Assembly: GCA_044228445.1 (NCBI GenBank)
Contig: JBGAUV010000001.1
Location: 250,495 to 314,494, forward strand
Source of the DNA: Minisyncoccia bacterium
GTDB taxonomy: Bacteria; Patescibacteriota; Minisyncoccia; Phycocordibacterales; PALSA-1337
Direction of reading: 5' to 3'
Length of the DNA stretch: 64,000 nt
Below, piece by piece: positions 1 to 64,000 of this stretch. A program made the position numbers and the translations under genes. The notes under the pieces are model-generated. The model was not told the origin of the DNA and did no database searches. It saw nothing but the letters and a program-made list of their open reading frames with translations. Positions within the stretch are counted from its first letter, which is position 1, and the number at the start of each line of letters is the position of its first letter.

Positions 1-2
1 CT

Positions 3-1052
3 TTATTCTATTTCTTTCCTAGTTTTGGAGTTACGCCAAAAACAACATTGTTTATATATATTGTTTTATCAACAGTATTTACTCTATTTTGGAGAATTCA
101 TAGTTATTCAATATTAAATTTGAGAAAGAAACAGCCGAGTTTAATAATAGGTAGTGGAAAAGAAGTTTCAGAATTGATCACTGAAATAAATCATAATCCA
201 CATATTCCAATATATTGTAAGGATAATGTTGATCCTTCACAGTCTGTTTCAGATATAAATAAATTATTTGAAAATGAGAATAACTATAGATTTATTGTAG
301 CAGATATTGATGATCCAAGAGTAAATAACTTTTTGCCCGAATTGTATAAAAATTTATTTCCAAATGCTTCAATTATAAACTTGCATGATTTATATGAAGA
401 TATATTTGATAAAATTCCTTTATCAAGAATTGATTATGCTTGGATTATGAGTCATGTTAGTTCAATATCTCCAAAAATATATGATATTGGGAAAAGATTT
501 GTAGATTTAGTATTGGCAAGTTTTGTAGCATTATTTGGTTTATTAATTTATCCTTTTGTAGCTATTGCAATAAAAATCGAAGACGGCGGTCCAGTATTAA
601 TAAGTCAATTTAGAATCGGTAAAGATAATCATGTTTTTCCAATATATAAATACAGAAGTATGACTCGTAGTGATAATGGTAAATGGTTGCCTGAAAGTGA
701 AAATAAAGTGACAAGAGTTGGTAAATTTATAAGAAAAACCAGAATTGATGAATTACCACAAGCATTGGCAATAATAAAAGGTGATATGTCTCTTATTGGT
801 CCAAGAGCAGATATTATTGATCTTGGTAAAAGATTGGAAAAAGAAATTCCATATTACACTATTCGTACAGTTATAAAACCTGGTCTTTCTGGTTGGGCAC
901 AAGTAAATCAAGAAAAACCACCTCAATCAATAGAAGAAACAAAGATTCGTCTATCTTATGATCTTTACTATATAAAGCATCGTTCTTTGAGTCTTGATTT
1001 ATTAATTGCTCTAAGAACTCTCAAGACTTTATTGTCTAGAGAGGGTATGTAA
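3..1052 (+). CDS. Polyprenyl-phosphate glycosyl-1-phosphate transferase (bacterial sugar transferase family, WbaP/ExoY-like); 5' end probably outside window
   Basis: Frame is open from the window edge to the listed TTG at 48. C-terminal motifs DELPQ, GDMSLIGPR and PGLSGWAQV are typical of this family. Confidence 0.8.
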   Translation, partial: LFYFFPSFGVTPKTTLFIYIVLSTVFTLFWRIHSYSILNLRKKQPSLIIGSGKEVSELITEINHNPHIPIYCKDNVDPSQSVSDINKLFENENNYRFIVADIDDPRVNNFLPELYKNLFPNASIINLHDLYEDIFDKIPLSRIDYAWIMSHVSSISPKIYDIGKRFVDLVLASFVALFGLLIYPFVAIAIKIEDGGPVLISQFRIGKDNHVFPIYKYRSMTRSDNGKWLPESENKVTRVGKFIRKTRIDELPQALAIIKGDMSLIGPRADIIDLGKRLEKEIPYYTIRTVIKPGLSGWAQVNQEKPPQSIEETKIRLSYDLYYIKHRSLSLDLLIALRTLKTLLSREGM

Positions 1053-1068
1053 TATATAATTCCAAAAT

Positions 1069-2130
1069 ATGAATACTATATTTATAACTGGTGGAGCAGG
1101 GTATGTTGGTGCAATGTTACTTGATATTTTTTCAAGACGTTCAGATGTTAATAAAATAATTGCACTAGATACTCAACCTTTTCCTGATTTCCTAAAAACA
1201 AGTGGTGCACAAATAGATAAGATAAAGTTTATAGTAGCAAATACCTCTGACAATACTTGGCAAGATGAAGTTGCAAGTTTTAAACCTAATATTGTAATAC
1301 ACACAGCTTGGCAAATAAGAGAAATGTATGGAAAGAAAAAAACACAATGGAAATGGAATATTACAGGAAGTGATAATGTATTTGATTTTGCTTTAAATAC
1401 ACCTTCAGTAGAAAAATTAATTCATTTCTCTACTGTAGCTTCTTATGGTGCTTTTAGTACAAATGAAATTACTCATTTATTTAAAGAAGATGAACCATTT
1501 AGAAAATCACCATATCTTTATGCAGAAGAGAAGAGAATTGCTGAAGAGCACCTTATAGAAAAATATAATAATGCAAAAAAGAATAATTCTAAAGTTAAGA
1601 TTGCAATTATAAGACCTGCCGCAATAACAGGTCCAAGAGGAAGATATATGAGAATAAGATTCGGTCTTCAATCTGCTTTATCTGGAAAATTAAAGGGATC
1701 ATTTATATACAATATTGTAAGTCTTCTTGTTTCTTTTGTGCCTATTACAAAAAAATGGTGCAGACAGTTTATACATGAAGATGATATTGTGGGAGTTGTA
1801 ACTACTTTAGCTTTTGATAATTTAAAGAATGATTTTGATATATTCAATGCTTGTCCATCAGGACCAGTTGTTACTGGTAATGATATGGCACAAGCAGTAG
1901 GTAAAAGATCAATTATGGTTAGTCCATATTTAATTAGGTTTGTATTCTTTTTAATGTGGAATTTAACTTTGGGTAAAATACCAACTTCAAAGGGAGGATG
2001 GAAATCGTATTCATATCCAATAGCTGTAGATGGTACCAGGATTACAAAAATTTATGGTTATAAATACAATTGGCAATCAAAAGAGGCATTTACAACCAAA
2101 AGTGGATATTATTCAAAATATGCTGTTTAA
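1069..2130 (+). CDS. NAD-dependent epimerase/dehydratase (extended SDR)
   Basis: N-terminal Rossmann motif IFITGGAGYVG; length and SYG/YxxxK-like region fit sugar-nucleotide epimerases. Confidence 0.7.
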   Translation: MNTIFITGGAGYVGAMLLDIFSRRSDVNKIIALDTQPFPDFLKTSGAQIDKIKFIVANTSDNTWQDEVASFKPNIVIHTAWQIREMYGKKKTQWKWNITGSDNVFDFALNTPSVEKLIHFSTVASYGAFSTNEITHLFKEDEPFRKSPYLYAEEKRIAEEHLIEKYNNAKKNNSKVKIAIIRPAAITGPRGRYMRIRFGLQSALSGKLKGSFIYNIVSLLVSFVPITKKWCRQFIHEDDIVGVVTTLAFDNLKNDFDIFNACPSGPVVTGNDMAQAVGKRSIMVSPYLIRFVFFLMWNLTLGKIPTSKGGWKSYSYPIAVDGTRITKIYGYKYNWQSKEAFTTKSGYYSKYAV

Positions 2131-2223
2131 TATGTTTTTTGTTGCAAAATAGCACCAAATACCTATAATAAACTCACAAGTTGATTCATTAATATTTAAG
2201 AGCTGTCAATAAAATAAAATTAT

Positions 2224-3129
2224 ATGTTTGTCGTAAAATACAGAAAATTTTTCTACGCACTATCAAGTATCCTAATTCTAGGTTCAGTTTTTTCAATGGT
2301 TTATTGGGGTTTCAATCTAGGTATAGATTTTAAAGGAGGATCAATACTTGAAGTAGAATATAAAGACGTAAGACCAGCTCAAACAGATTTAATAACAGCT
2401 ATTACTCCACTAAATTTAGATGCTTCTGTTAGGCCAACAGGGGATAAAGGTTTTATTATAAGAATGAAATCTATAAATCAGGATGAAAAGAAATCATTAG
2501 TTGAAGCTTTGGCTATACCAAAGGATGCAAAGTTTGAAGAAAAGAGATTTGATTCAATAGGTCCAGTTCTTGGTGTTGAGGCACTTAGAAAATCTCTTTC
2601 ATCAATTGCTCTAGTTCTTTTGGCAATAGTCCTATTTATTGCTTATGCATTCAGAAAAGTTTCAGAACCTATATCATCTTGGAAATACGGTTTTGTTGCT
2701 ATTATTGCTCTATTTCACGATGTAATAATTCCAACTGGAGTATTCTCTATACTAGGACATTTTAAGGGATATGAAATTGATACATTGTTTGTTACAGCAT
2801 TACTAGTTGTACTTGGTTTCTCTGTTCACGATACTATTGTGGTATTTGATAGAGTTAGAGAAAATCTTGGACATGCAAGTTCAAAAAAGCCTTTTATAGA
2901 AATAGTAGGAGAGAGTGTAAGTCAGACTTTTACACGTTCTATAAACACTTCACTTACGACACTACTTGCACTGATTGTTCTGTACTTTATTGGAGGTGAA
3001 TCAACACAACACTTTTCTTTAGCGCTGATAATAGGTATTGTTGCAGGAACATATTCTTCTATATTTATAGGTTCACCATTACTTGTAACTATTGAGAGAT
3101 GGCAATCAAAAAGAAAGAATAATAAATAA
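2224..3129 (+). CDS. secF: Protein translocase subunit SecF
   Basis: DFKGGSILEV N-terminal motif, HDTIVVFDRVREN, six predicted TM segments; no adjacent secD. Confidence 0.85.
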   Translation: MFVVKYRKFFYALSSILILGSVFSMVYWGFNLGIDFKGGSILEVEYKDVRPAQTDLITAITPLNLDASVRPTGDKGFIIRMKSINQDEKKSLVEALAIPKDAKFEEKRFDSIGPVLGVEALRKSLSSIALVLLAIVLFIAYAFRKVSEPISSWKYGFVAIIALFHDVIIPTGVFSILGHFKGYEIDTLFVTALLVVLGFSVHDTIVVFDRVRENLGHASSKKPFIEIVGESVSQTFTRSINTSLTTLLALIVLYFIGGESTQHFSLALIIGIVAGTYSSIFIGSPLLVTIERWQSKRKNNK

Positions 3130-3133
3130 TGCT

Positions 3134-3361
3134 ATGGCTAGTAAAGGTGGGGATGAAACAGTGGGAATTATAGGAGCGTTTAAAGGAATAATATTTGAGC
3201 TTATTTCTCTTATATTTGGTGCTATTAAAGATACTCTGGCTTTATTATGGGAATTTATATCGGGCGTTTGGAAGAATATTACTGATATTATAGCTGTTCC
3301 ATTTACGGATTTTGTTATAAATTTCGCAAAAATCACTGTAAAAGAACTAAAAGGTAAATAA
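3134..3361 (+). CDS. Hypothetical small hydrophobic protein (start moved to the ATG after the secF stop)
   Basis: ORF only; an internal ATG at 3134 avoids the overlap with secF; no recognisable motif. Confidence 0.3.
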   Translation: MASKGGDETVGIIGAFKGIIFELISLIFGAIKDTLALLWEFISGVWKNITDIIAVPFTDFVINFAKITVKELKGK

Positions 3362-3464
3362 GGTTTTATACCAAGTATTCAGGTATTTTTTATAGCATAT
3401 TTAACCCTAATCATAGCCTTATTTTGAATTGTATTGTTAAGTATTTTATATATATAGAAAAAGC

Positions 3465-3492
3465 TTGACTTTATTTTCTATATGAGTAGAAT
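3465..3492 (+). promoter_or_regulatory. Putative 16S rRNA promoter (TTGACT-N16-TAGAAT) with A/T-rich upstream region
   Basis: Read directly; lies ~235 nt upstream of the mature 16S 5' end. Confidence 0.45.
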
Positions 3493-3690
3493 GATATCCA
3501 CGCCTTAAGTAAGGCTGTGTTTATTGAAAATTTTAAGTTATGCATTAGAAAATTATGAGAACGTTTCTTAACAATAACATTGTTGAGAAGTCGAATTGAA
3601 AAGGTTCTTGTGAAGTCTAATGTCTATTTCAAATGATTCCTTAGAGCGGAATCAAACTCTATAGCAATTAAAAAGTGCTCAAAGTTTTAC

Positions 3691-3722
3691 ACTATACTGT
3701 GTTTTATTTTGTTCCATTCATT
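3691..3722 (+). other. 5' strand of the 16S processing stem
   Basis: TTATTTTGTTCCATTCAT is perfectly complementary (18 nt, extended by ACTGT) to 5409-5437. Confidence 0.6.
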
Positions 3723-5250
3723 TTAGTTAAGAGTTTGATCCTAGCTCAGGATGAACGCTGGCGGCGTGGATAAGGCATGCAAGTCAAACGGCTTAGCACT
3801 GTGCTCGCAAATTAATATTTGTTAGTAGAGTGCTAAGCAGTGGCAGACGAGGTAGTAATAAGCAGGTATCAACCTTCGAGTCAAGAATACCTCATCGAAA
3901 GATGAGTTAATACTTGATAGTCTCGAAAGAGTAAAGATTTATCGCTCGAAGATGAGCCTGTTCAGTATCAGCTAGTTGGTAGGGTAATGGCCTACCAAGG
4001 CTTCGACGCTTAGGGGAGGTGAGAGCCTGACCCCCACCGATGGAACTGAGACACGGTCCATACACCTACGGGTGGCCGCAGTCGAGAATCTTCCGCAATG
4101 GACGAAAGTCTGACGGAGCGACGCCGCGTGGATGATGAAGCACTTCGGTGCGTAAAATCCTTTTGCCAGGGAGAAAGTTTATTGATAGTACTTGGCGAAT
4201 AAGAGGTTGCTAAACTCGTGCCAGCAGCAGCGGTAATACGAGTGCCTCAAGCGTTATCCGGAATCATTGGGCGTAAAGGTTGTGTAGGTGGTTATATTAG
4301 TCTTTTGTTAAATTCTTCGGCTTAACCGGGGGCATGCAGAGGAAACGGTATAACTAGAGGATGCGAGGGGTTTCTGGAACTCATAGTGTAGCGGTAAAAT
4401 GCGTTGATATTATGGGGAACACCAAAAGCGAAGGCATGAAACTAGAGCACTCCTGACACTGAAACAAGAAAGCGTGGGTCGCGAATGGGATTAGATACCC
4501 CAGTAGTCCACGCCCTAAACGATCTTCTCTTGCTTTTCGGAGTATCGACCCTCCGAGAGGCGAAGCTAACGCGTTAAGAGAAGCGCCTGGGTAGTACGAC
4601 CGCAAGGTTAAAACTCAAAGGAATAGACGGGGACTTGCACAAGCGGTGGATCATGTGGCTCAATTCGACGGTAAACGAAGAACCTTACCAGGGTTTGAAA
4701 CCTAGCTGAATACTTTAGGAAACTAGAGTAGTCGCAAGACAGTTAGGCAGGTGATGCATGGCCGTCGTCAGTTCGTGGCTTGAGTTGTTCCCTTCAGTGG
4801 GGTAACGAACGCAACCCTCGTTGTCTGTTATATTTGTCAGGCGAGACTGCCCACGACATAGCGCATAAACTAAGTTTGTGCTCTGCGTCGTGGGAGGAAG
4901 GTGAGGATGACGCCAGGTCAGCATGTCCCTTTGATACCCTGGGCTGCACACGTGATACAATCGTATCTACAACAGGACGCAATACCGATAAAAGGTGGAG
5001 CAAATCCTTAGAAAAGATACGTCAGTTTGGATTGAGGTCTGCAACTCGACCTCATGAAACCGGAATCGCTAGTAATCGCAGATCAGCTATGCTGCGGTGA
5101 ATACGTTCTCAAGTCTTGTACTCACCGCCCGTCAACTCAAGGGAGTTGGGAGTACCCGAAGTCCGCGCTTGTCGCGGCCTAAGGTAAGCTCAATGACAGG
5201 GAGTAAGTCGTAACAAGGCACGGGTAGCGGAAGCTGCTCGTGGATTATTT
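3723..5250 (+). rRNA. rrs: 16S ribosomal RNA
   Basis: AGAGTTTGATCCTAGCTCAG at 3730; GTGCCAGCAGCAGCGGTAATACG (515 region, one mismatch to the universal primer); AAGTCGTAACAAGG at 5206; helix 45 with GGAA loop at 5221-5240. Confidence 0.95.
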
Positions 5251-5407
5251 CAAATTGAATCTTGATAATCCCTCAGGGATTATCTTACCGAGTCGATTTT
5301 TGTACTTAATTGTACAAACAAGGGATATTGTTCTACTACCTTACAGTGAACACTCAGTCTGCGAGAGAAAAGACAAAGATCGGTGTCCTCTATAGAGACA
5401 CTGATCG

Positions 5408-5437
5408 GATGAATGGAACAAAATAAAGTACAGTAAT
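5408..5437 (+). other. 3' strand of the 16S processing stem
   Basis: ATGAATGGAACAAAATAAA is complementary to 3701-3720. Confidence 0.6.
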
Positions 5438-5444
5438 ATGAAAG

Positions 5445-5475
5445 AACCGCTTAAAAGGCGGTTTTTTCTTTTTAT
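5445..5475 (+). terminator. Rho-independent terminator closing the 16S transcription unit
   Basis: AACCGC-TTAAAAG-GCGGTT followed by TTTTTCTTTTT. Confidence 0.7.
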
Positions 5476-5563
5476 AAATAATTATTTCCACATTTACTAT
5501 ATTTGATATGTGTGATATGTTTTTAGTGGAAATCTAGACATAGAGTCTAGTTAGAAAGGAGAT

Positions 5564-5722
5564 ATGAACAGACTTCAACTTGCTCGTAGGGTTGAGTATA
5601 GTCAACCCTCTGTTAAAGAACAAAAGCAATCAATCAGTGTTGGTTCATTTTTGCTTGCTTTGTTTATATTTATATTGGCTTTTGGGCCAATGGTAGTAGA
5701 AGGATTTCTTACAACATTTTAA
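5564..5722 (+). CDS. Small (52 aa) protein with a C-terminal TM helix
   Basis: AAAGGAGAT immediately 5' of the ATG; MNRLQLARRVEYSQPSVKEQKQSISVGSFLLALFIFILAFGPMVVEGFLTTF; below the ORF-track size cutoff. Confidence 0.4.
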   Translation: MNRLQLARRVEYSQPSVKEQKQSISVGSFLLALFIFILAFGPMVVEGFLTTF

Positions 5723-5799
5723 GGAGAGAAAGGAGATATGTTTCAATTTTTATAACCACGCGATTCTTTATGCGCGTGGTTTGTCATCTAGTTTAATAT

Positions 5800-6486
5800 A
5801 TGAAAATAAAATTTTTCAAAATAATAGTTTTAATAATAGCAATATTGTTCTCAAAACATGCTTTTGCAAAAGAAGTTATATGTCCTGAGGGGTATATTTG
5901 CTTACCAAAAAATGATCCACTTATACTTGCTTCAACAAGTCCTTGTTTTATAGGTTCAAGCATGACAACCTCTTTTAAGGATTTAGATTCAAAAGCTAAA
6001 TCAATAGGTGATAGTATTTCATTTAAATTATTAAATAAGAATAAAGATTACGCTGGTACTTGGGGAGTATTTAAAAGTGGAAGTGGATCAAGTCCTGATT
6101 ACAATAAAGATTGGGGTTTTGAACTAAGTCTAAATCTTTCAAAATTAAAAACCATAAAGTCTATTACAATTATAAACGATGATGGTAATGAAGGTTGGTC
6201 AACTAGTGCGGATGAAAAGTTATTTGGTAAAAAGCCTTATCCTCTTGTTGTTATAGATAAAAATGGAGAGCAATTAAATTATGAATATGAAGATACTATT
6301 TTTATACCAAAAGGTGAAAGTATTTTAAATCTATACGGTCAGATTGAATATAGTGACTTAAGAAATACGGAAATTGTTGTTATTTTCACTGATAATACTT
6401 ATTTGAATAGTAAGATTATTGAAAATGCTTCAACTCAAGCAAATAATAGTCTTTGGGCTAAGTTAAAATCTAAGTTTGGATTTTAA
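5800..6486 (+). CDS. Secreted protein of unknown function
   Basis: Signal peptide MKIKFFKIIVLIIAILFSKHAFA|KE; no recognisable domain. Confidence 0.6.
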   Translation: MKIKFFKIIVLIIAILFSKHAFAKEVICPEGYICLPKNDPLILASTSPCFIGSSMTTSFKDLDSKAKSIGDSISFKLLNKNKDYAGTWGVFKSGSGSSPDYNKDWGFELSLNLSKLKTIKSITIINDDGNEGWSTSADEKLFGKKPYPLVVIDKNGEQLNYEYEDTIFIPKGESILNLYGQIEYSDLRNTEIVVIFTDNTYLNSKIIENASTQANNSLWAKLKSKFGF

Positions 6487-6523
6487 TTGATGTTTAGTCG
6501 TATTTTTGGTATATTCAACAATG

Positions 6524-6555
6524 TTTTAAATGCGCGTATAGCTGACTTGGTAGGG
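6524..6555 (+). repeat. Degenerate duplicate of the tRNA-Ile 5' half plus its upstream flank
   Basis: ATGCGCGTATAGCTgacTTGGTAGgG versus ATGCGCGTATAGCTcagTTGGTAGaG at 6590-6615; diverges after the D-arm. Confidence 0.6.
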
Positions 6556-6591
6556 TTGAGTGTCACTTATACGTTTTGAGATTTTTACCAT

Positions 6592-6664
6592 GCGCGTATA
6601 GCTCAGTTGGTAGAGCACACCACTGATACTGGTGGGGTCCCTGGTTCGAGTCCAGGTACGCGCA
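6592..6664 (+). tRNA. tRNA-Ile (anticodon GAU), CCA not encoded
   Basis: Manual cloverleaf: acceptor GCGCGTA/TACGCGC, D-arm GCTC/GAGC, anticodon stem CACCA/TGGTG with loop CTGATAC, T-arm CCTGG-TTCGAGT-CCAGG. Confidence 0.9.
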
Positions 6665-6758
6665 CAAAGTTTTTATATTTCAAAAAATGTGGTAATGTAT
6701 TTGTGGAAAGGAGAAAAAATGACCGCATATACATTCGAAGGAAAAAAATAAAAAATCA

Positions 6759-6795
6759 AAAAGCGCGCCTCTTCAGGTGGCGCTTTTGTTTTATT
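6759..6795 (+). terminator. Rho-independent terminator after the tRNA
   Basis: AAAAGCGC...GCGCTTTTGTTTT hairpin. Confidence 0.55.
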
Positions 6796-6823
6796 TAAGT
6801 ACTTTTATTGTTAAAATACCTTT

Positions 6824-7354
6824 ATGCGTTCAAATAAGAACTATGTAAAGCTTTTGATTTCAGGACTACTCGCTTGGTATTTTATAGAATACGCTTTAGG
6901 AGAAAAAACAGAATTCAAATGGAATATACTTGATGGAGTAGATTTAATTATACATGAAGCAGGGCACACCATATTTATGTTTTTTGGAGAATTTATTCAT
7001 GTGCTCGGAGGATCATTTTTCCAAGTTTTTGTACCAGCAGTATTTGTATTTTATTTTCTATATTTCAGAAAAGAGTATTATTCAGGATCACTTTTATTAT
7101 TTTGGTTAGGACAAAGTGTATTAAATTTATCAGTATACGTAGGAGATTCAATAAGACAAGAATTACCACTTTTAGGTGGAGATAATTCAATACATGATTG
7201 GAATTATATATTATCCAAACTAGGACTTTTAAGACAGACTTATCATATAGCAACAGGTTTTTATGATATAGGGTTCTTTATAATCATTACAGCAATAGTG
7301 CTTTCATGCTATTTTGCTTGGTACGGAGAACTTTACACTACAACTGATAAATAA
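6824..7354 (+). CDS. Polytopic membrane protein with an HExxH motif (putative metalloprotease-like)
   Basis: IIHEAGHTIF motif; several hydrophobic segments. Confidence 0.5.
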   Translation: MRSNKNYVKLLISGLLAWYFIEYALGEKTEFKWNILDGVDLIIHEAGHTIFMFFGEFIHVLGGSFFQVFVPAVFVFYFLYFRKEYYSGSLLLFWLGQSVLNLSVYVGDSIRQELPLLGGDNSIHDWNYILSKLGLLRQTYHIATGFYDIGFFIIITAIVLSCYFAWYGELYTTTDK

Positions 7355-7426
7355 TCATATAACGTTGATTTTAAGCCTTATTTAATGTATAATCCCTCTA
7401 CATTTTTATAATTAAATAATAATTAA

Positions 7427-8842
7427 ATGAAACCAGTAAAGAAGACAAAGATAGTTTGTACTATAGGACCAGCAACAGAAAGTTATGAAAAACTCTCATC
7501 ATTAGTTGATGCAGGTATGAATGTAATGAGACTAAATTTTTCTCACGGTGATTTTGCTGAACATCAAAAGAGGGTAGATAATCTTAGAAAATTAACTGCA
7601 AAGACAGGTGATATAGTTACAATATTTCAAGATTTAGGTGGTCCAAAGATTCGTATTGGTGATTTTGAAAATGGAGCTATTATTCTAAAAGAAGGTGAAA
7701 CTTTTACTCTTACGACAGAAAAGATAATTGGAAATGAAAAGAAAGTTCATGTTAATTATCCATTATTACCAAAGGAAGTAAAAGTCGGAGGTTATATATT
7801 ACTTCACGATGGAAAGAAAAAATTACAAATTACTGGAATAAAAGGTAATGAAGTAATAACAAAGGTTATAGTAGGAGGAGAAATCAAAAATAGAAGAGGC
7901 GTAAATCTTCCTGGAGCTTATCTTTCAATAAGTTCAATAACAGAAAAAGACAGAAAAGATTTGGAATTTGGAATTAAAAATGAACTAGATTATATTGCTC
8001 TTTCTTTTGTAAGACGTCCAGCCGATGTAATTGAATTAAGAGAATTACTTAAAAAGGCAAAATCAAAAGCAGGAATAATATCAAAAATCGAGACACCAGA
8101 AGCACTGGAAAATATTGATGAAATTATAAAATTATCTGATGCAATTATGGTAGCAAGAGGGGATCTTGCGATTGAAATTCCAGCTGAAGATGTACCAATG
8201 GCTCAGAAAATGATTATAAGAAAATGTAATGCACTTGGAAAACCTGTTATTACAGCAACTCAAATGCTTGAATCTATGATAAAAAGTCCTGTTCCAACAA
8301 GAGCAGAAGTTTCTGATGTTGCTAATGCAATAATTGATGGTACTGATGCAATAATGTTGTCTGAAGAGACTACACTAGGAGATTTTCCAGTTGAAGCAGT
8401 TAGTATGATGACAAGGATAGCTAAGAGAATTGAAGGAGAAATATATACAAATAAAACAATATCAGAATATGACCATTCTCATGGTATTACTGATGTAGTT
8501 TCAAGATCAGCAGTCTTAACAGCACATGAGCTAGAAGCAAAGACAATAGTAGCTTTAACAGCAACAGGTAAAACTGCGCGTATGGTTTCTAGATATCACC
8601 CAGCTGAAATTATAACAGCTTTTACTACAGATGAAACTGTTGCAAGACAATTAAGTCTATCATTTGGTTGCTATCCAGTAGTTGTGCCATCATTTACATC
8701 AATAAATACAATTGTAAATACAATAAAGAAAATTGCTCCAAAAAAGGATATTGCAAAGAAAGGAGATAAAATTGTAATAGTAGCTGGTATGCCTTTTGCA
8801 AAAGGGCAAGAGACAAATACAATTCTAGTTGAATCAATATAG
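7427..8842 (+). CDS. pyk: Pyruvate kinase
   Basis: KTKIVCTIGPA, MNVMRLNFSHG, MVARGDLAIEIP motifs. Confidence 0.9.
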   Translation: MKPVKKTKIVCTIGPATESYEKLSSLVDAGMNVMRLNFSHGDFAEHQKRVDNLRKLTAKTGDIVTIFQDLGGPKIRIGDFENGAIILKEGETFTLTTEKIIGNEKKVHVNYPLLPKEVKVGGYILLHDGKKKLQITGIKGNEVITKVIVGGEIKNRRGVNLPGAYLSISSITEKDRKDLEFGIKNELDYIALSFVRRPADVIELRELLKKAKSKAGIISKIETPEALENIDEIIKLSDAIMVARGDLAIEIPAEDVPMAQKMIIRKCNALGKPVITATQMLESMIKSPVPTRAEVSDVANAIIDGTDAIMLSEETTLGDFPVEAVSMMTRIAKRIEGEIYTNKTISEYDHSHGITDVVSRSAVLTAHELEAKTIVALTATGKTARMVSRYHPAEIITAFTTDETVARQLSLSFGCYPVVVPSFTSINTIVNTIKKIAPKKDIAKKGDKIVIVAGMPFAKGQETNTILVESI

Positions 8843-8957
8843 TTATCCCCAAAAAACTATAAAAATAAGGTAGTTATCCACAAAAGATAAAATTTTGATA
8901 AAATTTTTATCTTTTCTGGTATTGTTTTAACAAAAGCGTGATTGCTATAATCACGTA

Positions 8958-9695
8958 ATGAAAACACAAACATATACACTAAAGGACAATAATCTATTTT
9001 TGGATGGATCGATAAGAGAATACGTATATAAAATTCGAGACTTACCACTAGATAGAAAACCTAGAGAAAAACTTATAAAACAAGGACCAGAATCATTGTC
9101 AGTCCAAGAGCTTTTGGCAGTGATTTTAAATGTTGGAAGTAAAAGTGAAGATGTTCTTGCTATGTCCAATAGGATAATGAGAGAGTATGGAGAGAGAAGT
9201 ATTATTGCAGAAAAGAATGCAGAAAAGCTCTCACTTGATTTAAACATACCTATCATAAAAGCTTGTCAGATTATTGCTTGTGGAGAAATAGGTAGAAGAT
9301 TTTATGAAAAAAATAAATCTGGTTTTACTGTAATAAGAAATGCACGTGATGTATATGAGTACCTTATTGATATGAGAAATTTACCGAAAGAGCATTTAAG
9401 AGGGCTATATTTAAATAGTCATAATAGAATAATTCATGATGAAGTAATATCTATAGGTACGATAAATACAAATATCGTTCACCCAAGAGAAATATTTAGA
9501 CCAGGAATAGAGTATACATGCGCAGCTGTTGTCTTGGCTCACAATCATCCTTCAGGCGTGTGTACTCCAAGTACTCAAGATATAGAAATTACAGAACAAA
9601 TAATCCAAGCAGGAAAAGTTGTAGGAATAAATGTCTTGGATCATGTGATTATTACAAAAGATAGTTTTGTAAGTATTAGTGCAAATTATAATTAA
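8958..9695 (+). CDS. radC: RadC-family JAB/MPN domain protein
   Basis: ELLAVIL N-terminal HhH region; C-terminal HNHPSG JAMM motif. Confidence 0.85.
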   Translation: MKTQTYTLKDNNLFLDGSIREYVYKIRDLPLDRKPREKLIKQGPESLSVQELLAVILNVGSKSEDVLAMSNRIMREYGERSIIAEKNAEKLSLDLNIPIIKACQIIACGEIGRRFYEKNKSGFTVIRNARDVYEYLIDMRNLPKEHLRGLYLNSHNRIIHDEVISIGTINTNIVHPREIFRPGIEYTCAAVVLAHNHPSGVCTPSTQDIEITEQIIQAGKVVGINVLDHVIITKDSFVSISANYN

Positions 9696-9704
9696 TAAAA
9701 ATAT

Positions 9705-10019
9705 ATGAGAACAATATACAATACACCACCAAATATATACGGAATTCTTTCTGATGATCATATGTTTTTCGAAGGAGTAAATAGGCCTAGTGAAATATAT
9801 AGCATTAGAGATGGAATAAATGAAAAAGATAATATTTTGATTTTAGAAAAATATTTAAATGATTTATACAATCTCTTTTTGAGAAAGATATCAACTTATG
9901 TAACTATACAAACCAATATTGTTGAAGATTCAATAAAACTCCAAGCATTATTACAAGAAATAATAAAGGTAAAAGATCTCATTGAAAAAGCTTCATCTCC
10001 GGATATAATGAAAGAGTGA
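9705..10019 (+). CDS. Hypothetical protein
   Basis: ORF with a GTGA stop/start overlap onto murD; no motif. Confidence 0.4.
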   Translation: MRTIYNTPPNIYGILSDDHMFFEGVNRPSEIYSIRDGINEKDNILILEKYLNDLYNLFLRKISTYVTIQTNIVEDSIKLQALLQEIIKVKDLIEKASSPDIMKE

Positions 10020-11353
10020 ACTATAAAGAATATTTCAAGGATAAAAACATAGCTATAGTGGGTTTGGGTCAATATGGTGAAATGATACCCGATATCAAGT
10101 TTTTAAAGGCTTTAAAGGCCAATATAACGATATATGACCCTAGAAGTGAGAGTAAGTTACGCTCTATAATATCAAAAATGGCTCCAAACCTTAAAAAACT
10201 GCTTTTAACAGGCAGTATTCCTAGTCAGGATCTTGCTTTAAAAGATCTCATAATACTATCTTCAGATATAAATTCTAAGTCCCTTTTTTTGAGAAAAGCT
10301 AGAGAAGCTGGTGTTCCAATAGAATATCAAGAGATTCTTTTCTTAAAATATTCACCAAATATTACTTTACTGGGTATTGCAGGTTCTTATGGAAAGACAT
10401 CTATATCAAAGATGTTAAATTCAATTTTTAAACAATCATTGTCACTAGATTCAAATCAAAGCTTATTTTATATCGATCATGAATCAAGTTCAGGTTATAT
10501 ATCAAATTTAAAAAAGATAAAACCAGGAGATATAGTATTGTCTGAAATACCTGAGCATATGATAAAAGAGTATAGAAAGGCTCGTATCAACCCACACATA
10601 GCAGTTATAACATCATTAACATCAACAGGAGAAGGTGGAGACAATGAAGTCTTTGGTTTACTTGAATATCAAACTTATAATAACTTTATTATTGCACCAG
10701 ATATTGTTATTGATAATTTAAGAAAAAGGGCAGGTTTTACAGCTAGAGCAAAAATATTTAGAACTAGAGTCGGTATAGTTCCAAATAATTGGAATTTATC
10801 AAAACATTCTCCACATGATTTAGAAAATTTATCCTTGGTATTACAAGTGTGTGAAATATTAAAAATTGAAAAAGATACTATTAGATTGGTTATTGAAAAA
10901 TTCAAAGGTATAAAAGGACATATGGAATATGTAAAGAATATTCGTGGTATAGATTTTTATAATGATGGTGCATCCATAAGCCCATATGCAACAGAAAATG
11001 CAATTATAAATATTTCAAATGGTAATGAAGAAAAAAATATAGTTCTTATACTTGGTGGAGCATATACAGGTTATGAATATGATAGGCTAATAAATATTGT
11101 GAAAATCAAGGTTAAAACAGTAATATGTTTACCTGGTAGTGGAACTGTTGGATTTAGAAATATGCTTTTAGATATTCAAGATTTAAATTTCAAGCAAGTA
11201 TTAAATATAGAAGAAGCAATAAAATATGTAAAAGATAGTGCTATAAAAGGGGATAAGGTAGTCTTTAGTCCAGCTTGTCTTGCTATTGGTTTATTTGAAA
11301 ATAGAATAGATAGGATTGAAAAATTTAATAAAATAATAAAGAGTTTTAAATAA
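10016..11353 (+). CDS. murD: UDP-N-acetylmuramoylalanine--D-glutamate ligase (Mur ligase family)
   Basis: N-terminal KNIAIVGLGQYG Rossmann-like motif; P-loop GIAGSYGKTS; MurD-like length. Confidence 0.7.
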   Translation: MNYKEYFKDKNIAIVGLGQYGEMIPDIKFLKALKANITIYDPRSESKLRSIISKMAPNLKKLLLTGSIPSQDLALKDLIILSSDINSKSLFLRKAREAGVPIEYQEILFLKYSPNITLLGIAGSYGKTSISKMLNSIFKQSLSLDSNQSLFYIDHESSSGYISNLKKIKPGDIVLSEIPEHMIKEYRKARINPHIAVITSLTSTGEGGDNEVFGLLEYQTYNNFIIAPDIVIDNLRKRAGFTARAKIFRTRVGIVPNNWNLSKHSPHDLENLSLVLQVCEILKIEKDTIRLVIEKFKGIKGHMEYVKNIRGIDFYNDGASISPYATENAIINISNGNEEKNIVLILGGAYTGYEYDRLINIVKIKVKTVICLPGSGTVGFRNMLLDIQDLNFKQVLNIEEAIKYVKDSAIKGDKVVFSPACLAIGLFENRIDRIEKFNKIIKSFK

Positions 11354-11354
11354 A

Positions 11355-12245
11355 CTAGTCACCACAAATGATACATACACTTATACCTGTTAAATCTCTT
11401 GTATAACTATCTTTCATAAGTCCAACTATCGATAAAGCACTATTTGTAGAAATATCTAAACCTGTATTATTTTTTACTAAAACAATAGCATTATTTATTT
11501 CTTCATTTGTAGCTATATATCCTTTTCCTCCAGTCTGTTTTATTAATTCAATAACCTTTTCTTTTCTAATTACTGTTTGATCGACTATTGCATCAGCTAC
11601 TGATATTTCATTTTTTGGTATGTCTTCTGTAATTTCATTTACCATAAAATGACAACTTGAAGTTTGTATAATATTTACTTCTATTTTATTTTTATTATTA
11701 ATAAAGTATTGTGCTAAAGCTTGTGCAGTAGTACCAGATGAAGTACCAATGTAAATCCTTTTTATATCTTTTATTTTTGATATTTCTTGAGCAAGACTCT
11801 CATAACCTAATAATGCTATATCATCTGTTGATTGTCTTAAGCTTTTTATATTTTGATCTTTTATTCTTTCAAATAATGATTGAAGAGGTTTTTCTACCTG
11901 ACTAATTCTTATATTTTCATCTTTTATTTTATAAAGTTTATTAAGTTTATTTTTATTTACTTTATTACCAATAAGAATTTCAAGTTTTATTTTTTCTTGG
12001 TTTTTATCATTTATTTCTTTTATATATAGAGCTGAAGCTAAACCTGCATTACCAGAAGAAGAAATAGCAAATTCCTTATAACCATGTTTAATATAATGAT
12101 CTATCATAAGAGGTAGAGATCGTCCCTTGTGAGAACCGTATGGGTGCATATCCTCCCTTTTTAATACTATACTCGCTCCTATTGCTAAGTTTAAGTCCTT
12201 GTATTCTTCATTTGGGGTGATGTTTTTTATTGATGACTTTTGCAT
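11355..12245 (-). CDS. Fold-type II PLP-dependent enzyme (Trp-synthase-beta / threonine-synthase-like)
   Basis: GSHKGRS resembles the S-x-K-D/G-R PLP-lysine motif; GTSSGTTAQ glycine-rich loop. Confidence 0.5.
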   Translation of the reverse strand: MQKSSIKNITPNEEYKDLNLAIGASIVLKREDMHPYGSHKGRSLPLMIDHYIKHGYKEFAISSSGNAGLASALYIKEINDKNQEKIKLEILIGNKVNKNKLNKLYKIKDENIRISQVEKPLQSLFERIKDQNIKSLRQSTDDIALLGYESLAQEISKIKDIKRIYIGTSSGTTAQALAQYFINNKNKIEVNIIQTSSCHFMVNEITEDIPKNEISVADAIVDQTVIRKEKVIELIKQTGGKGYIATNEEINNAIVLVKNNTGLDISTNSALSIVGLMKDSYTRDLTGISVCIICGD

Positions 12246-12293
12246 ATTGATATACTACACTCTTTTGTGTACTATTAGAAGACATAGAAATAT

Positions 12294-12458
12294 ATGAAAT
12301 CAATTTGTCCAGAATGTAAAAACAGTATCGACATTTCACGATATCCAAATATTAAAGAGGGTATGGTTATTGAGTGTAATCATTGTGGTATCACTCTTCT
12401 TGTAAAAAGTATAAAAGATAACAATATAGTTACAGATATAGTTGATGAAAGTAAATAA
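12294..12458 (+). CDS. 54-aa zinc-ribbon protein, LysW-like architecture
   Basis: MKSICPECKNSI...VIECNHCGITLLV...DIVDESK: two CxxC pairs and an acidic tail; not in the ORF track (<60 aa). Confidence 0.5.
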   Translation: MKSICPECKNSIDISRYPNIKEGMVIECNHCGITLLVKSIKDNNIVTDIVDESK

Positions 12459-12461
12459 TAT

Positions 12462-13841
12462 TTATTTACTTAGTCTCTTTACTGTTTCTTCTATCATACC
12501 TCTAAAACCGTGAGATCCTAAAAAGGCGATAATATCTCCTTTTTTTGTATTTAATAATAAGAAGTTTATTAATTCTTCATCATCTTCTATGTATAGGGTG
12601 TTTTTATGTGTATTTGAAATTACGTTAGCAAGTTCTTTTCCATCCATAGGCTTTTTATCTTCATTCTCATTGATTTTCAATTTTGATAATCTAGGTATTA
12701 TTACTATGTCTGAATCAATAAAAGCATTTTTATAACTTCCACTTGCATCAATCTCTCTTCCTCCAATATTTGGTTCGAATACCGTAATAATTTTGCCTTT
12801 ATATATAGATCTTAAACAATTCAAAACTGAAATTGCTTTTTCTCCAGAATGAGCAATATCATCTATTACTTTTATATCACCATCATATCTTTTTTCTAAT
12901 CTTCTTTTCATACCTTTGAATTTTTCTATAGATGATATTATTTTTTCTGGTGATAGTCCTATATTGTGTGCCATAGCAAAAGCGCCAGTAATATTCTCAG
13001 CTTGAAAACTTCCTAATAATTGAGATTTAATATCATATGTATTATCTTTATGTTTTATTTTAAATTCCAAACCATTTTCATTTTGAATTATGTCTTTATA
13101 AACATAGTCAGCATTTTCTTTACCATAAAATATTGCTTTATCTAGTATCTTTTTTATTCCAGAATTATCTTTATTGGCAACGATCACTCCATTTTCTGGA
13201 ATGCTATTTATTAAATTTTTAAATACATCAAAATAACTTTTTTCACTAGGGTAAAGATCAGCATGATCCCAAGACACGGCTGTAAGTATTAAATGACTTG
13301 GTTTATAGTAATAAAACTTCGGTTTATTATCCCAAATAGCTGTTTTATATTCATCTCCTTCAACAACACTTATATTTGAATCAGACAAACTACCAGATTT
13401 ATGTGAAAGGGAAACACCACCAGTAAAATAACTGGGCTTCATATTATTATCAAGTAAAATAAAAGATAAAAGGGAAGATATGGTAGTTTTTCCCCAAGTT
13501 CCTGTTACTACTATTGATGTATCTTTTACGATGTATCTACCTATTGCTTCAGCAAATGATAAAACTTCTATACCTTTTTCTTTAGCATACATTATTTCAG
13601 GATTTGAAAGACTTGTCCCACTTCCTCCTGCAATTATCACATTTGGCTCACCAATATTTTCAGGGTGCCAACCCGCATAAAAATACACACCATTTTTTTC
13701 AAGATCTGTTGAAACTGGCGGAAAAAACCCTTTATCAGAACCGGTAACTTTATATCCTTGATCTTTTAAAGCAATAGCAATGGCGCTAGTAGCTACACCG
13801 CAAATTCCTACTATATGAATATGAAATGGTCCTGTGGACAT
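12462..13841 (-). CDS. Mur ligase, MurC/Mpl family
   Basis: HIHIVGICGVATSAIAIALKDQGYKVTGSD closely resembles the Mpl/MurC N-terminus; P-loop TGTWGKTT. Confidence 0.8.
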   Translation of the reverse strand: MSTGPFHIHIVGICGVATSAIAIALKDQGYKVTGSDKGFFPPVSTDLEKNGVYFYAGWHPENIGEPNVIIAGGSGTSLSNPEIMYAKEKGIEVLSFAEAIGRYIVKDTSIVVTGTWGKTTISSLLSFILLDNNMKPSYFTGGVSLSHKSGSLSDSNISVVEGDEYKTAIWDNKPKFYYYKPSHLILTAVSWDHADLYPSEKSYFDVFKNLINSIPENGVIVANKDNSGIKKILDKAIFYGKENADYVYKDIIQNENGLEFKIKHKDNTYDIKSQLLGSFQAENITGAFAMAHNIGLSPEKIISSIEKFKGMKRRLEKRYDGDIKVIDDIAHSGEKAISVLNCLRSIYKGKIITVFEPNIGGREIDASGSYKNAFIDSDIVIIPRLSKLKINENEDKKPMDGKELANVISNTHKNTLYIEDDEELINFLLLNTKKGDIIAFLGSHGFRGMIEETVKRLSK

Positions 13842-13842
13842 A

Positions 13843-14502
13843 TTATTGTAAATTATTAAGTAAATCTTTTATTTGTTTTAAATCTTGTTTCCATTCTTTT
13901 CCATCGAACCATTCTATGCCTTCAAATTGAAGTTTATATACATCACTTGGTCTTTGTAGTGAACCTAGGTAAACATATTTTAATCCAATATTTTTTGCAT
14001 ATTCAATAGTCTTTGTCATCATTATTATACCCATATCTCTCGGAGATTTTTCTATATCGTAGAATGGATAACAATAATGTATAAAGTCACTGTTTTTATA
14101 ACATATAGCATAACCGCTATTGTTGAAATTTAATAATACATTAAAATTATGTTCTGTGGTAATTATTTCTTTTATTTTATTTGCAGAAAAAGCACCACCA
14201 GCTTTTTTATCATAAAAGTCTTTTGCAATTTTTCCTATCTGCCAAGAATAATTAGAATAGGGAATTGTTTCAATTTTCATATCAATGTTTTCACCTTTTC
14301 TAAGTATCCTTCTATTTTCACTAGTTAAATTAAATTTATTTAAATTAATTCTAACTGATCTAGTTTGTTGAATAGTGTCTTTTTGTATACGAGTAAATAC
14401 ATAACCGTTATTGTATAAACTAGTTATATCATCATCATGTTTTATATCCTTTTGATCCCAGTGTAAATATTCCATACTAGTGAAGTGCAAGCCAAACTCC
14501 AA
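13843..14502 (-). CDS. Ate/Bpt-family (aminoacyl-tRNA--protein transferase-like, GNAT fold) protein
   Basis: R-x-INLNKF-x-LTSENRRILRK and HYCYPFYD...MGIIMMTKTIEYAKNIGLKYVYLG...YKLQF match ATE_N/ATE_C signature patterns from memory. Confidence 0.5.
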   Translation of the reverse strand: MEFGLHFTSMEYLHWDQKDIKHDDDITSLYNNGYVFTRIQKDTIQQTRSVRINLNKFNLTSENRRILRKGENIDMKIETIPYSNYSWQIGKIAKDFYDKKAGGAFSANKIKEIITTEHNFNVLLNFNNSGYAICYKNSDFIHYCYPFYDIEKSPRDMGIIMMTKTIEYAKNIGLKYVYLGSLQRPSDVYKLQFEGIEWFDGKEWKQDLKQIKDLLNNLQ

Positions 14503-15604
14503 TTACAACAAAAATAAAATGTATAATCCAGAATCTCATTATTGTTTTTTCTTCACTCCAACCAGTCATTTCAAAATGATGGTGAATTGGTGCCATTTTA
14601 AATATTCTTTTACCAAATACATATTTACTAAATACTTGTATCAAAACTGATATTGCTTCTATGTAGAACATAAAACCTAAAAAGAATAATGCACTTATTT
14701 CTCCAATTGCCAAAGTATTTACAGCAAGTAAAGCTCCAAGCCCTAAAGATCCAACATCACCCATCATAAATCTAGCGGGTTTAATATTGAAATATGTATA
14801 TGATACAAGTGCTCCAACTACAGTAGAATTTAATACTGCAATTTCACCAAAACCATTTATCCAAGACATTAGTGTTAAAGCTGAAAAAGTGGGTATAAGC
14901 ATTCCACCAGCAAGTCCATCCATACCATCAGCAATATTTACTGCATTTGCAGTGAACATAACTATAAAAATAACAATTGGTATTATAAGCCAACCTGCAT
15001 ACCATTCGAAACCAAAAGGAAAATATATATTATGCCAAGCTGGACCTAGTTTGTCATAAACCCACCAAGCTGTAATTGAACCAGCAATAAACTGTAGTAC
15101 AAGTTTTTCATGAACTGCCACACCTCTTACTGTTCTTGATCCAATCCAAACTGAAGTTCTTTTAAATATAGTCCAAGGTAGAGTTACGGTATACCATAGT
15201 CTCATTTTAAATTCTTTATGAATTTTAATTAAATTTAAAACATGACTTAATTTTCTTGATCTTCTTTCACTACCAAATATATTCATTAAATCATCTATAC
15301 CACCAAGCATTGCAGAAAGTATCATTACTCCCACAGGTACCCATGTAAAACTTCTAGACCAATTAAAAAGTAAGGTCATAATTGCTACAACTATTATTAC
15401 TAAAAGACCTCCCATTATGGGCGTATTCTCTTTTCCAGTTCTTGAATCAAAACTAGTTAATTCAATTTTAGGTTGTTTGATAACTCTATACTTTTTTAAT
15501 ACATGTATAAGTAAAGGTGCACAAAGGAAAGCTATTAGACAGCTAAAAATAGAAAAACCTAGAATATAGCCAAGATCGGCCGTTCCTTCAAGTATGCTTA
15601 TCAT
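14477..15604 (-). CDS. mraY: Phospho-N-acetylmuramoyl-pentapeptide transferase
   Basis: NAVNIADGMDGLAGG, PIHHHFE motifs; 10 TM-like segments. Confidence 0.9.
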   Translation of the reverse strand: MISILEGTADLGYILGFSIFSCLIAFLCAPLLIHVLKKYRVIKQPKIELTSFDSRTGKENTPIMGGLLVIIVVAIMTLLFNWSRSFTWVPVGVMILSAMLGGIDDLMNIFGSERRSRKLSHVLNLIKIHKEFKMRLWYTVTLPWTIFKRTSVWIGSRTVRGVAVHEKLVLQFIAGSITAWWVYDKLGPAWHNIYFPFGFEWYAGWLIIPIVIFIVMFTANAVNIADGMDGLAGGMLIPTFSALTLMSWINGFGEIAVLNSTVVGALVSYTYFNIKPARFMMGDVGSLGLGALLAVNTLAIGEISALFFLGFMFYIEAISVLIQVFSKYVFGKRIFKMAPIHHHFEMTGWSEEKTIMRFWIIHFIFVVIGVWLALH

Positions 15605-15657
15605 ATTCTGTAATATTAGCCTAAAATAAGCCTTTTTTCAAACTTTATTTATGTGTA

Positions 15658-16437
15658 TTATTTAAAGAAATTTAACCTCAAAAGTTCAGTTGTAGAGTTC
15701 TTTGCGCCTATGTAAGTATAGTTATCTTCACCCGTTTTATCTGATTCTATCCATTTTTGTTCAATTAGACTTTTATTTATGTCAATGATTTCAATTATTC
15801 CATCATTTATACCATGACCATATTCTCCATGACTTGGCCAAGCTATGGAGTGTGTATAATGTATTTTTATAGGTATAAAGTTTTGATATTCCACTTGATA
15901 TACAACTAAAATATGATTTCTTTCTCCTGCTCCAGAATTTCTTTGCATAGTTATTATATCTCCAACTTTTACATCCTTTATTTCTATAGGGTGAGAATTT
16001 TCTTTTGATGCAAAAGTTTCAACATTGGTATTTTCAATTGGTCTCATCATTGATCTTATTTTTCCAATTATTCCTTTTGAAAAAGGAAAGGATAAATGTT
16101 TGTCTAAACTACCTTTACCCAAACTTATACTTTCAGCATTTAAAATATAATAAGCATAACCCGAACAATCTATTCCAATATTATGCATTACTAATATTTT
16201 TTTTAATTCTTCACTAGTAATATCTTTTATAGATATCTTTTCTTTCATTATTATTTGTTCAATCTCTTCAAATATTTCCTTTGGACTACCTTTACCATTT
16301 TCTACACGGAGTTTTGCTCTACCACCTGAGTGGCGATTGTTATAATAAGGTATAGAACAAATTGCATTACCAAGTTTGAAATTTTTATATTGATCAATTA
16401 TAGAAATAGCTTTTTCACTTAAAAATTTTGTATTCAT
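15658..16437 (-). CDS. NlpC/P60-like cysteine peptidase domain protein
   Basis: GIDCSGYAYYIL catalytic-Cys motif with downstream NHILVV His. Confidence 0.45.
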   Translation of the reverse strand: MNTKFLSEKAISIIDQYKNFKLGNAICSIPYYNNRHSGGRAKLRVENGKGSPKEIFEEIEQIIMKEKISIKDITSEELKKILVMHNIGIDCSGYAYYILNAESISLGKGSLDKHLSFPFSKGIIGKIRSMMRPIENTNVETFASKENSHPIEIKDVKVGDIITMQRNSGAGERNHILVVYQVEYQNFIPIKIHYTHSIAWPSHGEYGHGINDGIIEIIDINKSLIEQKWIESDKTGEDNYTYIGAKNSTTELLRLNFFK

Positions 16438-16443
16438 ATTGAG

Positions 16444-17568
16444 TTATATTATACATTCAAGTATAGACTTACCTCTTTTATTGAATTTATTATGTGTTTC
16501 CATTATACCCATAATACTTTGTATTCTAAACTCATCGCTATTTATCTTTGTATTATTATATTTAATTATATTATACCCATTCTCTTTTAAGGTATTTATA
16601 TCAATGGCAAAATCTTTTTTTGTTATTCTTTTAATAATTTGGGCTCCATCATTTATTTCAATAATATCTTCACTAATATCTTCATCTCTCAAAGCTTTTA
16701 TATGTGCTTCAAAAATTGTAATTCCTTTTATTCCTTCATTTCTATTCATCTTTTGAATTTCAGATTCATATGTAGTTGAAGCTGGTTGTCGAGCATTAAT
16801 CTCAATTAAAAATATTTTATCTCTCTGCTCATCATATATTACATCTATACCAAATAAGCCTTTCCATCCAGAATCTTTCATTTTTTGACCAATTTTATTT
16901 GCTATAGATTTTATTTCTTCAATTTGCAAATCTGTGAGTATGCTTGGCGGCACACTCCAATCATTACCAATTGTACTCATCATGTTTTCTGTAAAAGGTA
17001 ACATGCCGGTTATTTGATAACTTATATTTCCAAGTAGAATCTTATTTTTTCCAACAACAATGTTTAAAGTAAACATTGGCCCTTTTATGTATTCTGTAAC
17101 TCTTGCTTGTCTGTTTGGAAAGCTTGAAACTATAGTTTTTAATTCTTTCTCGCTATTTATTAGATATGTACCTTCACCAGTATGACTATGAGCCCATTGC
17201 AATATAAATGGTTTTTCTTTCCATACAATATCATTTCCTAATACTAAACTATGTTCCGGTAGTAAGTTTTCTAATTCTTTAAGCCAAGTAACTTGAGTTA
17301 TTTTATTTTCAATCATTTCTGATAATTCAGCTTTAGGGTTTAGTATTTCAAAATTATTCTCTTTAGCAATATTTTCTATTTGTATATTATTTTTAAATAC
17401 CAAAACCGAATATTTACCCTTTTTTATTTTATCGATATTTTTTTGATCCCTCAGTATATCAAGGGTGCTTTTTGTACCCTCAGAACTAAGTATTTCATAG
17501 GTATTATCTTGAGCCAGACTTTGAGCTCTTTCAGTATCTTTTGTTACATATAAGATTTTATTCTTCAT
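16444..17568 (-). CDS. ATP-grasp domain protein (not obviously Ddl)
   Basis: GLFGIDVIYDEQRDKIFLIEINARQPAST. Start moved to MKNKILYV, which lies downstream of a TGgTATAGT -10 element. Confidence 0.6.
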   Translation of the reverse strand: MKNKILYVTKDTERAQSLAQDNTYEILSSEGTKSTLDILRDQKNIDKIKKGKYSVLVFKNNIQIENIAKENNFEILNPKAELSEMIENKITQVTWLKELENLLPEHSLVLGNDIVWKEKPFILQWAHSHTGEGTYLINSEKELKTIVSSFPNRQARVTEYIKGPMFTLNIVVGKNKILLGNISYQITGMLPFTENMMSTIGNDWSVPPSILTDLQIEEIKSIANKIGQKMKDSGWKGLFGIDVIYDEQRDKIFLIEINARQPASTTYESEIQKMNRNEGIKGITIFEAHIKALRDEDISEDIIEINDGAQIIKRITKKDFAIDINTLKENGYNIIKYNNTKINSDEFRIQSIMGIMETHNKFNKRGKSILECII

Positions 17569-17640
17569 ATATTTCCACACTATACCATATATATAAAATA
17601 CCGTGTATAATGTCACTACATTAATTTAATATTAATTTTT

Positions 17641-17838
17641 ATGTCAAAAAGACAATTACTTTCTCTGATAGGTATATGGAATATATTCTTTTTATTTCTA
17701 GGAATTCCAGATACTTGGGATAAGATTATATCCGGAATTATGGGATTAATAATAATTTTAATTGCATACAAAATACCGCATGAATATAAAAAGACTGAAA
17801 TAAATAAAACCGATGGTGCATTTATAGAAAATAAATAG
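17641..17838 (+). CDS. Small membrane protein
   Basis: Two hydrophobic helices; ORF only. Confidence 0.4.
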   Translation: MSKRQLLSLIGIWNIFFLFLGIPDTWDKIISGIMGLIIILIAYKIPHEYKKTEINKTDGAFIENK

Positions 17839-17840
17839 TA

Positions 17841-19019
17841 ATGAGCTTTAAGGAAATTTATAAAAATAAGCTCTTATTAAATGGAACTGTATTCATAATA
17901 TTTCTTGTCGTCTCTGTAAAAATTTCTAACATACCTTTTATATATAATGCATATACTAGTTCAATAACTGATGCACTCGGTACAACAACAATACTTTTAA
18001 ATAAAAAGAAAATTGTTCATATACAAACCCCTGAACCAGTAAAAGCTGTTTATATGACTAGCTGGGTAGCGGGGAATATAAAATTAAGAAATAAAGTTAT
18101 TGATTTAATAGATAAGACAGAAATAAATTCCATTGTAATAGACATAAAGGATTATACAGGCAGAATAAGTTTTAAAGTTGATGATGAAAAATTAAAAGAA
18201 ATTGGTTCTGTAGAAGAAAGAATACCAGATATTGTTGGTTTGATTGATATGTTACATGAAAAAAATATTTATGTAATTGGTAGAATATCTAGTTTTCAAG
18301 ATTCATATTTTGTAAAGAAATTCCCTCAATATTCTGTAAAGACAAAGAGTGGGGAAGTTTGGAAGGATTATAAAGGAATAAGTTGGCTTGATGCTGGTGC
18401 CGAACCCGTATGGGATTATCTGGTTAATATAGGTAATGAAGCATATTCAAAAGGTTTTGATGAATTAAATTTTGACTACATACGTTTTCCTTCAGATGGA
18501 AACATGATAGATATTTCATATACTTTCGGTAAAGGTAGAAATAGAGTAGATGTAATGAAAGATTTTTATGCTTTTATTGATAAATCTTTTAGACCAAAAG
18601 GAATTCCAATTTCAGCAGATTTATTTGGTATGACAACTTCAAATAGTGATGACTTGGGAATAGGACAAATTCTTGGAAATGCACTTATGCATTTTGATTA
18701 TGTTGCGCCAATGATATATCCATCGCACTACCCACCAAACTTCAATGGTTGGCCAAATCCTGCAAAGAAACCATATGATGTTATCAAGTTTGCCCTTGAA
18801 AGGGGAGTGAATAAAGCTGCAATTGCTAGCACAAGTCCAAATAAACTACGTCCTTGGTTACAAGACTTTGGTATAAATGGTGTTCCATATACTCCAGATA
18901 TGGTTCGTGAACAAATTAAGGCTACATATGATGTTGGTCTTACGAGTTGGATGATGTGGAATGCTTCAAATAATTATTCTCTACCAGCATATGAAGTTGC
19001 AACTAGTACGGGAGTTTAG
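17841..19019 (+). CDS. Putative glycoside hydrolase (DUF4015-like TIM-barrel), membrane anchored
   Basis: GFDELNFDYIRFP motif; N-terminal TM anchor. Confidence 0.6.
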   Translation: MSFKEIYKNKLLLNGTVFIIFLVVSVKISNIPFIYNAYTSSITDALGTTTILLNKKKIVHIQTPEPVKAVYMTSWVAGNIKLRNKVIDLIDKTEINSIVIDIKDYTGRISFKVDDEKLKEIGSVEERIPDIVGLIDMLHEKNIYVIGRISSFQDSYFVKKFPQYSVKTKSGEVWKDYKGISWLDAGAEPVWDYLVNIGNEAYSKGFDELNFDYIRFPSDGNMIDISYTFGKGRNRVDVMKDFYAFIDKSFRPKGIPISADLFGMTTSNSDDLGIGQILGNALMHFDYVAPMIYPSHYPPNFNGWPNPAKKPYDVIKFALERGVNKAAIASTSPNKLRPWLQDFGINGVPYTPDMVREQIKATYDVGLTSWMMWNASNNYSLPAYEVATSTGV

Positions 19020-19023
19020 CTGT

Positions 19024-19053
19024 TGACAGAAAAGGTTGTTGCGTGCTAATATA
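19024..19053 (+). promoter_or_regulatory. Sigma70-type promoter TTGACA-N18-TAATAT with extended -10 (TGc)
   Basis: Read directly; immediately after the stop of the upstream gene. Confidence 0.55.
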
Positions 19054-19059
19054 TTTTTG

Positions 19060-19190
19060 CCACCCCAGAGGTATGAAATTGTTCCGTCGTCACCTCCTAG
19101 TGACCACAGGGTCATACCCCACGACGGGATGATCGATTACCTCTGAGGGTGGTATACGGCTTGCAGAATTTTTCTGCGGCCTTTTTTATT
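19060..19190 (+). ncRNA. Candidate structured small RNA (~130 nt), class unknown
   Basis: P1 CCACCC-c-AGAGGTA (19061-74) pairs with TACCTCT-ga-GGGTGG (19138-52). P2 is CCGTCGT/ACGACGG. Inner hairpin TGACC-ACAG-GGTCA. Own terminator GGC-GCAGAA-TTT-TTCTGC-GGCC plus a T6 run. Confidence 0.55.
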
Positions 19191-19344
19191 TATATTATAT
19201 TTATACACAATAAGTATTGCCTTTTTCATATATTAGATGTACTATATTTATCCGGATGCACTCTACCTCGGTTTACTACTAGGAGGTGGTAGACTCAATA
19301 GGGGTAAGGGGGAGCATTGAACCTAGTTAAGTTAGGAGGTCAAA

Positions 19345-19530
19345 GTGTCAAAGGAAAATCCTGTGACGTCATGGAGGGTGATCGGGAAGCCGGTAGTCCG
19401 AAGTGACGGACACAATATTGTCAAAGTCGATAATGGAGGAAAGAGGCCGAGAGAAGTCCTTGTACCAAAGGGCACTCCAGCCAAAAATTTCAACGCCTTT
19501 ATCAAGCAGGCATTGTATCCCACTTATTGA
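19345..19530 (+). CDS. Small (61 aa) protein of unknown function, GC-richer than flanks
   Basis: GTG start 4 nt after TAGGAGGT; followed by two hairpins including a GC-rich terminator. Confidence 0.55.
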   Translation: MSKENPVTSWRVIGKPVVRSDGHNIVKVDNGGKRPREVLVPKGTPAKNFNAFIKQALYPTY

Positions 19531-19565
19531 CATGACTGACACTTCCCCTACGGGGGAAAACTACA

Positions 19566-19596
19566 CCGCCGGGCCCAGTGGACCCGGCGGTTTTGC
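19566..19596 (+). terminator. Rho-independent terminator
   Basis: CCGCCGGG-CCCAGTGGA-CCCGGCGG-TTTTG. Confidence 0.75.
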
Positions 19597-19657
19597 ATAT
19601 GTGGATAAATATTTCACCAATATAAAATATGGTATAATAGTATGAGTATAAAATCTC

Positions 19658-21517
19658 ATGAATGAAGAAAGAATTACATATTTTGCTCAAACAGACGCTA
19701 GAAATAAAAAGGTTTCCTTTGGAATAAAAGCAAAGGATAGAACTCGTCATGTTTATGTAATAGGAAAAACAGGTATGGGTAAATCAACCCTACTTGAAAA
19801 CATGGCTGTACAAGACATAAAGAATGGTGAAGGAATGGCTTTTATAGATCCACACGGTAAAACAGCAGACTTACTTTTGGAATATGTACCAAAAGAAAGA
19901 ATAAAAGATGTAATATATTTTGCTCCTTTCGATCTAGATCACCCAATATCATTTAATGTGCTTGAAAAAGTAGATGCAGATAAAAGACATCTAGTAGTAT
20001 CAGGTTTGATGAGTACATTTAAAAAGATTTGGAAAGATGCTTGGTCAGCAAGAATGGAATATATTCTTACAAATACACTTTTAGCACTTCTTGAATATCC
20101 AGAAGCAACTTTGCTTGGTGTAAATAGAATGCTTTCAGATAAAGAGTATAGAAAAAAGGTTGTAGCTTCAGTAACTGATCCAGCAGTAAAAACATTTTGG
20201 GTAGAAGAATTTGCAAACTATACAGAACGTATGGCAGCAGAAGCAGTACCTGCAATACAAAATAAAATAGGACAGTTTACAGCAAATGCACTAATTAGAA
20301 ATATGATTGGTCAGCCAAAATCTTCTTTTGATATAAGAAAAGCAATGGATGAAAAGAAGATTATGATTATAAACCTATCAAAAGGTAGAATAGGAGAAAC
20401 AAATGCAAATCTATTGGGAGGTATGCTTATTACAAAAATATATCTAGCAGCACTTTCGCGAGCAGATGTACCTGATAGAGTATTAAAAACACTACCAAAC
20501 TTCTATTTATTCGTAGACGAGTTTCAATCTTTTGCAAATGAATCTTTTGCAGATATTCTATCAGAAGCAAGAAAGTATAAATTGAATCTAACAATAGCCC
20601 ATCAATACATTGAACAAATGGAAGAGGAAGTTAGAGCTGCTGTATTTGGAAACGTCGGAACAATGATTGTATTTCGTGTTGGTTCGTATGATGCTGAGGT
20701 TTTAGAAAAAGAATTTGCTCCGCAGTTTACAGCTGAAGATATTGTAAATCTTGGTTTTGCTCAAATATATTTAAAACTTATGATTGATGGAATAAGTTCA
20801 CTACCATTTTCTGCTACAACACTACCTCCAATTCCACAACCAGAGATTTCAAATGCAGATGAAGTTTTAGCTACTTCCAGAGCACAATTTGCAAAAAATA
20901 GAGATGAAGTTGAAAAGAATATTGCAGATTGGCATGCACCCATTACACCTCCACAAAAGAATAAAATACCAAAACCTCCAGAAAATACAAAAACAGATAA
21001 TTTACATAAAAATCAAGATAATAATCCAGCTCATAATATTCCGAAACCAATTCCTATACCAGTAAAACCACAAATGGAAGTAAATAATATTCCAAAACCT
21101 CATGTTGTTCAAAATCCAACAGTAAATCAAGCACAATTGGATAATAAAAATAACACACAAATACAAAATAACAATCATGGCAATATGGAAAATCATAAAG
21201 TTCATACTGAAGTTAATAATCACAAAACTGAAGAAAAAAAAGATGATTTTATTTCACTTGAAAGTTTAAAGAAACAGGTTACAAATACAGCTCCACAAAG
21301 TCAACACAAACCTCACGAAGTTCATGTAAAAAATGTAAAAGAACAAGATCCAAAAAATGTCAGTGAACTTAGAAATGCTTTAGCTTCAGTACTAAAGAAT
21401 AATAATTTACCTAAAAAAGACGAGGTAGATAAAAAAGAAAAAAATGAGGTAAAAAATGAGGTTCAAAAAGGTGAGGTTTCAGAGGATGTACTAAAACAGG
21501 TACTTAAGGTAGAGTAA
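19658..21517 (+). CDS. VirD4/TraG/TraD-like (T4SS coupling-protein-like) P-loop ATPase with a long low-complexity C-terminal tail
   Basis: Walker A GKTGMGKST, Walker B FYLFVDEFQSF, IAHQY; no N-terminal TM; tail rich in N/K/P/H/Q. Confidence 0.7.
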   Translation: MNEERITYFAQTDARNKKVSFGIKAKDRTRHVYVIGKTGMGKSTLLENMAVQDIKNGEGMAFIDPHGKTADLLLEYVPKERIKDVIYFAPFDLDHPISFNVLEKVDADKRHLVVSGLMSTFKKIWKDAWSARMEYILTNTLLALLEYPEATLLGVNRMLSDKEYRKKVVASVTDPAVKTFWVEEFANYTERMAAEAVPAIQNKIGQFTANALIRNMIGQPKSSFDIRKAMDEKKIMIINLSKGRIGETNANLLGGMLITKIYLAALSRADVPDRVLKTLPNFYLFVDEFQSFANESFADILSEARKYKLNLTIAHQYIEQMEEEVRAAVFGNVGTMIVFRVGSYDAEVLEKEFAPQFTAEDIVNLGFAQIYLKLMIDGISSLPFSATTLPPIPQPEISNADEVLATSRAQFAKNRDEVEKNIADWHAPITPPQKNKIPKPPENTKTDNLHKNQDNNPAHNIPKPIPIPVKPQMEVNNIPKPHVVQNPTVNQAQLDNKNNTQIQNNNHGNMENHKVHTEVNNHKTEEKKDDFISLESLKKQVTNTAPQSQHKPHEVHVKNVKEQDPKNVSELRNALASVLKNNNLPKKDEVDKKEKNEVKNEVQKGEVSEDVLKQVLKVE

Positions 21518-21521
21518 ATAC

Positions 21522-22727
21522 ATGGAAAAGGGGTTAAATACAGAGAAAAAGAGCAAAATACTGGTCTTTTCAGTAGCTTATTATCCTTATCTAATAGGAG
21601 GTGCCGAACTAGCGCTAAAAGAGATAACAGACAGAATCGGTGGAGATATGGATATTGATATGATTACTCTATATGCCGGAGAATCAAGATTGGAAAGAAT
21701 AGGGAATATAAATGTATATAGAGTTGGTCCAAAGATAAAATTAGTAAATGGAAAAATAACTCACATTCCTCTTTATGTGAAGTTATTGTATATGTTTTTT
21801 GCTTTCATAAAATCTTTATCACTCGAAAGACAAAAGAATTATGATTTTATTTGGTCTATGATGGCAAGTTTTTCTGGTTATGTTGCTTTATTTTTCAAAT
21901 TAATTAAACCAAAAAAGAAATTTTTATTAACACTACAGGAAGGTGACTCTCTTGAACATATAGAAAAAGCTATGGGTATTACATATCCAATTGCTAAACC
22001 TTTATATAGAAAAATATTTGAAAAAGCAGATATGATTCAAGCGATTTCAAAATTTCTCGGAGAATTTTCAAGAGATATGGGTTCAAAATGTCCAATTGAA
22101 ATAATTCCAAATGCAGTAGACTATAAACTTTTCTCAATGTCTCAACAGCAAGGTCAAATGAATGCACTTAGATCAGAACTAGGTTTAACAGAGAATGATA
22201 ATGTAATAATTACCACATCAAGATTGGTAATGAAAAATGCTATTGGAGATATTATAGATGCACTTACATATTTACCTTACAATACAAAGCTACTTATACT
22301 TGGTATTGGTTCTCAAGAAAAACTCTTAAAAGAAAAAGTTCAATTATTAAAACTTGATAATAGAGTACAGTTTATTGGTTATGTTCCATATAAAGAAATA
22401 CCACTATATTTAAGTATTTCAAATATATTTATTAGACCAAGTATATCAGAAGGTTTCGGTAATTCTTTTATTGAAGCAATGGCATCTGGAATACCAGTAA
22501 TAGCAACACCTGTAGGAGGAATAGTTGATTTTCTTTTTGATAATGAAACAGGTTTCTTTTGTAAGGTAAAAGATCCAAAAAGCATAGCTGATAAAATAGA
22601 CTATATAACTAACAATGTTGAAATAAGAGAAAAAGTAATAAAGAATGCAAAGAAAATGGTTAGTGAAAAATATGATTGGGATAAAATTGCTCAAGATATG
22701 AAGGTTAAAGTAATAGAAAAAATGTAA
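21522..22727 (+). CDS. Glycosyltransferase family 4 (GT-B)
   Basis: SISEGFGNSFIEAMASGIPVIATPVGG (E-x7-E region). Confidence 0.8.
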   Translation: MEKGLNTEKKSKILVFSVAYYPYLIGGAELALKEITDRIGGDMDIDMITLYAGESRLERIGNINVYRVGPKIKLVNGKITHIPLYVKLLYMFFAFIKSLSLERQKNYDFIWSMMASFSGYVALFFKLIKPKKKFLLTLQEGDSLEHIEKAMGITYPIAKPLYRKIFEKADMIQAISKFLGEFSRDMGSKCPIEIIPNAVDYKLFSMSQQQGQMNALRSELGLTENDNVIITTSRLVMKNAIGDIIDALTYLPYNTKLLILGIGSQEKLLKEKVQLLKLDNRVQFIGYVPYKEIPLYLSISNIFIRPSISEGFGNSFIEAMASGIPVIATPVGGIVDFLFDNETGFFCKVKDPKSIADKIDYITNNVEIREKVIKNAKKMVSEKYDWDKIAQDMKVKVIEKM

Positions 22728-23762
22728 ATGAAAATATTAATATCTACAGGTATATATCCACCAAAGACTTCCGGTCCAGCACAATATGCAAAAAACATGC
22801 ATGATATTTGGACTAGTTCTGGGTATGATGTAAAGGTAAAAACATACGATATAGAAAATAAACTACCAAGTGGTATAAGACATTTATATTATTTCTTTAA
22901 AATATTACCTAGTGTTATAAAATCAGACTTTGTATTTACACTTGATACTTTCAGTGTAGGTTTACCAACCGCAATGGCTTGTGCTTTATTCAATAAAAAA
23001 TTTATCATTCGTACAGGCGGAGATTTCCTATGGGAAGGATATGTTGAAAGGACAGGTGATCTTGTTTTATTAAAAGATTTCTATAAAACAAGAATAGATA
23101 ATTTAAATTTAAAAGAAAAAATAATATTTAATCTTACAAAATGGGTTTTAAATAAAACTGATATTCTAATATTCAGTACAGAATGGCAAAAAGATATATT
23201 TATGGAGCCATATGAACTTCAAAAGAAAGACAATGATGGAAAAATTAAAATTGTAGAAAATAGATATGGAGAAAAGGAAATAAATGATACACAGAGTTTT
23301 GATACAATAAAGAATTTTGATTTTATTGCTAGCACTAGAGTTTTGAAATGGAAGAATATAGATTTCTTAAAAAAAATATTTGATAGTGAAGAATTGAAAT
23401 CAAAAGGTGTAAGACTTATAACTCAAGAAATGAAATATGATGATTTTATGAATGCTATGAAAAAGTCATACGCAACTATACTTATATCTTTAGGTGATAT
23501 AAGTCCTCATATGATACTTGATTCTATTAGATTAAATAAACCTTTTATAATTACACAAGAAAACGGTCTCTTAAATAGAATAGAAAGAATTGCTTTAAAA
23601 GTTGATCCAAAGGATGAAAATGATATAAAAAATAAAATAAATTATTTATTAGATAAGACAAACTATGATCGCCAAGTTTCACTTATAAAATCTTTTGATT
23701 TCAAGAGAACTTGGGAAGAAATATCAAAAGAGATTTTAGAAATAGTAAAAAATATTAAATAA
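22728..23762 (+). CDS. Putative GT-B glycosyltransferase
   Basis: MKILISTGIYPPKTSGPAQY N-terminus typical of GT4-like enzymes; C-terminal half divergent. Confidence 0.5.
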   Translation: MKILISTGIYPPKTSGPAQYAKNMHDIWTSSGYDVKVKTYDIENKLPSGIRHLYYFFKILPSVIKSDFVFTLDTFSVGLPTAMACALFNKKFIIRTGGDFLWEGYVERTGDLVLLKDFYKTRIDNLNLKEKIIFNLTKWVLNKTDILIFSTEWQKDIFMEPYELQKKDNDGKIKIVENRYGEKEINDTQSFDTIKNFDFIASTRVLKWKNIDFLKKIFDSEELKSKGVRLITQEMKYDDFMNAMKKSYATILISLGDISPHMILDSIRLNKPFIITQENGLLNRIERIALKVDPKDENDIKNKINYLLDKTNYDRQVSLIKSFDFKRTWEEISKEILEIVKNIK

Positions 23763-23763
23763 T

Positions 23764-24744
23764 ATGAAGCTATTATCAATTTCAACAGATAGAAAAATAT
23801 TTGATAAAAATAGTGCAGTAGCATTAAGACAAATTGAATATGCAAAAAGTTATGAAGAAATGCATATTATTGTTTTTAGTGATAAAAGCTATAGTGAAAT
23901 ATCACTAGCACCAAATATTTGGGTTTATCCAAGTCATTCTAGCAATAGATGGATGTATATATTCGATGCTTTAAAACTCGGTAGATTTATCGTTGAAAAA
24001 AGAAATATTGATAATATAACTTGTCAGGATCCATTTGAAACAGGTTTGGTTGGAGCACTTATAAAAAGTCGACATAATGTAAAACTTGAAATTCAAATTC
24101 ATACTGATTTAGGAAATAAATATTTTAGAAATTTTAATACTTTAAATAAAATTAGATCAATTATTTCAAACTTTGTTTTACCTAGAGCAGATCATGTTAG
24201 GGTAGTATCAAATAGAATAAAGGATTACGTTAAGAGATATATTGATGAAACGAAGATAGAAATAAGACCTATTAAAGTCGATATAGATAAAATAGAAAAT
24301 ACTCCAATCAGTGTTGATTTACATAAAAAATATCCACAATTTGAGAAAATTGTTCTAATGGCTAGTAGAATAGAAAAAGAAAAAAATATAGATATGGCTA
24401 TTAGATCTTTTTCTGTATTATCAAAAATGCGACAAAATGTCGGTCTTATAATAGTTGGAAGTGGTAAAGAGAAAGAATACTTAAAAAATTTAGCAAAAGA
24501 ACTTTGTATAGAAAAACTTGTAATATTTGAAGATTGGAATGATGATATTGTATCTTACTATAAAACTTGTGATATATTTCTACTAACTTCATGGTATGAA
24601 GGGTATGGTATGTCACTAGTTGAAGCTCAAGCTTGCGGGGCAAAAGTAGTTTCAACTGATGTGGGTATTGCAAAAGAATTGGCAATAAAGACTGTTAAAT
24701 ATAATGAAGATTCTATAGCTTGGGGAATAATGGAATATCTTTAG
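23764..24744 (+). CDS. Glycosyltransferase family 4
   Basis: SWYEGYGMSLVEAQACGAKVVSTDVG. Confidence 0.75.
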   Translation: MKLLSISTDRKIFDKNSAVALRQIEYAKSYEEMHIIVFSDKSYSEISLAPNIWVYPSHSSNRWMYIFDALKLGRFIVEKRNIDNITCQDPFETGLVGALIKSRHNVKLEIQIHTDLGNKYFRNFNTLNKIRSIISNFVLPRADHVRVVSNRIKDYVKRYIDETKIEIRPIKVDIDKIENTPISVDLHKKYPQFEKIVLMASRIEKEKNIDMAIRSFSVLSKMRQNVGLIIVGSGKEKEYLKNLAKELCIEKLVIFEDWNDDIVSYYKTCDIFLLTSWYEGYGMSLVEAQACGAKVVSTDVGIAKELAIKTVKYNEDSIAWGIMEYL

Positions 24745-24763
24745 TTTTTTAGTATAAATTTTA

Positions 24764-26251
24764 ATGAAAAAAATACTGAATAATACAATAATTAAATATT
24801 TAATTTCAGGCAGTACATCTGCTTTTATTGACTTATTTATTTTACATTTACTTGATACATATACAGGATTTCATTATCTTATAAGTGTAAATATTGCTTT
24901 TCTTTGTGCATTTTTTATGAGTTTCTTTTTGCAAAAGTATTGGACTTTTAGTGATAAGACTCAAGGAAGAACAAAAGTGCAAATGATAATGTATTTTACA
25001 ATTTCTGTAATAAATGTTTTTGTAAATAGTTTTTTAATTCATGCAATATTAAATAATTTTTCAGTTCCAAGTATATTTTTATTAAGACCAGTTGTAATCG
25101 CTCAGATAATTGCAGCTTTCTTTGTTGCTACAGAGTCTTTCTTTATATATAGATATTTAATTTTCAAGAAAAAGCATGTATTTGAAAATAGTAAAAGAGA
25201 TAAAGATATATTAATAATTACTCAAAAAATAGATAAGAATGATAGTTATTTTGGTTTCTTCCATGATTGGGTAGTTGAATTTGCAAAGAATTGCAATAAG
25301 GTAAATATAATTTCTTTAGAAACATATAGTTACGATTTTCCTTCAAATGTTAGTGTATTTTCACTTGGTAAAGAAAATTATAAAAGTAAGTTTAATTATT
25401 TAAAAAATCTATATAAATATATTTATAAATATAGGGACAATTATGATGTAGTTCTATGTCATATGAGTCCACTTTATGTTATTGCTGGATATCCAGTTTG
25501 GAAATTATTAAATAAAAGAATTGTACTCTGGTATGTTCATAGATCGGTTGATTTAAAATTGAAAATTGCAAATATTTTAGTAGATAAAGTATTAACTGCT
25601 ACAAAAGAAAGTTATAGAATAAATAGTGAAAAAGTACATTATTTAGGTCAAGCAGTTAATATTGAACATTTCTCAAATAAAATAGGGGAGAGAAAGCCTG
25701 ATGGATATTTCAATATAATTACAGTTGGTAGAATAACTCCAATAAAAAGACTAGATATTTTAGTTGAAGCTATATCAATTCTTGATAAACAAAATGTACC
25801 TGTAAAGTTATTTATTGCAGGAGCTCCAACTGTACAAACTGATCTTGAATATGAAACAAAAATTCAGAAGAAAATAAAAGAATTAAATCTAGATGAAAAA
25901 ATAATATTCTTAGGTCCAGTACCATATATAGATATACCAAAGCATTATTGGAATAGTGATGTATGTGTAAACCTAGCACCAACTGGAGGCCTTGATAAAA
26001 CAGGTTTAGAGGCAATGATGGCAGGTATACCATTAATTACCTCAAATACAGCTTTTGAGGCCCATTTTGGGCAGTTTTCAAAGGATTTGATAGTAAATGA
26101 CCATGATCCACAAGATACAGCTTTTAAACTATTTAATCTATATAATTCAAAGAAATATACATTTATTGGTTTCACTTTGAGAAAAGAAGTTATAAAAAGA
26201 TCTAGTCTCGACAATTTAATAGCTAATATTGTAAAAGAACTTTATATATGA
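24764..26251 (+). CDS. GtrA-like membrane domain fused to a GT-B glycosyltransferase
   Basis: N-terminal ISGSTSAFIDLFILHLL...QKYWTF (GtrA family); C-terminal GGLDKTGLEAMMAGIPLITSN. Confidence 0.65.
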   Translation: MKKILNNTIIKYLISGSTSAFIDLFILHLLDTYTGFHYLISVNIAFLCAFFMSFFLQKYWTFSDKTQGRTKVQMIMYFTISVINVFVNSFLIHAILNNFSVPSIFLLRPVVIAQIIAAFFVATESFFIYRYLIFKKKHVFENSKRDKDILIITQKIDKNDSYFGFFHDWVVEFAKNCNKVNIISLETYSYDFPSNVSVFSLGKENYKSKFNYLKNLYKYIYKYRDNYDVVLCHMSPLYVIAGYPVWKLLNKRIVLWYVHRSVDLKLKIANILVDKVLTATKESYRINSEKVHYLGQAVNIEHFSNKIGERKPDGYFNIITVGRITPIKRLDILVEAISILDKQNVPVKLFIAGAPTVQTDLEYETKIQKKIKELNLDEKIIFLGPVPYIDIPKHYWNSDVCVNLAPTGGLDKTGLEAMMAGIPLITSNTAFEAHFGQFSKDLIVNDHDPQDTAFKLFNLYNSKKYTFIGFTLRKEVIKRSSLDNLIANIVKELYI

Positions 26252-27312
26252 AAAAGATATGTTTTTTTGGAATATTTGATGAAAATTATTCTAGAAATAG
26301 AGTCTTAATTAAAGGCTTTAAAGAAAATAATTTTGAAGTACATTTTTGTAAAATTGATCCAAATGTTCATAAGGGTTTAAAAAAGTTTTATGAACTATAT
26401 TTACAATATAAAAAGATAAATGAAAATAAATTCGATCATGTTTTAGTTGCTTTTCCGGGACATAGTGTTGTTTGGTTAGCTAGAATATTATTTGGAAAAA
26501 ATATAATATTTGATGCTTTTGTTTCTCTTTATAATTCAAACTATCAAGACAGAAGAAAGTATTTTAAACACTCATTATTTGCTTTCAAAGATAAAATATT
26601 GGATTGGTTTTCAATAAGACTATGTAAATACGTACTTCTAGATACAAATGCTCACATTGATTATTTTGTCGAAAATTATGGTTTAAAAAGAGAAAAAGCA
26701 AAAAGAGTTTTTGTGGGTACTGATGATAGTGTTATGTACCCTAGAAAAATAGAGAATAAAACAAAAGATTTTATCGTCCATTTCCATGGAAGCTTCATAC
26801 CACTTCAAGGAATTGAATATATAATTCACGCTTTTAATTTAATAATTAATAAATATGAAGTTAAAGATATAAAGTTGAGACTTATAGGTAAGGGTCAAGA
26901 AAGTGAAAAAATAAAAAGACTTATAAATAGTTTAAATTTATTCGATAATATTGAACAAATAGATAAGGTTAGTTATGAAACTCTGCCTGAATACATTTGT
27001 AATTCCGGTGTTGCACTAGGTATATTTGGTAAAAATATAAAATCAGATATGGTTATACCAAATAAAGTTTATGAAGCAATAGGTTGTGGTAAGATCTTGA
27101 TAACTTCAAATACAAAAGCTATTAGAGAATTATTAATTGATAAAGTTAATGCTGTATTAGTAGAACAAGGCAATGCAGTAGAATTAGCTCAAGCAATAAT
27201 AGATATAAAACGAAATAATTTAGACATTATAAATATACAAAAAAATGTAGAAATTTTGAGAAAAGAAATATATCCAAAAAATATTGTAAATAATTTAATT
27301 AAAACAATATGA
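26248..27312 (+). CDS. Putative GT-B glycosyltransferase
   Basis: KICFFGIFDENYSRNRVL N-terminus; C-terminal VYEAIGCGKILITS nucleotide-sugar-binding-like region. Confidence 0.55.
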   Translation: MKKICFFGIFDENYSRNRVLIKGFKENNFEVHFCKIDPNVHKGLKKFYELYLQYKKINENKFDHVLVAFPGHSVVWLARILFGKNIIFDAFVSLYNSNYQDRRKYFKHSLFAFKDKILDWFSIRLCKYVLLDTNAHIDYFVENYGLKREKAKRVFVGTDDSVMYPRKIENKTKDFIVHFHGSFIPLQGIEYIIHAFNLIINKYEVKDIKLRLIGKGQESEKIKRLINSLNLFDNIEQIDKVSYETLPEYICNSGVALGIFGKNIKSDMVIPNKVYEAIGCGKILITSNTKAIRELLIDKVNAVLVEQGNAVELAQAIIDIKRNNLDIINIQKNVEILRKEIYPKNIVNNLIKTI

Positions 27313-28289
27313 TAAAAATATCTTGCATAATTCCACAGATAAAAGACGATTATCTCGTAAATACAGTAATAGATGGACTATCAATTTTAGAACAAGAAAA
27401 TAAAATTGAATGGCTAGTTTCATCATTATCTTATAAGAATACATATATAAAGGAAAAAAATAGACCAAGTTCAATACAAGATTTTATTAATAAAGCTAAA
27501 CAAGCAGATATAATATTATTATTTTGGAGTAAGTCTGGAGTTGATTTAGATTTAATTAAACAAATTAATTGTTTTAATAAGACTATATTTATCGATGGTT
27601 CTGAACTGGGTAGAAATAAAAGATTGGATAAAGATATCGTTCAAAAATTAAATAATCTAACTTGGGAAGGGCAGGGTAAAATAGATCAAGATTTATTAAA
27701 TAAATGCGCTGGATATTTTAGAAGAGAAAAACCATATATAAATGGTATAAAGCCTTTTCCTTTTGGTATTGAAAGAAAATATATAGGTTGGAATAAAAAT
27801 ATAGTAAAGGATATAGACTTTGTATGTATATTTGGACAAGAGCAATATCCACCGCTTAGAAAAAAAGTTAGAAAAATATTGGAAAGTTTTTGTAAGAAAA
27901 ATGAATTAGTTTATGTAACAGAAAAAACTAAAACAAGAGATGAATTTTATAATATTTTAGCTAGAGCAAAAGTTGGAATATCTGTAAGTGGGGGAGGATA
28001 TGATACTGCTAGATTTTGGGAAATACTAGGTAATAATTGTATTTTATTAACTGAAAAGATCGATATATATAATGATGAAGATAAGAGATTGCAATATAAC
28101 AATATATATGAATTCAATAATGAAAATGATTTTGAAGATTTATTAATAAAAATCACTCAGTATTTACGAACTGATTATAATATAAATGATTTGAAAAAAG
28201 ATTATCAAAATATAATAAATAATCATTCAAGTAAAGCCAGAGTAAATGAAATAATTGATTATTGTAAAGATAAGGGTATTATTAAATGA
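27309..28289 (+). CDS. Hypothetical protein, possible CgeB-like glycosyltransferase
   Basis: GGGYDTARFWEILGNNCILLTE resembles the CgeB/DUF3880 C-terminus; weak. Confidence 0.4.
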   Translation: MIKISCIIPQIKDDYLVNTVIDGLSILEQENKIEWLVSSLSYKNTYIKEKNRPSSIQDFINKAKQADIILLFWSKSGVDLDLIKQINCFNKTIFIDGSELGRNKRLDKDIVQKLNNLTWEGQGKIDQDLLNKCAGYFRREKPYINGIKPFPFGIERKYIGWNKNIVKDIDFVCIFGQEQYPPLRKKVRKILESFCKKNELVYVTEKTKTRDEFYNILARAKVGISVSGGGYDTARFWEILGNNCILLTEKIDIYNDEDKRLQYNNIYEFNNENDFEDLLIKITQYLRTDYNINDLKKDYQNIINNHSSKARVNEIIDYCKDKGIIK

Positions 28290-29197
28290 TGGAAAATAAG
28301 TGTACAATATGCGGAAATATATCTAGTTTTCTTTTAAATAAAGACGGTTTTGATCTATATAAATGTAAAAAATGTAGTTTAGTCTTTGTACACCCACAAC
28401 CAAAACAAGATTTTCTAAAAAATGAAGTCTATTCTTTTGAATCAGGTTATCAATCAAATAAAGCCAAAGATCTTTCAAAAGTACCAATTACAAAATCATA
28501 TAAAAAAATATTTGATTATTTAAATAAAAATAATATTAAAGGAAGTATGTTGGATATTGGTTGTTCAAATGGAGAATTTTTATATCATGCAAAAAAATAT
28601 GGTTTTCAAGTTGCAGGAATAGAATTAAATAAACGTACAGCAGAAATAGCAATTCAAAATGGTATTGATATTTTTATAGGTACAATTGAAACAGTAAATT
28701 TAAATCAAAAATATGATTGTATATTTTTAGGAGATATTATTGAACACGTAACTGATCCACAATCTTTTCTAAATAAATGCGTAAGTTTATTAAATAATAA
28801 TAGCCATATAATAATATCTACACCAAATCTCGATTGCTTTTGGTCAAAATCAAGTTTTTTACTATATAAATTATTTAAAATACCTTGGTCTTCACTTACT
28901 CCACCTTATCATTTATTCCAATTTAGTCATGAAAATTTAATTAGTCTTGCTCAAAATAATGGATTAAATTATGTAGATTCTTGGTATACAGGTAGACCAA
29001 GACTTATGTATGAACTCGGTTCATTACATTTGGTCAAAAAGATTAAAAATTCAAAAGGGATTATGAAAGTTTTCTATTTTATTTATACAGTAAAATCTTT
29101 TTTACTTTATTCAATTCTATATTTTATTGCAGATATATTGAGTCTATTTAGGATAACTAAAAGGGATTTTGCTATGGTTATAGTATTTAAGAAATAA
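28286..29197 (+). CDS. Class I SAM-dependent methyltransferase with an N-terminal zinc ribbon
   Basis: CTICGN...CKKCSLVF; motif I MLDIGCSNGEFL. Confidence 0.75.
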   Translation: MMENKCTICGNISSFLLNKDGFDLYKCKKCSLVFVHPQPKQDFLKNEVYSFESGYQSNKAKDLSKVPITKSYKKIFDYLNKNNIKGSMLDIGCSNGEFLYHAKKYGFQVAGIELNKRTAEIAIQNGIDIFIGTIETVNLNQKYDCIFLGDIIEHVTDPQSFLNKCVSLLNNNSHIIISTPNLDCFWSKSSFLLYKLFKIPWSSLTPPYHLFQFSHENLISLAQNNGLNYVDSWYTGRPRLMYELGSLHLVKKIKNSKGIMKVFYFIYTVKSFLLYSILYFIADILSLFRITKRDFAMVIVFKK

Positions 29198-29198
29198 T

Positions 29199-30248
29199 AT
29201 GGAAAAGATTAAAGTATATATTGGAAAACCATTTGATAAATTACCAATAATAGAAGTTTTATCTGCGCCACCAAGGTTGGTAAAAGATAAAAATATATTT
29301 GAAGAGAAAGATCTATTTTCTTCAAGTGAAGGCTATGTTGAAATTGTAAATAATCCCGAAGAGTGTGAATATTTCCTATTACCACATTCATATAACTTTA
29401 TCTCAAATAATAAAAATTACATTAGGGACTTTGAAGATTTAGCAAATAAATATAATAAAAAGATTATAGTTTTTCTTTTAGGTGATTCAAATGAAAAAAT
29501 TTATTTTAAGTCTTCTATTATATTTAGAATGTCTCAATACAAGACAAGTTTAAATAAAAATGAGTTTATAATGCCTGCTTATGCTCAAGACTTGGGTGGT
29601 TTATATGGGGTAAATTATAAAGATAAGAGTGAAATACCCACAGTTGGCTTTTGTGGTTGGGCAGATGTACCAAGCCCTTATATGAATTTCAAATATAATT
29701 TAAAGTATTTATTTTGGAATATTTCAGGAAAATTTATAAATAAACTCGGCGCTAGAGTTCCAGGAGTTATTTTAAGAGAAAAATTAATTAAAATAATTAA
29801 TTCAAATAAAGATATTAATAAAAATATAATAATTAGAAGATCTTATGGTGGAAGTATAAAAACTATAGGTATACCACCAGTTCAAGCTAGAAAAGAATAT
29901 GTTGAATGTATAAAAAACTCAGATTATTTTCTTTGTCCTAAAGGTGATGGTAATTTTTCAGTTAGATTTTATGAAACTCTTAGTCTAGGTAGAATTCCAG
30001 TGCTTATAGATACTGATATAGAGCTACCTTATCCTGATCTTATTGATTACAATTCTTTTTTAATCAAAATAAATATGAAAGATATTAACAATATTGATAG
30101 TATCATTTTAAATTTTCATGAGGGAATAAATAAAGAACAATTTAAGTCAATACAGAATAAATGCAGACAAGCGTTTGACCAATACCTTAATATTCATGTA
30201 TTCTTTAGGAATGTTCTCAAAAGAGAGTTTTTGGCTAAGATTCACTAA
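29199..30248 (+). CDS. Exostosin-family (GT47-like) glycosyltransferase
   Basis: FLCPKGDGNFSVRFYETLSLGRIPVLIDTD. Confidence 0.65.
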   Translation: MEKIKVYIGKPFDKLPIIEVLSAPPRLVKDKNIFEEKDLFSSSEGYVEIVNNPEECEYFLLPHSYNFISNNKNYIRDFEDLANKYNKKIIVFLLGDSNEKIYFKSSIIFRMSQYKTSLNKNEFIMPAYAQDLGGLYGVNYKDKSEIPTVGFCGWADVPSPYMNFKYNLKYLFWNISGKFINKLGARVPGVILREKLIKIINSNKDINKNIIIRRSYGGSIKTIGIPPVQARKEYVECIKNSDYFLCPKGDGNFSVRFYETLSLGRIPVLIDTDIELPYPDLIDYNSFLIKINMKDINNIDSIILNFHEGINKEQFKSIQNKCRQAFDQYLNIHVFFRNVLKREFLAKIH

Positions 30249-31743
30249 ATATGCAATAAGCTCGGTATCTCTAATTCTTGCTTTCGCTTTTTTACTATAT
30301 TTTTCACTAAATAAGCTTATTGAAACTCCTCCTACATGGATGGATGAAGGTATAATAATAGAAACTGCTAGAAATATAGCTTCACATGGTAGTCCTAGTA
30401 TAAGAATTAGTCCAACAGAATTAGTCTCTGGTGGTTATGTTACAACAAGCTATCCTGTAACCTATCCAATAAGTATTTTATTTAAAAAATATGGAGTAAA
30501 TATATATTCAGCAAGAATTGTAATGGTTATATACTTGTTACTATTTGCTATTTCAAGTTTATTACTAACAATTAAAGTTGGAGAAAAGAGTAAATACTCA
30601 TACATATTATCTTTATTATTAATTGTAAGTTTTGCTCCACTGTATGGACATGGTAAAAATGTACTAGGTGAAGTCCCTGGTATGTTTTATTTATTTATTT
30701 CAATTATACTAATATCTTTTTTATCTGATATTTTAAATAGAACTGATATAAGAATAAGATATAAAATTTTATTAAATATATTAACAGGTGTATTTATAGG
30801 TTTAACTGTTGTTACAAAACCGATCTTTATTTTATTAATTCCATCAATAGTTCTAGGGTTAATTGTTTATCTTTTTGCTAGACATAAATATAGTAAGATG
30901 TTTGAAGTAAGGTATTTAGCACTAAAAAATTCTCTATATTTATACTTAGTATCGGGTCTATTATCTGTATTTTTACCCATATATATATGGTTTAAACACC
31001 AGTTCAATGGGGAAAGTCTTTCTTTTATACTGTCTGTTTATGCTAACCCGCATAAGAATGCTATTTTCGAATCAATTATTTCAAATTCATTAAGATTTTT
31101 TACAGAGTATCAACCAAGTTACATGCTAATACTATTTTCAGTATTTAGTTTGGCAATAATAGTTAAATTTAAAAAATATAAAGAATTAAATTTAGCTAAT
31201 ATTATTTTATGGTTTTTTTCCGGTTTAATACTATTGGCTTATGTTAGAACTCCAGGATATTATAGATACTTTTTTGAAGCACAAATAGTATGTTTAACAT
31301 TATTACCTGGAAATATAATATTTTTATTTAATCAAATTAATCCTAAGCTAAAGAAATTCGGTATATTAGTAGTTTTACTTTTACTTGCTATTCATATTAG
31401 ACAATTATTCTATGGAAGTTGGATAAATCAATATAAAGATAGTAAGAGATCTGAAATATTAATAAAAGAACTTTCAGATACACCATCTAGTAGTGAGGTG
31501 TTTATATATCAAGCACCTGAAGTTGCTACATTTATACCAAATGAAAATTATTCACAATATATCGAAATTACAAAAGATATTATACAAGGAACATCATCAC
31601 TACAAAGACTTGAAAAAGGAATTCCAGATATTGTCGTAACAAAGGATGATCAAGTTATACTTGATAAAGTTAAACTTTTAACAAAGAATAAGTATAAAAA
31701 TGTATATACTTTAGATAGGTATACTTTCTTAAGGAAAAAATAA
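30211..31743 (+). CDS. GT-C fold membrane glycosyltransferase (ArnT/PMT-like)
   Basis: About 12 TM segments; first-loop WMDEGII motif; start moved to an internal Met to reduce overlap. Confidence 0.6.
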   Translation: MFSKESFWLRFTKYAISSVSLILAFAFLLYFSLNKLIETPPTWMDEGIIIETARNIASHGSPSIRISPTELVSGGYVTTSYPVTYPISILFKKYGVNIYSARIVMVIYLLLFAISSLLLTIKVGEKSKYSYILSLLLIVSFAPLYGHGKNVLGEVPGMFYLFISIILISFLSDILNRTDIRIRYKILLNILTGVFIGLTVVTKPIFILLIPSIVLGLIVYLFARHKYSKMFEVRYLALKNSLYLYLVSGLLSVFLPIYIWFKHQFNGESLSFILSVYANPHKNAIFESIISNSLRFFTEYQPSYMLILFSVFSLAIIVKFKKYKELNLANIILWFFSGLILLAYVRTPGYYRYFFEAQIVCLTLLPGNIIFLFNQINPKLKKFGILVVLLLLAIHIRQLFYGSWINQYKDSKRSEILIKELSDTPSSSEVFIYQAPEVATFIPNENYSQYIEITKDIIQGTSSLQRLEKGIPDIVVTKDDQVILDKVKLLTKNKYKNVYTLDRYTFLRKK

Positions 31744-32886
31744 ATGGCTCTAATTTATATATCTCAAAATCGAATACCAAGTGATAAGGGATATGCAATT
31801 CAAATTATGAAAATGTGCGAAGCCTTTTCTATAATAGGTATTGATATAAAACTATTTGTTTTAAACTATAAAAGTGATAATAAGGATAAACAAAATATCT
31901 TTGATTATTTTAATATTAAAAAGACCTTTCCAATTATACAAATACAAAGTCCTTTTATTATTAAGTTGGGTAAAATTGGTTATATAATTCAAGGAATCTT
32001 TTTCTCAATTAAAACTTTATTAAATGGAAGGTTTGGTTTAGATGATAAAATTTATACAAGAGATTATATACCTGCAATTATATTTTCAATTCTTGGTTAT
32101 AAAGTATATTTTGAAATACATACTCATCATGGTTCTTTCGGAATAAAAATAGCTCAAAGGCTCGCAAAAGGAATAATTGTAATTTCAAAAGGTTTAAAAG
32201 ATTTCTATATTGAAAAGGGTTTTGATGAAAATAATATATTCATAGCACCAAGTGGGGTAGATATAGAAGAGTTTGATGAGCTAGGCCCAATAAAAGATAT
32301 TAGAAAAGTACTAGGTTTAAATGAACAAGTTAAAATTGCCTTGTATACAGGGCATTTATACAAATGGAAGGGAATAGATACACTTATAAAAGCTTCAAAA
32401 ATTATAAAAGATAATATTAAAATAGTTTGTATAGGCGGTACTGAATACGATTTAAATAATATTAGAAAAGATGAAGATTTAATTGATAATAAAAATATAT
32501 ATTTTATAGGTTCAAAACCTTTTAAGGATATTAGTTCATATATGAGATCAGCAGATGCATTTTTATTACCCAATTCAAATAAAAGTATAATTTCAGAGAG
32601 ATTTACCTCTCCATTAAAATTATTTTCATACATGGCTATAAAAAAACCTATAGTAGTTTCAGATCTTCCTTCGATGAGAGAAATACTTGATGAAAATATG
32701 GTTTATTTCTTTGAACCTGGTAGTGAAAAAGATTTAGTTGATAAGATAGAGCAAGTTTTTAAAGATAAAGCTTTATCAGATAAAAGAATACAAAATGCAT
32801 ATAAAAAAGTTCAAGATTTTTCTTGGATAAATAGAGCTAATAGACTTTTAAAATTTATCGGATATACTGAGGCAAATATTAAATAA
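31744..32886 (+). CDS. Glycosyltransferase family 4
   Basis: GT-B architecture; FTSPLKLFSYMAIKKPIVVSDLPSMREIL. Confidence 0.7.
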   Translation: MALIYISQNRIPSDKGYAIQIMKMCEAFSIIGIDIKLFVLNYKSDNKDKQNIFDYFNIKKTFPIIQIQSPFIIKLGKIGYIIQGIFFSIKTLLNGRFGLDDKIYTRDYIPAIIFSILGYKVYFEIHTHHGSFGIKIAQRLAKGIIVISKGLKDFYIEKGFDENNIFIAPSGVDIEEFDELGPIKDIRKVLGLNEQVKIALYTGHLYKWKGIDTLIKASKIIKDNIKIVCIGGTEYDLNNIRKDEDLIDNKNIYFIGSKPFKDISSYMRSADAFLLPNSNKSIISERFTSPLKLFSYMAIKKPIVVSDLPSMREILDENMVYFFEPGSEKDLVDKIEQVFKDKALSDKRIQNAYKKVQDFSWINRANRLLKFIGYTEANIK

Positions 32887-32887
32887 T

Positions 32888-33832
32888 ATGAAAAAAGTAT
32901 CAATAATCACTCCCATATATAATGAATCAAAAAGTCTCGGTATTTTGATTGATGAAATATCAAGTGTCTTAAATAATAATTTTGATTATGAAATAATTGC
33001 TGTAAATGATGGTTCAAAAGATGATACAGAAAAAGTGCTTACCGACATTGCTTCAAAAAATAAAAGACTTAAGGTCATAAATTTTAGTGTAAATAGAGGG
33101 CAAAGTTCAGCTCTTTCTGCTGGTATAGAGAAGGCAAGTGGGGATATTATTGTAACTATAGATAGTGATTTAGAAAATGATCCAAAAGATATTTTGACAC
33201 TAATAAAAAAAATGGATCAAGGTTTTGATGTTGTATCAGGTTGGAGGAAGGATAGATGGGAGGGTAATTTTATATCTAGAAAACTACCTTCAGTATTAGC
33301 AAATTCACTCATATCATTTATAACAGGAGTTTATTTACATGATTATGGCTGTACATTAAAGGCATATTCAAGAAAAGTCATAGATGGTTTAAAAATATAT
33401 GGAGAAATGCATAGATTTATTCCTGCTTATGCTTCATGGAATGGTGCTTCTGTTACTGAAGAAATAATTTCATTTAGACAAAGACGATTTGGAAAAAGTA
33501 ACTACGGAATATCTAGAACATTTAGAGTTGTACTTGATCTAATAACTATTAAATATTTTATTAAATATTTTAATAAGCCAATGCACTTTTTTGGAGGCAT
33601 AGGTTTTATTTCACTATCAGTTGGTATATTTGCAGGTTTATTTTCTATTATTTTAAAAATAACTCATATAAGAAACTTTGTTGCAACTCCTCTACCAATA
33701 TTTTCTGCTTTACTAATTATTGTTGGTATACAACTTATTACAATGGGTATTATTGCTGAAATACTCATGAGAACATATTATGAATCACAAGGTGGTAGAC
33801 CATATAATATTAAAAATACAATAAACTTCTAA
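32888..33832 (+). CDS. GT2 polyprenol-phosphate glycosyltransferase (GtrB/ArnC/DPM1-like) with 2 C-terminal TM helices
   Basis: VSIITPIYNES, VNDGSKDDT, DSDLENDP. Confidence 0.85.
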   Translation: MKKVSIITPIYNESKSLGILIDEISSVLNNNFDYEIIAVNDGSKDDTEKVLTDIASKNKRLKVINFSVNRGQSSALSAGIEKASGDIIVTIDSDLENDPKDILTLIKKMDQGFDVVSGWRKDRWEGNFISRKLPSVLANSLISFITGVYLHDYGCTLKAYSRKVIDGLKIYGEMHRFIPAYASWNGASVTEEIISFRQRRFGKSNYGISRTFRVVLDLITIKYFIKYFNKPMHFFGGIGFISLSVGIFAGLFSIILKITHIRNFVATPLPIFSALLIIVGIQLITMGIIAEILMRTYYESQGGRPYNIKNTINF

Positions 33833-33833
33833 A

Positions 33834-35717
33834 ATGTGTGGAATAGCTGGATTTAAAGGTCAAGGTAATATAGAAAATATAGAGAGTATGATAAATACTC
33901 TTAAGCATAGAGGACCAGATGATACTGGAATTAGTATTGATGGAGATATGTTCTTTGCTCAATCAAGACTGAGTATTTTGGATTTAAGTGCTTTAGGTCA
34001 TCAACCAATGTCTGATTCAAGTGAAAGCGTAAATATAATATTTAATGGGGAAATTTATAACTTTAAAGAAATAAGAAGAGAACTTGAAAATAAAAATTAT
34101 AAGTTTAAAAGTAATTCCGATACTGAAGTAATAATTTATAGTTATATTGAATATGGTTTGAAATGTTTTTCAATGTTTGAAGGTATGTTTGCAATTGCTA
34201 TACATGATAAAAGAAGTGGTGATTTGATTTTATCTAGAGATAGAATGGGTAAAAAACCACTATATTATTTTATTAAAAATAAAAATATTGTTTTTGGTTC
34301 AGAATTAAAAGCAATAAAAAAACACCCACTATTCATAAAAAAGATTTCTGATATAGGTTTAAAATTATATTTAAAACATGATTATATTCCTACACCTTTA
34401 ACAATATATGAAGATGTTTATAAACTTGAACCTGGATCATATCTTGTTTTTGATAAAGAAAATAAGGTACATACAGAAAAGTTTTGGGATTTAAATATAA
34501 AAGAAAATATAAATAAAGATAAAAACTTAAGACATTATGTTGAAGAATTTGATAATATTTTTTTGCAAAGTATAAAAAGAAGAATGATATCTGATGTTCC
34601 TTTGGGTATATTTTTAAGTGGAGGAATAGATAGCTCACTAATTGCACTTTATGCAATAAAATTGGTAAAAAACCCAAAAGATATAAAGACTTTTTCTATA
34701 GGATTTGAGAATAAGAGTTTTGATGAAACAAATTTTGCAAATGAAGTTGCTACAGTTTTAGGTACTGATCATTATTCAAGAATTGTAAAACAAGATGAGG
34801 TTATAAATATTATTGAAGAAGTCGGTGAAATATTTGATGAACCAGTAGCAGACGCTTCAGTTATTCCAACATATATATTATCCAAGTTTTCCAGAGAAAA
34901 AGTGACTGTTGCTTTAAGTGGTGATGGTGCAGATGAATTATTCTTAGGCTACCCTACATTTCAAGCAGATAAAGTTGTAAAATTATTTTTACCTATACTC
35001 TTATTTTTCAAGAAATTTTTAATAAAAATTATAAATATTTTACCATTCAGTACTGATAATTTTTCTTTTGCTTTTAAAGCCAGAAAGTTTATTGAAGGAA
35101 TACATACTGATGATTTTATAAGGCATAATAATTGGCTTGGAAGCTTTGATGATAAAACTATAAAAAATATTTTATCTAATAAATATAATGATAATGAAAA
35201 TGAATTTGAAAACTATTTAAATAGTAAGTATTCTAATTATAGGAAACTAGGAAAAAATAACAGTTTATCTAGTTTATATTTAAGAACATATTTAATGGAT
35301 CAGGTTATGGTAAAAGTCGATAGAGCAAGTATGAGGGCTAGTCTAGAAGCTAGAGCGCCATTTTTGGATTCAAAAATTGTGGATTTCGCCTTATCTTTAC
35401 CACATAGTCTAAAGATAAAAAAATTTAAGACAAAGTATATACTTAGACATATAGCAAGTAAGTTTTTTTCAAAAAATATATTTAAAAGACCTAAAAAAGG
35501 TTTTGGTTTACCTATATCAGAATGGTTAAGAAAAGATTTAAAACCAATACTAAATGAGTATTTGAGTAAAGAAAATATTGAAAAATACGAAATCTTTAAC
35601 TACGAAGAAATAAAGAGATTAATTGATGACCATGTGCAAGGTAAGATAGAAAGAAGGAAGGAGCTTTGGAATTTATTAACTTTGCATATTTGGCTTAAGA
35701 AAAATTTTGATAATTGA
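33834..35717 (+). CDS. asnB: Asparagine synthase (glutamine-hydrolysing) family amidotransferase
   Basis: MCGIAGF N-terminal nucleophile; FLSGGIDSS PP-loop. Confidence 0.85.
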   Translation: MCGIAGFKGQGNIENIESMINTLKHRGPDDTGISIDGDMFFAQSRLSILDLSALGHQPMSDSSESVNIIFNGEIYNFKEIRRELENKNYKFKSNSDTEVIIYSYIEYGLKCFSMFEGMFAIAIHDKRSGDLILSRDRMGKKPLYYFIKNKNIVFGSELKAIKKHPLFIKKISDIGLKLYLKHDYIPTPLTIYEDVYKLEPGSYLVFDKENKVHTEKFWDLNIKENINKDKNLRHYVEEFDNIFLQSIKRRMISDVPLGIFLSGGIDSSLIALYAIKLVKNPKDIKTFSIGFENKSFDETNFANEVATVLGTDHYSRIVKQDEVINIIEEVGEIFDEPVADASVIPTYILSKFSREKVTVALSGDGADELFLGYPTFQADKVVKLFLPILLFFKKFLIKIINILPFSTDNFSFAFKARKFIEGIHTDDFIRHNNWLGSFDDKTIKNILSNKYNDNENEFENYLNSKYSNYRKLGKNNSLSSLYLRTYLMDQVMVKVDRASMRASLEARAPFLDSKIVDFALSLPHSLKIKKFKTKYILRHIASKFFSKNIFKRPKKGFGLPISEWLRKDLKPILNEYLSKENIEKYEIFNYEEIKRLIDDHVQGKIERRKELWNLLTLHIWLKKNFDN

Positions 35718-35748
35718 TTAAATATTTCCTGAGTGATATATTTACCAT

Positions 35749-36519
35749 ATGGCTTCAACTGAGAGATTTGGATATGAATGGGATAAATATTCTTATATAG
35801 ATCAAAAATACGAAGATCAGCTAGAGAATTGGCTTGGACCAATTAAAAAAGAGTATTTTGAAGATAAAACTATTCTTGATGCAGGTTGTGGTATGGGTAG
35901 AAATAGCTATTGGTCACTAAAATGGGGAGCAAGAAAACTCACTGCTTTCGATTTTGATCATAGATCAGTAAATAGAGCAAAAGAAACGCTAAAAGAATTT
36001 GGAGATAAGGCTGAAGTTTTATACAAAAGTATATATGATATAAATTGGAAAAACAGTTTTGATATAGTTTTTAGTATTGGAGTTATACATCATTTAAAAG
36101 ACTATGAAAAAGCATTAAACAACCTTTATCAAAGTTTAAAACCGGGAGGAAAAATGATAGTTTGGGTATATGGTAGAGAAGGAAATGAATGGATAGTTAG
36201 ACTAGTAGATCCAATTAGAAAAAATATTACATCAAAACTTCCTTTACCTATAGTTCATTTTTTAAGCTATTTTTGTTCAATCCCACTTTATTTTTTTGTA
36301 AAAATATTTAGAGGTCCAAGTGGATATTTAAAACAAATTTCTAGTTTTAAATTTAAACATATACATAGTATTGTTTTTGATCAATTAATACCTGAAGTAG
36401 CAAACTACTGGCCAAAACAAGAGATAAATGAAATCTTTTCAAAAATAAATGGAATAAAAGATTTTTCTATAAATAGACCAAAGAATAATCTTGGTTGGAC
36501 TATTGTTTGTAATAAATAA
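35749..36519 (+). CDS. Class I SAM-dependent methyltransferase
   Basis: ILDAGCGMGRNS motif I. Confidence 0.75.
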   Translation: MASTERFGYEWDKYSYIDQKYEDQLENWLGPIKKEYFEDKTILDAGCGMGRNSYWSLKWGARKLTAFDFDHRSVNRAKETLKEFGDKAEVLYKSIYDINWKNSFDIVFSIGVIHHLKDYEKALNNLYQSLKPGGKMIVWVYGREGNEWIVRLVDPIRKNITSKLPLPIVHFLSYFCSIPLYFFVKIFRGPSGYLKQISSFKFKHIHSIVFDQLIPEVANYWPKQEINEIFSKINGIKDFSINRPKNNLGWTIVCNK

Positions 36520-36523
36520 TCTT

Positions 36524-38146
36524 ATGAATAATGATTTGAAACAAAGCATTGGCTGGGGTAAGTATAAAAATGTAATTGTAATTCCTACATATAATGAAAA
36601 GGATAATATTAAAGTAATAGTAAATAGTGTTTTAAATAATATTGATAATCAAACAAAAATCCTAGTTGTTGATGATAATTCTCCAGATGGTACAAAGTAT
36701 GTGGTTATGGATATGATGAAAGAAATACCAAATCTCTTTCTATATAATAGAGAAAAGAAACAAGGATTAGGTAAAGCATATACATCGACTTTTATATTTT
36801 TAATAGAGGATGAAAATATTGAAACCATAATAAGTATGGATGCTGATCTTTCTCACGATCCAATAAATATTCCTATAATGCTTGAGAAAAGAAAAAACTT
36901 TGATGTCGTAATAGGTTCAAGATATATAAAAGGAGGTAGTATTGAGGGTTGGGAATTATGGAGAAAATTATTGAGCTATGGAGGTAATTTTTATACTAGA
37001 AATATAGTTAGAGTTCCAATAAAGGATTTTACAAGCGGTTTTATGGCTATGTCAGCTGGTTCATTAAAACAAGTTGATTTAAATGCAATTGGAAGTTCTG
37101 GTTATGCCTTTTTAATTGAATTAAAACACGCTCTTTATTCACTTACACCTCGTATAAATGAAATACCAATAGTATTTAGAAATAGAGTGGAAGGTGAATC
37201 AAAGATATCAAATCATATAATTAAAGAGGGAATTAGAGCTCCTTGGAGATTGTTAATGAAGAAAAAAATAACAAATATTAATTGTCCAAGCTGTGGTACT
37301 GTAATTCATAAAAGAATAGGTAGTAAAAATTACTATCATTTCTATAAATGTTCAAATTGCAGTATGTATAGAATAAATCCTTTACCAAGTAATAATGCAG
37401 ACATTTACAGTGAGGATTATTTCTTTGGTGCAAATAAAGGTTTTGGCTATTCTGATTATGATAATAATAAAAAAGCTATGTACAATACTTTCCTTAAATA
37501 CATAGATATTATTAAAAATAATATTAAAAAGAATAAAAAAACAAAAATAAAATTACTTGATATAGGTTCTGCAACAGGTTATTTTCTAAATATTGCAAGT
37601 GAAAATGGTTTTGACGTTCAGGGTATAGAAATATCAAAGGATGCGAGTGAAATAGCAAATAATAAAGGTATAAAAACATACAATGGTATATTAAAAGATT
37701 TTAAAACAAAAGATAAATTTGATGTTATAACAATGCTTGATGTTATAGAGCATGTAAATGATCCAGTAAAAGATATAGAAATTGCTAATAAATTACTTGA
37801 TAACAATGGTTTACTTATAATAAATGCACCAGATTCAGGAAGTCTTATCGCTAGTACTTTAGGTAAAAACTGGCATTTAGTTGTACCACCAGAGCATGTT
37901 TTTTATTTTAATAAAAAATCTATTTCAGAAGTTTTAAAGAAAAATAATTTTGAGATAATAAATATTACAAATATAGGCAAGACATTTAAGATTGATTATA
38001 TATTTTTAATGTTATATAAATGGTTTAAGCTTAGTCCAATAAAATCTATTATAAATTTTTCAATGAATAATAAAGTTATAAACAAAATAAGTATACCTAT
38101 AAATTTAAGAGATAATATGTTTGTTATTGCTAGAAAAAATAAATGA
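36524..38146 (+). CDS. Fusion protein: GT2 (DPM1-like), zinc ribbon, SAM methyltransferase
   Basis: VIPTYNEKDNI, VVDDNSPDGT, MDADLSHDP; CPSCG...CSNCS; LLDIGSATGYF. Start moved to the ATG after the upstream stop. Confidence 0.75.
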   Translation: MNNDLKQSIGWGKYKNVIVIPTYNEKDNIKVIVNSVLNNIDNQTKILVVDDNSPDGTKYVVMDMMKEIPNLFLYNREKKQGLGKAYTSTFIFLIEDENIETIISMDADLSHDPINIPIMLEKRKNFDVVIGSRYIKGGSIEGWELWRKLLSYGGNFYTRNIVRVPIKDFTSGFMAMSAGSLKQVDLNAIGSSGYAFLIELKHALYSLTPRINEIPIVFRNRVEGESKISNHIIKEGIRAPWRLLMKKKITNINCPSCGTVIHKRIGSKNYYHFYKCSNCSMYRINPLPSNNADIYSEDYFFGANKGFGYSDYDNNKKAMYNTFLKYIDIIKNNIKKNKKTKIKLLDIGSATGYFLNIASENGFDVQGIEISKDASEIANNKGIKTYNGILKDFKTKDKFDVITMLDVIEHVNDPVKDIEIANKLLDNNGLLIINAPDSGSLIASTLGKNWHLVVPPEHVFYFNKKSISEVLKKNNFEIINITNIGKTFKIDYIFLMLYKWFKLSPIKSIINFSMNNKVINKISIPINLRDNMFVIARKNK

Positions 38147-38874
38147 AAATAGAACAATATAGAGATATATATGAATATGAATTAAATGGATTTTGGTACA
38201 GAGTAAGGAGAAGTATGATTCATTATTTTATAAAAAAGTATTTTCCTTTAAGAGAAAATATCACTATTTTAGACTTGGGTTGTGGTATGGGTGCTTTAAC
38301 AAAAGAGCTTATGGTTTATGGTGATGTATACGGTTTAGATTTTTCAGCAGAATCAATAAAGTTTTGTAAAGAAAGAGGATTAAATAATGTATTTCAAGGG
38401 GATGCTACAAATATACCTTTTGATGATAAAAAGTTTGATATCGTACTATCTTTAGATGTACTAGAACATATACAAGATCATGATAAAGCAGTAAAAGAAG
38501 TTAAAAGAGTATTAAAACAAGACGGACTATTTATAGCATTTGTACCTGCCTTTATGTCTTTGTGGAGTATTAATGATGATTTAAGCGAACATAAAAGGAG
38601 ATATACAAAAAGAGAATTAAATAATGTTTTATTAAATAATGCCTTCACAGTTAAAAGATCATCATATTTTAATACAGTATTGTTTATTCCAATATTTTTA
38701 ATTAGAAAGTTTAATAATATATTTAAAATAAAGGTTAAAAGTGAAATTAAAATGATTCCAAAATGGACTGATAAAATACTATATTCACTATTCTATTTTG
38801 AAAGTTTAATTTTAAGATATATAAACCTACCATTTGGTGTTTCATTATTTTCTATTTCAAATAAAAATAAATGA
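38143..38874 (+). CDS. Class I SAM-dependent methyltransferase with a C-terminal hydrophobic region
   Basis: ILDLGCGMGALT; FDIVLSLDVLEHI. Confidence 0.75.
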   Translation: MKIEQYRDIYEYELNGFWYRVRRSMIHYFIKKYFPLRENITILDLGCGMGALTKELMVYGDVYGLDFSAESIKFCKERGLNNVFQGDATNIPFDDKKFDIVLSLDVLEHIQDHDKAVKEVKRVLKQDGLFIAFVPAFMSLWSINDDLSEHKRRYTKRELNNVLLNNAFTVKRSSYFNTVLFIPIFLIRKFNNIFKIKVKSEIKMIPKWTDKILYSLFYFESLILRYINLPFGVSLFSISNKNK

Positions 38875-40037
38875 ATTATTTAAAAAACGTTGTATTAAAT
38901 TTATATAGAATAATTGAAGTCTATTTATATTTTATAAAAAGAGGTAATGCAAAAAACAAAGTTAATGATATAAAAACTATAGCCATAATACACAATGGGA
39001 AACTAGGTGATATGGTCTGTACAACACCTTTATTCATAGCAATTAATAAAAGTTTTCCAAATAGTAAAATCATACTATGTGGAAATAAAGTAAATAAAGA
39101 ATTAATGGAAAATGAGGCTTATATTGATCAATATATTGTTATTGATAAAAAAAATCCTAAAGATTTAATTAATAATTTAAAAAAACATAATATTGATATA
39201 GGTATACTCATAACTCCAGATTTTCTAGGAGCATATAGTTTATTTATGTCTAATGCTAAATATATAACTGTGCCCAAAATTTATAATGGTTTTAGTCCTT
39301 ATGAAACTATTTCATATAAAATCATTAGAAAGTTATTGAATACTGTACCACATGTTATGGGTGAATATGCACCTAGGCAATATATGAATTTCTTAACTGA
39401 TCTTATTGTATTGAATGAAAATGAAATAAATACAAAAAAGGCATTATCACAACCAAAACCTATTTCAATAGATAAGATTGATCAATTATTTATTGAAAAT
39501 AATATTAAAAAAGATAACTTTAATATTGTAATATCAAGTTCTGTTGCAAATAAAATTAAGAAATGGCCAAATAAAAAATGGGCAATGTTAATTGATAAAA
39601 TTTACGATAAATATAAAAGTAATATTATTTTAATAGGTATTAAAAATGATATACAAGATATTAATCATATTAAATCATTATTAAAACCTAGTACAAAAGT
39701 CTATGATTTTTGTGGTTTATTTAGTTTGGATGAATTAAAGGCTTTGATTTCAATTTCAAATCTATTCATAAGTGTTGATACAGGACCAATATATATTGCT
39801 GAAGCTTTTGATATACCGAGTATCGATATAATTGGTCCTATGGATGAAAATGAACAACCACCAAAAAGTGATAAAAATATGTTGGTAATACCTAAAAGAG
39901 AAAAACCCGAAATACATATAATGAATGCTAGACAATATGACAAAGATGAAGCCTTAAGACAAATAAATTCTATTGAAATTAGTGATGTTTATATTCAATT
40001 TGAAAAACTAATTGAAAGTGGTATCATCAAGCCATGA
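38871..40037 (+). CDS. Glycosyltransferase family 9 (heptosyltransferase-like)
   Basis: LGDMVCTTPLF; KKWP..KW; SVDTGPIYIAEAFDIPSI. Confidence 0.65.
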   Translation: MNYLKNVVLNLYRIIEVYLYFIKRGNAKNKVNDIKTIAIIHNGKLGDMVCTTPLFIAINKSFPNSKIILCGNKVNKELMENEAYIDQYIVIDKKNPKDLINNLKKHNIDIGILITPDFLGAYSLFMSNAKYITVPKIYNGFSPYETISYKIIRKLLNTVPHVMGEYAPRQYMNFLTDLIVLNENEINTKKALSQPKPISIDKIDQLFIENNIKKDNFNIVISSSVANKIKKWPNKKWAMLIDKIYDKYKSNIILIGIKNDIQDINHIKSLLKPSTKVYDFCGLFSLDELKALISISNLFISVDTGPIYIAEAFDIPSIDIIGPMDENEQPPKSDKNMLVIPKREKPEIHIMNARQYDKDEALRQINSIEISDVYIQFEKLIESGIIKP

Positions 40038-41065
40038 AAGATTTAAATGATATAGGTTTTGAGAATTATGAACCAGGTTTACCAGGTACTCCAGATCTTA
40101 CAAAGCTAAAGTCAAAACAGGGTGTAACTTGGCTTCAATTTAGAGAAACTCTAACTCCAAAATATCATATTGTATGGAGAGATGTGGCAATATGTTATTT
40201 TCTTATAATACTAGGAATAGTATTATCAATTTACACAGAGACAAAGTCCGGTCTATTTATAACTATTCCTGTAACAATTATTTCAGGATTATGGATAGGA
40301 TATTGGTTTCATTCACTTAGTCTGTTCTTACATGAAGCTGTTCATTATCTTATTCATAAAGATAAAAAAATGAATGATATATTAACTGATGTCATAATAT
40401 GTCCATTTATTTTTATTGATACAGCCGGATATAGAAAAATACACTGGCAACATCATACAAACTTGGGTACAACAAAGGATACTGAGAAATCATATTTTAA
40501 TGCTTTATCTCCAAGATTCATACTAGAATCTTTAACGGGTATACATGCTGTGAGAACTCTATTAGTTTATTTCTCTCCTGACAATCACACTGATCATAAA
40601 GAAAAAACATTATCAGAAAAAATAAAGGGTTTTGATTTTAAAAAAGCTCTAAGGTTAATAGTTAGTCAATCAATAGTATTATTGATACTTGTACTTTTCG
40701 GAAAATATTTTACAGCAATTGCTTGGATAATAGGTATTGTTATATTCTGGCCTTTCTTGGGTTCACTTAGACAAATTCTTAGACATAGAGGAGAGTATAC
40801 AAGTGTAAAAGTAGATTATTATAAGACTGATCAAGGAGCTTTCCTTAGAATGTTCGGTGATGATCTATTCTCAAAATCATTTGGTGCAGCAGGTTTTAAT
40901 AAGCATATGCTACATCACTGGGATCCACATGTTTCTTATACTAGACTCGATGATATGGAAAAGTTTATGTTATCAACTGAACTTGGACCTATTATAGATT
41001 CAGGTAGAACAAGTTATAAAAATATATTTTTTAAATTATTAAAACAAGGATTAGGCGATGAGTAA
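40034..41065 (+). CDS. Membrane fatty-acid desaturase/hydroxylase-like di-iron protein
   Basis: Three His boxes HEAVHYLIH, HWQHH, HMLHHW; TM segments. Confidence 0.7.
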   Translation: MKDLNDIGFENYEPGLPGTPDLTKLKSKQGVTWLQFRETLTPKYHIVWRDVAICYFLIILGIVLSIYTETKSGLFITIPVTIISGLWIGYWFHSLSLFLHEAVHYLIHKDKKMNDILTDVIICPFIFIDTAGYRKIHWQHHTNLGTTKDTEKSYFNALSPRFILESLTGIHAVRTLLVYFSPDNHTDHKEKTLSEKIKGFDFKKALRLIVSQSIVLLILVLFGKYFTAIAWIIGIVIFWPFLGSLRQILRHRGEYTSVKVDYYKTDQGAFLRMFGDDLFSKSFGAAGFNKHMLHHWDPHVSYTRLDDMEKFMLSTELGPIIDSGRTSYKNIFFKLLKQGLGDE

Positions 41066-41984
41066 CATATCGTTTAAAGATATATGTCCAATATGTGGTG
41101 ATAAGCCAGAGTTTTATACTAAAGCTCAGGATTTGGAATATAGAAGTTCTGATACATTTTTTACATATTTAAAATGTAAGAATTGCAAGTCTATATTTAT
41201 AAGTAATCCACCAAGTGAAGAGCTCGATATAATTTATCCAAAAAATTATTATTCTTTTTCTGAAAAGAGTAATAGTTTTATATATAAGATAAAGGATAAG
41301 ATTGAGGTTTTAATGTTTAAGAAAATAACCAAAAACATTAAAGGGAATGAACTTTCTGTACTCGATGTTGGTGGTGGTACAGGTTGGCTTATAAATACTC
41401 TAAAAAAGGCTGATAATAGATTTATTGATTGCAATATAGTTGATATAGATGAAAAAGCTAAAAAGATAGCTCAAGATAAAGGATATAATTTTTATCTTGG
41501 AAGAATCGAAGATGTAAATTTTAATAAGAAATTTGATCTTATTTTAATGCTAAATCTCATTGAACATGTTGTAGATCCATTAATAATATTAAAAAAAGCA
41601 AAAGAATTATTAAAAGATAATGGACTAATACTTATAAAGACACCAAATGTATCAAGTTTAGATTCAATTTTATTTAAAAATAATAATTGGGGAGGATTAC
41701 ATACACCAAGACATTTTATTTTATTTAATGCAAAATCTTTTGAATTATTATCAAAAAAATCTGGTCTAAATATAGTTAGTTTGAAATATACTCAAGGTGC
41801 ACCACAATGGACAACAAGTATAATGGGTTTATTGTATAAATATAAAATAATAAAAATTGATAAAAATATATCAATGCCAGAACATCCTTTGTATAAATAT
41901 ATATCTATAGTTTTTGCAGGTTTTGATTTTATTATTTCAATTTTTGCAAAAACATCACAAATGTTTATTATTCTTTCAAAATAG
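41058..41984 (+). CDS. Class I SAM-dependent methyltransferase with an N-terminal zinc ribbon
   Basis: CPICGD...CKNCKSIF; VLDVGGGTGW. Confidence 0.75.
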   Translation: MSNISFKDICPICGDKPEFYTKAQDLEYRSSDTFFTYLKCKNCKSIFISNPPSEELDIIYPKNYYSFSEKSNSFIYKIKDKIEVLMFKKITKNIKGNELSVLDVGGGTGWLINTLKKADNRFIDCNIVDIDEKAKKIAQDKGYNFYLGRIEDVNFNKKFDLILMLNLIEHVVDPLIILKKAKELLKDNGLILIKTPNVSSLDSILFKNNNWGGLHTPRHFILFNAKSFELLSKKSGLNIVSLKYTQGAPQWTTSIMGLLYKYKIIKIDKNISMPEHPLYKYISIVFAGFDFIISIFAKTSQMFIILSK

Positions 41985-41988
41985 TTAT

Positions 41989-44283
41989 ATGAATAAATTT
42001 GCTAAAATTACTTTATTTTTATTACCTATAACTCTATTATTTTTAATTTTCTTTAAGATAATTTTTGAAAAGGGTTTCTTTATGAATGGTGATAGTGTAT
42101 TTGGATATTTCACTTATTTTTATTATTTTGTTCATGATGGTCCTTTAGTTAGTCAAAATCTTCTATTGGGTTTTCCAGTTTTTTCTTCAAATACAGGTAC
42201 TTGGTTTTATCCTATAAATACTTTATTTTTTAATCTTTTTGGTGATGTTTCTGGTTATGTAAACTTAGTCATTATTAATATTATATTAACCTATATATTT
42301 TCTTTTTTATTTTTTAAAAAACATACAAAGAGCTTTATTGCTTCAGTATTGTTTGGTTTAGTCTTTTTATTCAATGGACAAAATATGCTTTGGATAGAGA
42401 CACTGGGTAATACAAATTATTATTTTGTTTTACCTTTAATACTCTATCTTTATGAATTTATAAAAAATGATAATAAGTATAAATGGATATTTAGAATACT
42501 TATAGGTATTTTCTTAGGAACTATATGGTTATCAGGACATGTGCAATATGTACTATATATACATACGATATATGCAATTTATGCTCTATTTATAAATGGT
42601 TTTAATTATAAAAAATATAAGCAATACGTAGGTGATATAGTTTTACCAAATATAATTTCTTTTATATTAGGTTATAGTCAAATAATTTCTATACTTAATT
42701 TTAAACCAAATTCAATAAGAGAAAGTGGGGTAATGATAAGTGATGTATTTTCTGGAGCTTATGGTTTTAATGATTTAATACACTTTGTATTACCTTTTTT
42801 TAGAACACCAATACTTTCTTGGAGTAGTCCAAGTTTATATATAGGAATACTCCCATTTTTACTGCTTATAACCTCTATAATTGCAATTAAGAATAATTGG
42901 CAGGATAAACTATATAGGTTCTCTTTTTTCACCTTTCTATTCTGTTTCATAGCATCATTTAAATATTCACCTATAGCATATTTATTACACTATTTACCTT
43001 TATTTAATTCACTTAGAGAAGGACCAAGAATAATGTTTATTGGTTTTATGTTCGGTGCAATTCTTATAGTTAAGACTATTATTAATGTTGAAAATAAAGA
43101 CTTTGAATTAAACATTTTAAATAAAGTAAATAATATATTTGGAAAGATTTTTCTTTTAATAGTATTACCACTAGTATCTATTTTTTCAATAGGCTATGGT
43201 TTTTTCTTCAATAAAATTTCAGATCTTATAAATAATTATTTTATTAATAATATTTATAATTCATCATATAAACTATCAAAAGAACATTATATAAATGTAT
43301 TAAATCAATATATAAAAGAATTGAATATATTTACCATATTCAATTATCAAATTGTGGTTTTTATTGTATTCTCTTTATTAACTTATATCTTTATTAAGAA
43401 TATAAATAAAATCAGAAACAGAATATTACCTATATCAATAGTTTTTATCTCATTAAATATATTATTTGTTTATATGTTTAATTTTAAGTCTATTCCAAGA
43501 GAGGAAATGTTAAAATTACCAAGTACAGCACAGTTTATTAAAGATAATGGTGGCAATATGCCATATAGAGTTTATTCAGTATTTCCTGGATTAAGTTTAT
43601 ACAATAAATACTCTGTAAACTGTAAGAATCATAATGATAGCGATGCTTTCTATATACAAAAAGAAATGATGGCACCAAATATAAACATGATATATGGAAT
43701 AGATATTATTGATGGTTATGATAACTTTATCCCAAAGATCTTATCAGATAAGCTTGCATATATAGGATCCGAAAATTCATTTTCAAAGAATAATATAATA
43801 AATAAAGATACATCTATACAAGAAAAAATAATTGAAATTCAAAATAATAAGGATTTATTAAAATTGATGAATGTTAAATATATTATTTCAATGTATAAAT
43901 TTAATGATATTGATTTTAAATTAGTTAAAACAAATGAATTGCCTTGTAATAATGAACTATATATTTATGAATTAAAATCATATTTACCAAGATATTTTTA
44001 TACCGATTCAATTGATAATATTAAAAAAGGTATAAATATAAATGAAATTAATCCCGATTATAAAAAAGAAGAGACCGTATTCAATTTTACTAGTGAAAAA
44101 GATGGATATGTATTTATCGGTAATACATATTTACCTAGTTATGAAATTTATATAAATAGTAAAAAAGAAAAACCAAGTATATATGAAAATTTATTTATGA
44201 TAATACCAATTAAAAAAGGTGAAAATAAAATCATAATAAAATATCCAATAAATCACAGTATTTTGGATATATTTAAAAAATAA
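41989..44283 (+). CDS. Large polytopic membrane protein, YfhO-like (GT-C-like glycan transferase candidate)
   Basis: More than 12 TM segments followed by a soluble C-terminal domain. Start moved to MNKFAKITLF after the upstream stop. Confidence 0.55.
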   Translation: MNKFAKITLFLLPITLLFLIFFKIIFEKGFFMNGDSVFGYFTYFYYFVHDGPLVSQNLLLGFPVFSSNTGTWFYPINTLFFNLFGDVSGYVNLVIINIILTYIFSFLFFKKHTKSFIASVLFGLVFLFNGQNMLWIETLGNTNYYFVLPLILYLYEFIKNDNKYKWIFRILIGIFLGTIWLSGHVQYVLYIHTIYAIYALFINGFNYKKYKQYVGDIVLPNIISFILGYSQIISILNFKPNSIRESGVMISDVFSGAYGFNDLIHFVLPFFRTPILSWSSPSLYIGILPFLLLITSIIAIKNNWQDKLYRFSFFTFLFCFIASFKYSPIAYLLHYLPLFNSLREGPRIMFIGFMFGAILIVKTIINVENKDFELNILNKVNNIFGKIFLLIVLPLVSIFSIGYGFFFNKISDLINNYFINNIYNSSYKLSKEHYINVLNQYIKELNIFTIFNYQIVVFIVFSLLTYIFIKNINKIRNRILPISIVFISLNILFVYMFNFKSIPREEMLKLPSTAQFIKDNGGNMPYRVYSVFPGLSLYNKYSVNCKNHNDSDAFYIQKEMMAPNINMIYGIDIIDGYDNFIPKILSDKLAYIGSENSFSKNNIINKDTSIQEKIIEIQNNKDLLKLMNVKYIISMYKFNDIDFKLVKTNELPCNNELYIYELKSYLPRYFYTDSIDNIKKGININEINPDYKKEETVFNFTSEKDGYVFIGNTYLPSYEIYINSKKEKPSIYENLFMIIPIKKGENKIIIKYPINHSILDIFKK

Positions 44284-44306
44284 GATTTTGTGCTATATTT
44301 TACTTA

Positions 44307-44954
44307 ATGACATATATATTTCAACCAGATAGATACCTACTTGTAGAGCAAATAAAGAAGAATTCACACTATATTAAAGGTAAGGTTTTGGATGTTGGTG
44401 CAGGACATTATTCTAGATATGAAAAGTTTTTTAAGGCTGAAAAATATATAAAAATGGATATTAACCATTCAGAGCATGTAGATATTGTAGGTAGTGTTGA
44501 TAATATCCCAATGGAAGATAATTCAGTCGATTCTATAGTTTGTACTCAAGTTTTTGAACATATTAGATATATCGATAAAAGTGCAAGTGAACTTTATAGA
44601 GTATTAAAAAAGGGAGGTCATGTAATATTAACTGTACCTCAATTGAATGAATTACATGAAGAGCCTCATGATTATTTTCGATATACAAAGTATGGTTTAA
44701 AAAGCGTTTTTGAAAACGTTGGTTTCAATATAGTAGAAATGGATCAAAGAGGAAGTTTCTTTTCTTCTACTGCTCAAATGATAATAAGGTTTTTATCAGA
44801 TTATTTTGATTTATATAATAGAAAAATCTTAGGTAAAATACTTGGTAAATTTATATATTTATTTGGTATGTTAAGTATCAAACTTGATAGTTTAGTAAAA
44901 CACAGTGCAAATAAAAAGCATGCAATAGGTTGGTGTTGTGTATTAAAGAAATAA
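44307..44954 (+). CDS. Class I SAM-dependent methyltransferase (type 11)
   Basis: VLDVGAGH; SVDSIVCTQVFEHI. Confidence 0.75.
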   Translation: MTYIFQPDRYLLVEQIKKNSHYIKGKVLDVGAGHYSRYEKFFKAEKYIKMDINHSEHVDIVGSVDNIPMEDNSVDSIVCTQVFEHIRYIDKSASELYRVLKKGGHVILTVPQLNELHEEPHDYFRYTKYGLKSVFENVGFNIVEMDQRGSFFSSTAQMIIRFLSDYFDLYNRKILGKILGKFIYLFGMLSIKLDSLVKHSANKKHAIGWCCVLKK

Positions 44955-44955
44955 T

Positions 44956-46125
44956 ATGAAAATATTAATACTATCTGATGATTTCCCCCCAAAAAGCTTC
45001 GGTGGAGCAGGAATTATAGCAAGTGTACAAGCACAAGAACTTCAAAAAAGAGGTCATGAAGTTAGGATTTTTACCATAACTGATGATGAAGATAAGATCG
45101 ATCCACGATTCAGATCATATTTAAGTTTATATAATATAAAAACTATAAAAAAGATTAGAAAAATCCTGAATGAATTTAAACCTGATATTGTTCATGCGCA
45201 CAATATTCATGAACATATATCATATGCTTCACTTTATTATGCAAAAAAGAGCGGAGCAAAAATCTTTATTACCTTGCATGATGCTATGAGTGTTTATTAC
45301 GGTAAAGTACCACAAAATTATATAAATACTGATAAACCTATTAGTTTAATAGATTGTTTTAAAACTTTTGGAATAAGAGTAAATCCTTTTAGAAATTTAA
45401 TAATTAGAAAATTATTTAATTATGCAGATAAAATATTTGTAGTTAGTGAGGCTCTAGGAAGATTTCTATCAAATAATGGAATAAAAAATACCATAGTAAT
45501 GCATAATGGTATAAATACAAATAATTGGAGAGTGCCAGATATTATTAAAAATGAATATAAAAAATCCTTAGGTATAAATAATGATACAAAGATAGTTATG
45601 ATTGCAGGTAGACTTAATAATATGAAAGGAGCTAAGGTTAGCTTAAAGGCTTTTGCTGAAGTGTTAAAGAAGTATAGGAATGTAGTTCTACTTATAGTTG
45701 GTAATAAACCTGAACAAAATAATGAGTTTAATTCAATAATTAATCAATTAAATATAGTCGATAAAGTAATATTTACTGGTTGGGTGAGATATGAAAATAT
45801 GCCAACAGTATATTCTATATCTGATATCGTCATTGTGCCTTCGTTATACTTGGATCCATTTCCAACGATTAACCTTGAAGCAATGGCTAGTAAAAAGCCT
45901 GTAATTGGTACAAAGTTTGGTGGTACTCCAGAAATAATTAAAAATGGTAATAATGGTTATATTATTGATCCAAATAATATTGAGCAATTTAAAAATAAAA
46001 TACTAGATTTATTAAATGATGAACAATTAACAATAAACATGGGTAAAAGAGGGTATGATATTGTTAATGATGAATTTAATTTAGATAAAAAGATTGACTA
46101 TCTTATATCATGTTATAATCATTAA
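44956..46125 (+). CDS. Glycosyltransferase family 4
   Basis: LSDDFPPKSFGGAG; LDPFPTINLEAMASKKPVIGTKFGGTPEII. Confidence 0.8.
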   Translation: MKILILSDDFPPKSFGGAGIIASVQAQELQKRGHEVRIFTITDDEDKIDPRFRSYLSLYNIKTIKKIRKILNEFKPDIVHAHNIHEHISYASLYYAKKSGAKIFITLHDAMSVYYGKVPQNYINTDKPISLIDCFKTFGIRVNPFRNLIIRKLFNYADKIFVVSEALGRFLSNNGIKNTIVMHNGINTNNWRVPDIIKNEYKKSLGINNDTKIVMIAGRLNNMKGAKVSLKAFAEVLKKYRNVVLLIVGNKPEQNNEFNSIINQLNIVDKVIFTGWVRYENMPTVYSISDIVIVPSLYLDPFPTINLEAMASKKPVIGTKFGGTPEIIKNGNNGYIIDPNNIEQFKNKILDLLNDEQLTINMGKRGYDIVNDEFNLDKKIDYLISCYNH

Positions 46126-46131
46126 AATAAA

Positions 46132-46887
46132 ATGACAAACGATATAAAACATAAAAATACCATTGTTGATTATTATAATAAAGAGAGTACTCAATATTCA
46201 AAAAAGAGATATGAGGGTAGTCTAAATACATATACCCAATATCTTTTTAGAAAAAGAATGAATATATATTTTAACTATATATTTTATGTTAAAAATGCAT
46301 TAAAACACCCAATTGACTTATTTGATATAGGTTGTGCTGATGGTGTAGTTTTATTTAATACTGAAGATAAATTTAGTGATTTTATAAAGTCATTTGATGC
46401 AGTCGATGTTTCAAGTTCTATGGTTGATATTGCAAATAAAAATAAAATAAATAATAAATTTAATTTTTATTTACGTGGTCAAGAACCAGATAAAAAATAT
46501 GACTTGGTTACTGAACTAGGTGTACATATATCTGATCCAGATTCAGAATATAAATACGTTAAAAATAAATTAAATAATAGTAATTCTTTTTATATATTTT
46601 CAGTTTCAAGTAAAAATTCTCTACATACAATATTTAAATTAAAGAATGATCCAAAAGCAAAACACTATACAGATTTAAAAACATTTAAACAGACTGAAGT
46701 TATATTAAATAGACATTTTAAAATTATAAAGAAGACACCATACGGTTTATTTATACCAAAACTATGGTCAATATCTATTTTGGGTTCATTATTTCAACCT
46801 ATAATTGATACTGTATTTAGTTTTATTACACCTAGTTTATTTCACGAGACTATATACCTTGTTTCTCCTTTGGATAAAAAAGAATAG
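46132..46887 (+). CDS. Putative SAM-dependent methyltransferase
   Basis: LFDIGCADGV motif-I-like; 3' end overlaps the convergent flippase gene by ~50 nt. Confidence 0.55.
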   Translation: MTNDIKHKNTIVDYYNKESTQYSKKRYEGSLNTYTQYLFRKRMNIYFNYIFYVKNALKHPIDLFDIGCADGVVLFNTEDKFSDFIKSFDAVDVSSSMVDIANKNKINNKFNFYLRGQEPDKKYDLVTELGVHISDPDSEYKYVKNKLNNSNSFYIFSVSSKNSLHTIFKLKNDPKAKHYTDLKTFKQTEVILNRHFKIIKKTPYGLFIPKLWSISILGSLFQPIIDTVFSFITPSLFHETIYLVSPLDKKE

Positions 46888-48108
46888 ATTGACTAAAAGC
46901 ATAAAGGTCCAAGATATTCCATTTTCAATAACAGCACCGAGTATTCCTAGTTTTGGGATCAAAATTAAACCAAATATTATAGTAGCAACATTACCAATAA
47001 TATTTAGCATATAAAGTGTCTTTGTATCTTTTATTATTTGGAAATAAGTAGCAAATAAAGATATTCCAGGGAAAGTTATAAGGCCTAGCATGTATATTTG
47101 TGAATAGAATATTGATTCCATATATTTTGGGAAAAATATCTTATAAATATATGGAGAAACAAAGTAATAAGCAATAACTATTAGAAATGATATTGCAGTA
47201 AGTCTAATTATTTTATCTGTTATACTTTTTCTTAATTTTATTTCTTCAAGTTCAGCAAACTTGGGAAAACCAATATTAAATATATTTTTAAAAAACGATC
47301 TAGCCTGCTCAGGTATAGCATTTGCAAAAGAATATACAGCAAGTGGAGCAGAACCTATAAAATGAAATAATAATATTTTATCTACTTGATTTGCTATAGT
47401 ACCTATAAAACCCATAATACTTAAATGATGTCCGTATTTTATCATTGAGCTATCATTTGTATTTGGATCAGGTTTATATAGTCTTATTACTCTAATATAG
47501 AAAATTATTGATAATATAAATGTACTACCGAAATAAGCTCCAATTAAAAGAATTATATTTGGATTGTATATCGCAACAATACTTATTGTTATTACATTGA
47601 TTAATTGAGTAATTATCCAATATATTGTACTTCTTTTAAAATCTTTCATTCCAGAAAGAAAAGCTCCATATAAACTAAAACTATTTGTAATAGGTAAGGT
47701 TAAACTAACTATTATAAAAGCAATTGCAAAATTTATATGATCATTTAAAAAATAGTATAGGGAAGCACCTAGTGATACTATACTCAATAAACTTCCCCAT
47801 ATTAATTGAGTTTTAAAAGATTCGTATACCGTTCCATTATTTCCTTTTGCTACTGCTTGAGTTAGACTCGAACCGAGTCCAGATAAAGATAATCCACCAA
47901 TTATTCCTGCTAAAGATAGTATAAATTTATAATCACCATAAAGTTCTTGTGATATTGTTCTTGCCAATACAATAGACAAAAATAGAGATGATAAAACTGC
48001 AATACCTTGACCAATAGTCATCCAGAAACTTCCTTTGGCAATGTATACCATATCAGTTTTTAGGTATTTTTCGCTAAAACGCAAAAACCTATAAATGACC
48101 TGTTTCAT
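46837..48108 (-). CDS. MOP-superfamily polysaccharide flippase (Wzx-like)
   Basis: About 12 TM segments; the only minus-strand gene in the cluster. Confidence 0.7.
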   Translation of the reverse strand: MKQVIYRFLRFSEKYLKTDMVYIAKGSFWMTIGQGIAVLSSLFLSIVLARTISQELYGDYKFILSLAGIIGGLSLSGLGSSLTQAVAKGNNGTVYESFKTQLIWGSLLSIVSLGASLYYFLNDHINFAIAFIIVSLTLPITNSFSLYGAFLSGMKDFKRSTIYWIITQLINVITISIVAIYNPNIILLIGAYFGSTFILSIIFYIRVIRLYKPDPNTNDSSMIKYGHHLSIMGFIGTIANQVDKILLFHFIGSAPLAVYSFANAIPEQARSFFKNIFNIGFPKFAELEEIKLRKSITDKIIRLTAISFLIVIAYYFVSPYIYKIFFPKYMESIFYSQIYMLGLITFPGISLFATYFQIIKDTKTLYMLNIIGNVATIIFGLILIPKLGILGAVIENGISWTFMLLVNLFFFIQRRNKVYSLVK

Positions 48109-48173
48109 ATAGACAAATCTACCATAATATTTGGTTTTTTACACTACATAATATTTTTACTTTATGCTATAGT

Positions 48174-50411
48174 TTGGCCACTATGAATTCAAAAACATTA
48201 GAGAGTATTTATAAATATATTACATTAACGGGTTTATTTGCTGTATTATTTCTGCCACTTTATATAGAAAATAGCTTTTTCTTTCCATTTATAACAGGTA
48301 AGGGTTTCGCTTTCAGAATAATTGTTGAAATAATATTTGCTTCATGGATATTATTATTTCTAAGAAACAATACTTATTTACCAAAATGGTCTAGTATACA
48401 AGTCTGTTTTACAATATTTACTGTTGTATTACTTATTGCAGATATATTAGGTGTAAGCTTTCTAAGAAGTTTTTGGTCAAACTTTGAACGTATGGATGGT
48501 TGGTTGACCTTAGTACATCTTTGGGGTTACTTTATGGTTTTGAGTTCAATGTTCTCTGTTAGAGAAGGAGATAGAAGAATGTGGAATAATTATTTTAATG
48601 TAAGTCTTTTTGTTGCTGGTATAGTAGGTATATATGGTTTTTCTCAATTATTTGGCTTTGCAAAAATTCACCAAGGTTCAGCTCGTATAGATGCTTCACT
48701 AGGAAATGCTATATATCTAGCTGTCTATATGATGTTCAATTCTCTTTTAGCTATTTATATGGCTTTTGATTCAGCAGAGAAGAAAAATAATGATACATCT
48801 CTATATGCTGTATCTCTATATAGTATATTAGCTATAGTATTTGCTTTCTTAATGTTTGAAACATCAACTAGAGGAGTTGTTCTAGGATATATTTTGGGAA
48901 TAATAGTTGGTCTTATTATGCTTGCAATATCAGGTAAGAATAAACAAACTAAGTTAATTTCAGTTGCATTAATTGCATCTATACTTATTGTTGGAGGAAT
49001 ATTCTGGTCAATTAAAGATACAAAGTTTGTGCAAAACAATCCAAATCTAAAACGTTTTGCTGAAATATCATTAAGCGATACAAAGACTCAAGCTAGAGGA
49101 TATATATGGCCAATGGCTGTAAAAGGTGTATTTAGTACGCCAAAAACATCAATAATCGGTTGGGGTCAAGAAAACTTTAACTATATATTCAATGCAAACT
49201 ATAACCCTGAAATGTGGAGACATGAACAATGGTTCGATAGAGCACACAATACTTATTTAGATTGGTTAGTTGCAGGTGGGGTAATAGGATTACTAGCATA
49301 TTTATCAATATTTATATTCACTCTAGTATCAATAGCTAAGAGTAATTTAAATATAAATGAAAAAGCTGTAATTGTAGCAATACTTATTGGTTATAGTGTC
49401 CAAAGTATATTTACTTTCGATAACCTTATAAGCTATATGTATTTATACATAGTTCTAGGTTTCATATCTGGTATTAGATCAAGTAAGGAACATGTTTGGA
49501 TAAAAAAGATAACTCTTCATAATTCAAAAAATTATCATATATATAGAGATTATTTCTATACTCCTGTAATTGCCATTGCTTTCATAGTTGTAATGTTCAG
49601 TGTAAATATTCGTCCAATACAAGCTAATACAAGTCTTATAGATGCTATGATTACATGTTCAGGAGGAAATCAACTACCTTCAGTTTCTGCTTTCCAGAAA
49701 GTTGTGGACTATGATAAATATATGGCAAGTCAAGAGGCTAGAGAACAGACTTTATCTTGTGCAACAAACGTCATAAATAGTGGTTTACCTCAAAATTTAA
49801 AGGTAGATTTTGCAAACCTTGCTGGAAGTCAAATTGATGCACAAATGAATGTAACACCAAATGATGCGAGAATATATTACCTAGGCGGAGTATTCATGAA
49901 CAATGCTGGTAGCTATAGTGCAGGAAAATTATTATTGGAAAAAGCAAATACACTATCTCCAAATAAACAATCTATAATACTTGAACTAGCTACAAATTAT
50001 GTAAACACAGGTGATGTAAAGGGCGCACTTGAAATAATAAAGAAAGCATATGAAGGTACACCAGATAATGATAATGTTAGATCTGCATATATGTCTTTAT
50101 TGATTTTAAATGGTGAAGAGTCAAAACTTAAAACTATATTTAAGGATAAATATGAAAATACATACTATGATGAAAAAATAGTTGGTGTATATATGAATAA
50201 AAAGCAATACAATAAAGCTATAGAAATATATAATTATCTAATAGGTAAGTATCCAAGTATGAGTAAATACTATCTTGGCATAGCTGGAGTTTATTATTCA
50301 AGTGGTGATAAATATAGTGCTATAAATGAATTAAAAATAGTTGGTGATAAATTCCCTGAGCTAAAAAAGCAAACAGAGGACGCTATAAAAGAAGTACAAA
50401 AAGTAAAATAG
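48174..50411 (+). CDS. O-antigen ligase-like (Wzy_C) membrane protein fused to C-terminal TPR repeats
   Basis: RAHNTYLDWLVAGGVIGL motif; C-terminal approx 230 aa are TPR-like. Confidence 0.7.
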   Translation: MATMNSKTLESIYKYITLTGLFAVLFLPLYIENSFFFPFITGKGFAFRIIVEIIFASWILLFLRNNTYLPKWSSIQVCFTIFTVVLLIADILGVSFLRSFWSNFERMDGWLTLVHLWGYFMVLSSMFSVREGDRRMWNNYFNVSLFVAGIVGIYGFSQLFGFAKIHQGSARIDASLGNAIYLAVYMMFNSLLAIYMAFDSAEKKNNDTSLYAVSLYSILAIVFAFLMFETSTRGVVLGYILGIIVGLIMLAISGKNKQTKLISVALIASILIVGGIFWSIKDTKFVQNNPNLKRFAEISLSDTKTQARGYIWPMAVKGVFSTPKTSIIGWGQENFNYIFNANYNPEMWRHEQWFDRAHNTYLDWLVAGGVIGLLAYLSIFIFTLVSIAKSNLNINEKAVIVAILIGYSVQSIFTFDNLISYMYLYIVLGFISGIRSSKEHVWIKKITLHNSKNYHIYRDYFYTPVIAIAFIVVMFSVNIRPIQANTSLIDAMITCSGGNQLPSVSAFQKVVDYDKYMASQEAREQTLSCATNVINSGLPQNLKVDFANLAGSQIDAQMNVTPNDARIYYLGGVFMNNAGSYSAGKLLLEKANTLSPNKQSIILELATNYVNTGDVKGALEIIKKAYEGTPDNDNVRSAYMSLLILNGEESKLKTIFKDKYENTYYDEKIVGVYMNKKQYNKAIEIYNYLIGKYPSMSKYYLGIAGVYYSSGDKYSAINELKIVGDKFPELKKQTEDAIKEVQKVK

Positions 50412-50500
50412 TTGCAATAGAAATATTGTTTGGTGTATAATATCTTGGTGTGAGTATCACAATTGTGTTGGTACTTTCCAAATAATATGTCTACGAAAGC

Positions 50501-50522
50501 TCCTGCCTTGGCAGGATTTTTC
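50501..50522 (+). terminator. Rho-independent terminator ending the glycan cluster
   Basis: TCCTGC-CTTG-GCAGGA-TTTTT. Confidence 0.6.
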
Positions 50523-50575
50523 GTTGCATAAAATCAATAAATGTTGTATAAATATAGTCGAAAAATAGTACACAT

Positions 50576-50782
50576 ATGGCGAAAAAAACGAAAAACGGCG
50601 CAGGTCCTAGAAGTCGGCTTGCTGAAACCAATATTCTACTTAAACAAAACCTCAACACATCTCCAGTAATGAAATATGGAAAGAATGGGGTTCCATTATC
50701 TAGAAATGGAACCCGTATCATTTCTTTCTCTGATAGGGAAAAGGTTGCACCACCTGACCCAAAAGGATGTCCGGTTGAGTAG
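50576..50782 (+). CDS. Small basic protein (68 aa), unknown function, GC-richer than flanks
   Basis: Own promoter-like TTGCAT-N17-TATAAA (50523-50551) and a strong terminator; no SD. Confidence 0.5.
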   Translation: MAKKTKNGAGPRSRLAETNILLKQNLNTSPVMKYGKNGVPLSRNGTRIISFSDREKVAPPDPKGCPVE

Positions 50783-50802
50783 ATGGAAGTTTTAACAAAG
50801 CA

Positions 50803-50832
50803 CGAGGGAAATTCCCTCGGCTTTTTTTATTT
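50803..50832 (+). terminator. Rho-independent terminator
   Basis: CGAGGG-AAATT-CCCTCG-GCTTTTTTTATTTT. Confidence 0.75.
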
Positions 50833-50880
50833 TAAAGTTATTAACATTTCAAAAACTATAAATTATGCTAAAATAATTCC

Positions 50881-50973
50881 GGATTGTTCCAAATGCTGGT
50901 GGTGGCTGTACTCACATATTAATTAGACATTATATTTGGAGCTAACACCCATCACCAACATTTGGCGCAATCC
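50881..50973 (+). other. ~93-nt long imperfect hairpin (inverted repeat) upstream of murB
   Basis: GGATTG-tt-CCAAATG-c-TGGTGgTGG pairs with CCCATCACCA-a-CATTTGG-cg-CAATCC. Confidence 0.6.
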
Positions 50974-50992
50974 CTAACATACACTTTTAAAA

Positions 50993-52021
50993 GTGAATAT
51001 AATTTCTGGTCTCAGTTTGAATAATTTGACAACTTTTCGTATCGGGGGCAAAGCCCGATTTTTTTGTATTATAAATAATATAAATGATGTTAAGGAGGGT
51101 ATAGATTTTGCAAAAAATAATAATTTAGATATTTTTATACTTGGTGGTGGTTCAAATATCTTAGTTTCTGATCAAGGTTTTGATGGTTTGGTAATGAAAA
51201 TGGAAATAAAAGGTATTGAACTAAACATAATTGATGAACAAGAAGTAATTGTTAAGGCTTATGCAGGGGAAAATTGGGATGATTTAGTAAAATATACAGT
51301 TGATAAAAATTTAAGAGGTTTAGAAAATTTATCATATATACCTGGAACAGTTGGTGCTAGCCCTATCCAAAATATAGGTGCTTATGGTAGTGAAGTAAAA
51401 GATAGTATCGATTTCGTTGAAGTATATGATATAGAAAATGATAAAATTTTAAAATTAAATAATTCTGATTGTGATTTTTCATATAGAAACAGCATATTTA
51501 AAAAGCAAAAAGGTAAGTATATTGTGATCTCAGTAGGATTTTTATTACATAGAGATAATAAATTTAATATTGAGTATAAGGACTTGAAGGATTATTTTTT
51601 AAAAAATAATGTAGGTATGTTAACAGTACAAAAGATTAGAGATGCTGTTGTTGATATTAGGAAAAATAAATTACCAGATATTAAAGATATAGGTACAGCA
51701 GGATCATATTTTAAAAATCCAATTGTAAGTATCGATAAAGCTCAAAGTTTAAAGAATAAATGGAGTGATTTACCGATCTATCCATATACATATGATAAAG
51801 TAAAACTGTCTCTAGCTTGGATAATTGATAAAGTTTGTGGTTTTAAAGGTGTATCTAGAGGTAATGTTGGAACATATAAGAATCAAGCTTTAGTGATTGT
51901 AAATAATGGTAATGCTAGCGCAAAACAAGTGTACGAATTTGCAAATGAAATAACAAAAGCAGTTAAAGAAAAAACCGATATAAATATTGAAACAGAAGTG
52001 GAATGGGTTGGAAAATTATGA
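50993..52021 (+). CDS. murB: UDP-N-acetylenolpyruvoylglucosamine reductase
   Basis: NLTTFRIGGKA, ILGGGSNILVSD, GTAGSYFKNP; GTG start. Confidence 0.85.
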   Translation: MNIISGLSLNNLTTFRIGGKARFFCIINNINDVKEGIDFAKNNNLDIFILGGGSNILVSDQGFDGLVMKMEIKGIELNIIDEQEVIVKAYAGENWDDLVKYTVDKNLRGLENLSYIPGTVGASPIQNIGAYGSEVKDSIDFVEVYDIENDKILKLNNSDCDFSYRNSIFKKQKGKYIVISVGFLLHRDNKFNIEYKDLKDYFLKNNVGMLTVQKIRDAVVDIRKNKLPDIKDIGTAGSYFKNPIVSIDKAQSLKNKWSDLPIYPYTYDKVKLSLAWIIDKVCGFKGVSRGNVGTYKNQALVIVNNGNASAKQVYEFANEITKAVKEKTDINIETEVEWVGKL

Positions 52022-52037
52022 TATAGTGGCCTGACAT

Positions 52038-54548
52038 ATGGCTTTTTCATTAAAGACAATTTTTGGGGATCGTAATACAAGCTTATTAAAGAAGTATTCA
52101 ATTATAGTACCTAAGGTAAATGCACTTGAAACAAGCATAAGTGCACTTTCTGATAAAGAATTAAAGGATAAAACTAAGTCTTTTAAGGATAGACTTCATG
52201 GAAAGACCCTTGATGAACAAAAAATTATTCTAGAAGAAATACTTCCTGAGGCTTTTGCTTTAGTTAGAGAAGCTTCAAAGAGAACACTGAAACAGAGACA
52301 TTTCGATGTTCAGCTTATAGGAGGAGCAATATTAAATGGAGGTAATATTGCAGAAATGAGAACAGGAGAAGGAAAAACTCTCGTTGCAACTTTACCAGCA
52401 TATTTAAATGCTCTTACAGGTCGTGGAGTACATATAGTTACTGTAAATGATTATCTATCAAGAAGAGATGCAGTGTGGATGGGACAAGTTTATGATTTAC
52501 TAGGTCTAACTACAGGTGTCATAAATCATGAATCTTCATATATTTACGATCCAGAACATAAAAATAAAGGTGATGATGCAGTTTTAGATGAAAAGAGAGA
52601 TGAAACTGGTTCATTTCATGTTGTTCATGAATATCTTCGTCCAGTAACTAGACGTGAGGCTTATTATGCAGATATAACTTACGGTACAAATAATGAATTT
52701 GGTTTTGATTATTTGCGTGACAATCTAGAATATGAACAATCAAAATTAAGACAAAGAGACTTTTATTATGCAATTGTAGATGAAATTGATTCAATTCTTA
52801 TAGATGAAGCTAGAACTCCACTTATCATATCTTCACCAACAGTTGATTCAGAAAAACTTTATACTTCATTTGCAGAATTAGTAAAAGATTTTGAAAAGGA
52901 TATTGATTTTACAGTTGATGAAAAACAAAGAAGCATATCACTTACACCAAAAGGAATAGAAAAAGCAGAAAAAAGATTAGGTGTTGAAAATATATACACA
53001 GAAAAGGGAATAAAGTTTGTTCATCATTTAGAAACTGCCGTAAGAGCAAAAGCGCTTTTCCATTTAAATAAAGAATATGTAGTTAAAGATGGAGAAATAG
53101 TAATAGTTGATGAATTTACAGGTAGACTCCAACCTGGAAGACGTTGGTCAGAAGGTCTTCATCAAGCGATTGAAGCAAAAGAAAAAGTAGAAATACAGAA
53201 AGAATCAAGAACATTTGCTTCTATTACTTTCCAAAACTATTTTAGACTTTATAAAAAACTATCCGGTATGACAGGTACAGCTATTACTTCTAGTGAAGAA
53301 TTTTATAAAGTATACGGTCTTGAAACAATAGTAGTTCCAACAAATAATCAAATAAAAAGAAAAGATCAAAATGATTTAATATTTCAAACAGAAATTGGAA
53401 AATATAAAGCAATTGCTAGAAAAGTAAAAGAAATACATTCAAAGGGTCAACCTGTCCTTATAGGTACAGTTTCAATTGAAAAAAACGAAGTATTATCACA
53501 ATTCTTAAAGGCAGAAGGAATACCACATGAAGTTTTGAATGCTAAAAATCATGAAAGAGAAGGAGAAATTGTTGCTCAAGCAGGTAAAAAAGGTGCAGTA
53601 ACAATAGCTACAAACATGGCTGGTAGAGGAGTAGATATAAAACTTGGAGGAAACCCAGGAAGTAAACAGGTTTATGAAGAAATAAAATCATTAGGAGGAC
53701 TATTTGTTTTAGGAACTGAAAGACATGAAGCAAGAAGAATAGACAATCAGTTGAGAGGTCGTTCAGGACGTCAGGGAGACCCAGGAGAAACACAATTCTT
53801 TGTTTCGCTCGAAGATTCACTTATGCGAGTATTTGCAGGTGATACAGTAAAGAGTCTTATGGGTAAGTTAAATCTTGCTGAAGATGAAGCAATAGAGAAT
53901 AGACTTATAACAAGATCACTTGAAAGTGCTCAAACAAAGATAGAAGGTTTCAATTTTGATTCAAGAAAACATGTTTTGGAATATGATGACATTCTAAATC
54001 AACAAAGAAAAGTAGTTTATGAAAGAAGAAGAGCAATTCTAACTGGTAGTTTGGATGAAATAGAGAAAAGACTCAATGAAATAATTGGTGATAATGAAGA
54101 TATAAAGAAAATAGTAAAAGAAAAGAACGATACAATGGGTCGTGAGAGATTCCTTATTACAGCAAGACAGCTCATGCTTCAGACTATAGATATGTTCTGG
54201 GTAGAACACTTAGAAGTAATGGATTATACACGTTCTAGCGTAAATCTACGTGCTTACGGTCAACGTGATCCACTAGTTGAATACAAAAAAGAAGGCGTAA
54301 GATTGTTTAAAGAAATGCAAAGTGCAGTAGAAAATCAAGTTATAAATCTATTGCCTCACATAGGCGCAGGTGTAGCCAACCCAGAAACAGTTAAATTAAA
54401 AGAAATACATGATGAAGCAAAAACAATAGGTGAAGGAGATGGAAATAAAAATACTAATAGTGGCACTATTTCAAAACCAGAAGTAGGAAGAAATGATCCT
54501 TGCCCTTGTGGAAGTGGTAAAAAGTATAAGAAGTGTCATGGGAAATAA
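52038..54548 (+). CDS. secA: Preprotein translocase ATPase SecA
   Basis: [32 protein letters not shown]-terminal zinc motif [14 protein letters not shown]. Confidence 0.95.
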
Positions 54549-54562
54549 GGTTTAAATTGTAT

Positions 54563-55072
54563 CTAAACCTTCATTCCTCTCTTTTTTCTATACCAATAAA
54601 CTATATAAATAATTGCTAATGAAATTATATTAGTAAAGAAAATAATTGGTGTAGACCAAGGTATACCATCTATAGGTGTAAAACTAAAAGGCCAAAGATA
54701 TGGAGTAGGGAAGAAGCTTGTTGAATGAGTAAATAAATCCAAGAAAATATGGAAAGCCCAAGCAAACATTTCCCATATGGGTTTTTTCATTATGAACCAT
54801 ACAATACCGAAGACTAAAGCAAATACAACAAAACTATGAGTGATATTATATAAAGTATGAACATAAGAATCGATTTCTATCATTCCAGGAGGACGCATGC
54901 TCCAGTGAACAGATTCAGGATCAAATATTGTCTGTATTAATCTAGAGCCCGTATAAATTCCGAAAGAAAAAAAGTCAGGAGCAATTCCAAGTAAAAAAGC
55001 TAACCAAAAACTCTTTTTATTTTTTCTACCGAAAGCAATGCTACCCCAAAGTCCATGTGAAACTATGTCCAT
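54563..55072 (-). CDS. Membrane-bound metal-dependent hydrolase-like protein (YdjM/DUF457-like)
   Basis: MDIVSHGLWG start, His-rich TM protein. Confidence 0.45.
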   Translation of the reverse strand: MDIVSHGLWGSIAFGRKNKKSFWLAFLLGIAPDFFSFGIYTGSRLIQTIFDPESVHWSMRPPGMIEIDSYVHTLYNITHSFVVFALVFGIVWFIMKKPIWEMFAWAFHIFLDLFTHSTSFFPTPYLWPFSFTPIDGIPWSTPIIFFTNIISLAIIYIVYWYRKKRGMKV

Positions 55073-55111
55073 ATACTGGTATAATACTACATATATTCAT
55101 TAATTAAAAAT

Positions 55112-55573
55112 ATGAGACCACTTTTATTTAAATTTGATATTTGGTTTATTAATTTATTAAGAAAAATAAGTATACCATTTTCTAGATTCGCATTATTTAC
55201 TGTATTTTTTTGGTTTGGAATATTAAAAATAATTGGAACAAGCCCAGCAAACCCTATGGTTTCTGATTTATTACACAGGACTATGCCTTTTATGTCTTTT
55301 GATGTATTTATATTGCTATTTTCAATTTATGAAATGATTATTGGTATAACATTTCTTATACCTAGATTAGAAAGACTAGCTATTGCTTTACTTATACCTC
55401 ATATGTTTATGACAATGATGCCTTTATTTTTATTAAAAGCTATGACATGGCAAGGGTTTCTTACACCAACACTTGAAGGTCAATATATAATAAAAAATCT
55501 AGTTATTATTGCTTTAGCAATGGGAATTGCTGGGCATTTAACACCTTTAGGTAAAAAGAATAATGAAAAATAA
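55112..55573 (+). CDS. Hypothetical membrane protein
   Basis: Four hydrophobic segments; no motif. Confidence 0.45.
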   Translation: MRPLLFKFDIWFINLLRKISIPFSRFALFTVFFWFGILKIIGTSPANPMVSDLLHRTMPFMSFDVFILLFSIYEMIIGITFLIPRLERLAIALLIPHMFMTMMPLFLLKAMTWQGFLTPTLEGQYIIKNLVIIALAMGIAGHLTPLGKKNNEK

Positions 55574-56006
55574 GGTTTTATTATATTTTTTATCTATACT
55601 TACTCTACTCATAATTGCATTTGTATTGTCTAAAAACTTTTACACAGGAAAAAGTGATATTGATTTAAAAAAATTTGATACAATACTTGCAGATAATTCT
55701 AATTTAAGGGATTTGGGTTTAGGTAAAAGAGATTCATTATCAGAAAATTCAATAATGCTTTTTGTATTTGATTATCCAAGCAATTATGCTTTTTGGATGA
55801 AGGATATGAAATTTAATATAGATATCATTTGGTTAGATGAGTCATATAGGGTCGTCTATATTTTAGAAAATATATCACCCAATACCTATCCTCAAGCCTT
55901 TTCACCAGATAAAAAAGCAAAATATGTAATAGAAGGTAATGCATTTTTTGCTCGAAAAAATAAAATTAAAATTGGTGATAAGGTTTTATTGAATAAAACT
56001 CAATAA
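55563..56006 (+). CDS. DUF192 family protein with an N-terminal anchor
   Basis: MLFVF...FWMKDMKFNIDIIWLD pattern. Confidence 0.6.
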   Translation: MKNKVLLYFLSILTLLIIAFVLSKNFYTGKSDIDLKKFDTILADNSNLRDLGLGKRDSLSENSIMLFVFDYPSNYAFWMKDMKFNIDIIWLDESYRVVYILENISPNTYPQAFSPDKKAKYVIEGNAFFARKNKIKIGDKVLLNKTQ

Positions 56007-56205
56007 ATTAGTTTTTGTTTTTTAATAATTTTAAAAATTTTCACGATAGTAAATACTTGTTTTAAATTTATATTATTGTCCAGTGATTTTTTTTGAAGTT
56101 ATCCACTTTTTTTCTTTGTTTGTGAGAAGTAAAATACTACTCACTGTGTGTAAAAGTTTTTGTAGAAATCTGTAATTATTAATTAATTTAAATTAACTAA
56201 ACTAT

Positions 56206-59121
56206 ATGAGTATATCAATAAGAAGAGCCGACGGTAGTCTAGCCCCATTTAATGCAGATAAAATAAATCGTTCTATAGAACGTGCATGTATTGGACTTAC
56301 AGATCCAATATCAATGGTTACTCAAATAGCTACAGAAACACAACTTACACTTCATGAAGGTATTACAACTGAAGAAATGGATAAAGCTACAATAAATGCC
56401 GCAGTACAAAATATAAAAGAGGATCCAGAATACGATAAGGTTGCAACTAGATTGCTTTTAAAGACTATATACAGAAAGGTTGTAGGAGAATACGATAAGG
56501 ATGATTATGAAGATTTAAAAAGAAAACATAGAGATGCATTTATAACTTATATAAAACAAGGGGTAAAAAACAAGACTCTTCATTCCAATATGGAAAGTCT
56601 TTTTGATCTTAATGCTTTAGCTGATACTTTAAATATAGATAGAGATGAATTATTCCTATACGCAGGATTAGATGGTTTGGCGCATAGATATATGATAAAA
56701 GATACTAAGGGTAATGTAATTGAAACACCACAGTATTTTTTTATGAGAGTAGCTATGGGTTTGTCTTATGTTGAGAAAAATCCTACAGAATACGCAAAGA
56801 AGTTTTATCATAAAATGTCAAAACATGAATATATCGCTGGAGGTTCAGCAAATCTCGGTGCAGGAACTCCAAGTTCTTCATTATCAAACTGTTTTTTACT
56901 AGAAGTTCATGATGATATGCAACATATAGCAAAGTCTGTATCAGATGTACTTCTACTTTCAAAGAGCTCAGGGGGGTTGGGAGTTTCTATAACAAAGTTA
57001 AGATCTTCCGGTTCACCACTAAAATCAGGTTTTGGAGGAAGTTCAAGCGGTCCTACACCTTTTGCAAAAATAATGGATACATCTATTCGTGCAGTTATGA
57101 GAGGTGGTAAAAAGGTAGGTGCATTGTGTTTCTATATGGAACCATGGCATTTGGATTTTACAGAATTCATAGATTGGAAGAACAATAGCGGAGATGATTA
57201 TGCTCGTATGAGAACAGCAAATACCGCTGTATACATTTCTGATGAATTCATGAAGAGATCTAGAGATGGAAAGGATTGGTATATGTTTGATCCAGCAGAA
57301 ACACCAGATTTAAATGAATTATACGGACAAGCTTTCAGTAAAAGATATATCGAATATGTAGACATGGCTGATAAAGGAATGATGAGAACATTCAAGAAAA
57401 TTCCTGCAAATGAATTATTTAGAAAAATTCTAGTATCAATGCAAACAACATCACATCCTTGGTTAGTTTGGAAAGATACCATAAATCTCCGTGCCTTGAA
57501 TAACAATACAGGAACAATACATATGTCTAATCTATGTACTGAAATATGTTTACCACAGGACAGAGAAAATGTTGCTGTATGTAACCTGGCATCAATAAAC
57601 TTAGCTGCTCACGTAAGCAATAAACAAGTAAACTGGGGAAAGCTAGAAGAAAGTGCAAGACTAGCAGTAAGACAACTCGACAATCTTATCGATATAAACA
57701 TGCTACCTATTCCAGAAGCAGTAAAATCAGATAAAGAAAATAGAGCAATGGGACTAGGGGTAATGGGTTTTGCAGATGTAATAGAAAAACTAGGTATGGC
57801 TTATGACAGTGAACATGCTTGGGATTTTGCAGATAGAATATTTGAATTTGTAAGCTATATGGCTATAGATGAAAGTGCAAATCTAGCTCAAGAAAGAGGT
57901 ATATATAAACATTTTGAAGGATCTATGTGGTCAAAGGGTAAGGTCCCAATAGATTCAATTGAAAATTTAGAAAGAGATAGAGGAATAAAAGTAAGTGTTA
58001 TTAGAGATAGTAAGCATCGTGGTTTAAACTGGAATTTACTTAGAGAAAAAGTTAAAAAAGGAATGAGAAATTCTACTTTAATGGCTGTGGCTCCAAATGC
58101 AAACATTGGTCTTGTTGCAGGTACCACTCCAGGAATAGATGCACGTTTTGCTCAAGTCTTTTCAAGAAATAAAATATCAGGAAAGTATATGGACCTAAAC
58201 CATAACCTAGTAAATGATTTGAAGAACATGGGTATATGGGAAAAAGTGAGAGATCAAATAATTGAAAATCAAGGCGATATTGCACATATAGAAGGAATTC
58301 CACAATATTTGAAGGATATATACAAAACTTCATTTACAACTTCACCTTATGCATATATAGAAGTTGCTGCTAGAGCTCAAAAGTGGGTTGATCAAGCACT
58401 TTCTAGAAATATGTATTTGGAAACAAGAGATCTAGATGAAACTATGGCTATATATGCTACAGCTTGGGAAAAGGGTTTGAAATCAACTTATTATTTACAC
58501 CTAAAACCTCGTCATACAGCAGAACAAAGTACAATAAGAGTAAATAAAGCAGAGAAAATGGGTAAGATAGGCTTTGCTGCTGTAGCAAAAGCAAAAACAG
58601 AGAGCCAATCTCCAATAGAAAAAGAAACAGAAGTAGCTTTCTCTATGCCAAAGCAAACAAGCATACCAGTTTCAAATATAATAGCTAAACCTACCAATAC
58701 CTTTAGCCCTTCAAATACATCTATGTATACTGGAGTACAAAATATTAATTCAAATAAGCCAGTTCAAAAAGATTCTGAACCAGTTGTTTCTATATATAAT
58801 GAACCAACAATATCAAATATAATGTCAGAAGTTCCAGCAAAGGTGCCTGCTATGGTTGGTTTCGGGGCAGTAAAAAAACAAGAAAATATAGAAGTTAAAA
58901 CAGAAGTTAAGAGTCCTCAAATAATAGAAAATGATATAAAACCTCAATTCACAGAAAATAATTTGAACACAAGTTTTACACAAAATAAATATTCAGATAT
59001 ATCATCAATTGGTATGATACAAGCAAAAGAACAAAATGTAGTTCAAAATAAGGTAAAGATGGCTCCCAAGGTTTGTCCAATAGACCCAGCAGAAAGAGCA
59101 CAGTGTGATAGTTGTCAGTAA
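56206..59121 (+). CDS. nrdA: Class I ribonucleoside-diphosphate reductase alpha subunit with ATP-cone and extended C-terminus
   Basis: N-terminal ATP-cone (RRADGSLAPFNADKINRSIERA); NLCTEI; terminal CPIDPAERAQCDSCQ. Confidence 0.9.
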   Translation: MSISIRRADGSLAPFNADKINRSIERACIGLTDPISMVTQIATETQLTLHEGITTEEMDKATINAAVQNIKEDPEYDKVATRLLLKTIYRKVVGEYDKDDYEDLKRKHRDAFITYIKQGVKNKTLHSNMESLFDLNALADTLNIDRDELFLYAGLDGLAHRYMIKDTKGNVIETPQYFFMRVAMGLSYVEKNPTEYAKKFYHKMSKHEYIAGGSANLGAGTPSSSLSNCFLLEVHDDMQHIAKSVSDVLLLSKSSGGLGVSITKLRSSGSPLKSGFGGSSSGPTPFAKIMDTSIRAVMRGGKKVGALCFYMEPWHLDFTEFIDWKNNSGDDYARMRTANTAVYISDEFMKRSRDGKDWYMFDPAETPDLNELYGQAFSKRYIEYVDMADKGMMRTFKKIPANELFRKILVSMQTTSHPWLVWKDTINLRALNNNTGTIHMSNLCTEICLPQDRENVAVCNLASINLAAHVSNKQVNWGKLEESARLAVRQLDNLIDINMLPIPEAVKSDKENRAMGLGVMGFADVIEKLGMAYDSEHAWDFADRIFEFVSYMAIDESANLAQERGIYKHFEGSMWSKGKVPIDSIENLERDRGIKVSVIRDSKHRGLNWNLLREKVKKGMRNSTLMAVAPNANIGLVAGTTPGIDARFAQVFSRNKISGKYMDLNHNLVNDLKNMGIWEKVRDQIIENQGDIAHIEGIPQYLKDIYKTSFTTSPYAYIEVAARAQKWVDQALSRNMYLETRDLDETMAIYATAWEKGLKSTYYLHLKPRHTAEQSTIRVNKAEKMGKIGFAAVAKAKTESQSPIEKETEVAFSMPKQTSIPVSNIIAKPTNTFSPSNTSMYTGVQNINSNKPVQKDSEPVVSIYNEPTISNIMSEVPAKVPAMVGFGAVKKQENIEVKTEVKSPQIIENDIKPQFTENNLNTSFTQNKYSDISSIGMIQAKEQNVVQNKVKMAPKVCPIDPAERAQCDSCQ

Positions 59122-59210
59122 TTAGTGTAAGTAAATTTACAATTAGTATTAAAAGAATATAAAGAATTCGAGTTTTTGTAGTCCAAATTATTATTTAATA
59201 AAATAAAATT

Positions 59211-60224
59211 ATGTTAATAGGAAAAGCATCACCAGAAGATACAAGTCTACACCCAATAAAGTATAAATGGGCTTATGATCTATACAATCAAGCAGTTAGA
59301 AATACTTGGTTTCCACATGAAATTACTCTAAAAGAGGATATGGATGATTGGAAGAAGATGACTGATGATGAAAGACATGCAGTTACATTCCTAATGGCAT
59401 TCTTTAACCCTGCAGAACTTATTGTAAATCGTTCAATTGCTTTAGGAATTTACCCTTATCTAAAGTCTCCAGAGTGCCATCTTTATCTAGCAAAACAAAT
59501 GTGGGAAGAGGCAAATCACTGTGTGGCTTTTGAATATGTTCTAGAAACATTTCCTTTTGATAGAGAAAAAATATATAACCTTCATCTTGAAGTTCCTTCA
59601 ATGAAAGCAAAAGAGGATTATATAAATAAATACATGAAGAGAATGACCGATGTTTCTCTAGATGTAAGTACTACAGAAGGTAAAAAAGATTTTATACGAA
59701 ATCTTGTTGCTACAAACATTGTGATGGAAGGAATATGGTTCTATTCAGGTTTTATGGTTGCTCTTTCATTCCGTCAGAGAAAACAACTTAGAAACTTCGG
59801 TTCTATGATTAACTGGGTTTTGAGAGATGAAAGTCTTCACTTAAAATTCGGTATGAACCTTATTCACAATATCTTGGAGGAAAATCATGATCTATTAACT
59901 GAAGATTTTGCAAATGAAATAAGAAATATAATCATAGAAGGAGTTGATAAAGAAGTTGATTATAATATGGATCTTTTCCCAAACGGTATTCTTGGTCTAA
60001 ATGCTGATTATGTTAATCAATACGTAAAGTATGTTACAGATCGTCGCCTAGAAGAACTAGGTTTTCCTCCACACTACAATGCTACAAACCCAGCAAAATG
60101 GATGTCTACTGCTACAGATGTTTATGAGCTTGTTAATTTCTTTGAAGCACAAAATACAAGTTATGAAGTAGATGTAAGAGCACATTCAGAAAAGAAAGAG
60201 GAGAAGAAAGAGGCGGGGGAGTAA
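59211..60224 (+). CDS. nrdB: Ribonucleotide reductase beta subunit, class Ic-like (R2c)
   Basis: Metal site EEANHCVAFEY has Phe at His+4, where class Ia has the radical Tyr; first ligand is Glu (NPAELIV). Confidence 0.85.
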   Translation: MLIGKASPEDTSLHPIKYKWAYDLYNQAVRNTWFPHEITLKEDMDDWKKMTDDERHAVTFLMAFFNPAELIVNRSIALGIYPYLKSPECHLYLAKQMWEEANHCVAFEYVLETFPFDREKIYNLHLEVPSMKAKEDYINKYMKRMTDVSLDVSTTEGKKDFIRNLVATNIVMEGIWFYSGFMVALSFRQRKQLRNFGSMINWVLRDESLHLKFGMNLIHNILEENHDLLTEDFANEIRNIIIEGVDKEVDYNMDLFPNGILGLNADYVNQYVKYVTDRRLEELGFPPHYNATNPAKWMSTATDVYELVNFFEAQNTSYEVDVRAHSEKKEEKKEAGE

Positions 60225-60226
60225 TT

Positions 60227-60646
60227 ATGTTAGTTGTTAAGACTAAAATTAAAAATAGTGAAATTGAAGGACTAGGTCTATTTGCTGATCAGTTTATACC
60301 TAAAGGTAGTGTAATTTGGAAATATGATCCAAGTTTTGATATTTATTTTGATCCTAAGGAGGTAGAAAAAATGTCAGAACCGCAAAAAGACCTGATAATA
60401 CATTTTGCTTATCTTTCAAAAAAAAGTGGTAAATATGTTTATTCAATAGATAATACAAGATTCACAAATCATTCAAATAAACCAAATACCGTAGAAGATG
60501 AAAATGTTTGTAGTGATGATTTAGAAATATGTACTATTGCTGTTAAGGATATTCAAATAGGGGAGGAAATTACTATTGATTATCGGGTAATTGACGCAGT
60601 GGATGAAGGTAGTAATGAGGAGTATTTGAAGACGGTAGTTCTATAG
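60227..60646 (+). CDS. SET-domain protein (putative lysine methyltransferase)
   Basis: GLGLFA, RFTNHSNKPN, GEEITIDY; starts 3 nt after the nrdB stop, preceded by GGGGGAG. Confidence 0.8.
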   Translation: MLVVKTKIKNSEIEGLGLFADQFIPKGSVIWKYDPSFDIYFDPKEVEKMSEPQKDLIIHFAYLSKKSGKYVYSIDNTRFTNHSNKPNTVEDENVCSDDLEICTIAVKDIQIGEEITIDYRVIDAVDEGSNEEYLKTVVL

Positions 60647-60663
60647 AGTTTTTATGGTTTAGG
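60628..60663 (+). repeat. Junction motif copy 1
   Basis: GAAGACGGTAGTTCTATAGAGTTTTTATGGTTTAGG; supplies the last 6 codons and the stop of the SET gene. Confidence 0.7.
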
Positions 60664-60703
60664 AATAAAAGTGGGCTCACCGAAACGAATTTCAGTGAGC
60701 CCA
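60660..60703 (-). terminator. Minus-strand terminator hairpin
   Basis: On the minus strand: TGGGCTCAC-N14-GTGAGCCCA followed by CTTTTATT. Confidence 0.5.
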
Positions 60704-60748
60704 GGGACAACCTTTTTCTCATGTTTCGCTCGCCACTACTTAGATACC

Positions 60749-60921
60749 TAAGATTTAGGCAAAAATTTACCCCACTTACATTTCCGTAAGTGGGGCGTAC
60801 CTAGGAATTTAGGATGACTTGAATCGTCTTGCGACGAATGATCAGAGCCATAAAAACCTAGATATATAAGATACTGACTTCTACATCACAGCAAACTACT
60901 ATAACTTTGTCAAGTGACAAA
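60749..60921 (+). repeat. 173-bp repeat, copy 1
   Basis: 172/173 identical to 62711-62883 by manual alignment (C/T difference at 60888 versus 62850). Confidence 0.9.
60758..60878 (-). ncRNA. Candidate sRNA A, copy 1 (~120 nt)
   Basis: Minus-strand promoter TTGACA-N17-TGTGAT (60885-60913); internal TCGTC-GCAA-GACGA hairpin; terminator CCCCACTTAC-GGAAAT-GTAAGTGGGG then TAAATTTTTG. Confidence 0.5.
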
Positions 60922-60937
60922 TGTGTGTACCTAAAAC

Positions 60938-60964
60938 AGTGGTCTCATAGAGTTTAAGGTCTAG
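60938..60964 (+). repeat. Junction motif copy 2
   Basis: AGTGGTCTCATAGAGTTTAAGGTCTAG. Confidence 0.7.
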
Positions 60965-60969
60965 CTATA

Positions 60970-60998
60970 TTGACATACTAAACTAAATGTGCTATTTT
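60970..60998 (+). promoter_or_regulatory. Promoter of cassette A: TTGACA-N17-TATTTT with extended -10 TG
   Basis: Read directly. Confidence 0.5.
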
Positions 60999-61017
60999 TG
61001 TATGTAATAGCACATTT
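60985..61017. promoter_or_regulatory. 11-bp perfect inverted repeat spanning the -10/TSS (operator-like)
   Basis: AAATGTGCTAT-N11-ATAGCACATTT. Confidence 0.55.
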
Positions 61018-61050
61018 CAACGATTTCAACCCAAAACCATTAGGAGAACC

Positions 61051-61425
61051 ATGAGCAAGCCTTCTTTCACCGTATTTGTTGGCATAAAGGGCGAATTCTC
61101 AGAAGAAGATTACGCCAAACTTCCGTCCGAGCTTCGAAAAGCATACTCGCCGTGTCCTGAATGGGATCTGGGAGAGGAAATCATTATCGACGGATTGGAA
61201 TTTGATTCCTTTGACCTTGGTCGCGATGACACTGCTGATCCGGGAGAATATGTGGGCTTCGGCGTCCATATCTTCGGTCAGTGGTATGACAGCGGAGCTA
61301 CTTGCTTCGCTCTTGATGAGCTTCAAACAATCGAATCTGTTCGTCAGAAGATGACAACTCTCTTCGATCAATGGAAGCTCGATGCCAAAGTCGAAGTGTT
61401 CTGCTTTGCAGGATACAATTCATAA
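61051..61425 (+). CDS. Island cassette A: acidic 124-aa protein, unknown function
   Basis: TAGGAGA-N5-ATG; GC-rich codon usage unlike the flanks; own terminator. Confidence 0.65.
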   Translation: MSKPSFTVFVGIKGEFSEEDYAKLPSELRKAYSPCPEWDLGEEIIIDGLEFDSFDLGRDDTADPGEYVGFGVHIFGQWYDSGATCFALDELQTIESVRQKMTTLFDQWKLDAKVEVFCFAGYNS

Positions 61426-61441
61426 CCCATCAACTCACTCC

Positions 61442-61480
61442 AGAAAACCCCTGTCGCGAGATGGTGGGTTTTCTGTTTTA
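61442..61480 (+). terminator. Rho-independent terminator of cassette A
   Basis: AGAAAACCC...GGGTTTTCT-GTTTTAT. Confidence 0.7.
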
Positions 61481-61654
61481 TAAAATTCCAATATGTTGAT
61501 ACTAACAGACTTGAACGGCATCCTAAATAGATGTCATTTATTGTTACTTGCTATATAAAAATCTCGTTGATATGTTGTTAGGTAAGACGAGCTTGAAATC
61601 AAAATAAAAACTAGAGCATCTTCTATGGGGAATTCAATCAGTATTTAACTCTGT

Positions 61655-61688
61655 GAAGACGGTAGTATTATAGAGTTTAAGGTTTAGA
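61655..61688 (+). repeat. Junction motif copy 3
   Basis: GAAGACGGTAGTATTATAGAGTTTAAGGTTTAGA; the upstream AGTATTT is also shared with copy 1. Confidence 0.7.
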
Positions 61689-61692
61689 CTAC

Positions 61693-61720
61693 TTGACATA
61701 TGACCATGTCGTGATATAAT
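61693..61720 (+). promoter_or_regulatory. Promoter of cassette B: TTGACA-N16-TATAAT with extended -10 (TGa)
   Basis: Near-consensus sigma70 promoter read directly. Confidence 0.7.
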
Positions 61721-61779
61721 TTAAAAGGACTAGGATTTTTCCTAATGCTGTCCAGCAAAATCATACTTGGAGGATAGAA

Positions 61780-62139
61780 ATGTACTCTGACGATAAAACT
61801 CTAAAAGAGTTCATGACTGTACTTGTAAGTACAGCTGCGGCTCGGAGAAACTACTTGGATGTCCCTAGCGATTTCATTTTGAGACATCCCTGGACACTGA
61901 AATACCTTTCCAATTTCGCTGAGGCTGACGATTTCATGCAGATCGCGAAAACGGAAGGAGTCCAGATTGTTTGCGAGGATGAACCCAAAAACATTCAAGA
62001 GTTTCGCCGGGACCATGGTCTCAAACCACAGGTTCGCTACAAAGTGTTTGTTCCAGCCGAAACAAAAATCAGAACAAAAGAACAGATCTTCAAGTTCGAA
62101 AGACAAGGAGATGGTTCATATGTTCCACTCAATGGCTGA
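61780..62139 (+). CDS. Island cassette B: 119-aa protein, unknown function
   Basis: TGGAGGA-N5-ATG; own terminator. Confidence 0.65.
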   Translation: MYSDDKTLKEFMTVLVSTAAARRNYLDVPSDFILRHPWTLKYLSNFAEADDFMQIAKTEGVQIVCEDEPKNIQEFRRDHGLKPQVRYKVFVPAETKIRTKEQIFKFERQGDGSYVPLNG

Positions 62140-62142
62140 ACC

Positions 62143-62187
62143 AAAACCCCATCTACGCTTTCATGAGAAGATGGGGTTTTGTCTTTT
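62143..62187 (+). terminator. Rho-independent terminator of cassette B
   Basis: AAAACCCCATCT-N14-AGATGGGGTTTT-GTCTTTT. Confidence 0.75.
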
Positions 62188-62188
62188 A

Positions 62189-62222
62189 GAAGATGGTGGT
62201 TTAATGTAGTTTAAAATTTAGA
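62189..62222 (+). repeat. Junction motif copy 4
   Basis: GAAGATGGTGGTTTAATGTAGTTTAAAATTTAGA. Confidence 0.6.
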
Positions 62223-62388
62223 TAAAAGAAAGCCGGCCAAACCTTATGGGTCTGGCCGGGAAAGTGATGGGTATGCGCCCATCTGCGGATCATTTACGAT
62301 CATTTTGCCAGTAAAATAAGGTTATTTCTGGTTACGTATCCCTGGTATTGTGTCCAGACACGTAACTTATGAATACTAACCTTATTCT
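62222..62388 (-). ncRNA. Candidate sRNA B (~165 nt), same promoter as sRNA A, different body
   Basis: Promoter TTGACA-N17-TATGAT (62395-62423, minus strand). Long hairpin AATAAGGTTA...TAACCTTATT enclosing GTTACGT/ACGTAAC. GATGGG-CGCATA-CCCATC hairpin. Terminator CCGGCCAGACC-CATAAGG-GGTTTGGCCGG then CTTTCTTTT. Confidence 0.5.
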
Positions 62389-62429
62389 TTTACCATCATA
62401 GCAAATTACTATAACTTTGTCAAGTATTC

Positions 62430-62462
62430 AAAGATGTCGGTGTTATGGAGTTCAAGTTCTAA
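62430..62462 (+). repeat. Junction motif copy 5
   Basis: AAAGATGTCGGTGTTATGGAGTTCAAGTTCTAA. Confidence 0.55.
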
Positions 62463-62478
62463 CCTCTATTGATATAAT
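62451..62478 (+). promoter_or_regulatory. Promoter of cassette C: extended -10 TGaTATAAT, weak -35 TTCAAG
   Basis: Read directly. Confidence 0.5.
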
Positions 62479-62522
62479 TAATCTAGAGTGTTAATCTTCT
62501 TTTTAAGAAAGGAGAGTACATC

Positions 62523-62720
62523 ATGATCAAAATTACTGTCCGTAAAGAAGGAGAGAGAACCTTTGCGGCCTATGTGGACGATGAAAATATGCGGCGCATA
62601 GGTGAGTCTCGAGGAGAAGCTGTTGGCAAAGTCGTATCTGATCTCATTGAACAAAGGTCAGTACGGTTGGAAGATTGTCAAGTGCATCAAATCGAGATTA
62701 AACAAAAATATAAGATTTAG
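62523..62720 (+). CDS. Island cassette C: 65-aa protein, faint HicB/DUF1902-like N-terminal pattern
   Basis: AAAGGAGAG-N6-ATG; MIKITVRKEGERTFAAYVDD...GESRGEAVGKVVSDLIE. Confidence 0.55.
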   Translation: MIKITVRKEGERTFAAYVDDENMRRIGESRGEAVGKVVSDLIEQRSVRLEDCQVHQIEIKQKYKI

Positions 62721-62883
62721 GCAAAAATTTACCCCACTTACATTTCCGTAAGTGGGGCGTACCTAGGAATTTAGGATGACTTGAATCGTCTTGCGACGAA
62801 TGATCAGAGCCATAAAAACCTAGATATATAAGATACTGACTTCTACATCATAGCAAACTACTATAACTTTGTCAAGTGACAAA
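62711..62883 (+). repeat. 173-bp repeat, copy 2
   Basis: See copy 1; begins inside the last codons of cassette C. Confidence 0.9.
62720..62840 (-). ncRNA. Candidate sRNA A, copy 2
   Basis: Promoter TTGACA-N17-TATGAT (62847-62875, minus strand); body identical to copy 1. Confidence 0.5.
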
Positions 62884-62910
62884 GATAGTGGTCTCATCGG
62901 GTTTAAAATA
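62881..62910 (+). repeat. Junction motif copy 6 (degenerate)
   Basis: AAAGATAGTGGTCTCATCGGGTTTAAAATA. Confidence 0.5.
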
Positions 62911-62917
62911 ACCAGTA

Positions 62918-62946
62918 TTTACAATTTGTATAATTTAGTATATAAA
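62918..62946 (+). promoter_or_regulatory. Promoter of cassette D: TTTACA-N17-TATAAA
   Basis: Read directly. Confidence 0.5.
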
Positions 62947-62981
62947 AAATGTAGACTTAATTTAACACTGAAAGGTGCATC

Positions 62982-63200
62982 ATGAGTATTCTAAGAGAAT
63001 TCCGTAACGCCAGCCCAAGTGAAAAAGACCCTGCAAAACTTATTTTATTCACAGTATTTGCTGACCTTAATGCTCGGCACGGCTTCGGGGATTTCTGGAG
63101 CGGTATTAACAATGATATAAAAGAAGAAATTTTGAAAACAAATCTCGAAAAGATAAGAGAAATACTGAAGAAAAAGACTCAAACCAAAAACAAAGATTGA
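62982..63200 (+). CDS. Island cassette D: 72-aa protein, unknown function
   Basis: AAAGGTG-N4-ATG; own terminator. Confidence 0.6.
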   Translation: MSILREFRNASPSEKDPAKLILFTVFADLNARHGFGDFWSGINNDIKEEILKTNLEKIREILKKKTQTKNKD

Positions 63201-63224
63201 AAAAAAGTGACTGAATCAATCCAG

Positions 63225-63268
63225 GCCTCGTGTATATACATAAAAGTAAACACGAGGCTTTGAATTTT
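63225..63268 (+). terminator. Rho-independent terminator of cassette D
   Basis: GCCTCGTG-N18-CACGAGGC-TTTGAATTTT. Confidence 0.75.
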
Positions 63269-63322
63269 ATATATCACACTTATATTTTAATAAATAACCA
63301 TTTGCCATAATATATTAAGATA

Positions 63323-63331
63323 TGGTATAAT
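63323..63331 (+). promoter_or_regulatory. Extended -10 (TGgTATAAT) of the rnpB promoter
   Basis: 6-7 nt upstream of the predicted RNase P RNA 5' end. Confidence 0.5.
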
Positions 63332-63336
63332 TATTA

Positions 63337-63672
63337 GGTACCAGACAGTTGCTATGATACGAAAGTATCGTAGAGGAAAGTCCGAACATTGGCCTGACGC
63401 AAGTTAGGCAGAAAGGTAGCGGGTAACGCCCGTCAGTCGAAGGACTAGAGGTGCGAACAGAGACGTCTTTATTGGAAACGATAAAGAGACCCTTCGGGGT
63501 TAGCTTGTATAGAAATATATGAGGTGCAACGGCAAAATCCTTACCCCAATGCAAGGCCGTGCTTTATAGGAAACTATAAAGAGTGCCGCTTGAGGTTAAT
63601 TGCAAAATTAATCCCAGATAAATGACTGTCGTTCGTTTTTAACGAATACAGAATTCGGCTTACAGGTACAAT
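63337..63672 (+). ncRNA. rnpB: RNase P RNA, bacterial type A
   Basis: ACCAGACAGTTGC, GAGGAAAGTCCG, GGTAACGCC, GCAAGGCC, GCCGCTTGAGG, AGATAAATGACTGTC, ACAGAATTCGGCTTA all align to the E. coli M1 RNA conserved blocks. Confidence 0.9.
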
Positions 63673-63680
63673 ATGAAAAA

Positions 63681-63706
63681 ACTCTCCTTAGCGGTGAGTT
63701 TTTTCA
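63681..63706 (+). terminator. Terminator after rnpB
   Basis: ACTCTCC-TTAGC-GGTGAGT followed by TTTTTT. Confidence 0.55.
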
Positions 63707-63813
63707 TTTATATAGCCAAAAAATACAACATATTATCAACAAAATTAACCTATTTTCGGGTGTATTTATCTGGTATAATCAAATTATATAAATTATATTT
63801 AAAATAGAAAAAA

Positions 63814-64000
63814 ATGAACCCAACAACACAAAATGCAACCTTTTTTGAAAGAGTCGAATCGATCTTGGTGTACACAACTACACTTTTGGTGATAATAGGT
63901 TTCATTCCTTCAAATATAATACCTTTTGATTCAGCAAAAACTGTATTTATTTCAATCGGTATGATATTGGCTTTTATCGCCTATATGATAGGTGTAGTAA
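63814..64000 (+). CDS. Membrane protein, 3'-partial (runs off the window)
   Basis: ATG at 63814, open to the window end; MNPTTQNATFFERVESILVYTTTLLVIIGF... is hydrophobic. Confidence 0.4.
   Translation, partial: MNPTTQNATFFERVESILVYTTTLLVIIGFIPSNIIPFDSAKTVFISIGMILAFIAYMIGVV

What the first reader, a model, noticed from the sequence alone, without database searches (positions are those of the whole stretch)
12462..17568. Non-canonical peptidoglycan operon: ATP-grasp, NlpC/P60-like, MraY, Ate/Bpt-like transferase, Mpl/MurC-like ligase
Five tightly packed minus-strand genes replace the usual dcw neighbours of mraY (murE/murF/murD/ftsW). The gene between mraY and the Mur ligase overlaps mraY by 26 nt. 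It carries the sequence patterns of the arginyl/leucyl-tRNA-protein transferase family (Ate/Bpt). That GNAT-type fold is related to the Fem aminoacyl-tRNA transferases that build peptidoglycan cross-bridges. An Ate-family enzyme acting on lipid II or UDP-MurNAc-peptide, together with an unusual ATP-grasp ligase, would be an undescribed route of stem-peptide modification.
Basis: partly seen in the sequence, partly recalled or inferred. Interest (0 to 1): 0.5.

Follow-up and report, generated by a model that had tools for sequence, protein, structure and literature searches.

The report
tRNA-dependent transferase in CPR cell-wall operon
A compact cell-wall gene cluster of an ultra-small (CPR/Patescibacteria) bacterium contains an uncharacterised relative of the enzymes that move amino acids from tRNA onto other molecules; this gene sits among peptidoglycan-precursor genes in hundreds of genomes, so these bacteria probably build a modified cell-wall peptide by a route nobody has described.

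Summary
The five minus-strand genes exist and are correctly identified: ATP-grasp ligase, cytoplasmic NlpC/P60-like Cys-His-His enzyme, MraY, Ate/Bpt-like protein and MurC/Mpl-like ligase. One detail is wrong. The Ate-like gene most likely starts at the ATG at 14475 (210 aa), 1 nt after the mraY stop, so the 26-nt overlap is a longest-ORF artefact.

Gene order is conserved in about 80 Paceibacteria/Magasanikbacteria loci. A sister clade in Microgenomates lies between murE and murC inside a full dcw cluster. A third clade, in Verrucomicrobiota, follows alanine racemase.

MurE and MurF co-occur with the gene, so it adds a step and does not replace them. The most likely role is Fem-like, aminoacyl-tRNA-dependent modification of a peptidoglycan precursor. 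This rests on fold, motifs and synteny; acceptor and donor are unknown. The cluster should be extended to the ThrC-like PLP enzyme and the convergent MurD-like gene. I rate it a new variant of a known kind, of moderately high interest.

The parts
16444..17568 (-). ATP-grasp carboxylate-amine ligase (374 aa from the ATG at 17568), a CPR-specific family
   Evidence: NCBIfam gives PRK06524 at 1e-17 and the pseudomurein 'Ddl_archaea' ATP-grasp at 1e-10; no Ddl model is hit. There are 1245 homologues, many carrying PF02655 ATP-grasp_3. The AF2 model has pLDDT 89.6. Foldseek's best matches are PurK, PurD, PurT and L-amino-acid ligases, which is generic. It lies upstream of the Ate-like gene on the same strand in 60 of 66 loci.
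15658..16437 (-). Cytoplasmic NlpC/P60-like Cys-His-His enzyme (259 aa)
   Evidence: PF00877 gives E 1e-4 and 22.6 bits against a cut-off of 23. Cys91, His175 and His196 are invariant in 26 orthologues, including Microgenomates. The GIDCSGF-YYVLN motif matches the catalytic-Cys motif of LytE. No N-terminal hydrophobic segment is visible in the sequence. It is present in 67 of 72 loci and on the opposite strand in 12 of them.
14477..15604 (-). MraY (phospho-MurNAc-pentapeptide translocase) with a lineage-specific insertion of about 47 aa after the DD motif
   Evidence: TIGR00445 scores 183 bits against a cut-off of 192. PDB MraY 4J72 matches at 6e-39, with query residues 108-156 unaligned. The insertion is conserved in 82 orthologues. 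MraY lies directly upstream of the Ate-like gene in 74 of 78 loci, with a median gap of 8 nt.
13843..14475 (-). ATE_C-only Ate/Bpt-superfamily protein (210 aa), a predicted aminoacyl-tRNA-dependent transferase
12462..13841 (-). MurC/Mpl-family Mur ligase, most simply the organism's MurC
   Evidence: All three Mur ligase Pfam domains are present. murC scores 254.5 and mpl 204.8 bits, both below cut-off. In the PDB, MurC 6cau matches at 4e-38 and Mpl 3hn7 at 5e-37. The Microgenomates orthologue is followed by murB and murA. It lies downstream of the Ate-like gene in 63 of 66 loci.
11355..12245 (-). ThrC-like / serine-dehydratase-like fold-type-II PLP enzyme (296 aa), a conserved last gene of the unit that was not in the finding
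   Evidence: PF00291 PALP gives 9e-29. Threonine-synthase models score far below cut-off. PDB ThrC matches at 5e-6 with the PLP lysine aligned in GSHKGRS. It is present on the same strand in 62 of 63 loci and also ends the Microgenomates cluster.
10016..11353 (+). Divergent MurD-like Mur ligase, convergent with the cluster
   Evidence: TIGR01087 murD scores 135.5 bits against a cut-off of 212. It hits the MurD-like_N, Mur_ligase_M and Mur_ligase_C Pfam domains. It is conserved on the opposite strand in 42 of 52 loci.
8958..10019 (+). RadC (8958-9695) and a conserved 104-aa protein of unknown function (9705-10019), co-oriented with and upstream of the MurD-like gene
   Evidence: RadC Pfam domains are hit. 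RadC, the 104-aa gene and MurD-like keep this order in 34 to 49 loci. A functional link to the cluster has not been shown.
17641..19019 (+). Divergently transcribed pair: a 65-aa membrane protein (17641-17838) and a membrane-anchored DUF4015 putative glycoside hydrolase (17841-19019)
   Evidence: PF13200 DUF4015 gives 4e-95. The pair is conserved opposite the ATP-grasp gene in 43 of 58 loci. Its role is unknown.
50993..52021 (+). MurB (UDP-N-acetylenolpyruvoylglucosamine reductase), which shows that MurNAc is made de novo and that the peptidoglycan genes are scattered in this genome
   Evidence: PF01565 and PF02873 MurB_C are both hit.

Best explanation
The region is the Paceibacteria (Parcubacteria-type CPR) version of a rearranged dcw cell-wall cluster.

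Core precursor enzymes: MurC-like ligase and MraY, with a MurD-like ligase convergent next door.

Four lineage-typical accessory enzymes are interleaved with them:
- an ATP-grasp ligase;
- a cytoplasmic NlpC/P60-type cysteine enzyme;
- a ThrC-like PLP enzyme;
- a 210-aa ATE_C-only member of the Ate/Bpt/Fem/MprF superfamily of aminoacyl-tRNA-dependent transferases.

The last of these most likely takes an aminoacyl-tRNA. It would bind the tRNA through its basic SENRR helix and stabilise the tetrahedral intermediate with the invariant Tyr-Lys pair. It would then transfer the amino acid onto a free amino group of a peptidoglycan precursor. The most probable acceptor is the side-chain amine of the residue added by MurE, on UDP-MurNAc-peptide or lipid I/II. 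The result would be a branched or bridged stem peptide. In function this resembles FemX/MurM, but it is carried out by a different branch of the superfamily. MurE and MurF still act and are not replaced.

Shown here: gene identities, fold, conserved catalytic motifs and conserved genomic linkage in three lineages.
Inferred: use of tRNA, the peptidoglycan acceptor, the donor amino acid, and any coupling to the ATP-grasp, PLP or NlpC enzymes.

For: 2. Motifs. The pair Y180-K181 is invariant in 50 diverse members, as are S52, N54 and R56 of the predicted helix 52-60, 'SENRRILRK'. In KlAte1, Tyr303-Lys304 (equivalent to FemX Phe304-Lys305) are essential, and a basic alpha-3 helix binds the tRNA (PMC9351520).

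3. Family. ATE_C is hit by 45 of 50 members and ATE_N by none. There are 1333 homologue clusters at 90% identity. Relatives occur in at least 595 species-representative genomes.

4. Synteny in Paceibacteria/ABY1. MraY is directly upstream in 74 of 78 loci. MurC is downstream in 63 of 66, PALP in 62 of 63, ATP-grasp in 60 of 66 and NlpC-like in 67 of 72. In the window the spacers are 1 nt.

5. Independent context 1. In Microgenomates/Shapirobacteria the sister clade lies in the order mraZ-rsmH-ftsI-murE-ATE-murC-murB-murA-murF-mraY-NlpC-PALP. Its start overlaps the murE stop by 4 nt. A murE-ATE pair also occurs in a contig of 28% GC, L112.

6. Independent context 2. In Verrucomicrobiota/Limisphaerales the homologue follows alanine racemase in about 24 of 31 loci. 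It is often preceded by a PurD-like ATP-grasp.

7. MurE and MurF co-occur with the gene (L053; PMC4508563 Table S1). The enzyme therefore adds a step and does not substitute for one.
Against: - There are no biochemical or muropeptide data.
- No FemAB (PF02388) signal appears at E <= 0.1.
- The ATE_N domain, which forms the acceptor pocket in Ate1/Bpt, is not detectable, so nothing here indicates the acceptor.
- Fourteen of 50 members also hit a generic GNAT model, PF13480, so an acyl-CoA donor is not formally excluded.
- The Verrucomicrobial homologues sit next to alr but not next to mur or mraY genes.
- Parcubacteria are reported to carry a separate 'pentaglycine-bridge formation' (Fem-type) protein (PMC4508563), so the Fem role may already be filled.
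- The NlpC-like gene is inverted in 12 relatives, so the five genes are not always one transcript.
- The full gene complement of this genome could not be inspected.
Confidence: 0.55

Rival explanations
1. Peptide-building route. The Ate-like enzyme does not decorate a finished stem peptide. It condenses an aminoacyl-tRNA with a free D-amino acid or dipeptide (for example D-Ala, D-Ala-D-Ala or D-Glu) supplied by the linked PLP enzyme and ATP-grasp ligase. The resulting small peptide is then loaded by a Mur ligase, in an Mpl-like convergent assembly.
For: - A PLP enzyme and an ATP-grasp recur beside the gene in two phyla, although they are not orthologous. In CPR they are PALP plus an ATP-grasp_3-type enzyme. 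In Verrucomicrobiota they are alanine racemase plus a PurD-like ATP-grasp.
- Two loci have the PurD-like ATP-grasp directly upstream without alr (L114 and L117).
- The Mur ligase scores almost equally against MurC and Mpl structures.
- Chemically, an aminoacyl-tRNA donor needs a free amine as acceptor, and free amino acids or peptides provide one.
Against: - NCBIfam favours murC over mpl by 50 bits.
- The orthologous ligase in Microgenomates sits beside murB and murA, and no other MurC candidate lies in that cluster.
- MurD-like, MurE and MurF are all retained (PMC4508563), so a stepwise pathway is complete without this route.
- The ATP-grasp is absent from the Microgenomates cluster.
Confidence: 0.15
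2. Protein N-terminal aminoacylation. The protein is a minimal Bpt-type N-degron transferase (Leu or Arg onto N-terminal Asp/Glu of proteins), and its position in the cell-wall cluster is incidental or regulatory.
For: - It is annotated as an arginyltransferase by JGI.
- Its closest named families are ATE_C and Bpt.
- Its best structural match is ATE1, over nearly the full length.
- clpP is in the Parcubacteria core (PMC4508563 Table S1).
Against: - Bpt equivalog cut-offs are missed by 117-340 bits.
- None of 50 members has ATE_N, and the window protein has no Cys in its N-terminal 120 residues.
- The best 150 representative relatives all aligned to the query with full or partial coverage, and the 18 N-termini inspected all show the same non-Bpt pattern.
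- Linkage to peptidoglycan-precursor genes is seen in three separate lineages with different gene orders. Chance is unlikely to produce that.
Confidence: 0.1
3. An acyl-CoA-dependent GNAT. The protein N-acylates a peptidoglycan precursor or a D-amino acid and does not use tRNA.
For: - The C-terminal lobe is a GNAT fold.
- PF13480 and PF00583 are hit by 14 and 6 of 50 members respectively.
- A profile search of PDB sequences finds only plain GNAT acetyltransferases.
Against: - The Tyr-Lys dyad and the basic helix typical of aminoacyl-tRNA transferases are invariant.
Confidence: 0.1

Closest known systems
FemX / FemABX / MurM-MurN (aminoacyl-tRNA-dependent peptidoglycan branch transferases, PF02388)
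   Different: No sequence match to PF02388 was found. The protein is about 210 aa with a single compact ATE-like architecture, whereas Fem proteins are 330-420 aa. It is structurally closer to ATE1. Activity on peptidoglycan has not been shown.
ATE1 / bacterial Bpt (arginyl- or leucyl-tRNA-protein transferases; PF04376 ATE_N + PF04377 ATE_C)
   Same: ATE_C is hit just above the gathering score. ATE1 is the best structural match, with 201 of 210 residues aligned. The YK dyad, the basic helix and the YLG...YK...F.G.E motifs are conserved.
   Different: ATE_N and its Cys cluster are absent. Scores fall far below the Bpt equivalog cut-offs. The family is a separate, large clade. Its genomic context is cell-wall synthesis; no N-degron genes (clpS, clpA, aat) were seen in the annotated neighbours.
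MprF / aminoacyl-phosphatidylglycerol synthase C-terminal domain (DUF2156)
   Different: MprF acts on a lipid head group and is fused to a membrane flippase domain. The window protein is soluble and stands alone. CPR bacteria are reported to lack phospholipid synthesis genes (PMC4508563).
D-aspartate ligase Aslfm/AslA plus aspartate racemase (ATP-grasp route to D-amino-acid cross-bridges in enterococci and lactococci). Recalled from established literature, not tested here.
   Same: In both cases an ATP-grasp ligase and a PLP-type amino-acid-converting enzyme are encoded with peptidoglycan genes. This is a possible analogy for the ATP-grasp and PALP pair.
   Different: No orthology was shown. 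The ATP-grasp's best structural matches are PurK, PurD and PurT. The PLP enzyme is ThrC-like and not a known racemase.
Pseudomurein biosynthesis cluster of methanogens (pMurC/D/E, archaeal MraY, ATP-grasp 'Ddl_archaea'; PMC10117817)
   Same: There are weak cross-hits: the ATP-grasp to NF053643 at 1e-10, MraY to NF053644 at 4e-28 and the Mur ligases to the pMur models. Both clusters mix Mur ligases, MraY and an ATP-grasp.
   Different: All scores are far below those families' cut-offs, and the bacterial models score higher. MurB is present in the window, and MurA as well as MurB in the Microgenomates relatives, so the wall is MurNAc-based murein.
NlpC/P60 gamma-D-Glu-diamino-acid endopeptidases (LytE, CwlO, YkfC)
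   Same: The catalytic Cys motif G-x-DCSGF-x-Y-VLN is present, and the Cys-His-His triad is conserved.
   Different: The Pfam score is just below the cut-off. No signal peptide is evident, so the protein is presumably cytoplasmic. It has a conserved N-terminal extension of about 85 aa (PY-NN...GKG motif). Its substrate is unknown.

Membership tests
ATE/Bpt arginyl(leucyl)-tRNA-protein transferases | ATE_C domain (PF04377) at or above the gathering score | tested here: met
   The window protein scores 26.8 bits against a cut-off of 25, which is marginal. Forty-five of 50 family members hit ATE_C at E <= 0.01.
ATE/Bpt arginyl(leucyl)-tRNA-protein transferases | ATE_N domain (PF04376) with the conserved Cys cluster and the acidic-N-terminus pocket | tested here: not met
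   No ATE_N hit was found for the window protein or for any of 50 members. The window protein has no Cys in its N-terminal 120 residues, and none is conserved in that region of the family alignment.
ATE/Bpt arginyl(leucyl)-tRNA-protein transferases | Scores above the NCBIfam Bpt/arginyltransferase equivalog cut-offs | tested here: not met
   The best score is 53 bits against cut-offs of 170-358. The sister clades behave the same way.
ATE/Bpt arginyl(leucyl)-tRNA-protein transferases | ATE1-like three-dimensional fold | tested here: met
ATE/Bpt arginyl(leucyl)-tRNA-protein transferases | Transfer of Arg or Leu from tRNA to N-terminal Asp/Glu of proteins | not testable with these tools
   This needs an enzyme assay or proteomics.
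Aminoacyl-tRNA-dependent transferase superfamily (Fem/ATE/MprF/Aat) | Catalytic Lys preceded by an aromatic residue, plus a basic tRNA-binding helix | tested here: met
   Y180, K181, S52, N54 and R56 are invariant. Residues 52-60 form a helix in the model. Correspondence to KlAte1 Y303/K304 and the alpha-3 helix is by motif position (PMC9351520), not by residue-level superposition.
FemABX (PF02388) | Sequence match to the FemAB family model | tested here: not met
   No PF02388 hit appears at E <= 0.1 or among the family's top Pfam hits.
FemABX (PF02388) | Aminoacyl-tRNA-dependent addition to the side-chain amine of stem-peptide residue 3 | not testable with these tools
   Only genomic linkage is available.
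MraY (TIGR00445) | Equivalog score and conserved catalytic motifs (DD, NxxNxxDGxDGL, HHH) | tested here: inconclusive
   The score is 183 bits against a cut-off of 192. The likely cause is a 47-aa insertion after the DD motif. The motifs GGIDD, NAVNIADGMDGL and PIHHHFE are present and largely conserved across orthologues. The PDB match is 6e-39. It is functionally almost certainly MraY.
MurC (TIGR01082) versus Mpl (TIGR01081) | Score above the equivalog cut-off for one of the two | tested here: not met
   murC scores 254.5 against 335, and mpl 204.8 against 389. PDB MurC and Mpl E-values are nearly equal. Context (murB and murA next to the Microgenomates orthologue) favours MurC.
NlpC/P60 (PF00877) | Family model score and a Cys-His-(His/Asp/Glu) triad | tested here: inconclusive
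   The score is 22.6 bits against 23. Cys91, His175 and His196 are invariant in 26 orthologues. The catalytic-Cys motif matches LytE. No structure prediction was run.
D-Ala-D-Ala ligase (Ddl) | Match to Ddl models or closest fold to Ddl | tested here: not met
   No bacterial Ddl model is hit. The fold search is led by PurK, PurD and PurT. There is only a weak hit to the archaeal 'Ddl_archaea' ATP-grasp (1e-10; 41 bits against 500).

The most novel reading that the evidence does not exclude
Across much of the CPR (Paceibacteria, ABY1/Magasanikbacteria, Microgenomates, probably Dojkabacteria), and separately in Limisphaerales Verrucomicrobiota, peptidoglycan precursors receive a side branch made by a previously unrecognised module. 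In this reading:
1. A PLP enzyme supplies an unusual or D-amino acid.
2. An ATP-grasp ligase attaches it to the side-chain amine of stem residue 3.
3. The ATE_C-only enzyme then extends it with an L-amino acid from aminoacyl-tRNA. This would reuse the ATE family's preference for an amine next to a carboxylate.
4. The cytoplasmic NlpC/P60 enzyme edits or recycles the product.

The basic 47-aa insertion in MraY could dock this machinery at the membrane. If so, the cell wall of a large fraction of bacterial diversity would have an undescribed chemotype, made by an undescribed enzyme class.
Probability: 0.15. Interest if true: 0.85.

Novelty: new variant of a known kind. Interest (0 to 1): 0.6.

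Why it matters
tRNA-dependent decoration of peptidoglycan is known only for Fem-type enzymes, mainly in Gram-positive bacteria. In those bacteria it determines cross-linking and beta-lactam resistance.

Here a different branch of the same superfamily, currently annotated as an 'arginyltransferase' or as hypothetical, is fixed inside the cell-wall gene cluster of several CPR classes. It occurs in at least 595 species-level genomes. With it travel a cytoplasmic NlpC/P60 enzyme and a ThrC-like PLP enzyme, and in some classes an ATP-grasp ligase.

CPR bacteria are a very large, almost uncultured part of bacterial diversity, and their envelope mediates their epibiotic or parasitic lifestyle. An unusual stem peptide or bridge would bear on how they attach to hosts, how they resist lytic enzymes and how they are sensed. 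It would also correct a systematic mis-annotation and define a new functional family of aminoacyl-tRNA transferases. The hypothesis can be tested directly with recombinant protein, and by muropeptide mass spectrometry on the few CPR co-cultures now available.

Tried and rejected
- Sequence searches of PDB chains with the single protein and with a 50-member profile found no ATE1 or FemX, only weak plain GNATs. Only fold comparison linked the protein to ATE1.
- The ATP-grasp profile against PDB sequences and its fold search gave only generic ATP-grasp matches (PurK, PurD, PurT, L-amino-acid ligases). No substrate could be inferred, and the idea that it is a Ddl is not supported.
- The NlpC-like profile against the PDB matched only the 16-residue catalytic motif of LytE.
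- Alignments A1 and A5 were too divergent to seed locus searches. Narrower alignments A2 and A6 were used instead.
- I looked for extra Mur-ligase paralogues (MurE/MurF) within 10 kb either side in 83 Paceibacteria/ABY1 loci. None was found except MurF and FtsI in L053. Whole genomes could not be inspected, so I relied on PMC4508563 Table S1 for murE/murF presence.
- Six literature searches found no paper linking an Ate/Bpt-like protein to dcw or peptidoglycan genes in CPR.
- Rfam found no RNA element in the cluster. Promoter- and terminator-like sites occur at chance frequency.
- I considered that the cluster is a pseudomurein-like or muropeptide-recycling (Mpl plus endopeptidase) system and judged this less likely. 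MurB is present in the window and MurA as well in the Microgenomates relatives, bacterial models outscore the pseudomurein models, and murC outscores mpl.
- The TTG start at 14502 was rejected in favour of the ATG at 14475.

Full report
**Observation**

The window has about 28% GC and carries a bacterial 16S rRNA gene (3723-5255) and RNase P RNA. The best protein matches come from Taylorbacteria, Paceibacterota and Parcubacteria MAGs, so the organism is a CPR/Patescibacteria bacterium of the Paceibacteria type.

Between 12462 and 17568 there are five co-directional minus-strand ORFs. They were identified by Pfam and NCBIfam as follows:
- an ATP-grasp enzyme (16444-17568);
- a 259-aa protein with a near-threshold NlpC/P60 hit (15658-16437);
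- MraY (14477-15604);
- a protein hitting ATE_C just above its gathering score, and Bpt 'arginyltransferase' models at E 3e-14 (13843-14502);
- a three-domain Mur ligase that scores higher for MurC than for Mpl (12462-13841).

One detail is not. The 219-aa ORF is the longest possible reading, from a TTG. Nearly all listed homologues are 207-221 aa and start MEYLxW. The sequence shows the mraY stop TAG, one base, then ATG at 14475. Likewise the ate stop TAA is followed by one base and then the murC ATG. The genes are separated by 1 nt and do not overlap by 26 nt.

**What the 210-aa protein is**

It has 1333 homologue clusters at 90% identity. An exhaustive search of 50%-identity representatives finds 328 relatives. 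The 18 representative N-termini I inspected, like the members aligned earlier, share a pattern that canonical Bpt lacks (MKxxFSE..DY..Y.FPY, truncated in the Paceibacteria form) and show no ATE_N-type Cys cluster. Across 50 diverse members, 45 hit ATE_C and none hits ATE_N. Bpt equivalog cut-offs are missed by more than 100 bits.

The invariant residues include Y180-K181 and S52, N54 and R56 of a predicted basic helix, 'SENRRILRK'. In KlAte1 the Tyr303-Lys304 pair (FemX Phe304-Lys305) is essential for catalysis, and a basic alpha-3 helix binds the tRNA (PMC9351520).

I therefore treat the protein as a member of the aminoacyl-tRNA-dependent transferase superfamily. It is closest to ATE1 in fold, but it belongs to a separate, uncharacterised, ATE_C-only family. 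It is not an Ate/Bpt orthologue.

**Conservation of the neighbourhood**

In the 80 loci retrieved (Taylorbacteria, Paceibacterota, Nomurabacteria, Magasanikbacteria), tblastn and ORF-based counts gave these frequencies:
- MraY directly upstream on the same strand: 74 of 78 loci, median gap 8 nt;
- MurC-like ligase downstream: 63 of 66;
- a ThrC-like PLP enzyme after MurC: 62 of 63;
- the ATP-grasp upstream: 60 of 66;
- the NlpC-like gene between ATP-grasp and MraY: 67 of 72, on the opposite strand in 12;
- a MurD-like ligase convergent with the cluster: 42 of 52;
- RadC beyond MurD-like: 34 of 41;
- a DUF4015 membrane protein divergent from the ATP-grasp gene: 43 of 58.

The conserved unit is also larger than the finding. 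It includes the PLP enzyme at 11355-12245 and, on the other strand, the MurD-like gene at 10016-11353.

**Two further, independent contexts**

The sister clade of about 262 aa was traced in metagenome contigs.

*Microgenomates.* In contigs of 34-43% GC the gene lies inside a textbook dcw cluster. These contigs were assigned to Microgenomates/Shapirobacteria from source names. The order is GlyRS - hyp - mraZ-like - rsmH - ftsI - murE - ATE-like - murC-like - murB - murA - murF-like - mraY - NlpC-like - PALP. The ATE-like start overlaps the murE stop by 4 nt, and the order is the same in every sufficiently long locus. MurE there passes its NCBIfam cut-off (407 against 257 bits). It carries EDPR where DAP-type enzymes have DNPR, so the Arg is retained. 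A 28%-GC contig (L112) also has murE followed by the ATE-like gene.

*Verrucomicrobiota.* In contigs of 50-67% GC, assigned to Verrucomicrobiota/Limisphaerales, the homologue follows alanine racemase in about 24 of 31 loci. The racemase scores 360 bits on TIGR00492. The pair is often preceded by a PurD-like ATP-grasp that is far below the purD cut-off.

Three lineages with three different gene orders all place this family next to enzymes that make peptidoglycan precursors. This is the strongest evidence for a cell-wall role.

**What it does not do**

It does not replace MurE or MurF.
- Both sit beside it in Microgenomates.
- MurF and FtsI precede mraY in one ABY1-type locus, L053.
- The published Parcubacteria core-gene table lists murE in 15 and murF in 14 of the compared genomes. 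It also lists murA, murB, murG, murJ and ftsI, with ftsI next to murF (PMC4508563 Table S1).

The window itself encodes MurB at 50993-52021. The dcw cluster in Paceibacteria is simply fragmented. 'Replace the usual neighbours' describes position, not function.

There is also a chemical constraint. An aminoacyl-tRNA donates an activated carboxyl, so the acceptor must be a free amine. The enzyme therefore cannot extend the stem peptide at its C-terminus as Mur ligases do. It can decorate a side-chain amine, as Fem enzymes do, or acylate the N-terminus of a free amino acid or peptide.

**Most likely mechanism**

The ATE_C-only enzyme probably transfers an amino acid from aminoacyl-tRNA onto an amine of a peptidoglycan precursor. 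The most plausible acceptor is the side-chain amine of the residue installed by MurE, given the murE-ATE adjacency and translational coupling in Microgenomates and the mraY-ATE-murC coupling here. I put this at about 0.55.

The donor is unknown. By loose motif alignment to the KlAte1/Bpt side-chain pocket, the equivalent positions in this family are hydrophobic (I151/M152, V168). That argues against Arg, but it is a low-confidence inference.

The conserved GlyRS gene about 5 kb upstream in Microgenomates is a weak hint at best.

**Roles of the other accessory genes**

These are open.
- The ATP-grasp is CPR-specific. It is structurally generic and not a recognisable Ddl.
- The PLP enzyme is a distant ThrC / serine-dehydratase relative with its PLP lysine intact.
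- The NlpC-like protein keeps an invariant Cys-His-His triad and a LytE-like catalytic motif, and has no evident signal peptide.

An ATP-grasp and a PLP enzyme recur next to the ATE-like gene in both CPR and Verrucomicrobiota, although they are not orthologous. This suggests a three-enzyme module, which I set out as the more novel reading (about 0.15).

**Rivals**

- A peptide-building, Mpl-like route (0.15). MurC and Mpl are nearly tied against solved structures. However, murC outscores mpl, and the orthologue sits with murB and murA.
- A minimal N-degron Bpt (0.1). Against it are the missing ATE_N domain, the failed equivalog cut-offs and the threefold peptidoglycan linkage.
- An acyl-CoA GNAT (0.1). 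Against it are the higher structural similarity to the tRNA-dependent enzymes and the conserved Tyr-Lys dyad and basic helix.

**Comparison with the known, and novelty**

It probably works like FemX/MurM, but it is not a FemABX member because there is no PF02388 signal. It folds like ATE1, but it fails two defining Ate/Bpt features: the ATE_N domain and the equivalog scores.

Six literature searches found no paper linking an Ate/Bpt-like protein to dcw or peptidoglycan genes in CPR. Public annotations call it an arginyltransferase or hypothetical.

I classify it as a new variant of a known kind: tRNA-dependent peptidoglycan decoration carried out by a different branch of the superfamily, with new partners. 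Interest is 0.6. The association is broad, robust and directly testable, but the biochemistry is still entirely inferred.

**Limits**

- The full genome could not be inspected.
- Residue-level structural superposition was not possible.
- The NlpC-like and PLP enzymes were not modelled.
- All functional statements beyond fold, motifs and synteny are inference.

Noticed in passing
window 15137-15283 (MraY residues ~108-156): MraY carries a basic insertion of about 47 aa (FGSERRSRKLSHVLNLIKIHKEFKMRLWYTVTLPWTIFKRTSVWIGSRTV) directly after the catalytic DD motif, relative to A. aeolicus MraY. It is highly conserved in 82 Paceibacteria/ABY1 orthologues and absent from the Microgenomates MraY. It should lie on the cytoplasmic face near the active site, so it could be a docking site for a partner enzyme or for tRNA.
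   Followed up: partly
window 15658-16437; loci L001, L003-L007, L011, L016, L017, L020, L021, L055: The NlpC/P60-like gene alone is inverted (opposite strand) in 12 close relatives. It is co-directional in the window and in most other genomes. This single-gene inversion inside an otherwise fixed gene order means the five genes are not always one transcript.
   Followed up: partly
window 11355-12245 (-); L095:15385-16323: A short ThrC-like / serine-dehydratase-like PLP enzyme closes the cell-wall cluster in Paceibacteria, ABY1 and Microgenomates. These organisms otherwise lack amino-acid biosynthesis. It may supply a non-standard or D-amino acid, for example a DAP surrogate such as lanthionine, for the stem peptide.
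   Followed up: partly
L095:6455-7687 and other Microgenomates MurE genes: MurE in the Microgenomates dcw cluster has EDPR in place of the DNPR motif of DAP-type MurE. The Arg that binds the distal carboxylate is kept. This suggests a diamino-dicarboxylic residue at position 3.
   Followed up: partly
L084-L107, about 5 kb upstream of murE: Glycyl-tRNA synthetase and a conserved 273-aa protein of unknown function precede the mraZ-like gene and rsmH at the head of the Microgenomates dcw cluster, in every locus that is long enough. This is a weak hint that Gly-tRNA could be the donor.
   Followed up: no
L113-L163 (Verrucomicrobiota/Limisphaerales contigs): There is an apparent operon of a PurD-like ATP-grasp (TIGR00877 108 bits, far below cut-off), alanine racemase and the ATE_C-only protein. 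In two loci from other lineages (L114, L117) the ATP-grasp is directly upstream without alr. The product is unknown.
   Followed up: partly
window 21522-50411: A very large surface-glycan cluster lies here. It has at least 10 glycosyltransferases (GT1/GT2/GT4/GT9/GT47-like), at least 7 SAM methyltransferases, an asparagine synthase, a fatty-acid-desaturase-like protein, a Wzx-type flippase (46837-48108, minus strand) and a Wzy-like polymerase fused to TPR repeats (48174-50411).
   Followed up: no
window 19658-21517 (+): This 619-aa protein is a TrwB/TraG-like type IV secretion coupling protein with a long low-complexity, Asn/Lys/Pro-rich C-terminal tail. A homologous DUF87/TrwB gene lies near DUF4015 in L001.
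   Followed up: no
window 9705-10019 (+) and 17641-17838 (+): Two small conserved proteins of unknown function flank the cluster. A 104-aa protein sits between RadC and the MurD-like gene (49 loci). A 65-aa membrane protein sits upstream of DUF4015 (23-48 loci).
   Followed up: no
loci L004, L005, L053, L061 and others (record titles): Many TPA MAG records that carry this Paceibacteria-type cluster are titled 'uncultured Candidatus Saccharibacteria' or 'Gammaproteobacteria'. They share full synteny and 50-70% identity with the Taylorbacteria and Magasanikbacteria loci. The taxonomic labels are probably wrong.
   Followed up: no

What the first reader, a model, noticed from the sequence alone, without database searches (positions are those of the whole stretch)
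19020..19600. GC-rich mini-island: promoter-driven ~130-nt structured RNA plus an SD-led 61-aa gene upstream of the VirD4-like ATPase
Between two ordinary low-GC genes lies about 600 bp of visibly higher GC. Element (i) is a near-consensus promoter (TTGACA-N18-TGcTAATAT). Element (ii) is an RNA with a 13-bp closing helix, a 7-bp inner helix, a nested hairpin and its own GC-rich terminator. Element (iii) is a second promoter-like site (TTGCCT-N17-TACTAT, 19214-19242). Element (iv) is a 5' UTR carrying a degenerate junction-motif copy (GGAGGTGGTAGACTCAATAGGGGTAAGG, 19283-19310). Element (v) is a GTG-initiated 61-aa ORF with a perfect SD and double terminator hairpins. I could not match the RNA to SRP, 6S, tmRNA or any riboswitch consensus I know. 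The organisation and motif tie this locus to the 60-63 kb island.
Basis: seen in the sequence. Interest (0 to 1): 0.6.

Follow-up and report, generated by a model that had tools for sequence, protein, structure and literature searches.

The report
Small RNA plus small-protein gene pair
Between two ordinary genes of an uncultured Parcubacteria-type bacterium sit a previously undescribed hairpin-shaped small RNA gene and a real 61-residue protein gene. The RNA's exposed CCUCC loop is complementary to GGAGG sites in the neighbouring mRNA, and the host's own ribosomes have lost that CCUCC sequence.

Summary
Positions 19020-19600 are GC-elevated (0.40-0.50 against about 0.28) and contain two self-contained transcription units.

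Unit 1 has a near-consensus promoter, a hairpin of about 100 nt and an intrinsic terminator. The fold is far more stable than shuffles (z = -7.8). It matches no Rfam family. Four strain alleles keep the pairing through G-U and compensatory changes.

Unit 2 has a weaker but phylogenetically conserved promoter, a 95-nt structured leader, a 61-aa ORF and terminator hairpins. The ORF is a real gene. Two homologues (53% and 44% identity) sit in the same slot after the DUF4015 gene in other species, and substitutions show a third-codon bias.

The "junction-motif" link to the 60-63 kb island is not supported.

The "perfect SD" cannot act canonically. The host 16S lacks the anti-SD and 43 of 46 long ORFs have no SD.

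The RNA's unpaired CACCUCCUAGU is the exact complement of ACUAGGAGGUG in the leader, and this 11-mer pair is unique in the window. It also matches the SD-like site.

My best model, which is inferred, is a neighbour-encoded antisense sRNA that controls the small basic protein's mRNA. The protein's function is unknown. There is no expression data.

The parts
19023..19052 (+). Promoter P1: TTGACA-N18 (including TGc)-TAATAT. It overlaps the stop codon region of the DUF4015 gene.
   Evidence: It matches 10 of 12 positions with a TG extension. The same -35/TGC/-10 layout is present in the strain alleles and in L088.
19058..19154 (+). RNA1 hairpin. It has a 16-bp closing helix, a 4x4 internal loop, a 13-bp helix, an asymmetric internal loop and a 6-bp apical hairpin.
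   Evidence: The fold has z = -7.83. The covariance model scores 155 bits on the + strand against 31 bits on the - strand. Across 4 alleles 98.8% of cells pair, with 3 compensatory and 10 one-sided changes.
19091..19101 (+). Unpaired C-rich, anti-SD-like segment CACCUCCUAGU of RNA1.
   Evidence: P(unpaired) is 0.91. It is the exact reverse complement of 19278-19288, and this 11-mer pair is unique in the 64 kb. It holds the only + strand CCTCC in the window's non-coding DNA.
19158..19187 (+). Intrinsic terminator of RNA1: a GC-rich stem followed by a U-run.
   Evidence: All 10 pairs are invariant in the 4 alleles.
19214..19242 (+). Promoter P2: TTGCCT-N17-TACTAT.
   Evidence: It matches only 8 of 12 positions to consensus. 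A positionally equivalent TTGC(A/T)T-N16/17-TA(G/C)TAT lies upstream of the conserved ATCCGGATG start in related species.
19250..19344 (+). 5' leader of the ORF mRNA. It forms a 5'-terminal stem-loop domain (GAUGC...GCAUU closing helix). Inside it is a hairpin that displays GGAGG (19282-19286). A second, SD-like GGAGG lies at 19335-19339.
   Evidence: Local folds and unpaired probabilities are. The same 5'-terminal closing design appears in 8 of 10 species leaders.
19345..19530 (+). Gene for a 61-aa basic protein with a GTG start. The predicted fold is a three-stranded sheet followed by a C-terminal helix.
   Evidence: Homologues P0002 and P0003 have E = 8e-13 and 2.8e-9 against 1.84 billion proteins. 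They occupy the same slot after DUF4015. Codon-position differences are 21/19/42. AF2 gives pLDDT 80.8.
19543..19595 (+). Two 3' hairpins, UUCCCC-UAC-GGGGGAA and a 12-bp GC-rich stem, followed by UUUU. Together they form the terminator of the ORF mRNA, which may act in both directions.
   Evidence: The combined energy is -30.9 kcal/mol. The minus-strand reading is listed.

Best explanation
The locus is a pair of small, independently transcribed genes. They sit in a conserved 'small-gene slot' just 3' of the DUF4015 gene of a Parcubacteria-type (Patescibacteria) bacterium.

Gene 1 makes a small RNA of about 125-130 nt (RNA1). It is one long imperfect hairpin plus an intrinsic terminator. An anti-SD-like sequence, CACCUCCU, is held single-stranded in an internal loop.

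Gene 2 makes an mRNA with a 95-nt leader. The leader's 5'-terminal stem-loop displays GGAGG in a hairpin loop, and a second GGAGG sits 7 nt upstream of a GTG start. The mRNA encodes a 61-aa basic protein of unknown function.

Proposed mechanism (inferred): RNA1 base-pairs through its exposed CCUCC segment with one or both GGAGG sites of the neighbouring mRNA. Contact would begin as a loop-loop interaction, with up to 11 contiguous pairs in this strain. Pairing would set the mRNA's translation and/or stability.

The host 16S rRNA has no anti-SD. The GGAGG sites are therefore more plausibly RNA1-binding sites than ribosome-binding sites.

Shown: the two units, the RNA structure and its conservation, that the ORF is coding, the complementarity, and the lack of anti-SD and SD use in the host.

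Inferred: transcription itself, the pairing in vivo, the direction of regulation, and any role of the protein.
For: - Structure: z = -7.83. No Rfam family matches.
- Allele divergence: four strain alleles differ by 15% to about 45% in the hairpin, while the flanking genes differ by 6-7.5%.
- Pairing is kept: 98.8% of pair cells still pair, with 3 compensatory and 10 G-U-type one-sided changes. Slid controls pair only 40-64%.
- Strand: the + strand scores 155 bits and the - strand 31 bits.
- Second species: L088 has the same layout. This comprises the promoter at the DUF4015 stop, an ~85-nt hairpin, a terminator, then P2, the leader and a homologous ORF. It matches the model weakly over full length at that exact place (10 bits, local E 0.0085).
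- CCUCC is predicted unpaired in every allele and in L088 (P 0.91-0.99), although it sits in different parts of the hairpin.
- The 11-mer complement is unique in the window. Nineteen control sRNA-mRNA pairings from the same window reach only 6-8 nt.
- RNA1 holds the only non-coding + strand CCTCC in 64 kb. Two of the few non-coding GGAGG sites are in the adjacent leader.
- Co-occurrence: the window and L088 have both RNA1 and a GGAGG hairpin loop in the leader. L089 has neither. RNA1-like hairpins occur in none of about 50 other species whose slot carries unrelated ORFs.
- Host: the 16S tail reads GGAUUAUUUCAAAU instead of GGAUCACCUCCUUA. Of 46 long ORFs, 43 lack SD. This trait is known for part of Parcubacteria (PMC9297842).
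- ORF coding evidence.
Against: - There is no transcript or TSS data.
- Only four alleles of one species and one distant analogue exist, so covariation is thin. The alignment was also fitted to the model.
- The extended complementarity is not conserved. It is 11 nt in the window, 9 nt in the common allele, about 6 nt in the L008/L091 allele and 7 nt in L088. Only the CCUCC:GGAGG core is constant.
- A whole-sequence duplex energy is no better than shuffles. That measure ignores accessibility.
- GGAGG-containing leader loops also occur in species without RNA1 (L017, L019).
- L089 keeps a GGAG before its start codon without RNA1.
- RNA1 could equally be read as the 3' end of the DUF4015 transcript.
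- Other species carry long perfect palindromes at the same spot. This hints at a DNA-level or insertion origin for hairpins here.
Confidence: 0.4

Rival explanations
1. RNA1 has no function in trans. It is a 3'-UTR stabiliser and terminator module of the DUF4015 mRNA, or a decaying palindromic insertion at a site prone to such insertions. On this view the CCUCC/GGAGG complementarity is coincidental.
For: - There is no terminator between the DUF4015 stop codon and RNA1, so read-through would end at RNA1's terminator.
- Other species carry long perfect inverted repeats at the same boundary (L049, L055, L077, L047).
- RNA1's interior evolves fast.
- The extended complementarity is not conserved.
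Against: - A near-consensus extended -10 promoter is conserved in two species.
- The many G-U pairs make the element strand-specific, unlike the perfect palindromes.
- It is single-copy in the window.
- An exact 11-mer complement is an outlier against 6-8 nt in controls.
- CCUCC is kept unpaired in all alleles and in L088.
Confidence: 0.25
2. The pair is a toxin-antitoxin-like module of the non-overlapping type I kind, as in RalR/RalA or tisB/istR-1. The 61-aa basic protein would be growth-inhibiting, and RNA1 would be the RNA antitoxin that blocks its translation.
For: - The locus pairs an adjacent sRNA with a small-protein gene, each with its own promoter and terminator.
- The sRNA is complementary to the mRNA leader and start region.
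- RNA1 co-occurs only with this ORF family.
- The module has a patchy, cassette-like distribution.
Against: - There is no evidence of toxicity.
- The protein is hydrophilic with no membrane helix, unlike classical type I toxins.
- No PADLOC search was run. Pfam and PHROGs give no match.
- L089 keeps the ORF without RNA1 at this locus.
- HicA-like similarity is not supported.
Confidence: 0.1
3. RNA1 is a protein-binding RNA. For example, the neighbouring small basic protein could bind it, and could also bind the similar hairpin in its own leader as autoregulation. No RNA-RNA pairing would be involved.
For: - The protein is basic (11 K/R against 4 D/E, read from the sequence).
- RNA1 and the ORF family co-occur.
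- The ORF and its leader are exceptionally conserved within the species.
Against: - No RNA-binding domain or fold match was found.
- Apart from CCUCC, RNA1's sequence and loop positions vary between alleles. That variability is hard to reconcile with a specific protein site.
Confidence: 0.1
4. Region 19250-19600 is a structured non-coding RNA, and the 61-aa ORF is a by-product of high GC in an AT-rich genome.
For: - The region folds with z = -5.9.
- ORFs are open on both strands.
- There are no synonymous differences among strains.
Against: - Protein-level homologues exist with E = 8e-13 and 2.8e-9.
- Third codon positions change twice as often as first and second positions. Of 33 identical residues, 20 use different codons.
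- The start position is conserved with L088.
Confidence: 0.03
5. RNA1 is a divergent member of a known RNA family such as SRP 4.5S, 6S, tmRNA, or a riboswitch/attenuator.
For: It is hairpin-shaped at about 100 nt, like small SRP RNA. The promoter-structure-terminator order resembles an attenuator.
Against: - There is no Rfam match even at E<=10, and ARAGORN finds no tmRNA.
- The apical loop and interior differ between strains of one species. That variability is incompatible with SRP or 6S.
- A separate promoter and leader lie between the terminator and the ORF.
- The hairpin is too stable to offer an alternative antiterminator fold.
Confidence: 0.02

Closest known systems
C-rich-loop regulatory sRNAs of low-GC Gram-positive bacteria (the S. 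aureus Rsa RNAs and RNAIII type; Geissmann et al. 2009, PMC2790875, found)
   Same: Both are stand-alone, terminator-ended sRNAs. Each presents an unpaired C-rich motif (UCCC there, CCUCC here) that is complementary to the G-rich SD region of target mRNAs.
   Different: There is no sequence or Rfam relationship. RNA1 is one long hairpin encoded next to its putative target. The host ribosome itself lacks the anti-SD. If RNA1 pairs with the GGAGG sites, it would therefore not be competing with 16S for them.
Type I toxin-antitoxin pairs with non-overlapping sRNA genes (tisB/istR-1, zorO/orzO, RalR/RalA). This comparison is from my own knowledge.
   Same: A small protein gene and an adjacent small RNA gene each have their own promoter and terminator. 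A short stretch of complementarity (tens of nt or fewer) lies in the mRNA 5' region.
   Different: The genes are in tandem rather than divergent or overlapping. The protein is hydrophilic and basic, with no membrane helix. Toxicity is untested. One homologous locus, L089, lacks the RNA.
5'-terminal stem-loop mRNA stabilisers (the ompA, aprE and ermC leaders). This comparison is from my own knowledge.
   Same: The ORF mRNA starts with a stem-loop domain only 4-5 nt from the predicted 5' end. This design is conserved across species.
   Different: The element here also displays GGAGG in a loop. Its first 9 nt (AUCCGGAUG) are conserved across otherwise unrelated cassettes. Any stabilising role is inferred only.
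Anti-SD-less ribosomes in a Parcubacteria subgroup (Tsurumaki et al. 2022, PMC9297842)
   Same: The window's 16S tail lacks CCUCC and its genes lack SD, as that paper describes for the subgroup.
   Different: That work does not describe SD-like motifs on small high-GC genes, or an sRNA that carries the missing motif.

Membership tests
Known Rfam RNA families (SRP, 6S, tmRNA, riboswitches, others) | Covariance-model match at or near the family's gathering score | tested here: not met
   There is no hit in 19020-19600 at gathering thresholds. At E<=10 the only hits are chance-level matches to the ORF terminator region. ARAGORN finds no tmRNA.
Independent sRNA gene (generic) | Own promoter, stable conserved secondary structure, intrinsic terminator | tested here: met
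Independent sRNA gene (generic) | Detectable discrete transcript | not testable with these tools
   No transcriptome data are available.
C-rich-loop, SD-targeting sRNAs | Unpaired C-rich motif complementary to a G-rich site in the target's 5' region | tested here: met
   P(unpaired) is 0.91-0.99 for CCUCC. There are 11 nt of complementarity to the leader and 9 pairs, counted by hand, with the SD-like site.
C-rich-loop, SD-targeting sRNAs | Homology to a described member (RsaE and similar) | tested here: not met
   The Rfam scan is negative.
Type I toxin-antitoxin | Small hydrophobic membrane peptide as toxin | tested here: not met
   The 61-aa protein is hydrophilic and basic. Its predicted fold is beta3-alpha with no TM helix.
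Type I toxin-antitoxin | Antisense RNA complementary to the toxin mRNA | tested here: inconclusive
   Complementarity is 11 nt in this strain but only 6-9 nt in other alleles.
Type I toxin-antitoxin | Toxicity of the protein, relieved by the RNA | not testable with these tools
   This needs an experiment.
HicA toxin (dsRBD-like) | Profile or sequence match to HicA, with a HicA-like fold | tested here: not met
Cassettes of the 60-63 kb island (junction-motif array) | Copy of the ~40-nt junction motif at the cassette boundary | tested here: not met
   The nhmmer profile finds the six island copies and nothing in 19020-19600 at E<=100.
MITE / multicopy palindromic element | Several copies in the genome; Watson-Crick palindrome | tested here: not met
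   It is single-copy in the 64 kb. The helices contain many G-U pairs, which makes them strand-specific. The rest of the genome was not available.
Canonical Shine-Dalgarno-led gene | Host 16S 3' tail carries a complementary anti-SD | tested here: not met
   The 16S tail reads GGAUUAUUUCAAAU. Of 46 long ORFs, 43 lack SD-like motifs.

The most novel reading that the evidence does not exclude
In a lineage whose ribosomes have lost the anti-Shine-Dalgarno sequence, the CCUCC function survives on a dedicated small RNA. RNA1 would be a free-standing anti-SD mimic that reads GGAGG 'tags' carried by a minority of small, high-GC, cassette-like genes. Those would include its neighbour and perhaps the SD-bearing genes of the 60-63 kb island. 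RNA1 would silence, license or time their expression, which would give the cell a separate control channel for this gene class.
Probability: 0.1. Interest if true: 0.8.

Novelty: new member of a known kind. Interest (0 to 1): 0.5.

Why it matters
Almost nothing is known about regulatory RNAs or small proteins in Patescibacteria. They cannot be grown alone and are seen mainly as MAGs. This locus gives three concrete, testable things.

1. It is an sRNA candidate with structure conservation, a defined promoter and terminator, and a specific predicted target next door.

2. It is an orphan small-protein family with a clear coding signature. The gene sits in a conserved slot that carries unrelated small genes in about 50 related species.

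3. It poses a puzzle. SD-like GGAGG motifs and a CCUCC-bearing RNA persist in an organism whose ribosome cannot read SD. If the pairing is real, it shows what becomes of SD/anti-SD complementarity once the ribosome gives it up.

If the pairing is not real, the locus is still a clean example of how high-GC islands in very AT-rich genomes flag small, structured and probably highly expressed genes that annotation misses.

Tried and rejected
- Rfam gathering and permissive scans of the window, the region and 13 related loci gave nothing relevant. ARAGORN found no tmRNA.
- SRP, 6S and riboswitch readings were rejected. The apical and interior sequence differs between strains, and no alternative fold is available.
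- The junction-motif link was rejected by a profile search.
- Searches for more homologues added little:
  - An exact-pattern metagenome scan for the RNA1 terminator found nothing.
  - The protein-profile metagenome scan found one same-species contig, and the viral scan found nothing.
  - A second word-indexed protein search added nothing.
  - Extra cluster members gave only repeats of known RNA1 alleles.
- The covariance model R1 found no RNA1 in 58 sources holding 629 kb.
- My recollection that the protein resembles Sso7d or HicA was not borne out:
  - PDB sequence search gave no significant hit.
  - Foldseek against PDB gave a best E of 0.5.
  - The viral structure library gave a best E of 0.14.
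  - hhalign against HicA gave probability 0.2%.
- Pfam and PHROGs scans of this and nine other slot ORFs found nothing.
- Whole-sequence RNAduplex energies were uninformative.
- MAFFT could not align the divergent RNA1 alleles in structural register, so model-based alignment was used instead.
- The afdb50 library was unavailable.

Full report
**Setting.** The window comes from a very AT-rich Patescibacteria (Parcubacteria/Paceibacteria-type) genome. The closest public contigs are labelled as uncultured Saccharibacteria, Taylorbacteria or Paceibacterota MAGs. Long ORFs have GC 0.28 and GC3 0.15. The finding lies between a DUF4015 putative glycosyl-hydrolase gene (17841-19019) and a TrwB/TraG-like ATPase gene (19658-21517). 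GC rises to 0.40-0.50 across 18900-19600, against 0.21-0.35 around it.

**Unit 1 (RNA1).**
- The best promoter match in the region is TTGACA-N18-TAATAT with a TG extension at 19023-19052, matching 10 of 12 positions.
- The downstream 130 nt fold into one long imperfect hairpin and a terminator. The MFE is -64.4 kcal/mol, z = -7.83, and no shuffle of 200 folds as well.
- The hairpin (19058-19154) has a 16-bp closing helix with one bulge, a 4x4 internal loop, a 13-bp helix, an asymmetric internal loop and a 6-bp apical hairpin. The terminator is at 19158-19187.
- No Rfam family matches, at gathering thresholds or at E<=10, and ARAGORN finds no tmRNA.
- The element is single-copy in the window.

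**Strain alleles.**
- Contigs of the same species have flanking genes 92.5-93.9% identical in DNA. They carry RNA1 in four allelic forms.
- The hairpin is the most divergent segment of the neighbourhood: 85% identity in the common allele and about 55% in the L008/L091 allele.
- The promoter and terminator stay conserved.
- A covariance model built from three alleles finds the fourth at 63 bits. The + strand scores 155 bits against 31 bits for the - strand, because many pairs are G-U.
- On the model-based alignment 98.8% of pair cells form standard pairs. Three pairs change on both sides and ten change on one side. Slid controls pair only 40-64%.
- This is positive but thin evidence. There are four sequences from one species, and the alignment is fitted to the model.

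**Unit 2 (leader and ORF).**
- TTGCCT-N17-TACTAT (19214-19242) matches consensus poorly, at 8 of 12 positions, and is not listed.
- It nevertheless precedes a transcript start, ATCCGGATG, at the same spacing as promoters in about ten related species.
- In 8 of 10 such leaders the 5' GAUG pairs with a downstream CAU(C/U) to close a 5'-terminal stem-loop domain.
- The GTG ORF 19345-19530 encodes 61 residues.
- Against 1.84 billion representative proteins it has only three relatives. One is the same species. The others are P0002 (53% identity, E 8e-13) and P0003 (44%, E 2.8e-9).
- P0002 (L088) lies immediately downstream of an annotated DUF4015 gene. P0003 (L089) follows a partial ORF whose end resembles the DUF4015 C-terminus, as read from the sequence. 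In both, type IV pilin-like and prepilin-peptidase genes follow, not the ATPase.
- Codon-position differences are 21/19/42 for window against L088, and 20 of 33 identical residues use different codons. This is a protein-coding gene.
- AlphaFold2 with the four-sequence alignment gives pLDDT 80.8, with a three-stranded sheet and a C-terminal helix.
- No sequence or fold library gives a significant match. A HicA-like reading that I entertained is not supported.
- The protein is basic (11 K/R against 4 D/E, read from the sequence).
- Two hairpins and a U-run end the unit at 19543-19595.

**The slot.**
- Across 55 species-level loci that keep DUF4015 upstream of the ATPase (or, in L088 and L089, pilin genes), 49 have a 300-1400-nt gap. 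GC-rich patches in these gaps are seen.
- The dozen or so gaps I read in detail hold a promoter, a structured leader, a small ORF and a strong terminator.
- The ORFs are almost all unrelated to each other by BLASTP. Only four small clusters form among 80 candidates.
- The window's unit 2 is therefore one occupant of a conserved small-gene slot anchored to DUF4015.
- The high GC3 of the ORF (0.50, against 0.15 for the host) is also seen in its homologues (0.43 and 0.44, against hosts at 0.18 and 0.19). It is therefore a persistent property, not a sign of very recent transfer.

**The island link.**
- A profile of the six junction-motif copies in 60.6-62.9 kb recovers all six (E 1e-8 to 3e-5). 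It finds nothing in 19020-19600 even at E<=100 with filters off.
- The two loci share only general traits: small ORFs, raised GC3, SD-like motifs, and their own promoters and terminators.

**The SD problem.**
- The 16S gene in the window ends ...GUGGAUUAUUUCAAAU where bacteria normally have ...GGAUCACCUCCUUA. The anti-SD is absent.
- Of 46 long ORFs, 43 have no GGAG/GAGG/AGGA in positions -20 to -3. Many start a few bases after a -10 box.
- Loss of the anti-SD motif in part of Parcubacteria is published (PMC9297842).
- The 'perfect SD' of the 61-aa ORF therefore cannot work in the canonical way. Even so, GGAG(G) is kept 5-8 nt upstream of the start in all three homologues.

**RNA1 and its neighbour.**
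- RNA1's asymmetric internal loop reads CACCUCCUAGU (19091-19101), with P(unpaired) 0.91.
- It is the exact complement of ACUAGGAGGUG (19278-19288) in the leader. That sequence forms the top of a hairpin with GGAG in the loop (P(unpaired) 0.77).
- The 11-mer occurs in the 64 kb only at these two places.
- Nineteen control pairings of small RNAs and 5' regions from the same window reach only 6-8 nt.
- The same loop can form 9 pairs, one of them G-U, with the SD-like UUAGGAGGU before the start codon. This count is read from the sequence.
- RNA1 carries the only + strand CCTCC in the window's non-coding DNA.
- In L088 the positional analogue of RNA1 presents ACCUCC as its apical loop (P(unpaired) 0.99). 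The L088 leader presents UGGAGGU in a hairpin loop, giving 7 complementary nt.
- L089 lacks both RNA1 and the GGAGG loop.
- No RNA1-like hairpin with exposed CCUCC exists in the slots of the other species.

Several observations count against this link.
- The extended complementarity shrinks to 9 and about 6 nt in other alleles of the same species.
- GGAGG loops also occur in some leaders without RNA1.
- A crude whole-molecule duplex energy is unremarkable.

**Verdict.**
- That RNA1 is a genuine structured RNA element: I put this at about 0.8.
- That the ORF is a real gene: about 0.95.
- That RNA1 regulates the neighbouring mRNA through CCUCC:GGAGG pairing: plausible and testable, but only inferred. 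The whole model stands at about 0.4.
- The main rival is that RNA1 is merely the structured 3' end of the DUF4015 transcript, or a degenerating palindromic insertion. Long perfect palindromes sit at the same boundary in L049, L055, L077 and L047.
- The protein's function is unknown. A toxin-antitoxin reading is possible but has no direct support.

**An unexplained detail.** Within the species the ORF is 185/186 identical while the flanks differ by 6-7.5%. Either synonymous sites are constrained, for example by mRNA structure, or this segment has recently spread among strains.

Noticed in passing
window 5240-5260 (16S 3' end), and start regions of 46 long ORFs across the window: The 16S rRNA lacks the anti-Shine-Dalgarno sequence: it reads GGAUUAUUUCAAAU where CACCUCCUUA is expected. 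Of 46 long ORFs, 43 have no SD-like motif, and many start codons lie a few bases after a -10 box, which suggests leaderless or short-leader mRNAs. This matches the Parcubacteria subgroup described in PMC9297842.
   Followed up: partly
window 60600-63000: This is a tandem array of small high-GC ORFs (124, 119, 65 and 72 aa), each with its own promoter, SD-like motif and terminator. They are separated by six copies of a ~40-nt motif (AAGAYGGTRGT..ATAGAGTTTAAGGTYTAG). The first copy is the 3' end of ORF 60227-60646. That looks like repeated insertion at one attachment site.
   Followed up: partly
window 60749-60921 and 62711-62883 (99% identical), plus 62215-62425; minus strand: Three minus-strand units each have a TTGACA-N17-T(A/G)TGAT promoter, a well-folded 150-190-nt RNA and a strong terminator. 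Each diverges from an island ORF. Units A and A' contain a possible 16-codon ORF (MALIIRRKTIQVILNS). They have at most 8 nt of complementarity to the neighbouring leaders.
   Followed up: partly
L009-L087: gap between the DUF4015 gene and the ATPase gene: In 49 of 55 related species the gap is 300-1400 nt. The gaps examined hold a promoter, a 5' stem-loop leader (often starting ATCCGGATG), a small ORF and a strong terminator. The ORFs are almost all unrelated to one another. This is a conserved slot with hypervariable small-gene content.
   Followed up: partly
L049:4294-4440, L055:~4430-4590, L077:~4265-4500, L047:~4415-4500: Long, nearly perfect inverted repeats (35-60 bp arms) sit directly after the DUF4015 stop codon, at the place RNA1 occupies in the window. 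They are possibly mobile palindromic elements or bidirectional terminators.
   Followed up: no
window 19345-19530 compared with L001 and L008: The 61-aa ORF is 185/186 identical between strains whose flanking genes are only 92.5-93.9% identical. The adjacent RNA1 hairpin is 85% or about 55% identical. A cold spot lies right next to a hot spot.
   Followed up: partly
L005:1-1700: In one strain contig the DUF4015 gene is reduced to its last ~130-144 codons. Different, higher-GC genes lie upstream. This is a rearrangement or insertion in that strain.
   Followed up: no
window 19601-19657 and the equivalent positions in L009-L028: The ATPase gene has a conserved extended -10 promoter (TGnTAAAAT or TGGTATAAT) about 20-30 nt before its ATG, with no SD.
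   Followed up: no
window 63333-63678: The RNase P RNA (bacterial class A) scores 120 bits, only just above the gathering score of 100. Several helices are shortened.
   Followed up: no

What the first reader, a model, noticed from the sequence alone, without database searches (positions are those of the whole stretch)
19092..19340. Loop of the 19-kb RNA is an exact anti-SD mimic complementary to two downstream TAGGAGGT sites
The single-stranded segment CACCTCCTAGT (19092-19102) contains the canonical 16S anti-SD core CACCUCCU, which the resident 16S lacks. It is perfectly complementary over 11 nt to ACTAGGAGGTG at 19278-19288. It is also complementary over 8 nt to the SD TAGGAGGT at 19333-19340, which serves the 61-aa ORF. 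This could be cis or trans sequestration of the ribosome-binding site, that is, an sRNA or riboregulator. More speculatively, the SD-like element may be recognised by this RNA rather than by the ribosome.
Basis: partly seen in the sequence, partly recalled or inferred. Interest (0 to 1): 0.55.

Follow-up and report, generated by a model that had tools for sequence, protein, structure and literature searches.

The report
Small RNA with anti-Shine-Dalgarno-like loop
A previously undescribed ~100-nt small RNA of a Paceibacteria (CPR) bacterium, whose own ribosome has lost the anti-Shine-Dalgarno sequence, always exposes ACCUCC in a loop and sits next to a small-protein mRNA whose leader always carries matching GGAGGU motifs, so it most likely controls that mRNA by base pairing.

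Summary
It is perfectly complementary to 19278-19288 and matches 19331-19340 over 8 bp plus 2 G·U. The resident 16S ends GGAUUAUUUCAA and has no CCUCC.

The element is an independent small-RNA gene with a promoter, a 97-nt hairpin and a terminator. It matches no Rfam family. Downstream is a separately promoted, structured leader and a real 61-aa ORF.

In relatives the sRNA body diverges very fast, but ACCUCC is present and unpaired in every variant. GGAGGU occurs 20 times in the 9 leaders that follow such an sRNA. It occurs 0 times in 13 homologous leaders without one. This supports an sRNA-leader pairing that most likely masks the start region.

Only the 6-nt core is conserved; the 11-nt match is lineage-specific. 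Accessibility-corrected energies are weak (-3 to -7 kcal/mol). Cognate pairs are no better than non-cognate pairs. The adjacent mRNA is not the best predicted target in the window.

Because the lineage lacks an anti-SD and hardly uses SDs, GGAGGU here is probably not a ribosome-binding site. A trans-acting surrogate anti-SD remains pure speculation. This is a new sRNA family of a known mechanistic kind; function is untested.

The parts
19023..19052 (+). Promoter of the small RNA: TTGACA, 18 nt, TAATAT, with TG before the -10
   Evidence: TTGACA-N18-TAnnnT preceded by (G/A)TGC is kept at the same place, right after the DUF4015 stop codon, in L007, L009, L014, L015, L016 and L017.
19058..19156 (+). 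Small RNA body: a closed long hairpin made of outer stem P1, internal loop, stem P2, internal loop and apical hairpin P3
   Evidence: MFE -64.4 kcal/mol with terminator, z = -7.8. The + strand folds better than the - strand. Compensatory and G·U changes are seen in P1 and P2. The CM scores 110 bits on + against 32 bits on -. No Rfam family matches.
19091..19099 (+). Exposed CACCUCCUA (5' strand of the internal loop); the conserved core ACCUCC is at 19092-19097
   Evidence: P(unpaired) is 0.6-1.0. ACCUCC is found in all 10 sRNA sequences examined (12 motif instances), with mean P(unpaired) 0.87 against 0.29 sRNA-wide. The chance of ACCUCC in a shuffle is 2-4% per sequence.
19116..19120 (+). Second C-rich strand of the same internal loop (ACCCC)
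   Evidence: UACCCC is complementary to GGGGUA at 19301-19306. C-rich second loops also occur in relatives: UCCCAC in L007, L009 and L015, and CCCCCA in L014.
19158..19187 (+). Intrinsic terminator of the small RNA
   Evidence: Relatives have different terminator sequences at the same position, each followed by a U run.
19217..19245 (+). Promoter of the small-ORF mRNA (TTGCCT, 17 nt, TACTAT). It is preceded by the spacer motif ATACACA (19203-19209), which all sRNA-bearing lineages share
   Evidence: Read from sequence. TTGC(C/A/T)T-N16-17-TA(C/T/A)(T/G)AT and ATACACA are conserved in L007, L014 and L016.
19250..19344 (+). Structured 5' leader of the mRNA; it starts AUCCGGAUG and contains a long hairpin
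   Evidence: Homologous leaders lie downstream of DUF4015 in many Paceibacteria.
19278..19288 (+). Site 1: ACUAGGAGGUG, an 11-nt perfect complement of 19091-19101. AGGA forms the loop of the leader hairpin and the rest is paired
   Evidence: opening cost about 12 kcal/mol.
19331..19340 (+). Site 2: GUUAGGAGGU, 8 Watson-Crick plus 2 G·U pairs with the loop. The GGAGG core ends 5 nt before the GUG start
   Evidence: This is the best accessible pairing in the window lineage (-5.6 to -7.4 kcal/mol).
19345..19530 (+). 61-aa ORF (GUG start); a real but narrowly distributed small basic protein of unknown function
   Evidence: Homologues of 43-67% identity exist in L007, L013 and L014. Between window and L007, 16 codons changed synonymously and 20 non-synonymously. 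AF2 pLDDT is 81 with a beta-beta-beta-alpha fold. No Pfam, PADLOC or PDB-fold match.
19543..19597 (+). 3' hairpin and strong intrinsic terminator of the mRNA
   Evidence: It is conserved in L007 and L008 even where the ORF is replaced.

Best explanation
An independently transcribed, fast-evolving ~100-nt hairpin sRNA presents a conserved ACCUCC motif in an unpaired loop. The window variant reads CACCUCCUA. The motif pairs loop-to-loop with GGAGGU motifs in the leader of the neighbouring, separately promoted small-ORF mRNA. One GGAGGU lies in or next to the loop of the leader's 5' hairpin. The other lies 4-6 nt upstream of the start codon.

The resident 16S has no anti-SD and the lineage hardly uses SDs. 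GGAGGU is therefore most likely an sRNA docking site rather than a ribosome-binding site. Pairing at -11..-6 would occlude the initiation region and repress translation of an exchangeable and possibly harmful small-protein cassette. That logic resembles C-rich-loop sRNAs such as RsaE/RoxS and type I antitoxin RNAs.

Shown: the RNA gene and its structure, exposure and conservation of ACCUCC, co-occurrence with GGAGGU, absence of the anti-SD, and the coding status of the ORF. Inferred: that the two RNAs actually pair, the direction of regulation (repression), and the nature of the cargo.
For: Gene anatomy is complete: promoter, hairpin (z -7.8) and terminator. G·U and compensatory changes on the + strand support the fold.

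Six divergent sRNA variants exist: window, L015, L007/8, L009, L014 and L016/17. They share position, promoter, long-hairpin architecture, terminator and the ATACACA spacer, but little sequence. All contain ACCUCC, with mean P(unpaired) 0.87 against 0.29 for the whole sRNA. Each occurrence has a 2-4% chance expectation.

L015 has 95% flanking-protein identity and the same leader, yet its sRNA core is replaced and still keeps ACCUCC in a loop.

Leaders behind an sRNA hold 21 GGAGG, of which 20 are GGAGGU, in 9 of 9 loci, including one 4-6 nt before the start. Thirteen homologous leaders without an adjacent sRNA hold 3 GGAGG and no GGAGGU.

sRNA-bearing loci fall in two separate DUF4015 clades.

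In 7 of the 8 lineages modelled, the best accessibility-corrected pairing is ACCUCC(N) x (N)GGAGGU. The exception is L016, where CACACCUC x GAGGUGUG ranks first.

The 11-nt match in the window has p of about 0.01 or less.

The 16S lacks the anti-SD. This is a known trait of a Parcubacteria subgroup. GGAG, GAGG or AGGA lies about 8-11 nt upstream of the start in only 3 of 51 long window ORFs. An SD-like motif is found upstream of 1 of 48 genes in relatives.
Against: Only 6 nt are conserved, and the predicted net energies are weak at -3 to -7 kcal/mol. Cognate sRNA-leader pairs are no better than non-cognate pairs, -5.4 against -5.1. Several coding-region sites elsewhere in the window score better, for example 21595-21603 at -11.4. 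Site 1 is largely buried in a stable hairpin. The sRNA-bearing loci represent only two or three independent lineages, so the co-occurrence could be partly inherited. L040 has GGAGG motifs (as GGAGGA) but no sRNA on its short contig. GGAGGU with SD-like spacing is also what an ordinary SD would look like. There are no expression or binding data.
Confidence: 0.5

Rival explanations
1. The sRNA is real, but the complementarity to the neighbour is incidental. ACCUCC serves another partner, either other mRNAs or a C-rich-loop-binding protein. The GGAGGU motifs are ordinary SD or hairpin motifs inherited with a mobile small-ORF cassette. That cassette would have evolved in, or circulates among, Parcubacteria that still have an anti-SD.
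For: About half of Parcubacteria keep the anti-SD. The ORF cassette is clearly exchanged between strains. GC content is 43-50% in a 29% GC genome. GGAGG-to-start spacing is SD-like at 4-6 nt. Other accessory small ORFs at 61-63 kb also carry GGAG-like motifs. The neighbour is not the best predicted target, and flanks do not co-evolve. Leader hairpin loops in sRNA-less relatives are also G/A-rich.
Against: GGAGGU occurs 20 times in 9 sRNA-linked leaders and never in 13 sRNA-less homologous leaders. The leader, not the ORF, carries the motifs, and the leader stays fixed while ORFs are swapped. Relatives with the module also lack SDs on their other genes. The sRNA and leader stay adjacent across about 25-37% flanking-protein divergence and in two clades.
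Confidence: 0.25
2. The element is a cis-acting riboregulator. The sRNA terminator is leaky, and the hairpin is the 5' domain of one long leader. Its ACCUCC loop contacts the GGAGGU motifs intramolecularly to set translation, acting as a structural switch or sensor.
For: The two elements are on the same strand, about 190-240 nt apart, and always adjacent. In a modelled read-through transcript both hairpins fold independently, leaving both loops free for a tertiary contact.
Against: The terminators are strong and conserved but differ in sequence, each with a U run. A separate, conserved promoter and a conserved leader 5' end (AUCCGGAUG) lie between the two elements. The same leader exists without any upstream hairpin in many relatives.
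Confidence: 0.12
3. The hairpin is a DNA-level element, for example a recombination site for cassette exchange similar to an integron attC, rather than an RNA gene.
For: It is a long imperfect palindrome next to a strain-variable cassette, and assemblies break just after DUF4015.
Against: The exchanged segment runs from the start codon to the terminator, about 190 nt from the hairpin. Stem substitutions preserve G·U on the + strand only. The CM scores 110 bits on + against 32 on -. A conserved promoter and terminator flank the hairpin. No recombinase gene is nearby.
Confidence: 0.05
4. The sRNA is a trans-acting surrogate anti-SD. It bridges GGAGG-bearing mRNAs to an anti-SD-less ribosome and activates their translation.
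For: The only support is the coincidence of a lost 16S anti-SD, an sRNA with the anti-SD core, and SD-like spacing of GGAGG.
Against: No conserved second surface for the ribosome was found. The UGAAAU stretch that could pair with the 16S tail (AUUUCA) is not kept in L001 or L007. The sRNA evolves far too fast for a translation-machinery component. There is no precedent.
Confidence: 0.03

Closest known systems
C-rich-loop regulatory sRNAs of Firmicutes (RsaE/RoxS; the UCCC-loop hairpins of S. aureus RNAIII and Rsa RNAs). From my own knowledge.
   Same: They are stand-alone sRNAs with their own promoter and terminator. C-rich motifs are displayed in unpaired loops and pair with G-rich SD regions of target mRNAs to block initiation. 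Seeds are short and contacts are loop-loop.
   Different: There is no sequence or structure match to any Rfam family. The host ribosome has no anti-SD, so the target motif is not a working SD. The sRNA is physically linked to one target and evolves very fast. No chaperone is known in CPR.
Type I toxin-antitoxin pairs whose antitoxin RNA acts through short trans complementarity at or near the RBS (IstR-1/tisB, OhsC/shoB, SprA1AS/SprA1, RalA/ralR). From my own knowledge.
   Same: An sRNA gene sits adjacent to a small-ORF mRNA. The mRNA has a long structured leader and the sRNA a strong promoter. The cargo is strain-variable, and the predicted effect is translational repression.
   Different: Complementarity is 6-11 nt rather than about 16-20 nt or more. 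The ORFs are hydrophilic and are not small membrane peptides. Several unrelated ORF families share the same leader. Toxicity is untested.
The anti-Shine-Dalgarno tail of 16S rRNA
   Same: The sequence CACCUCCU is identical in the window variant, and it pairs with GGAGGU at SD-like spacing.
   Different: The motif is not part of 16S and is not at a 3' end. It lies in an internal or apical loop of a hairpin. Only ACCUCC is conserved.
cis anti-SD (anti-RBS) strands of riboswitch expression platforms and RNA thermometers. From my own knowledge.
   Same: A CCUCC-type strand masks a GGAGG near the start codon.
   Different: Here the two strands are on separately promoted and terminated transcripts, and no ligand-binding or thermosensing fold is recognisable.
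CsrA/RsmA-controlled leaders. From my own knowledge.
   Same: GGA motifs are displayed in hairpin loops of a leader, one overlapping the SD position, with spacing of about 50 nt.
   Different: The linked sRNA carries the complement (CCUCC), not GGA decoys. No CsrA homologue was looked for.

Membership tests
16S rRNA anti-SD (part of SSU rRNA) | Located at the 3' terminus of 16S rRNA, just after helix 45 | tested here: not met
   The 16S gene is at 3723-5255 and ends GGAUUAUUUCAA. The motif lies 14 kb away, inside a 97-nt hairpin.
Any curated RNA family (Rfam 15, including RsaE, SRP, 6S, tmRNA, Y RNA and riboswitches) | Covariance-model score at or near the gathering threshold | tested here: not met
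   There is no hit in 18950-19700 even at E<=10, apart from two chance matches downstream at 19561-19683. The gathering-threshold search of the window finds only 16S, tRNA-Ile and RNase P.
Trans-acting base-pairing sRNA (mechanistic class) | Independent transcription unit (promoter plus intrinsic terminator) encoding a structured non-coding RNA | tested here: met
   The promoter and terminator are conserved in six lineages. This is prediction only; there are no transcript data.
Trans-acting base-pairing sRNA (mechanistic class) | Conserved, accessible seed complementary to a conserved site in the target | tested here: met
   ACCUCC is in all variants with P(unpaired) 0.87. GGAGGU is in all 9 linked leaders and in none of 13 unlinked leaders. 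However, the seed is only 6 nt.
Trans-acting base-pairing sRNA (mechanistic class) | Physical pairing and a regulatory effect, shown by compensatory mutations | not testable with these tools
   This needs EMSA or structure probing and reporter assays.
Type I toxin-antitoxin system | Small (under about 60 aa) hydrophobic or membrane toxin, or a demonstrably toxic protein | tested here: not met
   The ORFs are 57-89 aa and hydrophilic or basic. Family A is predicted to be soluble with a beta-beta-beta-alpha fold. Toxicity was not tested.
Type I toxin-antitoxin system | Antitoxin RNA with extended (about 16 nt or more) complementarity to the toxin mRNA | tested here: not met
   The match is 11 nt in the window and 6-9 nt in relatives.
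Type I toxin-antitoxin system | Antitoxin RNA gene adjacent to the toxin gene | tested here: met
   The sRNA lies about 190 nt upstream of the mRNA start in all six lineages.
Functional Shine-Dalgarno site | Pairs with the anti-SD of the resident 16S rRNA | tested here: not met
   The resident 16S has no CCUCC. GGAG, GAGG or AGGA lies about 8-11 nt upstream of the start in only 3 of 51 long window ORFs. An SD-like motif is found upstream of 1 of 48 genes in relatives.
Functional Shine-Dalgarno site | GGAGG core 4-9 nt upstream of the start codon | tested here: met
   Spacing is 4-6 nt in all nine linked leaders.
CsrA/RsmA-regulated leader | GGA in hairpin loops, one at the SD, together with a CsrA protein in the genome | not tested
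   The loop GGAs are present. No search for CsrA was made, and only 64 kb of the genome is available.

The most novel reading that the evidence does not exclude
In a bacterial lineage that has deleted the anti-SD from its 16S rRNA, the SD:anti-SD helix survives as a free-standing RNA-RNA device. A dedicated sRNA carries the anti-SD core and reads GGAGG motifs on accessory mRNAs in place of the ribosome. In the extreme form it acts as a trans-supplied anti-SD that tethers these mRNAs to the 30S subunit, or licenses them for it.
Probability: 0.04. Interest if true: 0.95.

Novelty: new member of a known kind. Interest (0 to 1): 0.5.

Why it matters
Regulatory small RNAs have essentially not been described in CPR/Patescibacteria. 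My literature searches found none. This locus offers a concrete candidate with defined, testable nucleotides: ACCUCC and GGAGGU.

It also bears on how translation starts in Parcubacteria that lost the anti-SD (PMC9297842). In such a genome GGAGG is freed from ribosome recognition and can be used as a private address for an sRNA.

The linked leader drives a strain-variable set of small proteins next to a TraD/HerA-like ATPase. This may mark a conflict or host-interaction hotspot in these episymbionts.

Tried and rejected
- Rfam at gathering threshold and at E<=10: no family for the sRNA or the leader.
- ARAGORN: no tmRNA.
- blastn of 19020-19600 against phages and plasmids: nothing.
- Viral-contig scans with the family A protein and with the leader 5' end: none, or chance hits in GC-rich phage coding regions.
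- Word-index and full HMMER searches with the 61-aa protein: only 3 clusters.
- Pfam and PADLOC: nothing for the small ORFs.
- AlphaFold model plus Foldseek against the PDB: no significant fold match.
- CM built from close relatives: finds L015 and L008 but not L014, L016 or L017, and finds no second copy in the window.
- MAFFT could not align the distant sRNA variants.
- Energy tests did not single out the neighbour. Cognate equals non-cognate, and the neighbour ranks about 10th in the window.
- An adaptor idea, with sRNA UGAAAU pairing with the 16S tail AUUUCA, was rejected because that stretch is not conserved.
- SRP, 6S and Y RNA identities were rejected: no Rfam match, no conserved motifs, and evolution far too fast.
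- The alternative that 19250-19600 is a non-coding RNA rather than an mRNA was rejected, because protein homologues exist and substitutions are partly synonymous.
- Contigs for P0003 and P0006 end just after DUF4015 and gave no extra sRNA variants.

Full report
**1. Observation**

The window is a 29% GC bacterial segment. It carries a bacterial 16S gene (3723-5255), tRNA-Ile and RNase P.

Its perfect reverse complement ACTAGGAGGTG is at 19278-19288, and TAGGAGGT is at 19333-19340. With two G·U pairs the second match extends to 10 bp, 19331-19340.

The 16S ends ...GUAACAAGGCACGGGUAGCGGAAGCUGCUCGUGGAUUAUUUCAAAUUG. There is no CCUCC there or downstream, so the resident 16S does lack the anti-SD.

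A perfect complement of 11 nt or more between the 97-nt RNA and 19250-19600 arises in 0.6-1% of dinucleotide shuffles. The observation therefore stands and is unlikely to be chance.

**2. What the element is**

Positions 19023-19052 hold a near-consensus promoter: TTGACA, 18 nt, TAATAT, with TG before the -10. Positions 19058-19156 fold into one long closed hairpin. Positions 19158-19187 are an intrinsic terminator. The fold is far more stable than shuffles (z = -7.8).

In the fold, 19091-19099 (CACCUCCUA) is the 5' strand of an internal loop, with P(unpaired) 0.6-1.0. G19100 and U19101 belong to the apical stem. No Rfam family matches, even at E<=10.

Downstream there is a second promoter: TTGCCT, 17 nt, TACTAT, at 19217-19245. 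A 95-nt structured leader starts AUCCGGAUG. The 61-codon GUG ORF runs 19345-19530, followed by a strong terminator at 19565-19597.

The ORF is real. It has homologues at 43-67% identity with invariant W, G, P, R-DG, VD-GG, R-VL and K-T positions. Between window and L007, 16 codons changed synonymously and 20 non-synonymously. The AlphaFold model is confident, pLDDT 81, with a beta-beta-beta-alpha fold. Nothing identifies its function.

**3. Organism and translation context**

Flanking proteins place the window in Paceibacteria/Parcubacteria. Tsurumaki et al. 2022 (PMC9297842, read) reported that a Parcubacteria subgroup lacks the 16S anti-SD motif. The loss is therefore a known lineage trait.

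Consistently, GGAG, GAGG or AGGA lies about 8-11 nt upstream of the start codon in only 3 of 51 long ORFs in the window. Those three ORFs cluster at 60-62 kb. An SD-like motif is found upstream of 1 of 48 genes in relatives' loci. By eye, many genes have a TATAAT just upstream of the ATG. A GGAGG 5 nt before a start codon is exceptional here and cannot work through the resident 16S.

**4. Relatives**

The gene order DUF4015, intergenic module, TraD/HerA-like ATPase, GT4 is conserved.

Six divergent versions of the sRNA were found:
- the window type (window and L005, with L001 a close sequence variant of it);
- L015;
- L007/L008;
- L009;
- L014;
- L016/L017.

All begin right after the DUF4015 stop codon with TTGACA-N18-TAnnnT. 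All form a long closed hairpin of 84-119 nt and end in a terminator. All are followed by an ATACACA spacer and the mRNA promoter.

Close relatives show G·U and compensatory changes in stems P1 and P2. A covariance model scores the + strand 110 bits against 32 on the - strand.

The body evolves remarkably fast. L015 has 95% identity in the flanking protein and an identical leader. Its promoter and terminator are conserved, but its core is largely different.

Despite this turnover, ACCUCC is present in every variant. It sits on the 5' side of the internal loop, on the 3' side, or in the apical loop. Its mean P(unpaired) is 0.87, against 0.29 for the RNAs as a whole. Its chance occurrence is 2-4% per sequence.

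**5. The partner**

I compared 22 homologous leaders.
- The 9 leaders that follow an sRNA contain 21 GGAGG, of which 20 are GGAGGU. There is always one 4-6 nt before the start codon and at least one more upstream, usually in or next to a hairpin loop.
- The 13 leaders with no sRNA between DUF4015 and the mRNA contain 3 GGAGG and no GGAGGU. Typically they have no SD-like motif at all, and most end ...GUUAUG.

On a DUF4015 tree the sRNA-bearing loci form one clade (window, L007-9, L016/17) plus a distant locus, L014. L014's neighbours L013 and L029 lack the sRNA. A conserved 6-bp complementarity, ACCUCC:GGAGGU, thus tracks presence of the sRNA. This is the strongest evidence for a functional link.

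**6. Limits**

The 'exact anti-SD mimic' and the 11-nt match are specific to the window lineage.
- L001-type sRNAs pair over 9 nt with site 1.
- L015 pairs over 6-7 nt.
- L007, L009, L014, L016 and L017 pair over 6-9 nt.
- Motif flanks vary: CACCUCCU, CACCUCCA, GACCUCCC, UACCUCCA and AACCUCCC.

An RNAup-like calculation (hybridisation plus opening energies) gives only -3 to -7 kcal/mol for the best pairing in each lineage. Site 1 in the window costs about 12 kcal/mol to open, because it is part of the leader hairpin. Cognate pairs are no better than non-cognate pairs, -5.4 against -5.1 kcal/mol. Several coding-region sites elsewhere in the window score better than the neighbouring leader.

In a modelled read-through transcript the two hairpins fold independently, so any contact would be a loop-loop contact.

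**7. Mechanism proposed**

The sRNA is made from a strong, conserved promoter. I propose that it docks by loop-loop pairing on the GGAGGU motifs of the neighbouring leader. Occupancy of the motif at -11..-6 would occlude the initiation region and repress translation.

Because the ribosome has no anti-SD, GGAGGU is most simply a private docking site for the sRNA.

The cargo is exchangeable. L007 and L008 encode the identical DUF4015 protein and share the same sRNA, leader and terminator. Yet they carry unrelated ORFs: the 63-aa family A and the 89-aa family B, which has an amphipathic C-terminus. L009 also has family B. Contigs often break right after DUF4015.

This resembles a tightly controlled accessory, possibly harmful, small-protein cassette, as in type I toxin-antitoxin logic. 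The defining features of type I systems, a hydrophobic toxin and long complementarity, are not met. The pairing itself, the direction of regulation and the nature of the cargo are all inferences.

**8. Rivals**

- Incidental complementarity, with GGAGGU as an inherited SD of a mobile cassette (0.25).
- A cis-acting long leader produced by read-through (0.12).
- A DNA-level recombination hairpin (0.05).
- A trans-acting surrogate anti-SD that helps the ribosome (0.03).

Evidence for and against each is given in the structured fields.

**9. Comparison and novelty**

Functionally the closest analogues are C-rich-loop sRNAs that mask SD regions (RsaE/RoxS, RNAIII hairpins) and trans-acting type I antitoxin RNAs. 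Membership of any curated family was tested and not met.

Searches of the paper library found no description of regulatory sRNAs in Patescibacteria or of an anti-SD-like sRNA in anti-SD-less lineages.

I rate it a new sRNA family of a known mechanistic kind. The context is unusual: there is no ribosomal anti-SD, and a fixed sRNA-leader module drives swappable ORFs. Interest is 0.5. The module is real, conserved and testable, but the pairing is short and unproven.

Noticed in passing
window 5200-5330 (16S 3' end) and the upstream regions of 51 long window ORFs: The 16S tail reads GGAUUAUUUCAAAUUG instead of GAUCACCUCCUUA. Sixteen of 51 long ORFs have 6 nt or more complementary to this tail within -20..-1, against 12.9% of random 20-mers from the window. 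AT-richness of upstream regions was not controlled, so this may be compositional. It could also hint at a lineage-specific replacement of the SD interaction.
   Followed up: partly
L007 5415-5760, L008 1584-2000, L009 5430-5830 (equivalent to window 19250-19600): Strains with the identical DUF4015 protein share the sRNA, the leader and (L007/L008) the terminator but carry unrelated ORFs. L007 has the 63-aa family A, and L008 and L009 have the 86-89-aa family B. The exchange runs from the start codon to the 3' hairpin. Contigs L117-L119 end just after DUF4015, as expected for a strain-variable spot.
   Followed up: partly
L010 5202-5290, L019 3675-3775, L021 2523-2615, L022 3631-3712, L027 3614-3707, L028 1352-1431, L029 3653-3728, L031 3586-3682; window 19250-19344: A conserved leader lies downstream of DUF4015 across Paceibacteria. 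Its 5' end holds a (A)UCCGGA(U) palindrome, followed by a long stem enclosing a hairpin with a G/A-rich loop, then a 3' bulge such as CGAUCCAC. It mostly ends ...GUUAUG. It precedes unrelated small hydrophilic ORFs and a strong terminator, and the TraD/HerA-like ATPase gene always follows. It is not in Rfam for the window copy. This may be a new cis-regulatory leader or operator.
   Followed up: partly
window 60600-63300: This is an array of small GC-richer ORFs (61051-61425, 61780-62139, 62523-62720, 62982-63200). Most follow a TTGACA promoter, and each has a GGAG- or AGGUG-like motif before the start. There is a 173-nt direct repeat (60749-60921 and 62711-62883, 99% identical). Read on the minus strand, it looks like a promoter, a small RNA and a terminator. 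Junction repeats of 25-45 nt (AAGAYGGTRGT..TAGAGTTTAAGGT) occur at 60627, 60933, 61654, 62188, 62431 and 62882. The region looks like a cassette array with antisense RNAs.
   Followed up: no
window 19658-21517: The TraD/TrwB/HerA-like P-loop ATPase next to the module matches the PADLOC model mad8 (E 9.5e-15). It also gives weak Pfam TrwB_AAD_bind, DUF87 and TraG-D_C hits. Its low-complexity C-terminal half is rich in K, N, P and Q. In L013, L014 and L029 the slot is instead followed by type IV pilin and prepilin peptidase genes.
   Followed up: no
L040 1125-1165; L016 3868-3893; L017 3905-3931: GGAGG-type motifs also occur in terminator hairpins of the module. The loop of the L040 mRNA terminator reads UUCGGAGGAA. 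The L016/L017 sRNA terminators read ..CUUUCGGGAGGGUU. The significance is unknown.
   Followed up: no
window 5256-6700: The 16S gene is followed by a 228-aa ORF (5800-6486) and then tRNA-Ile (6592-6665). No 23S rRNA gene is in the 64-kb window, so the rRNA genes appear unlinked or interrupted.
   Followed up: no
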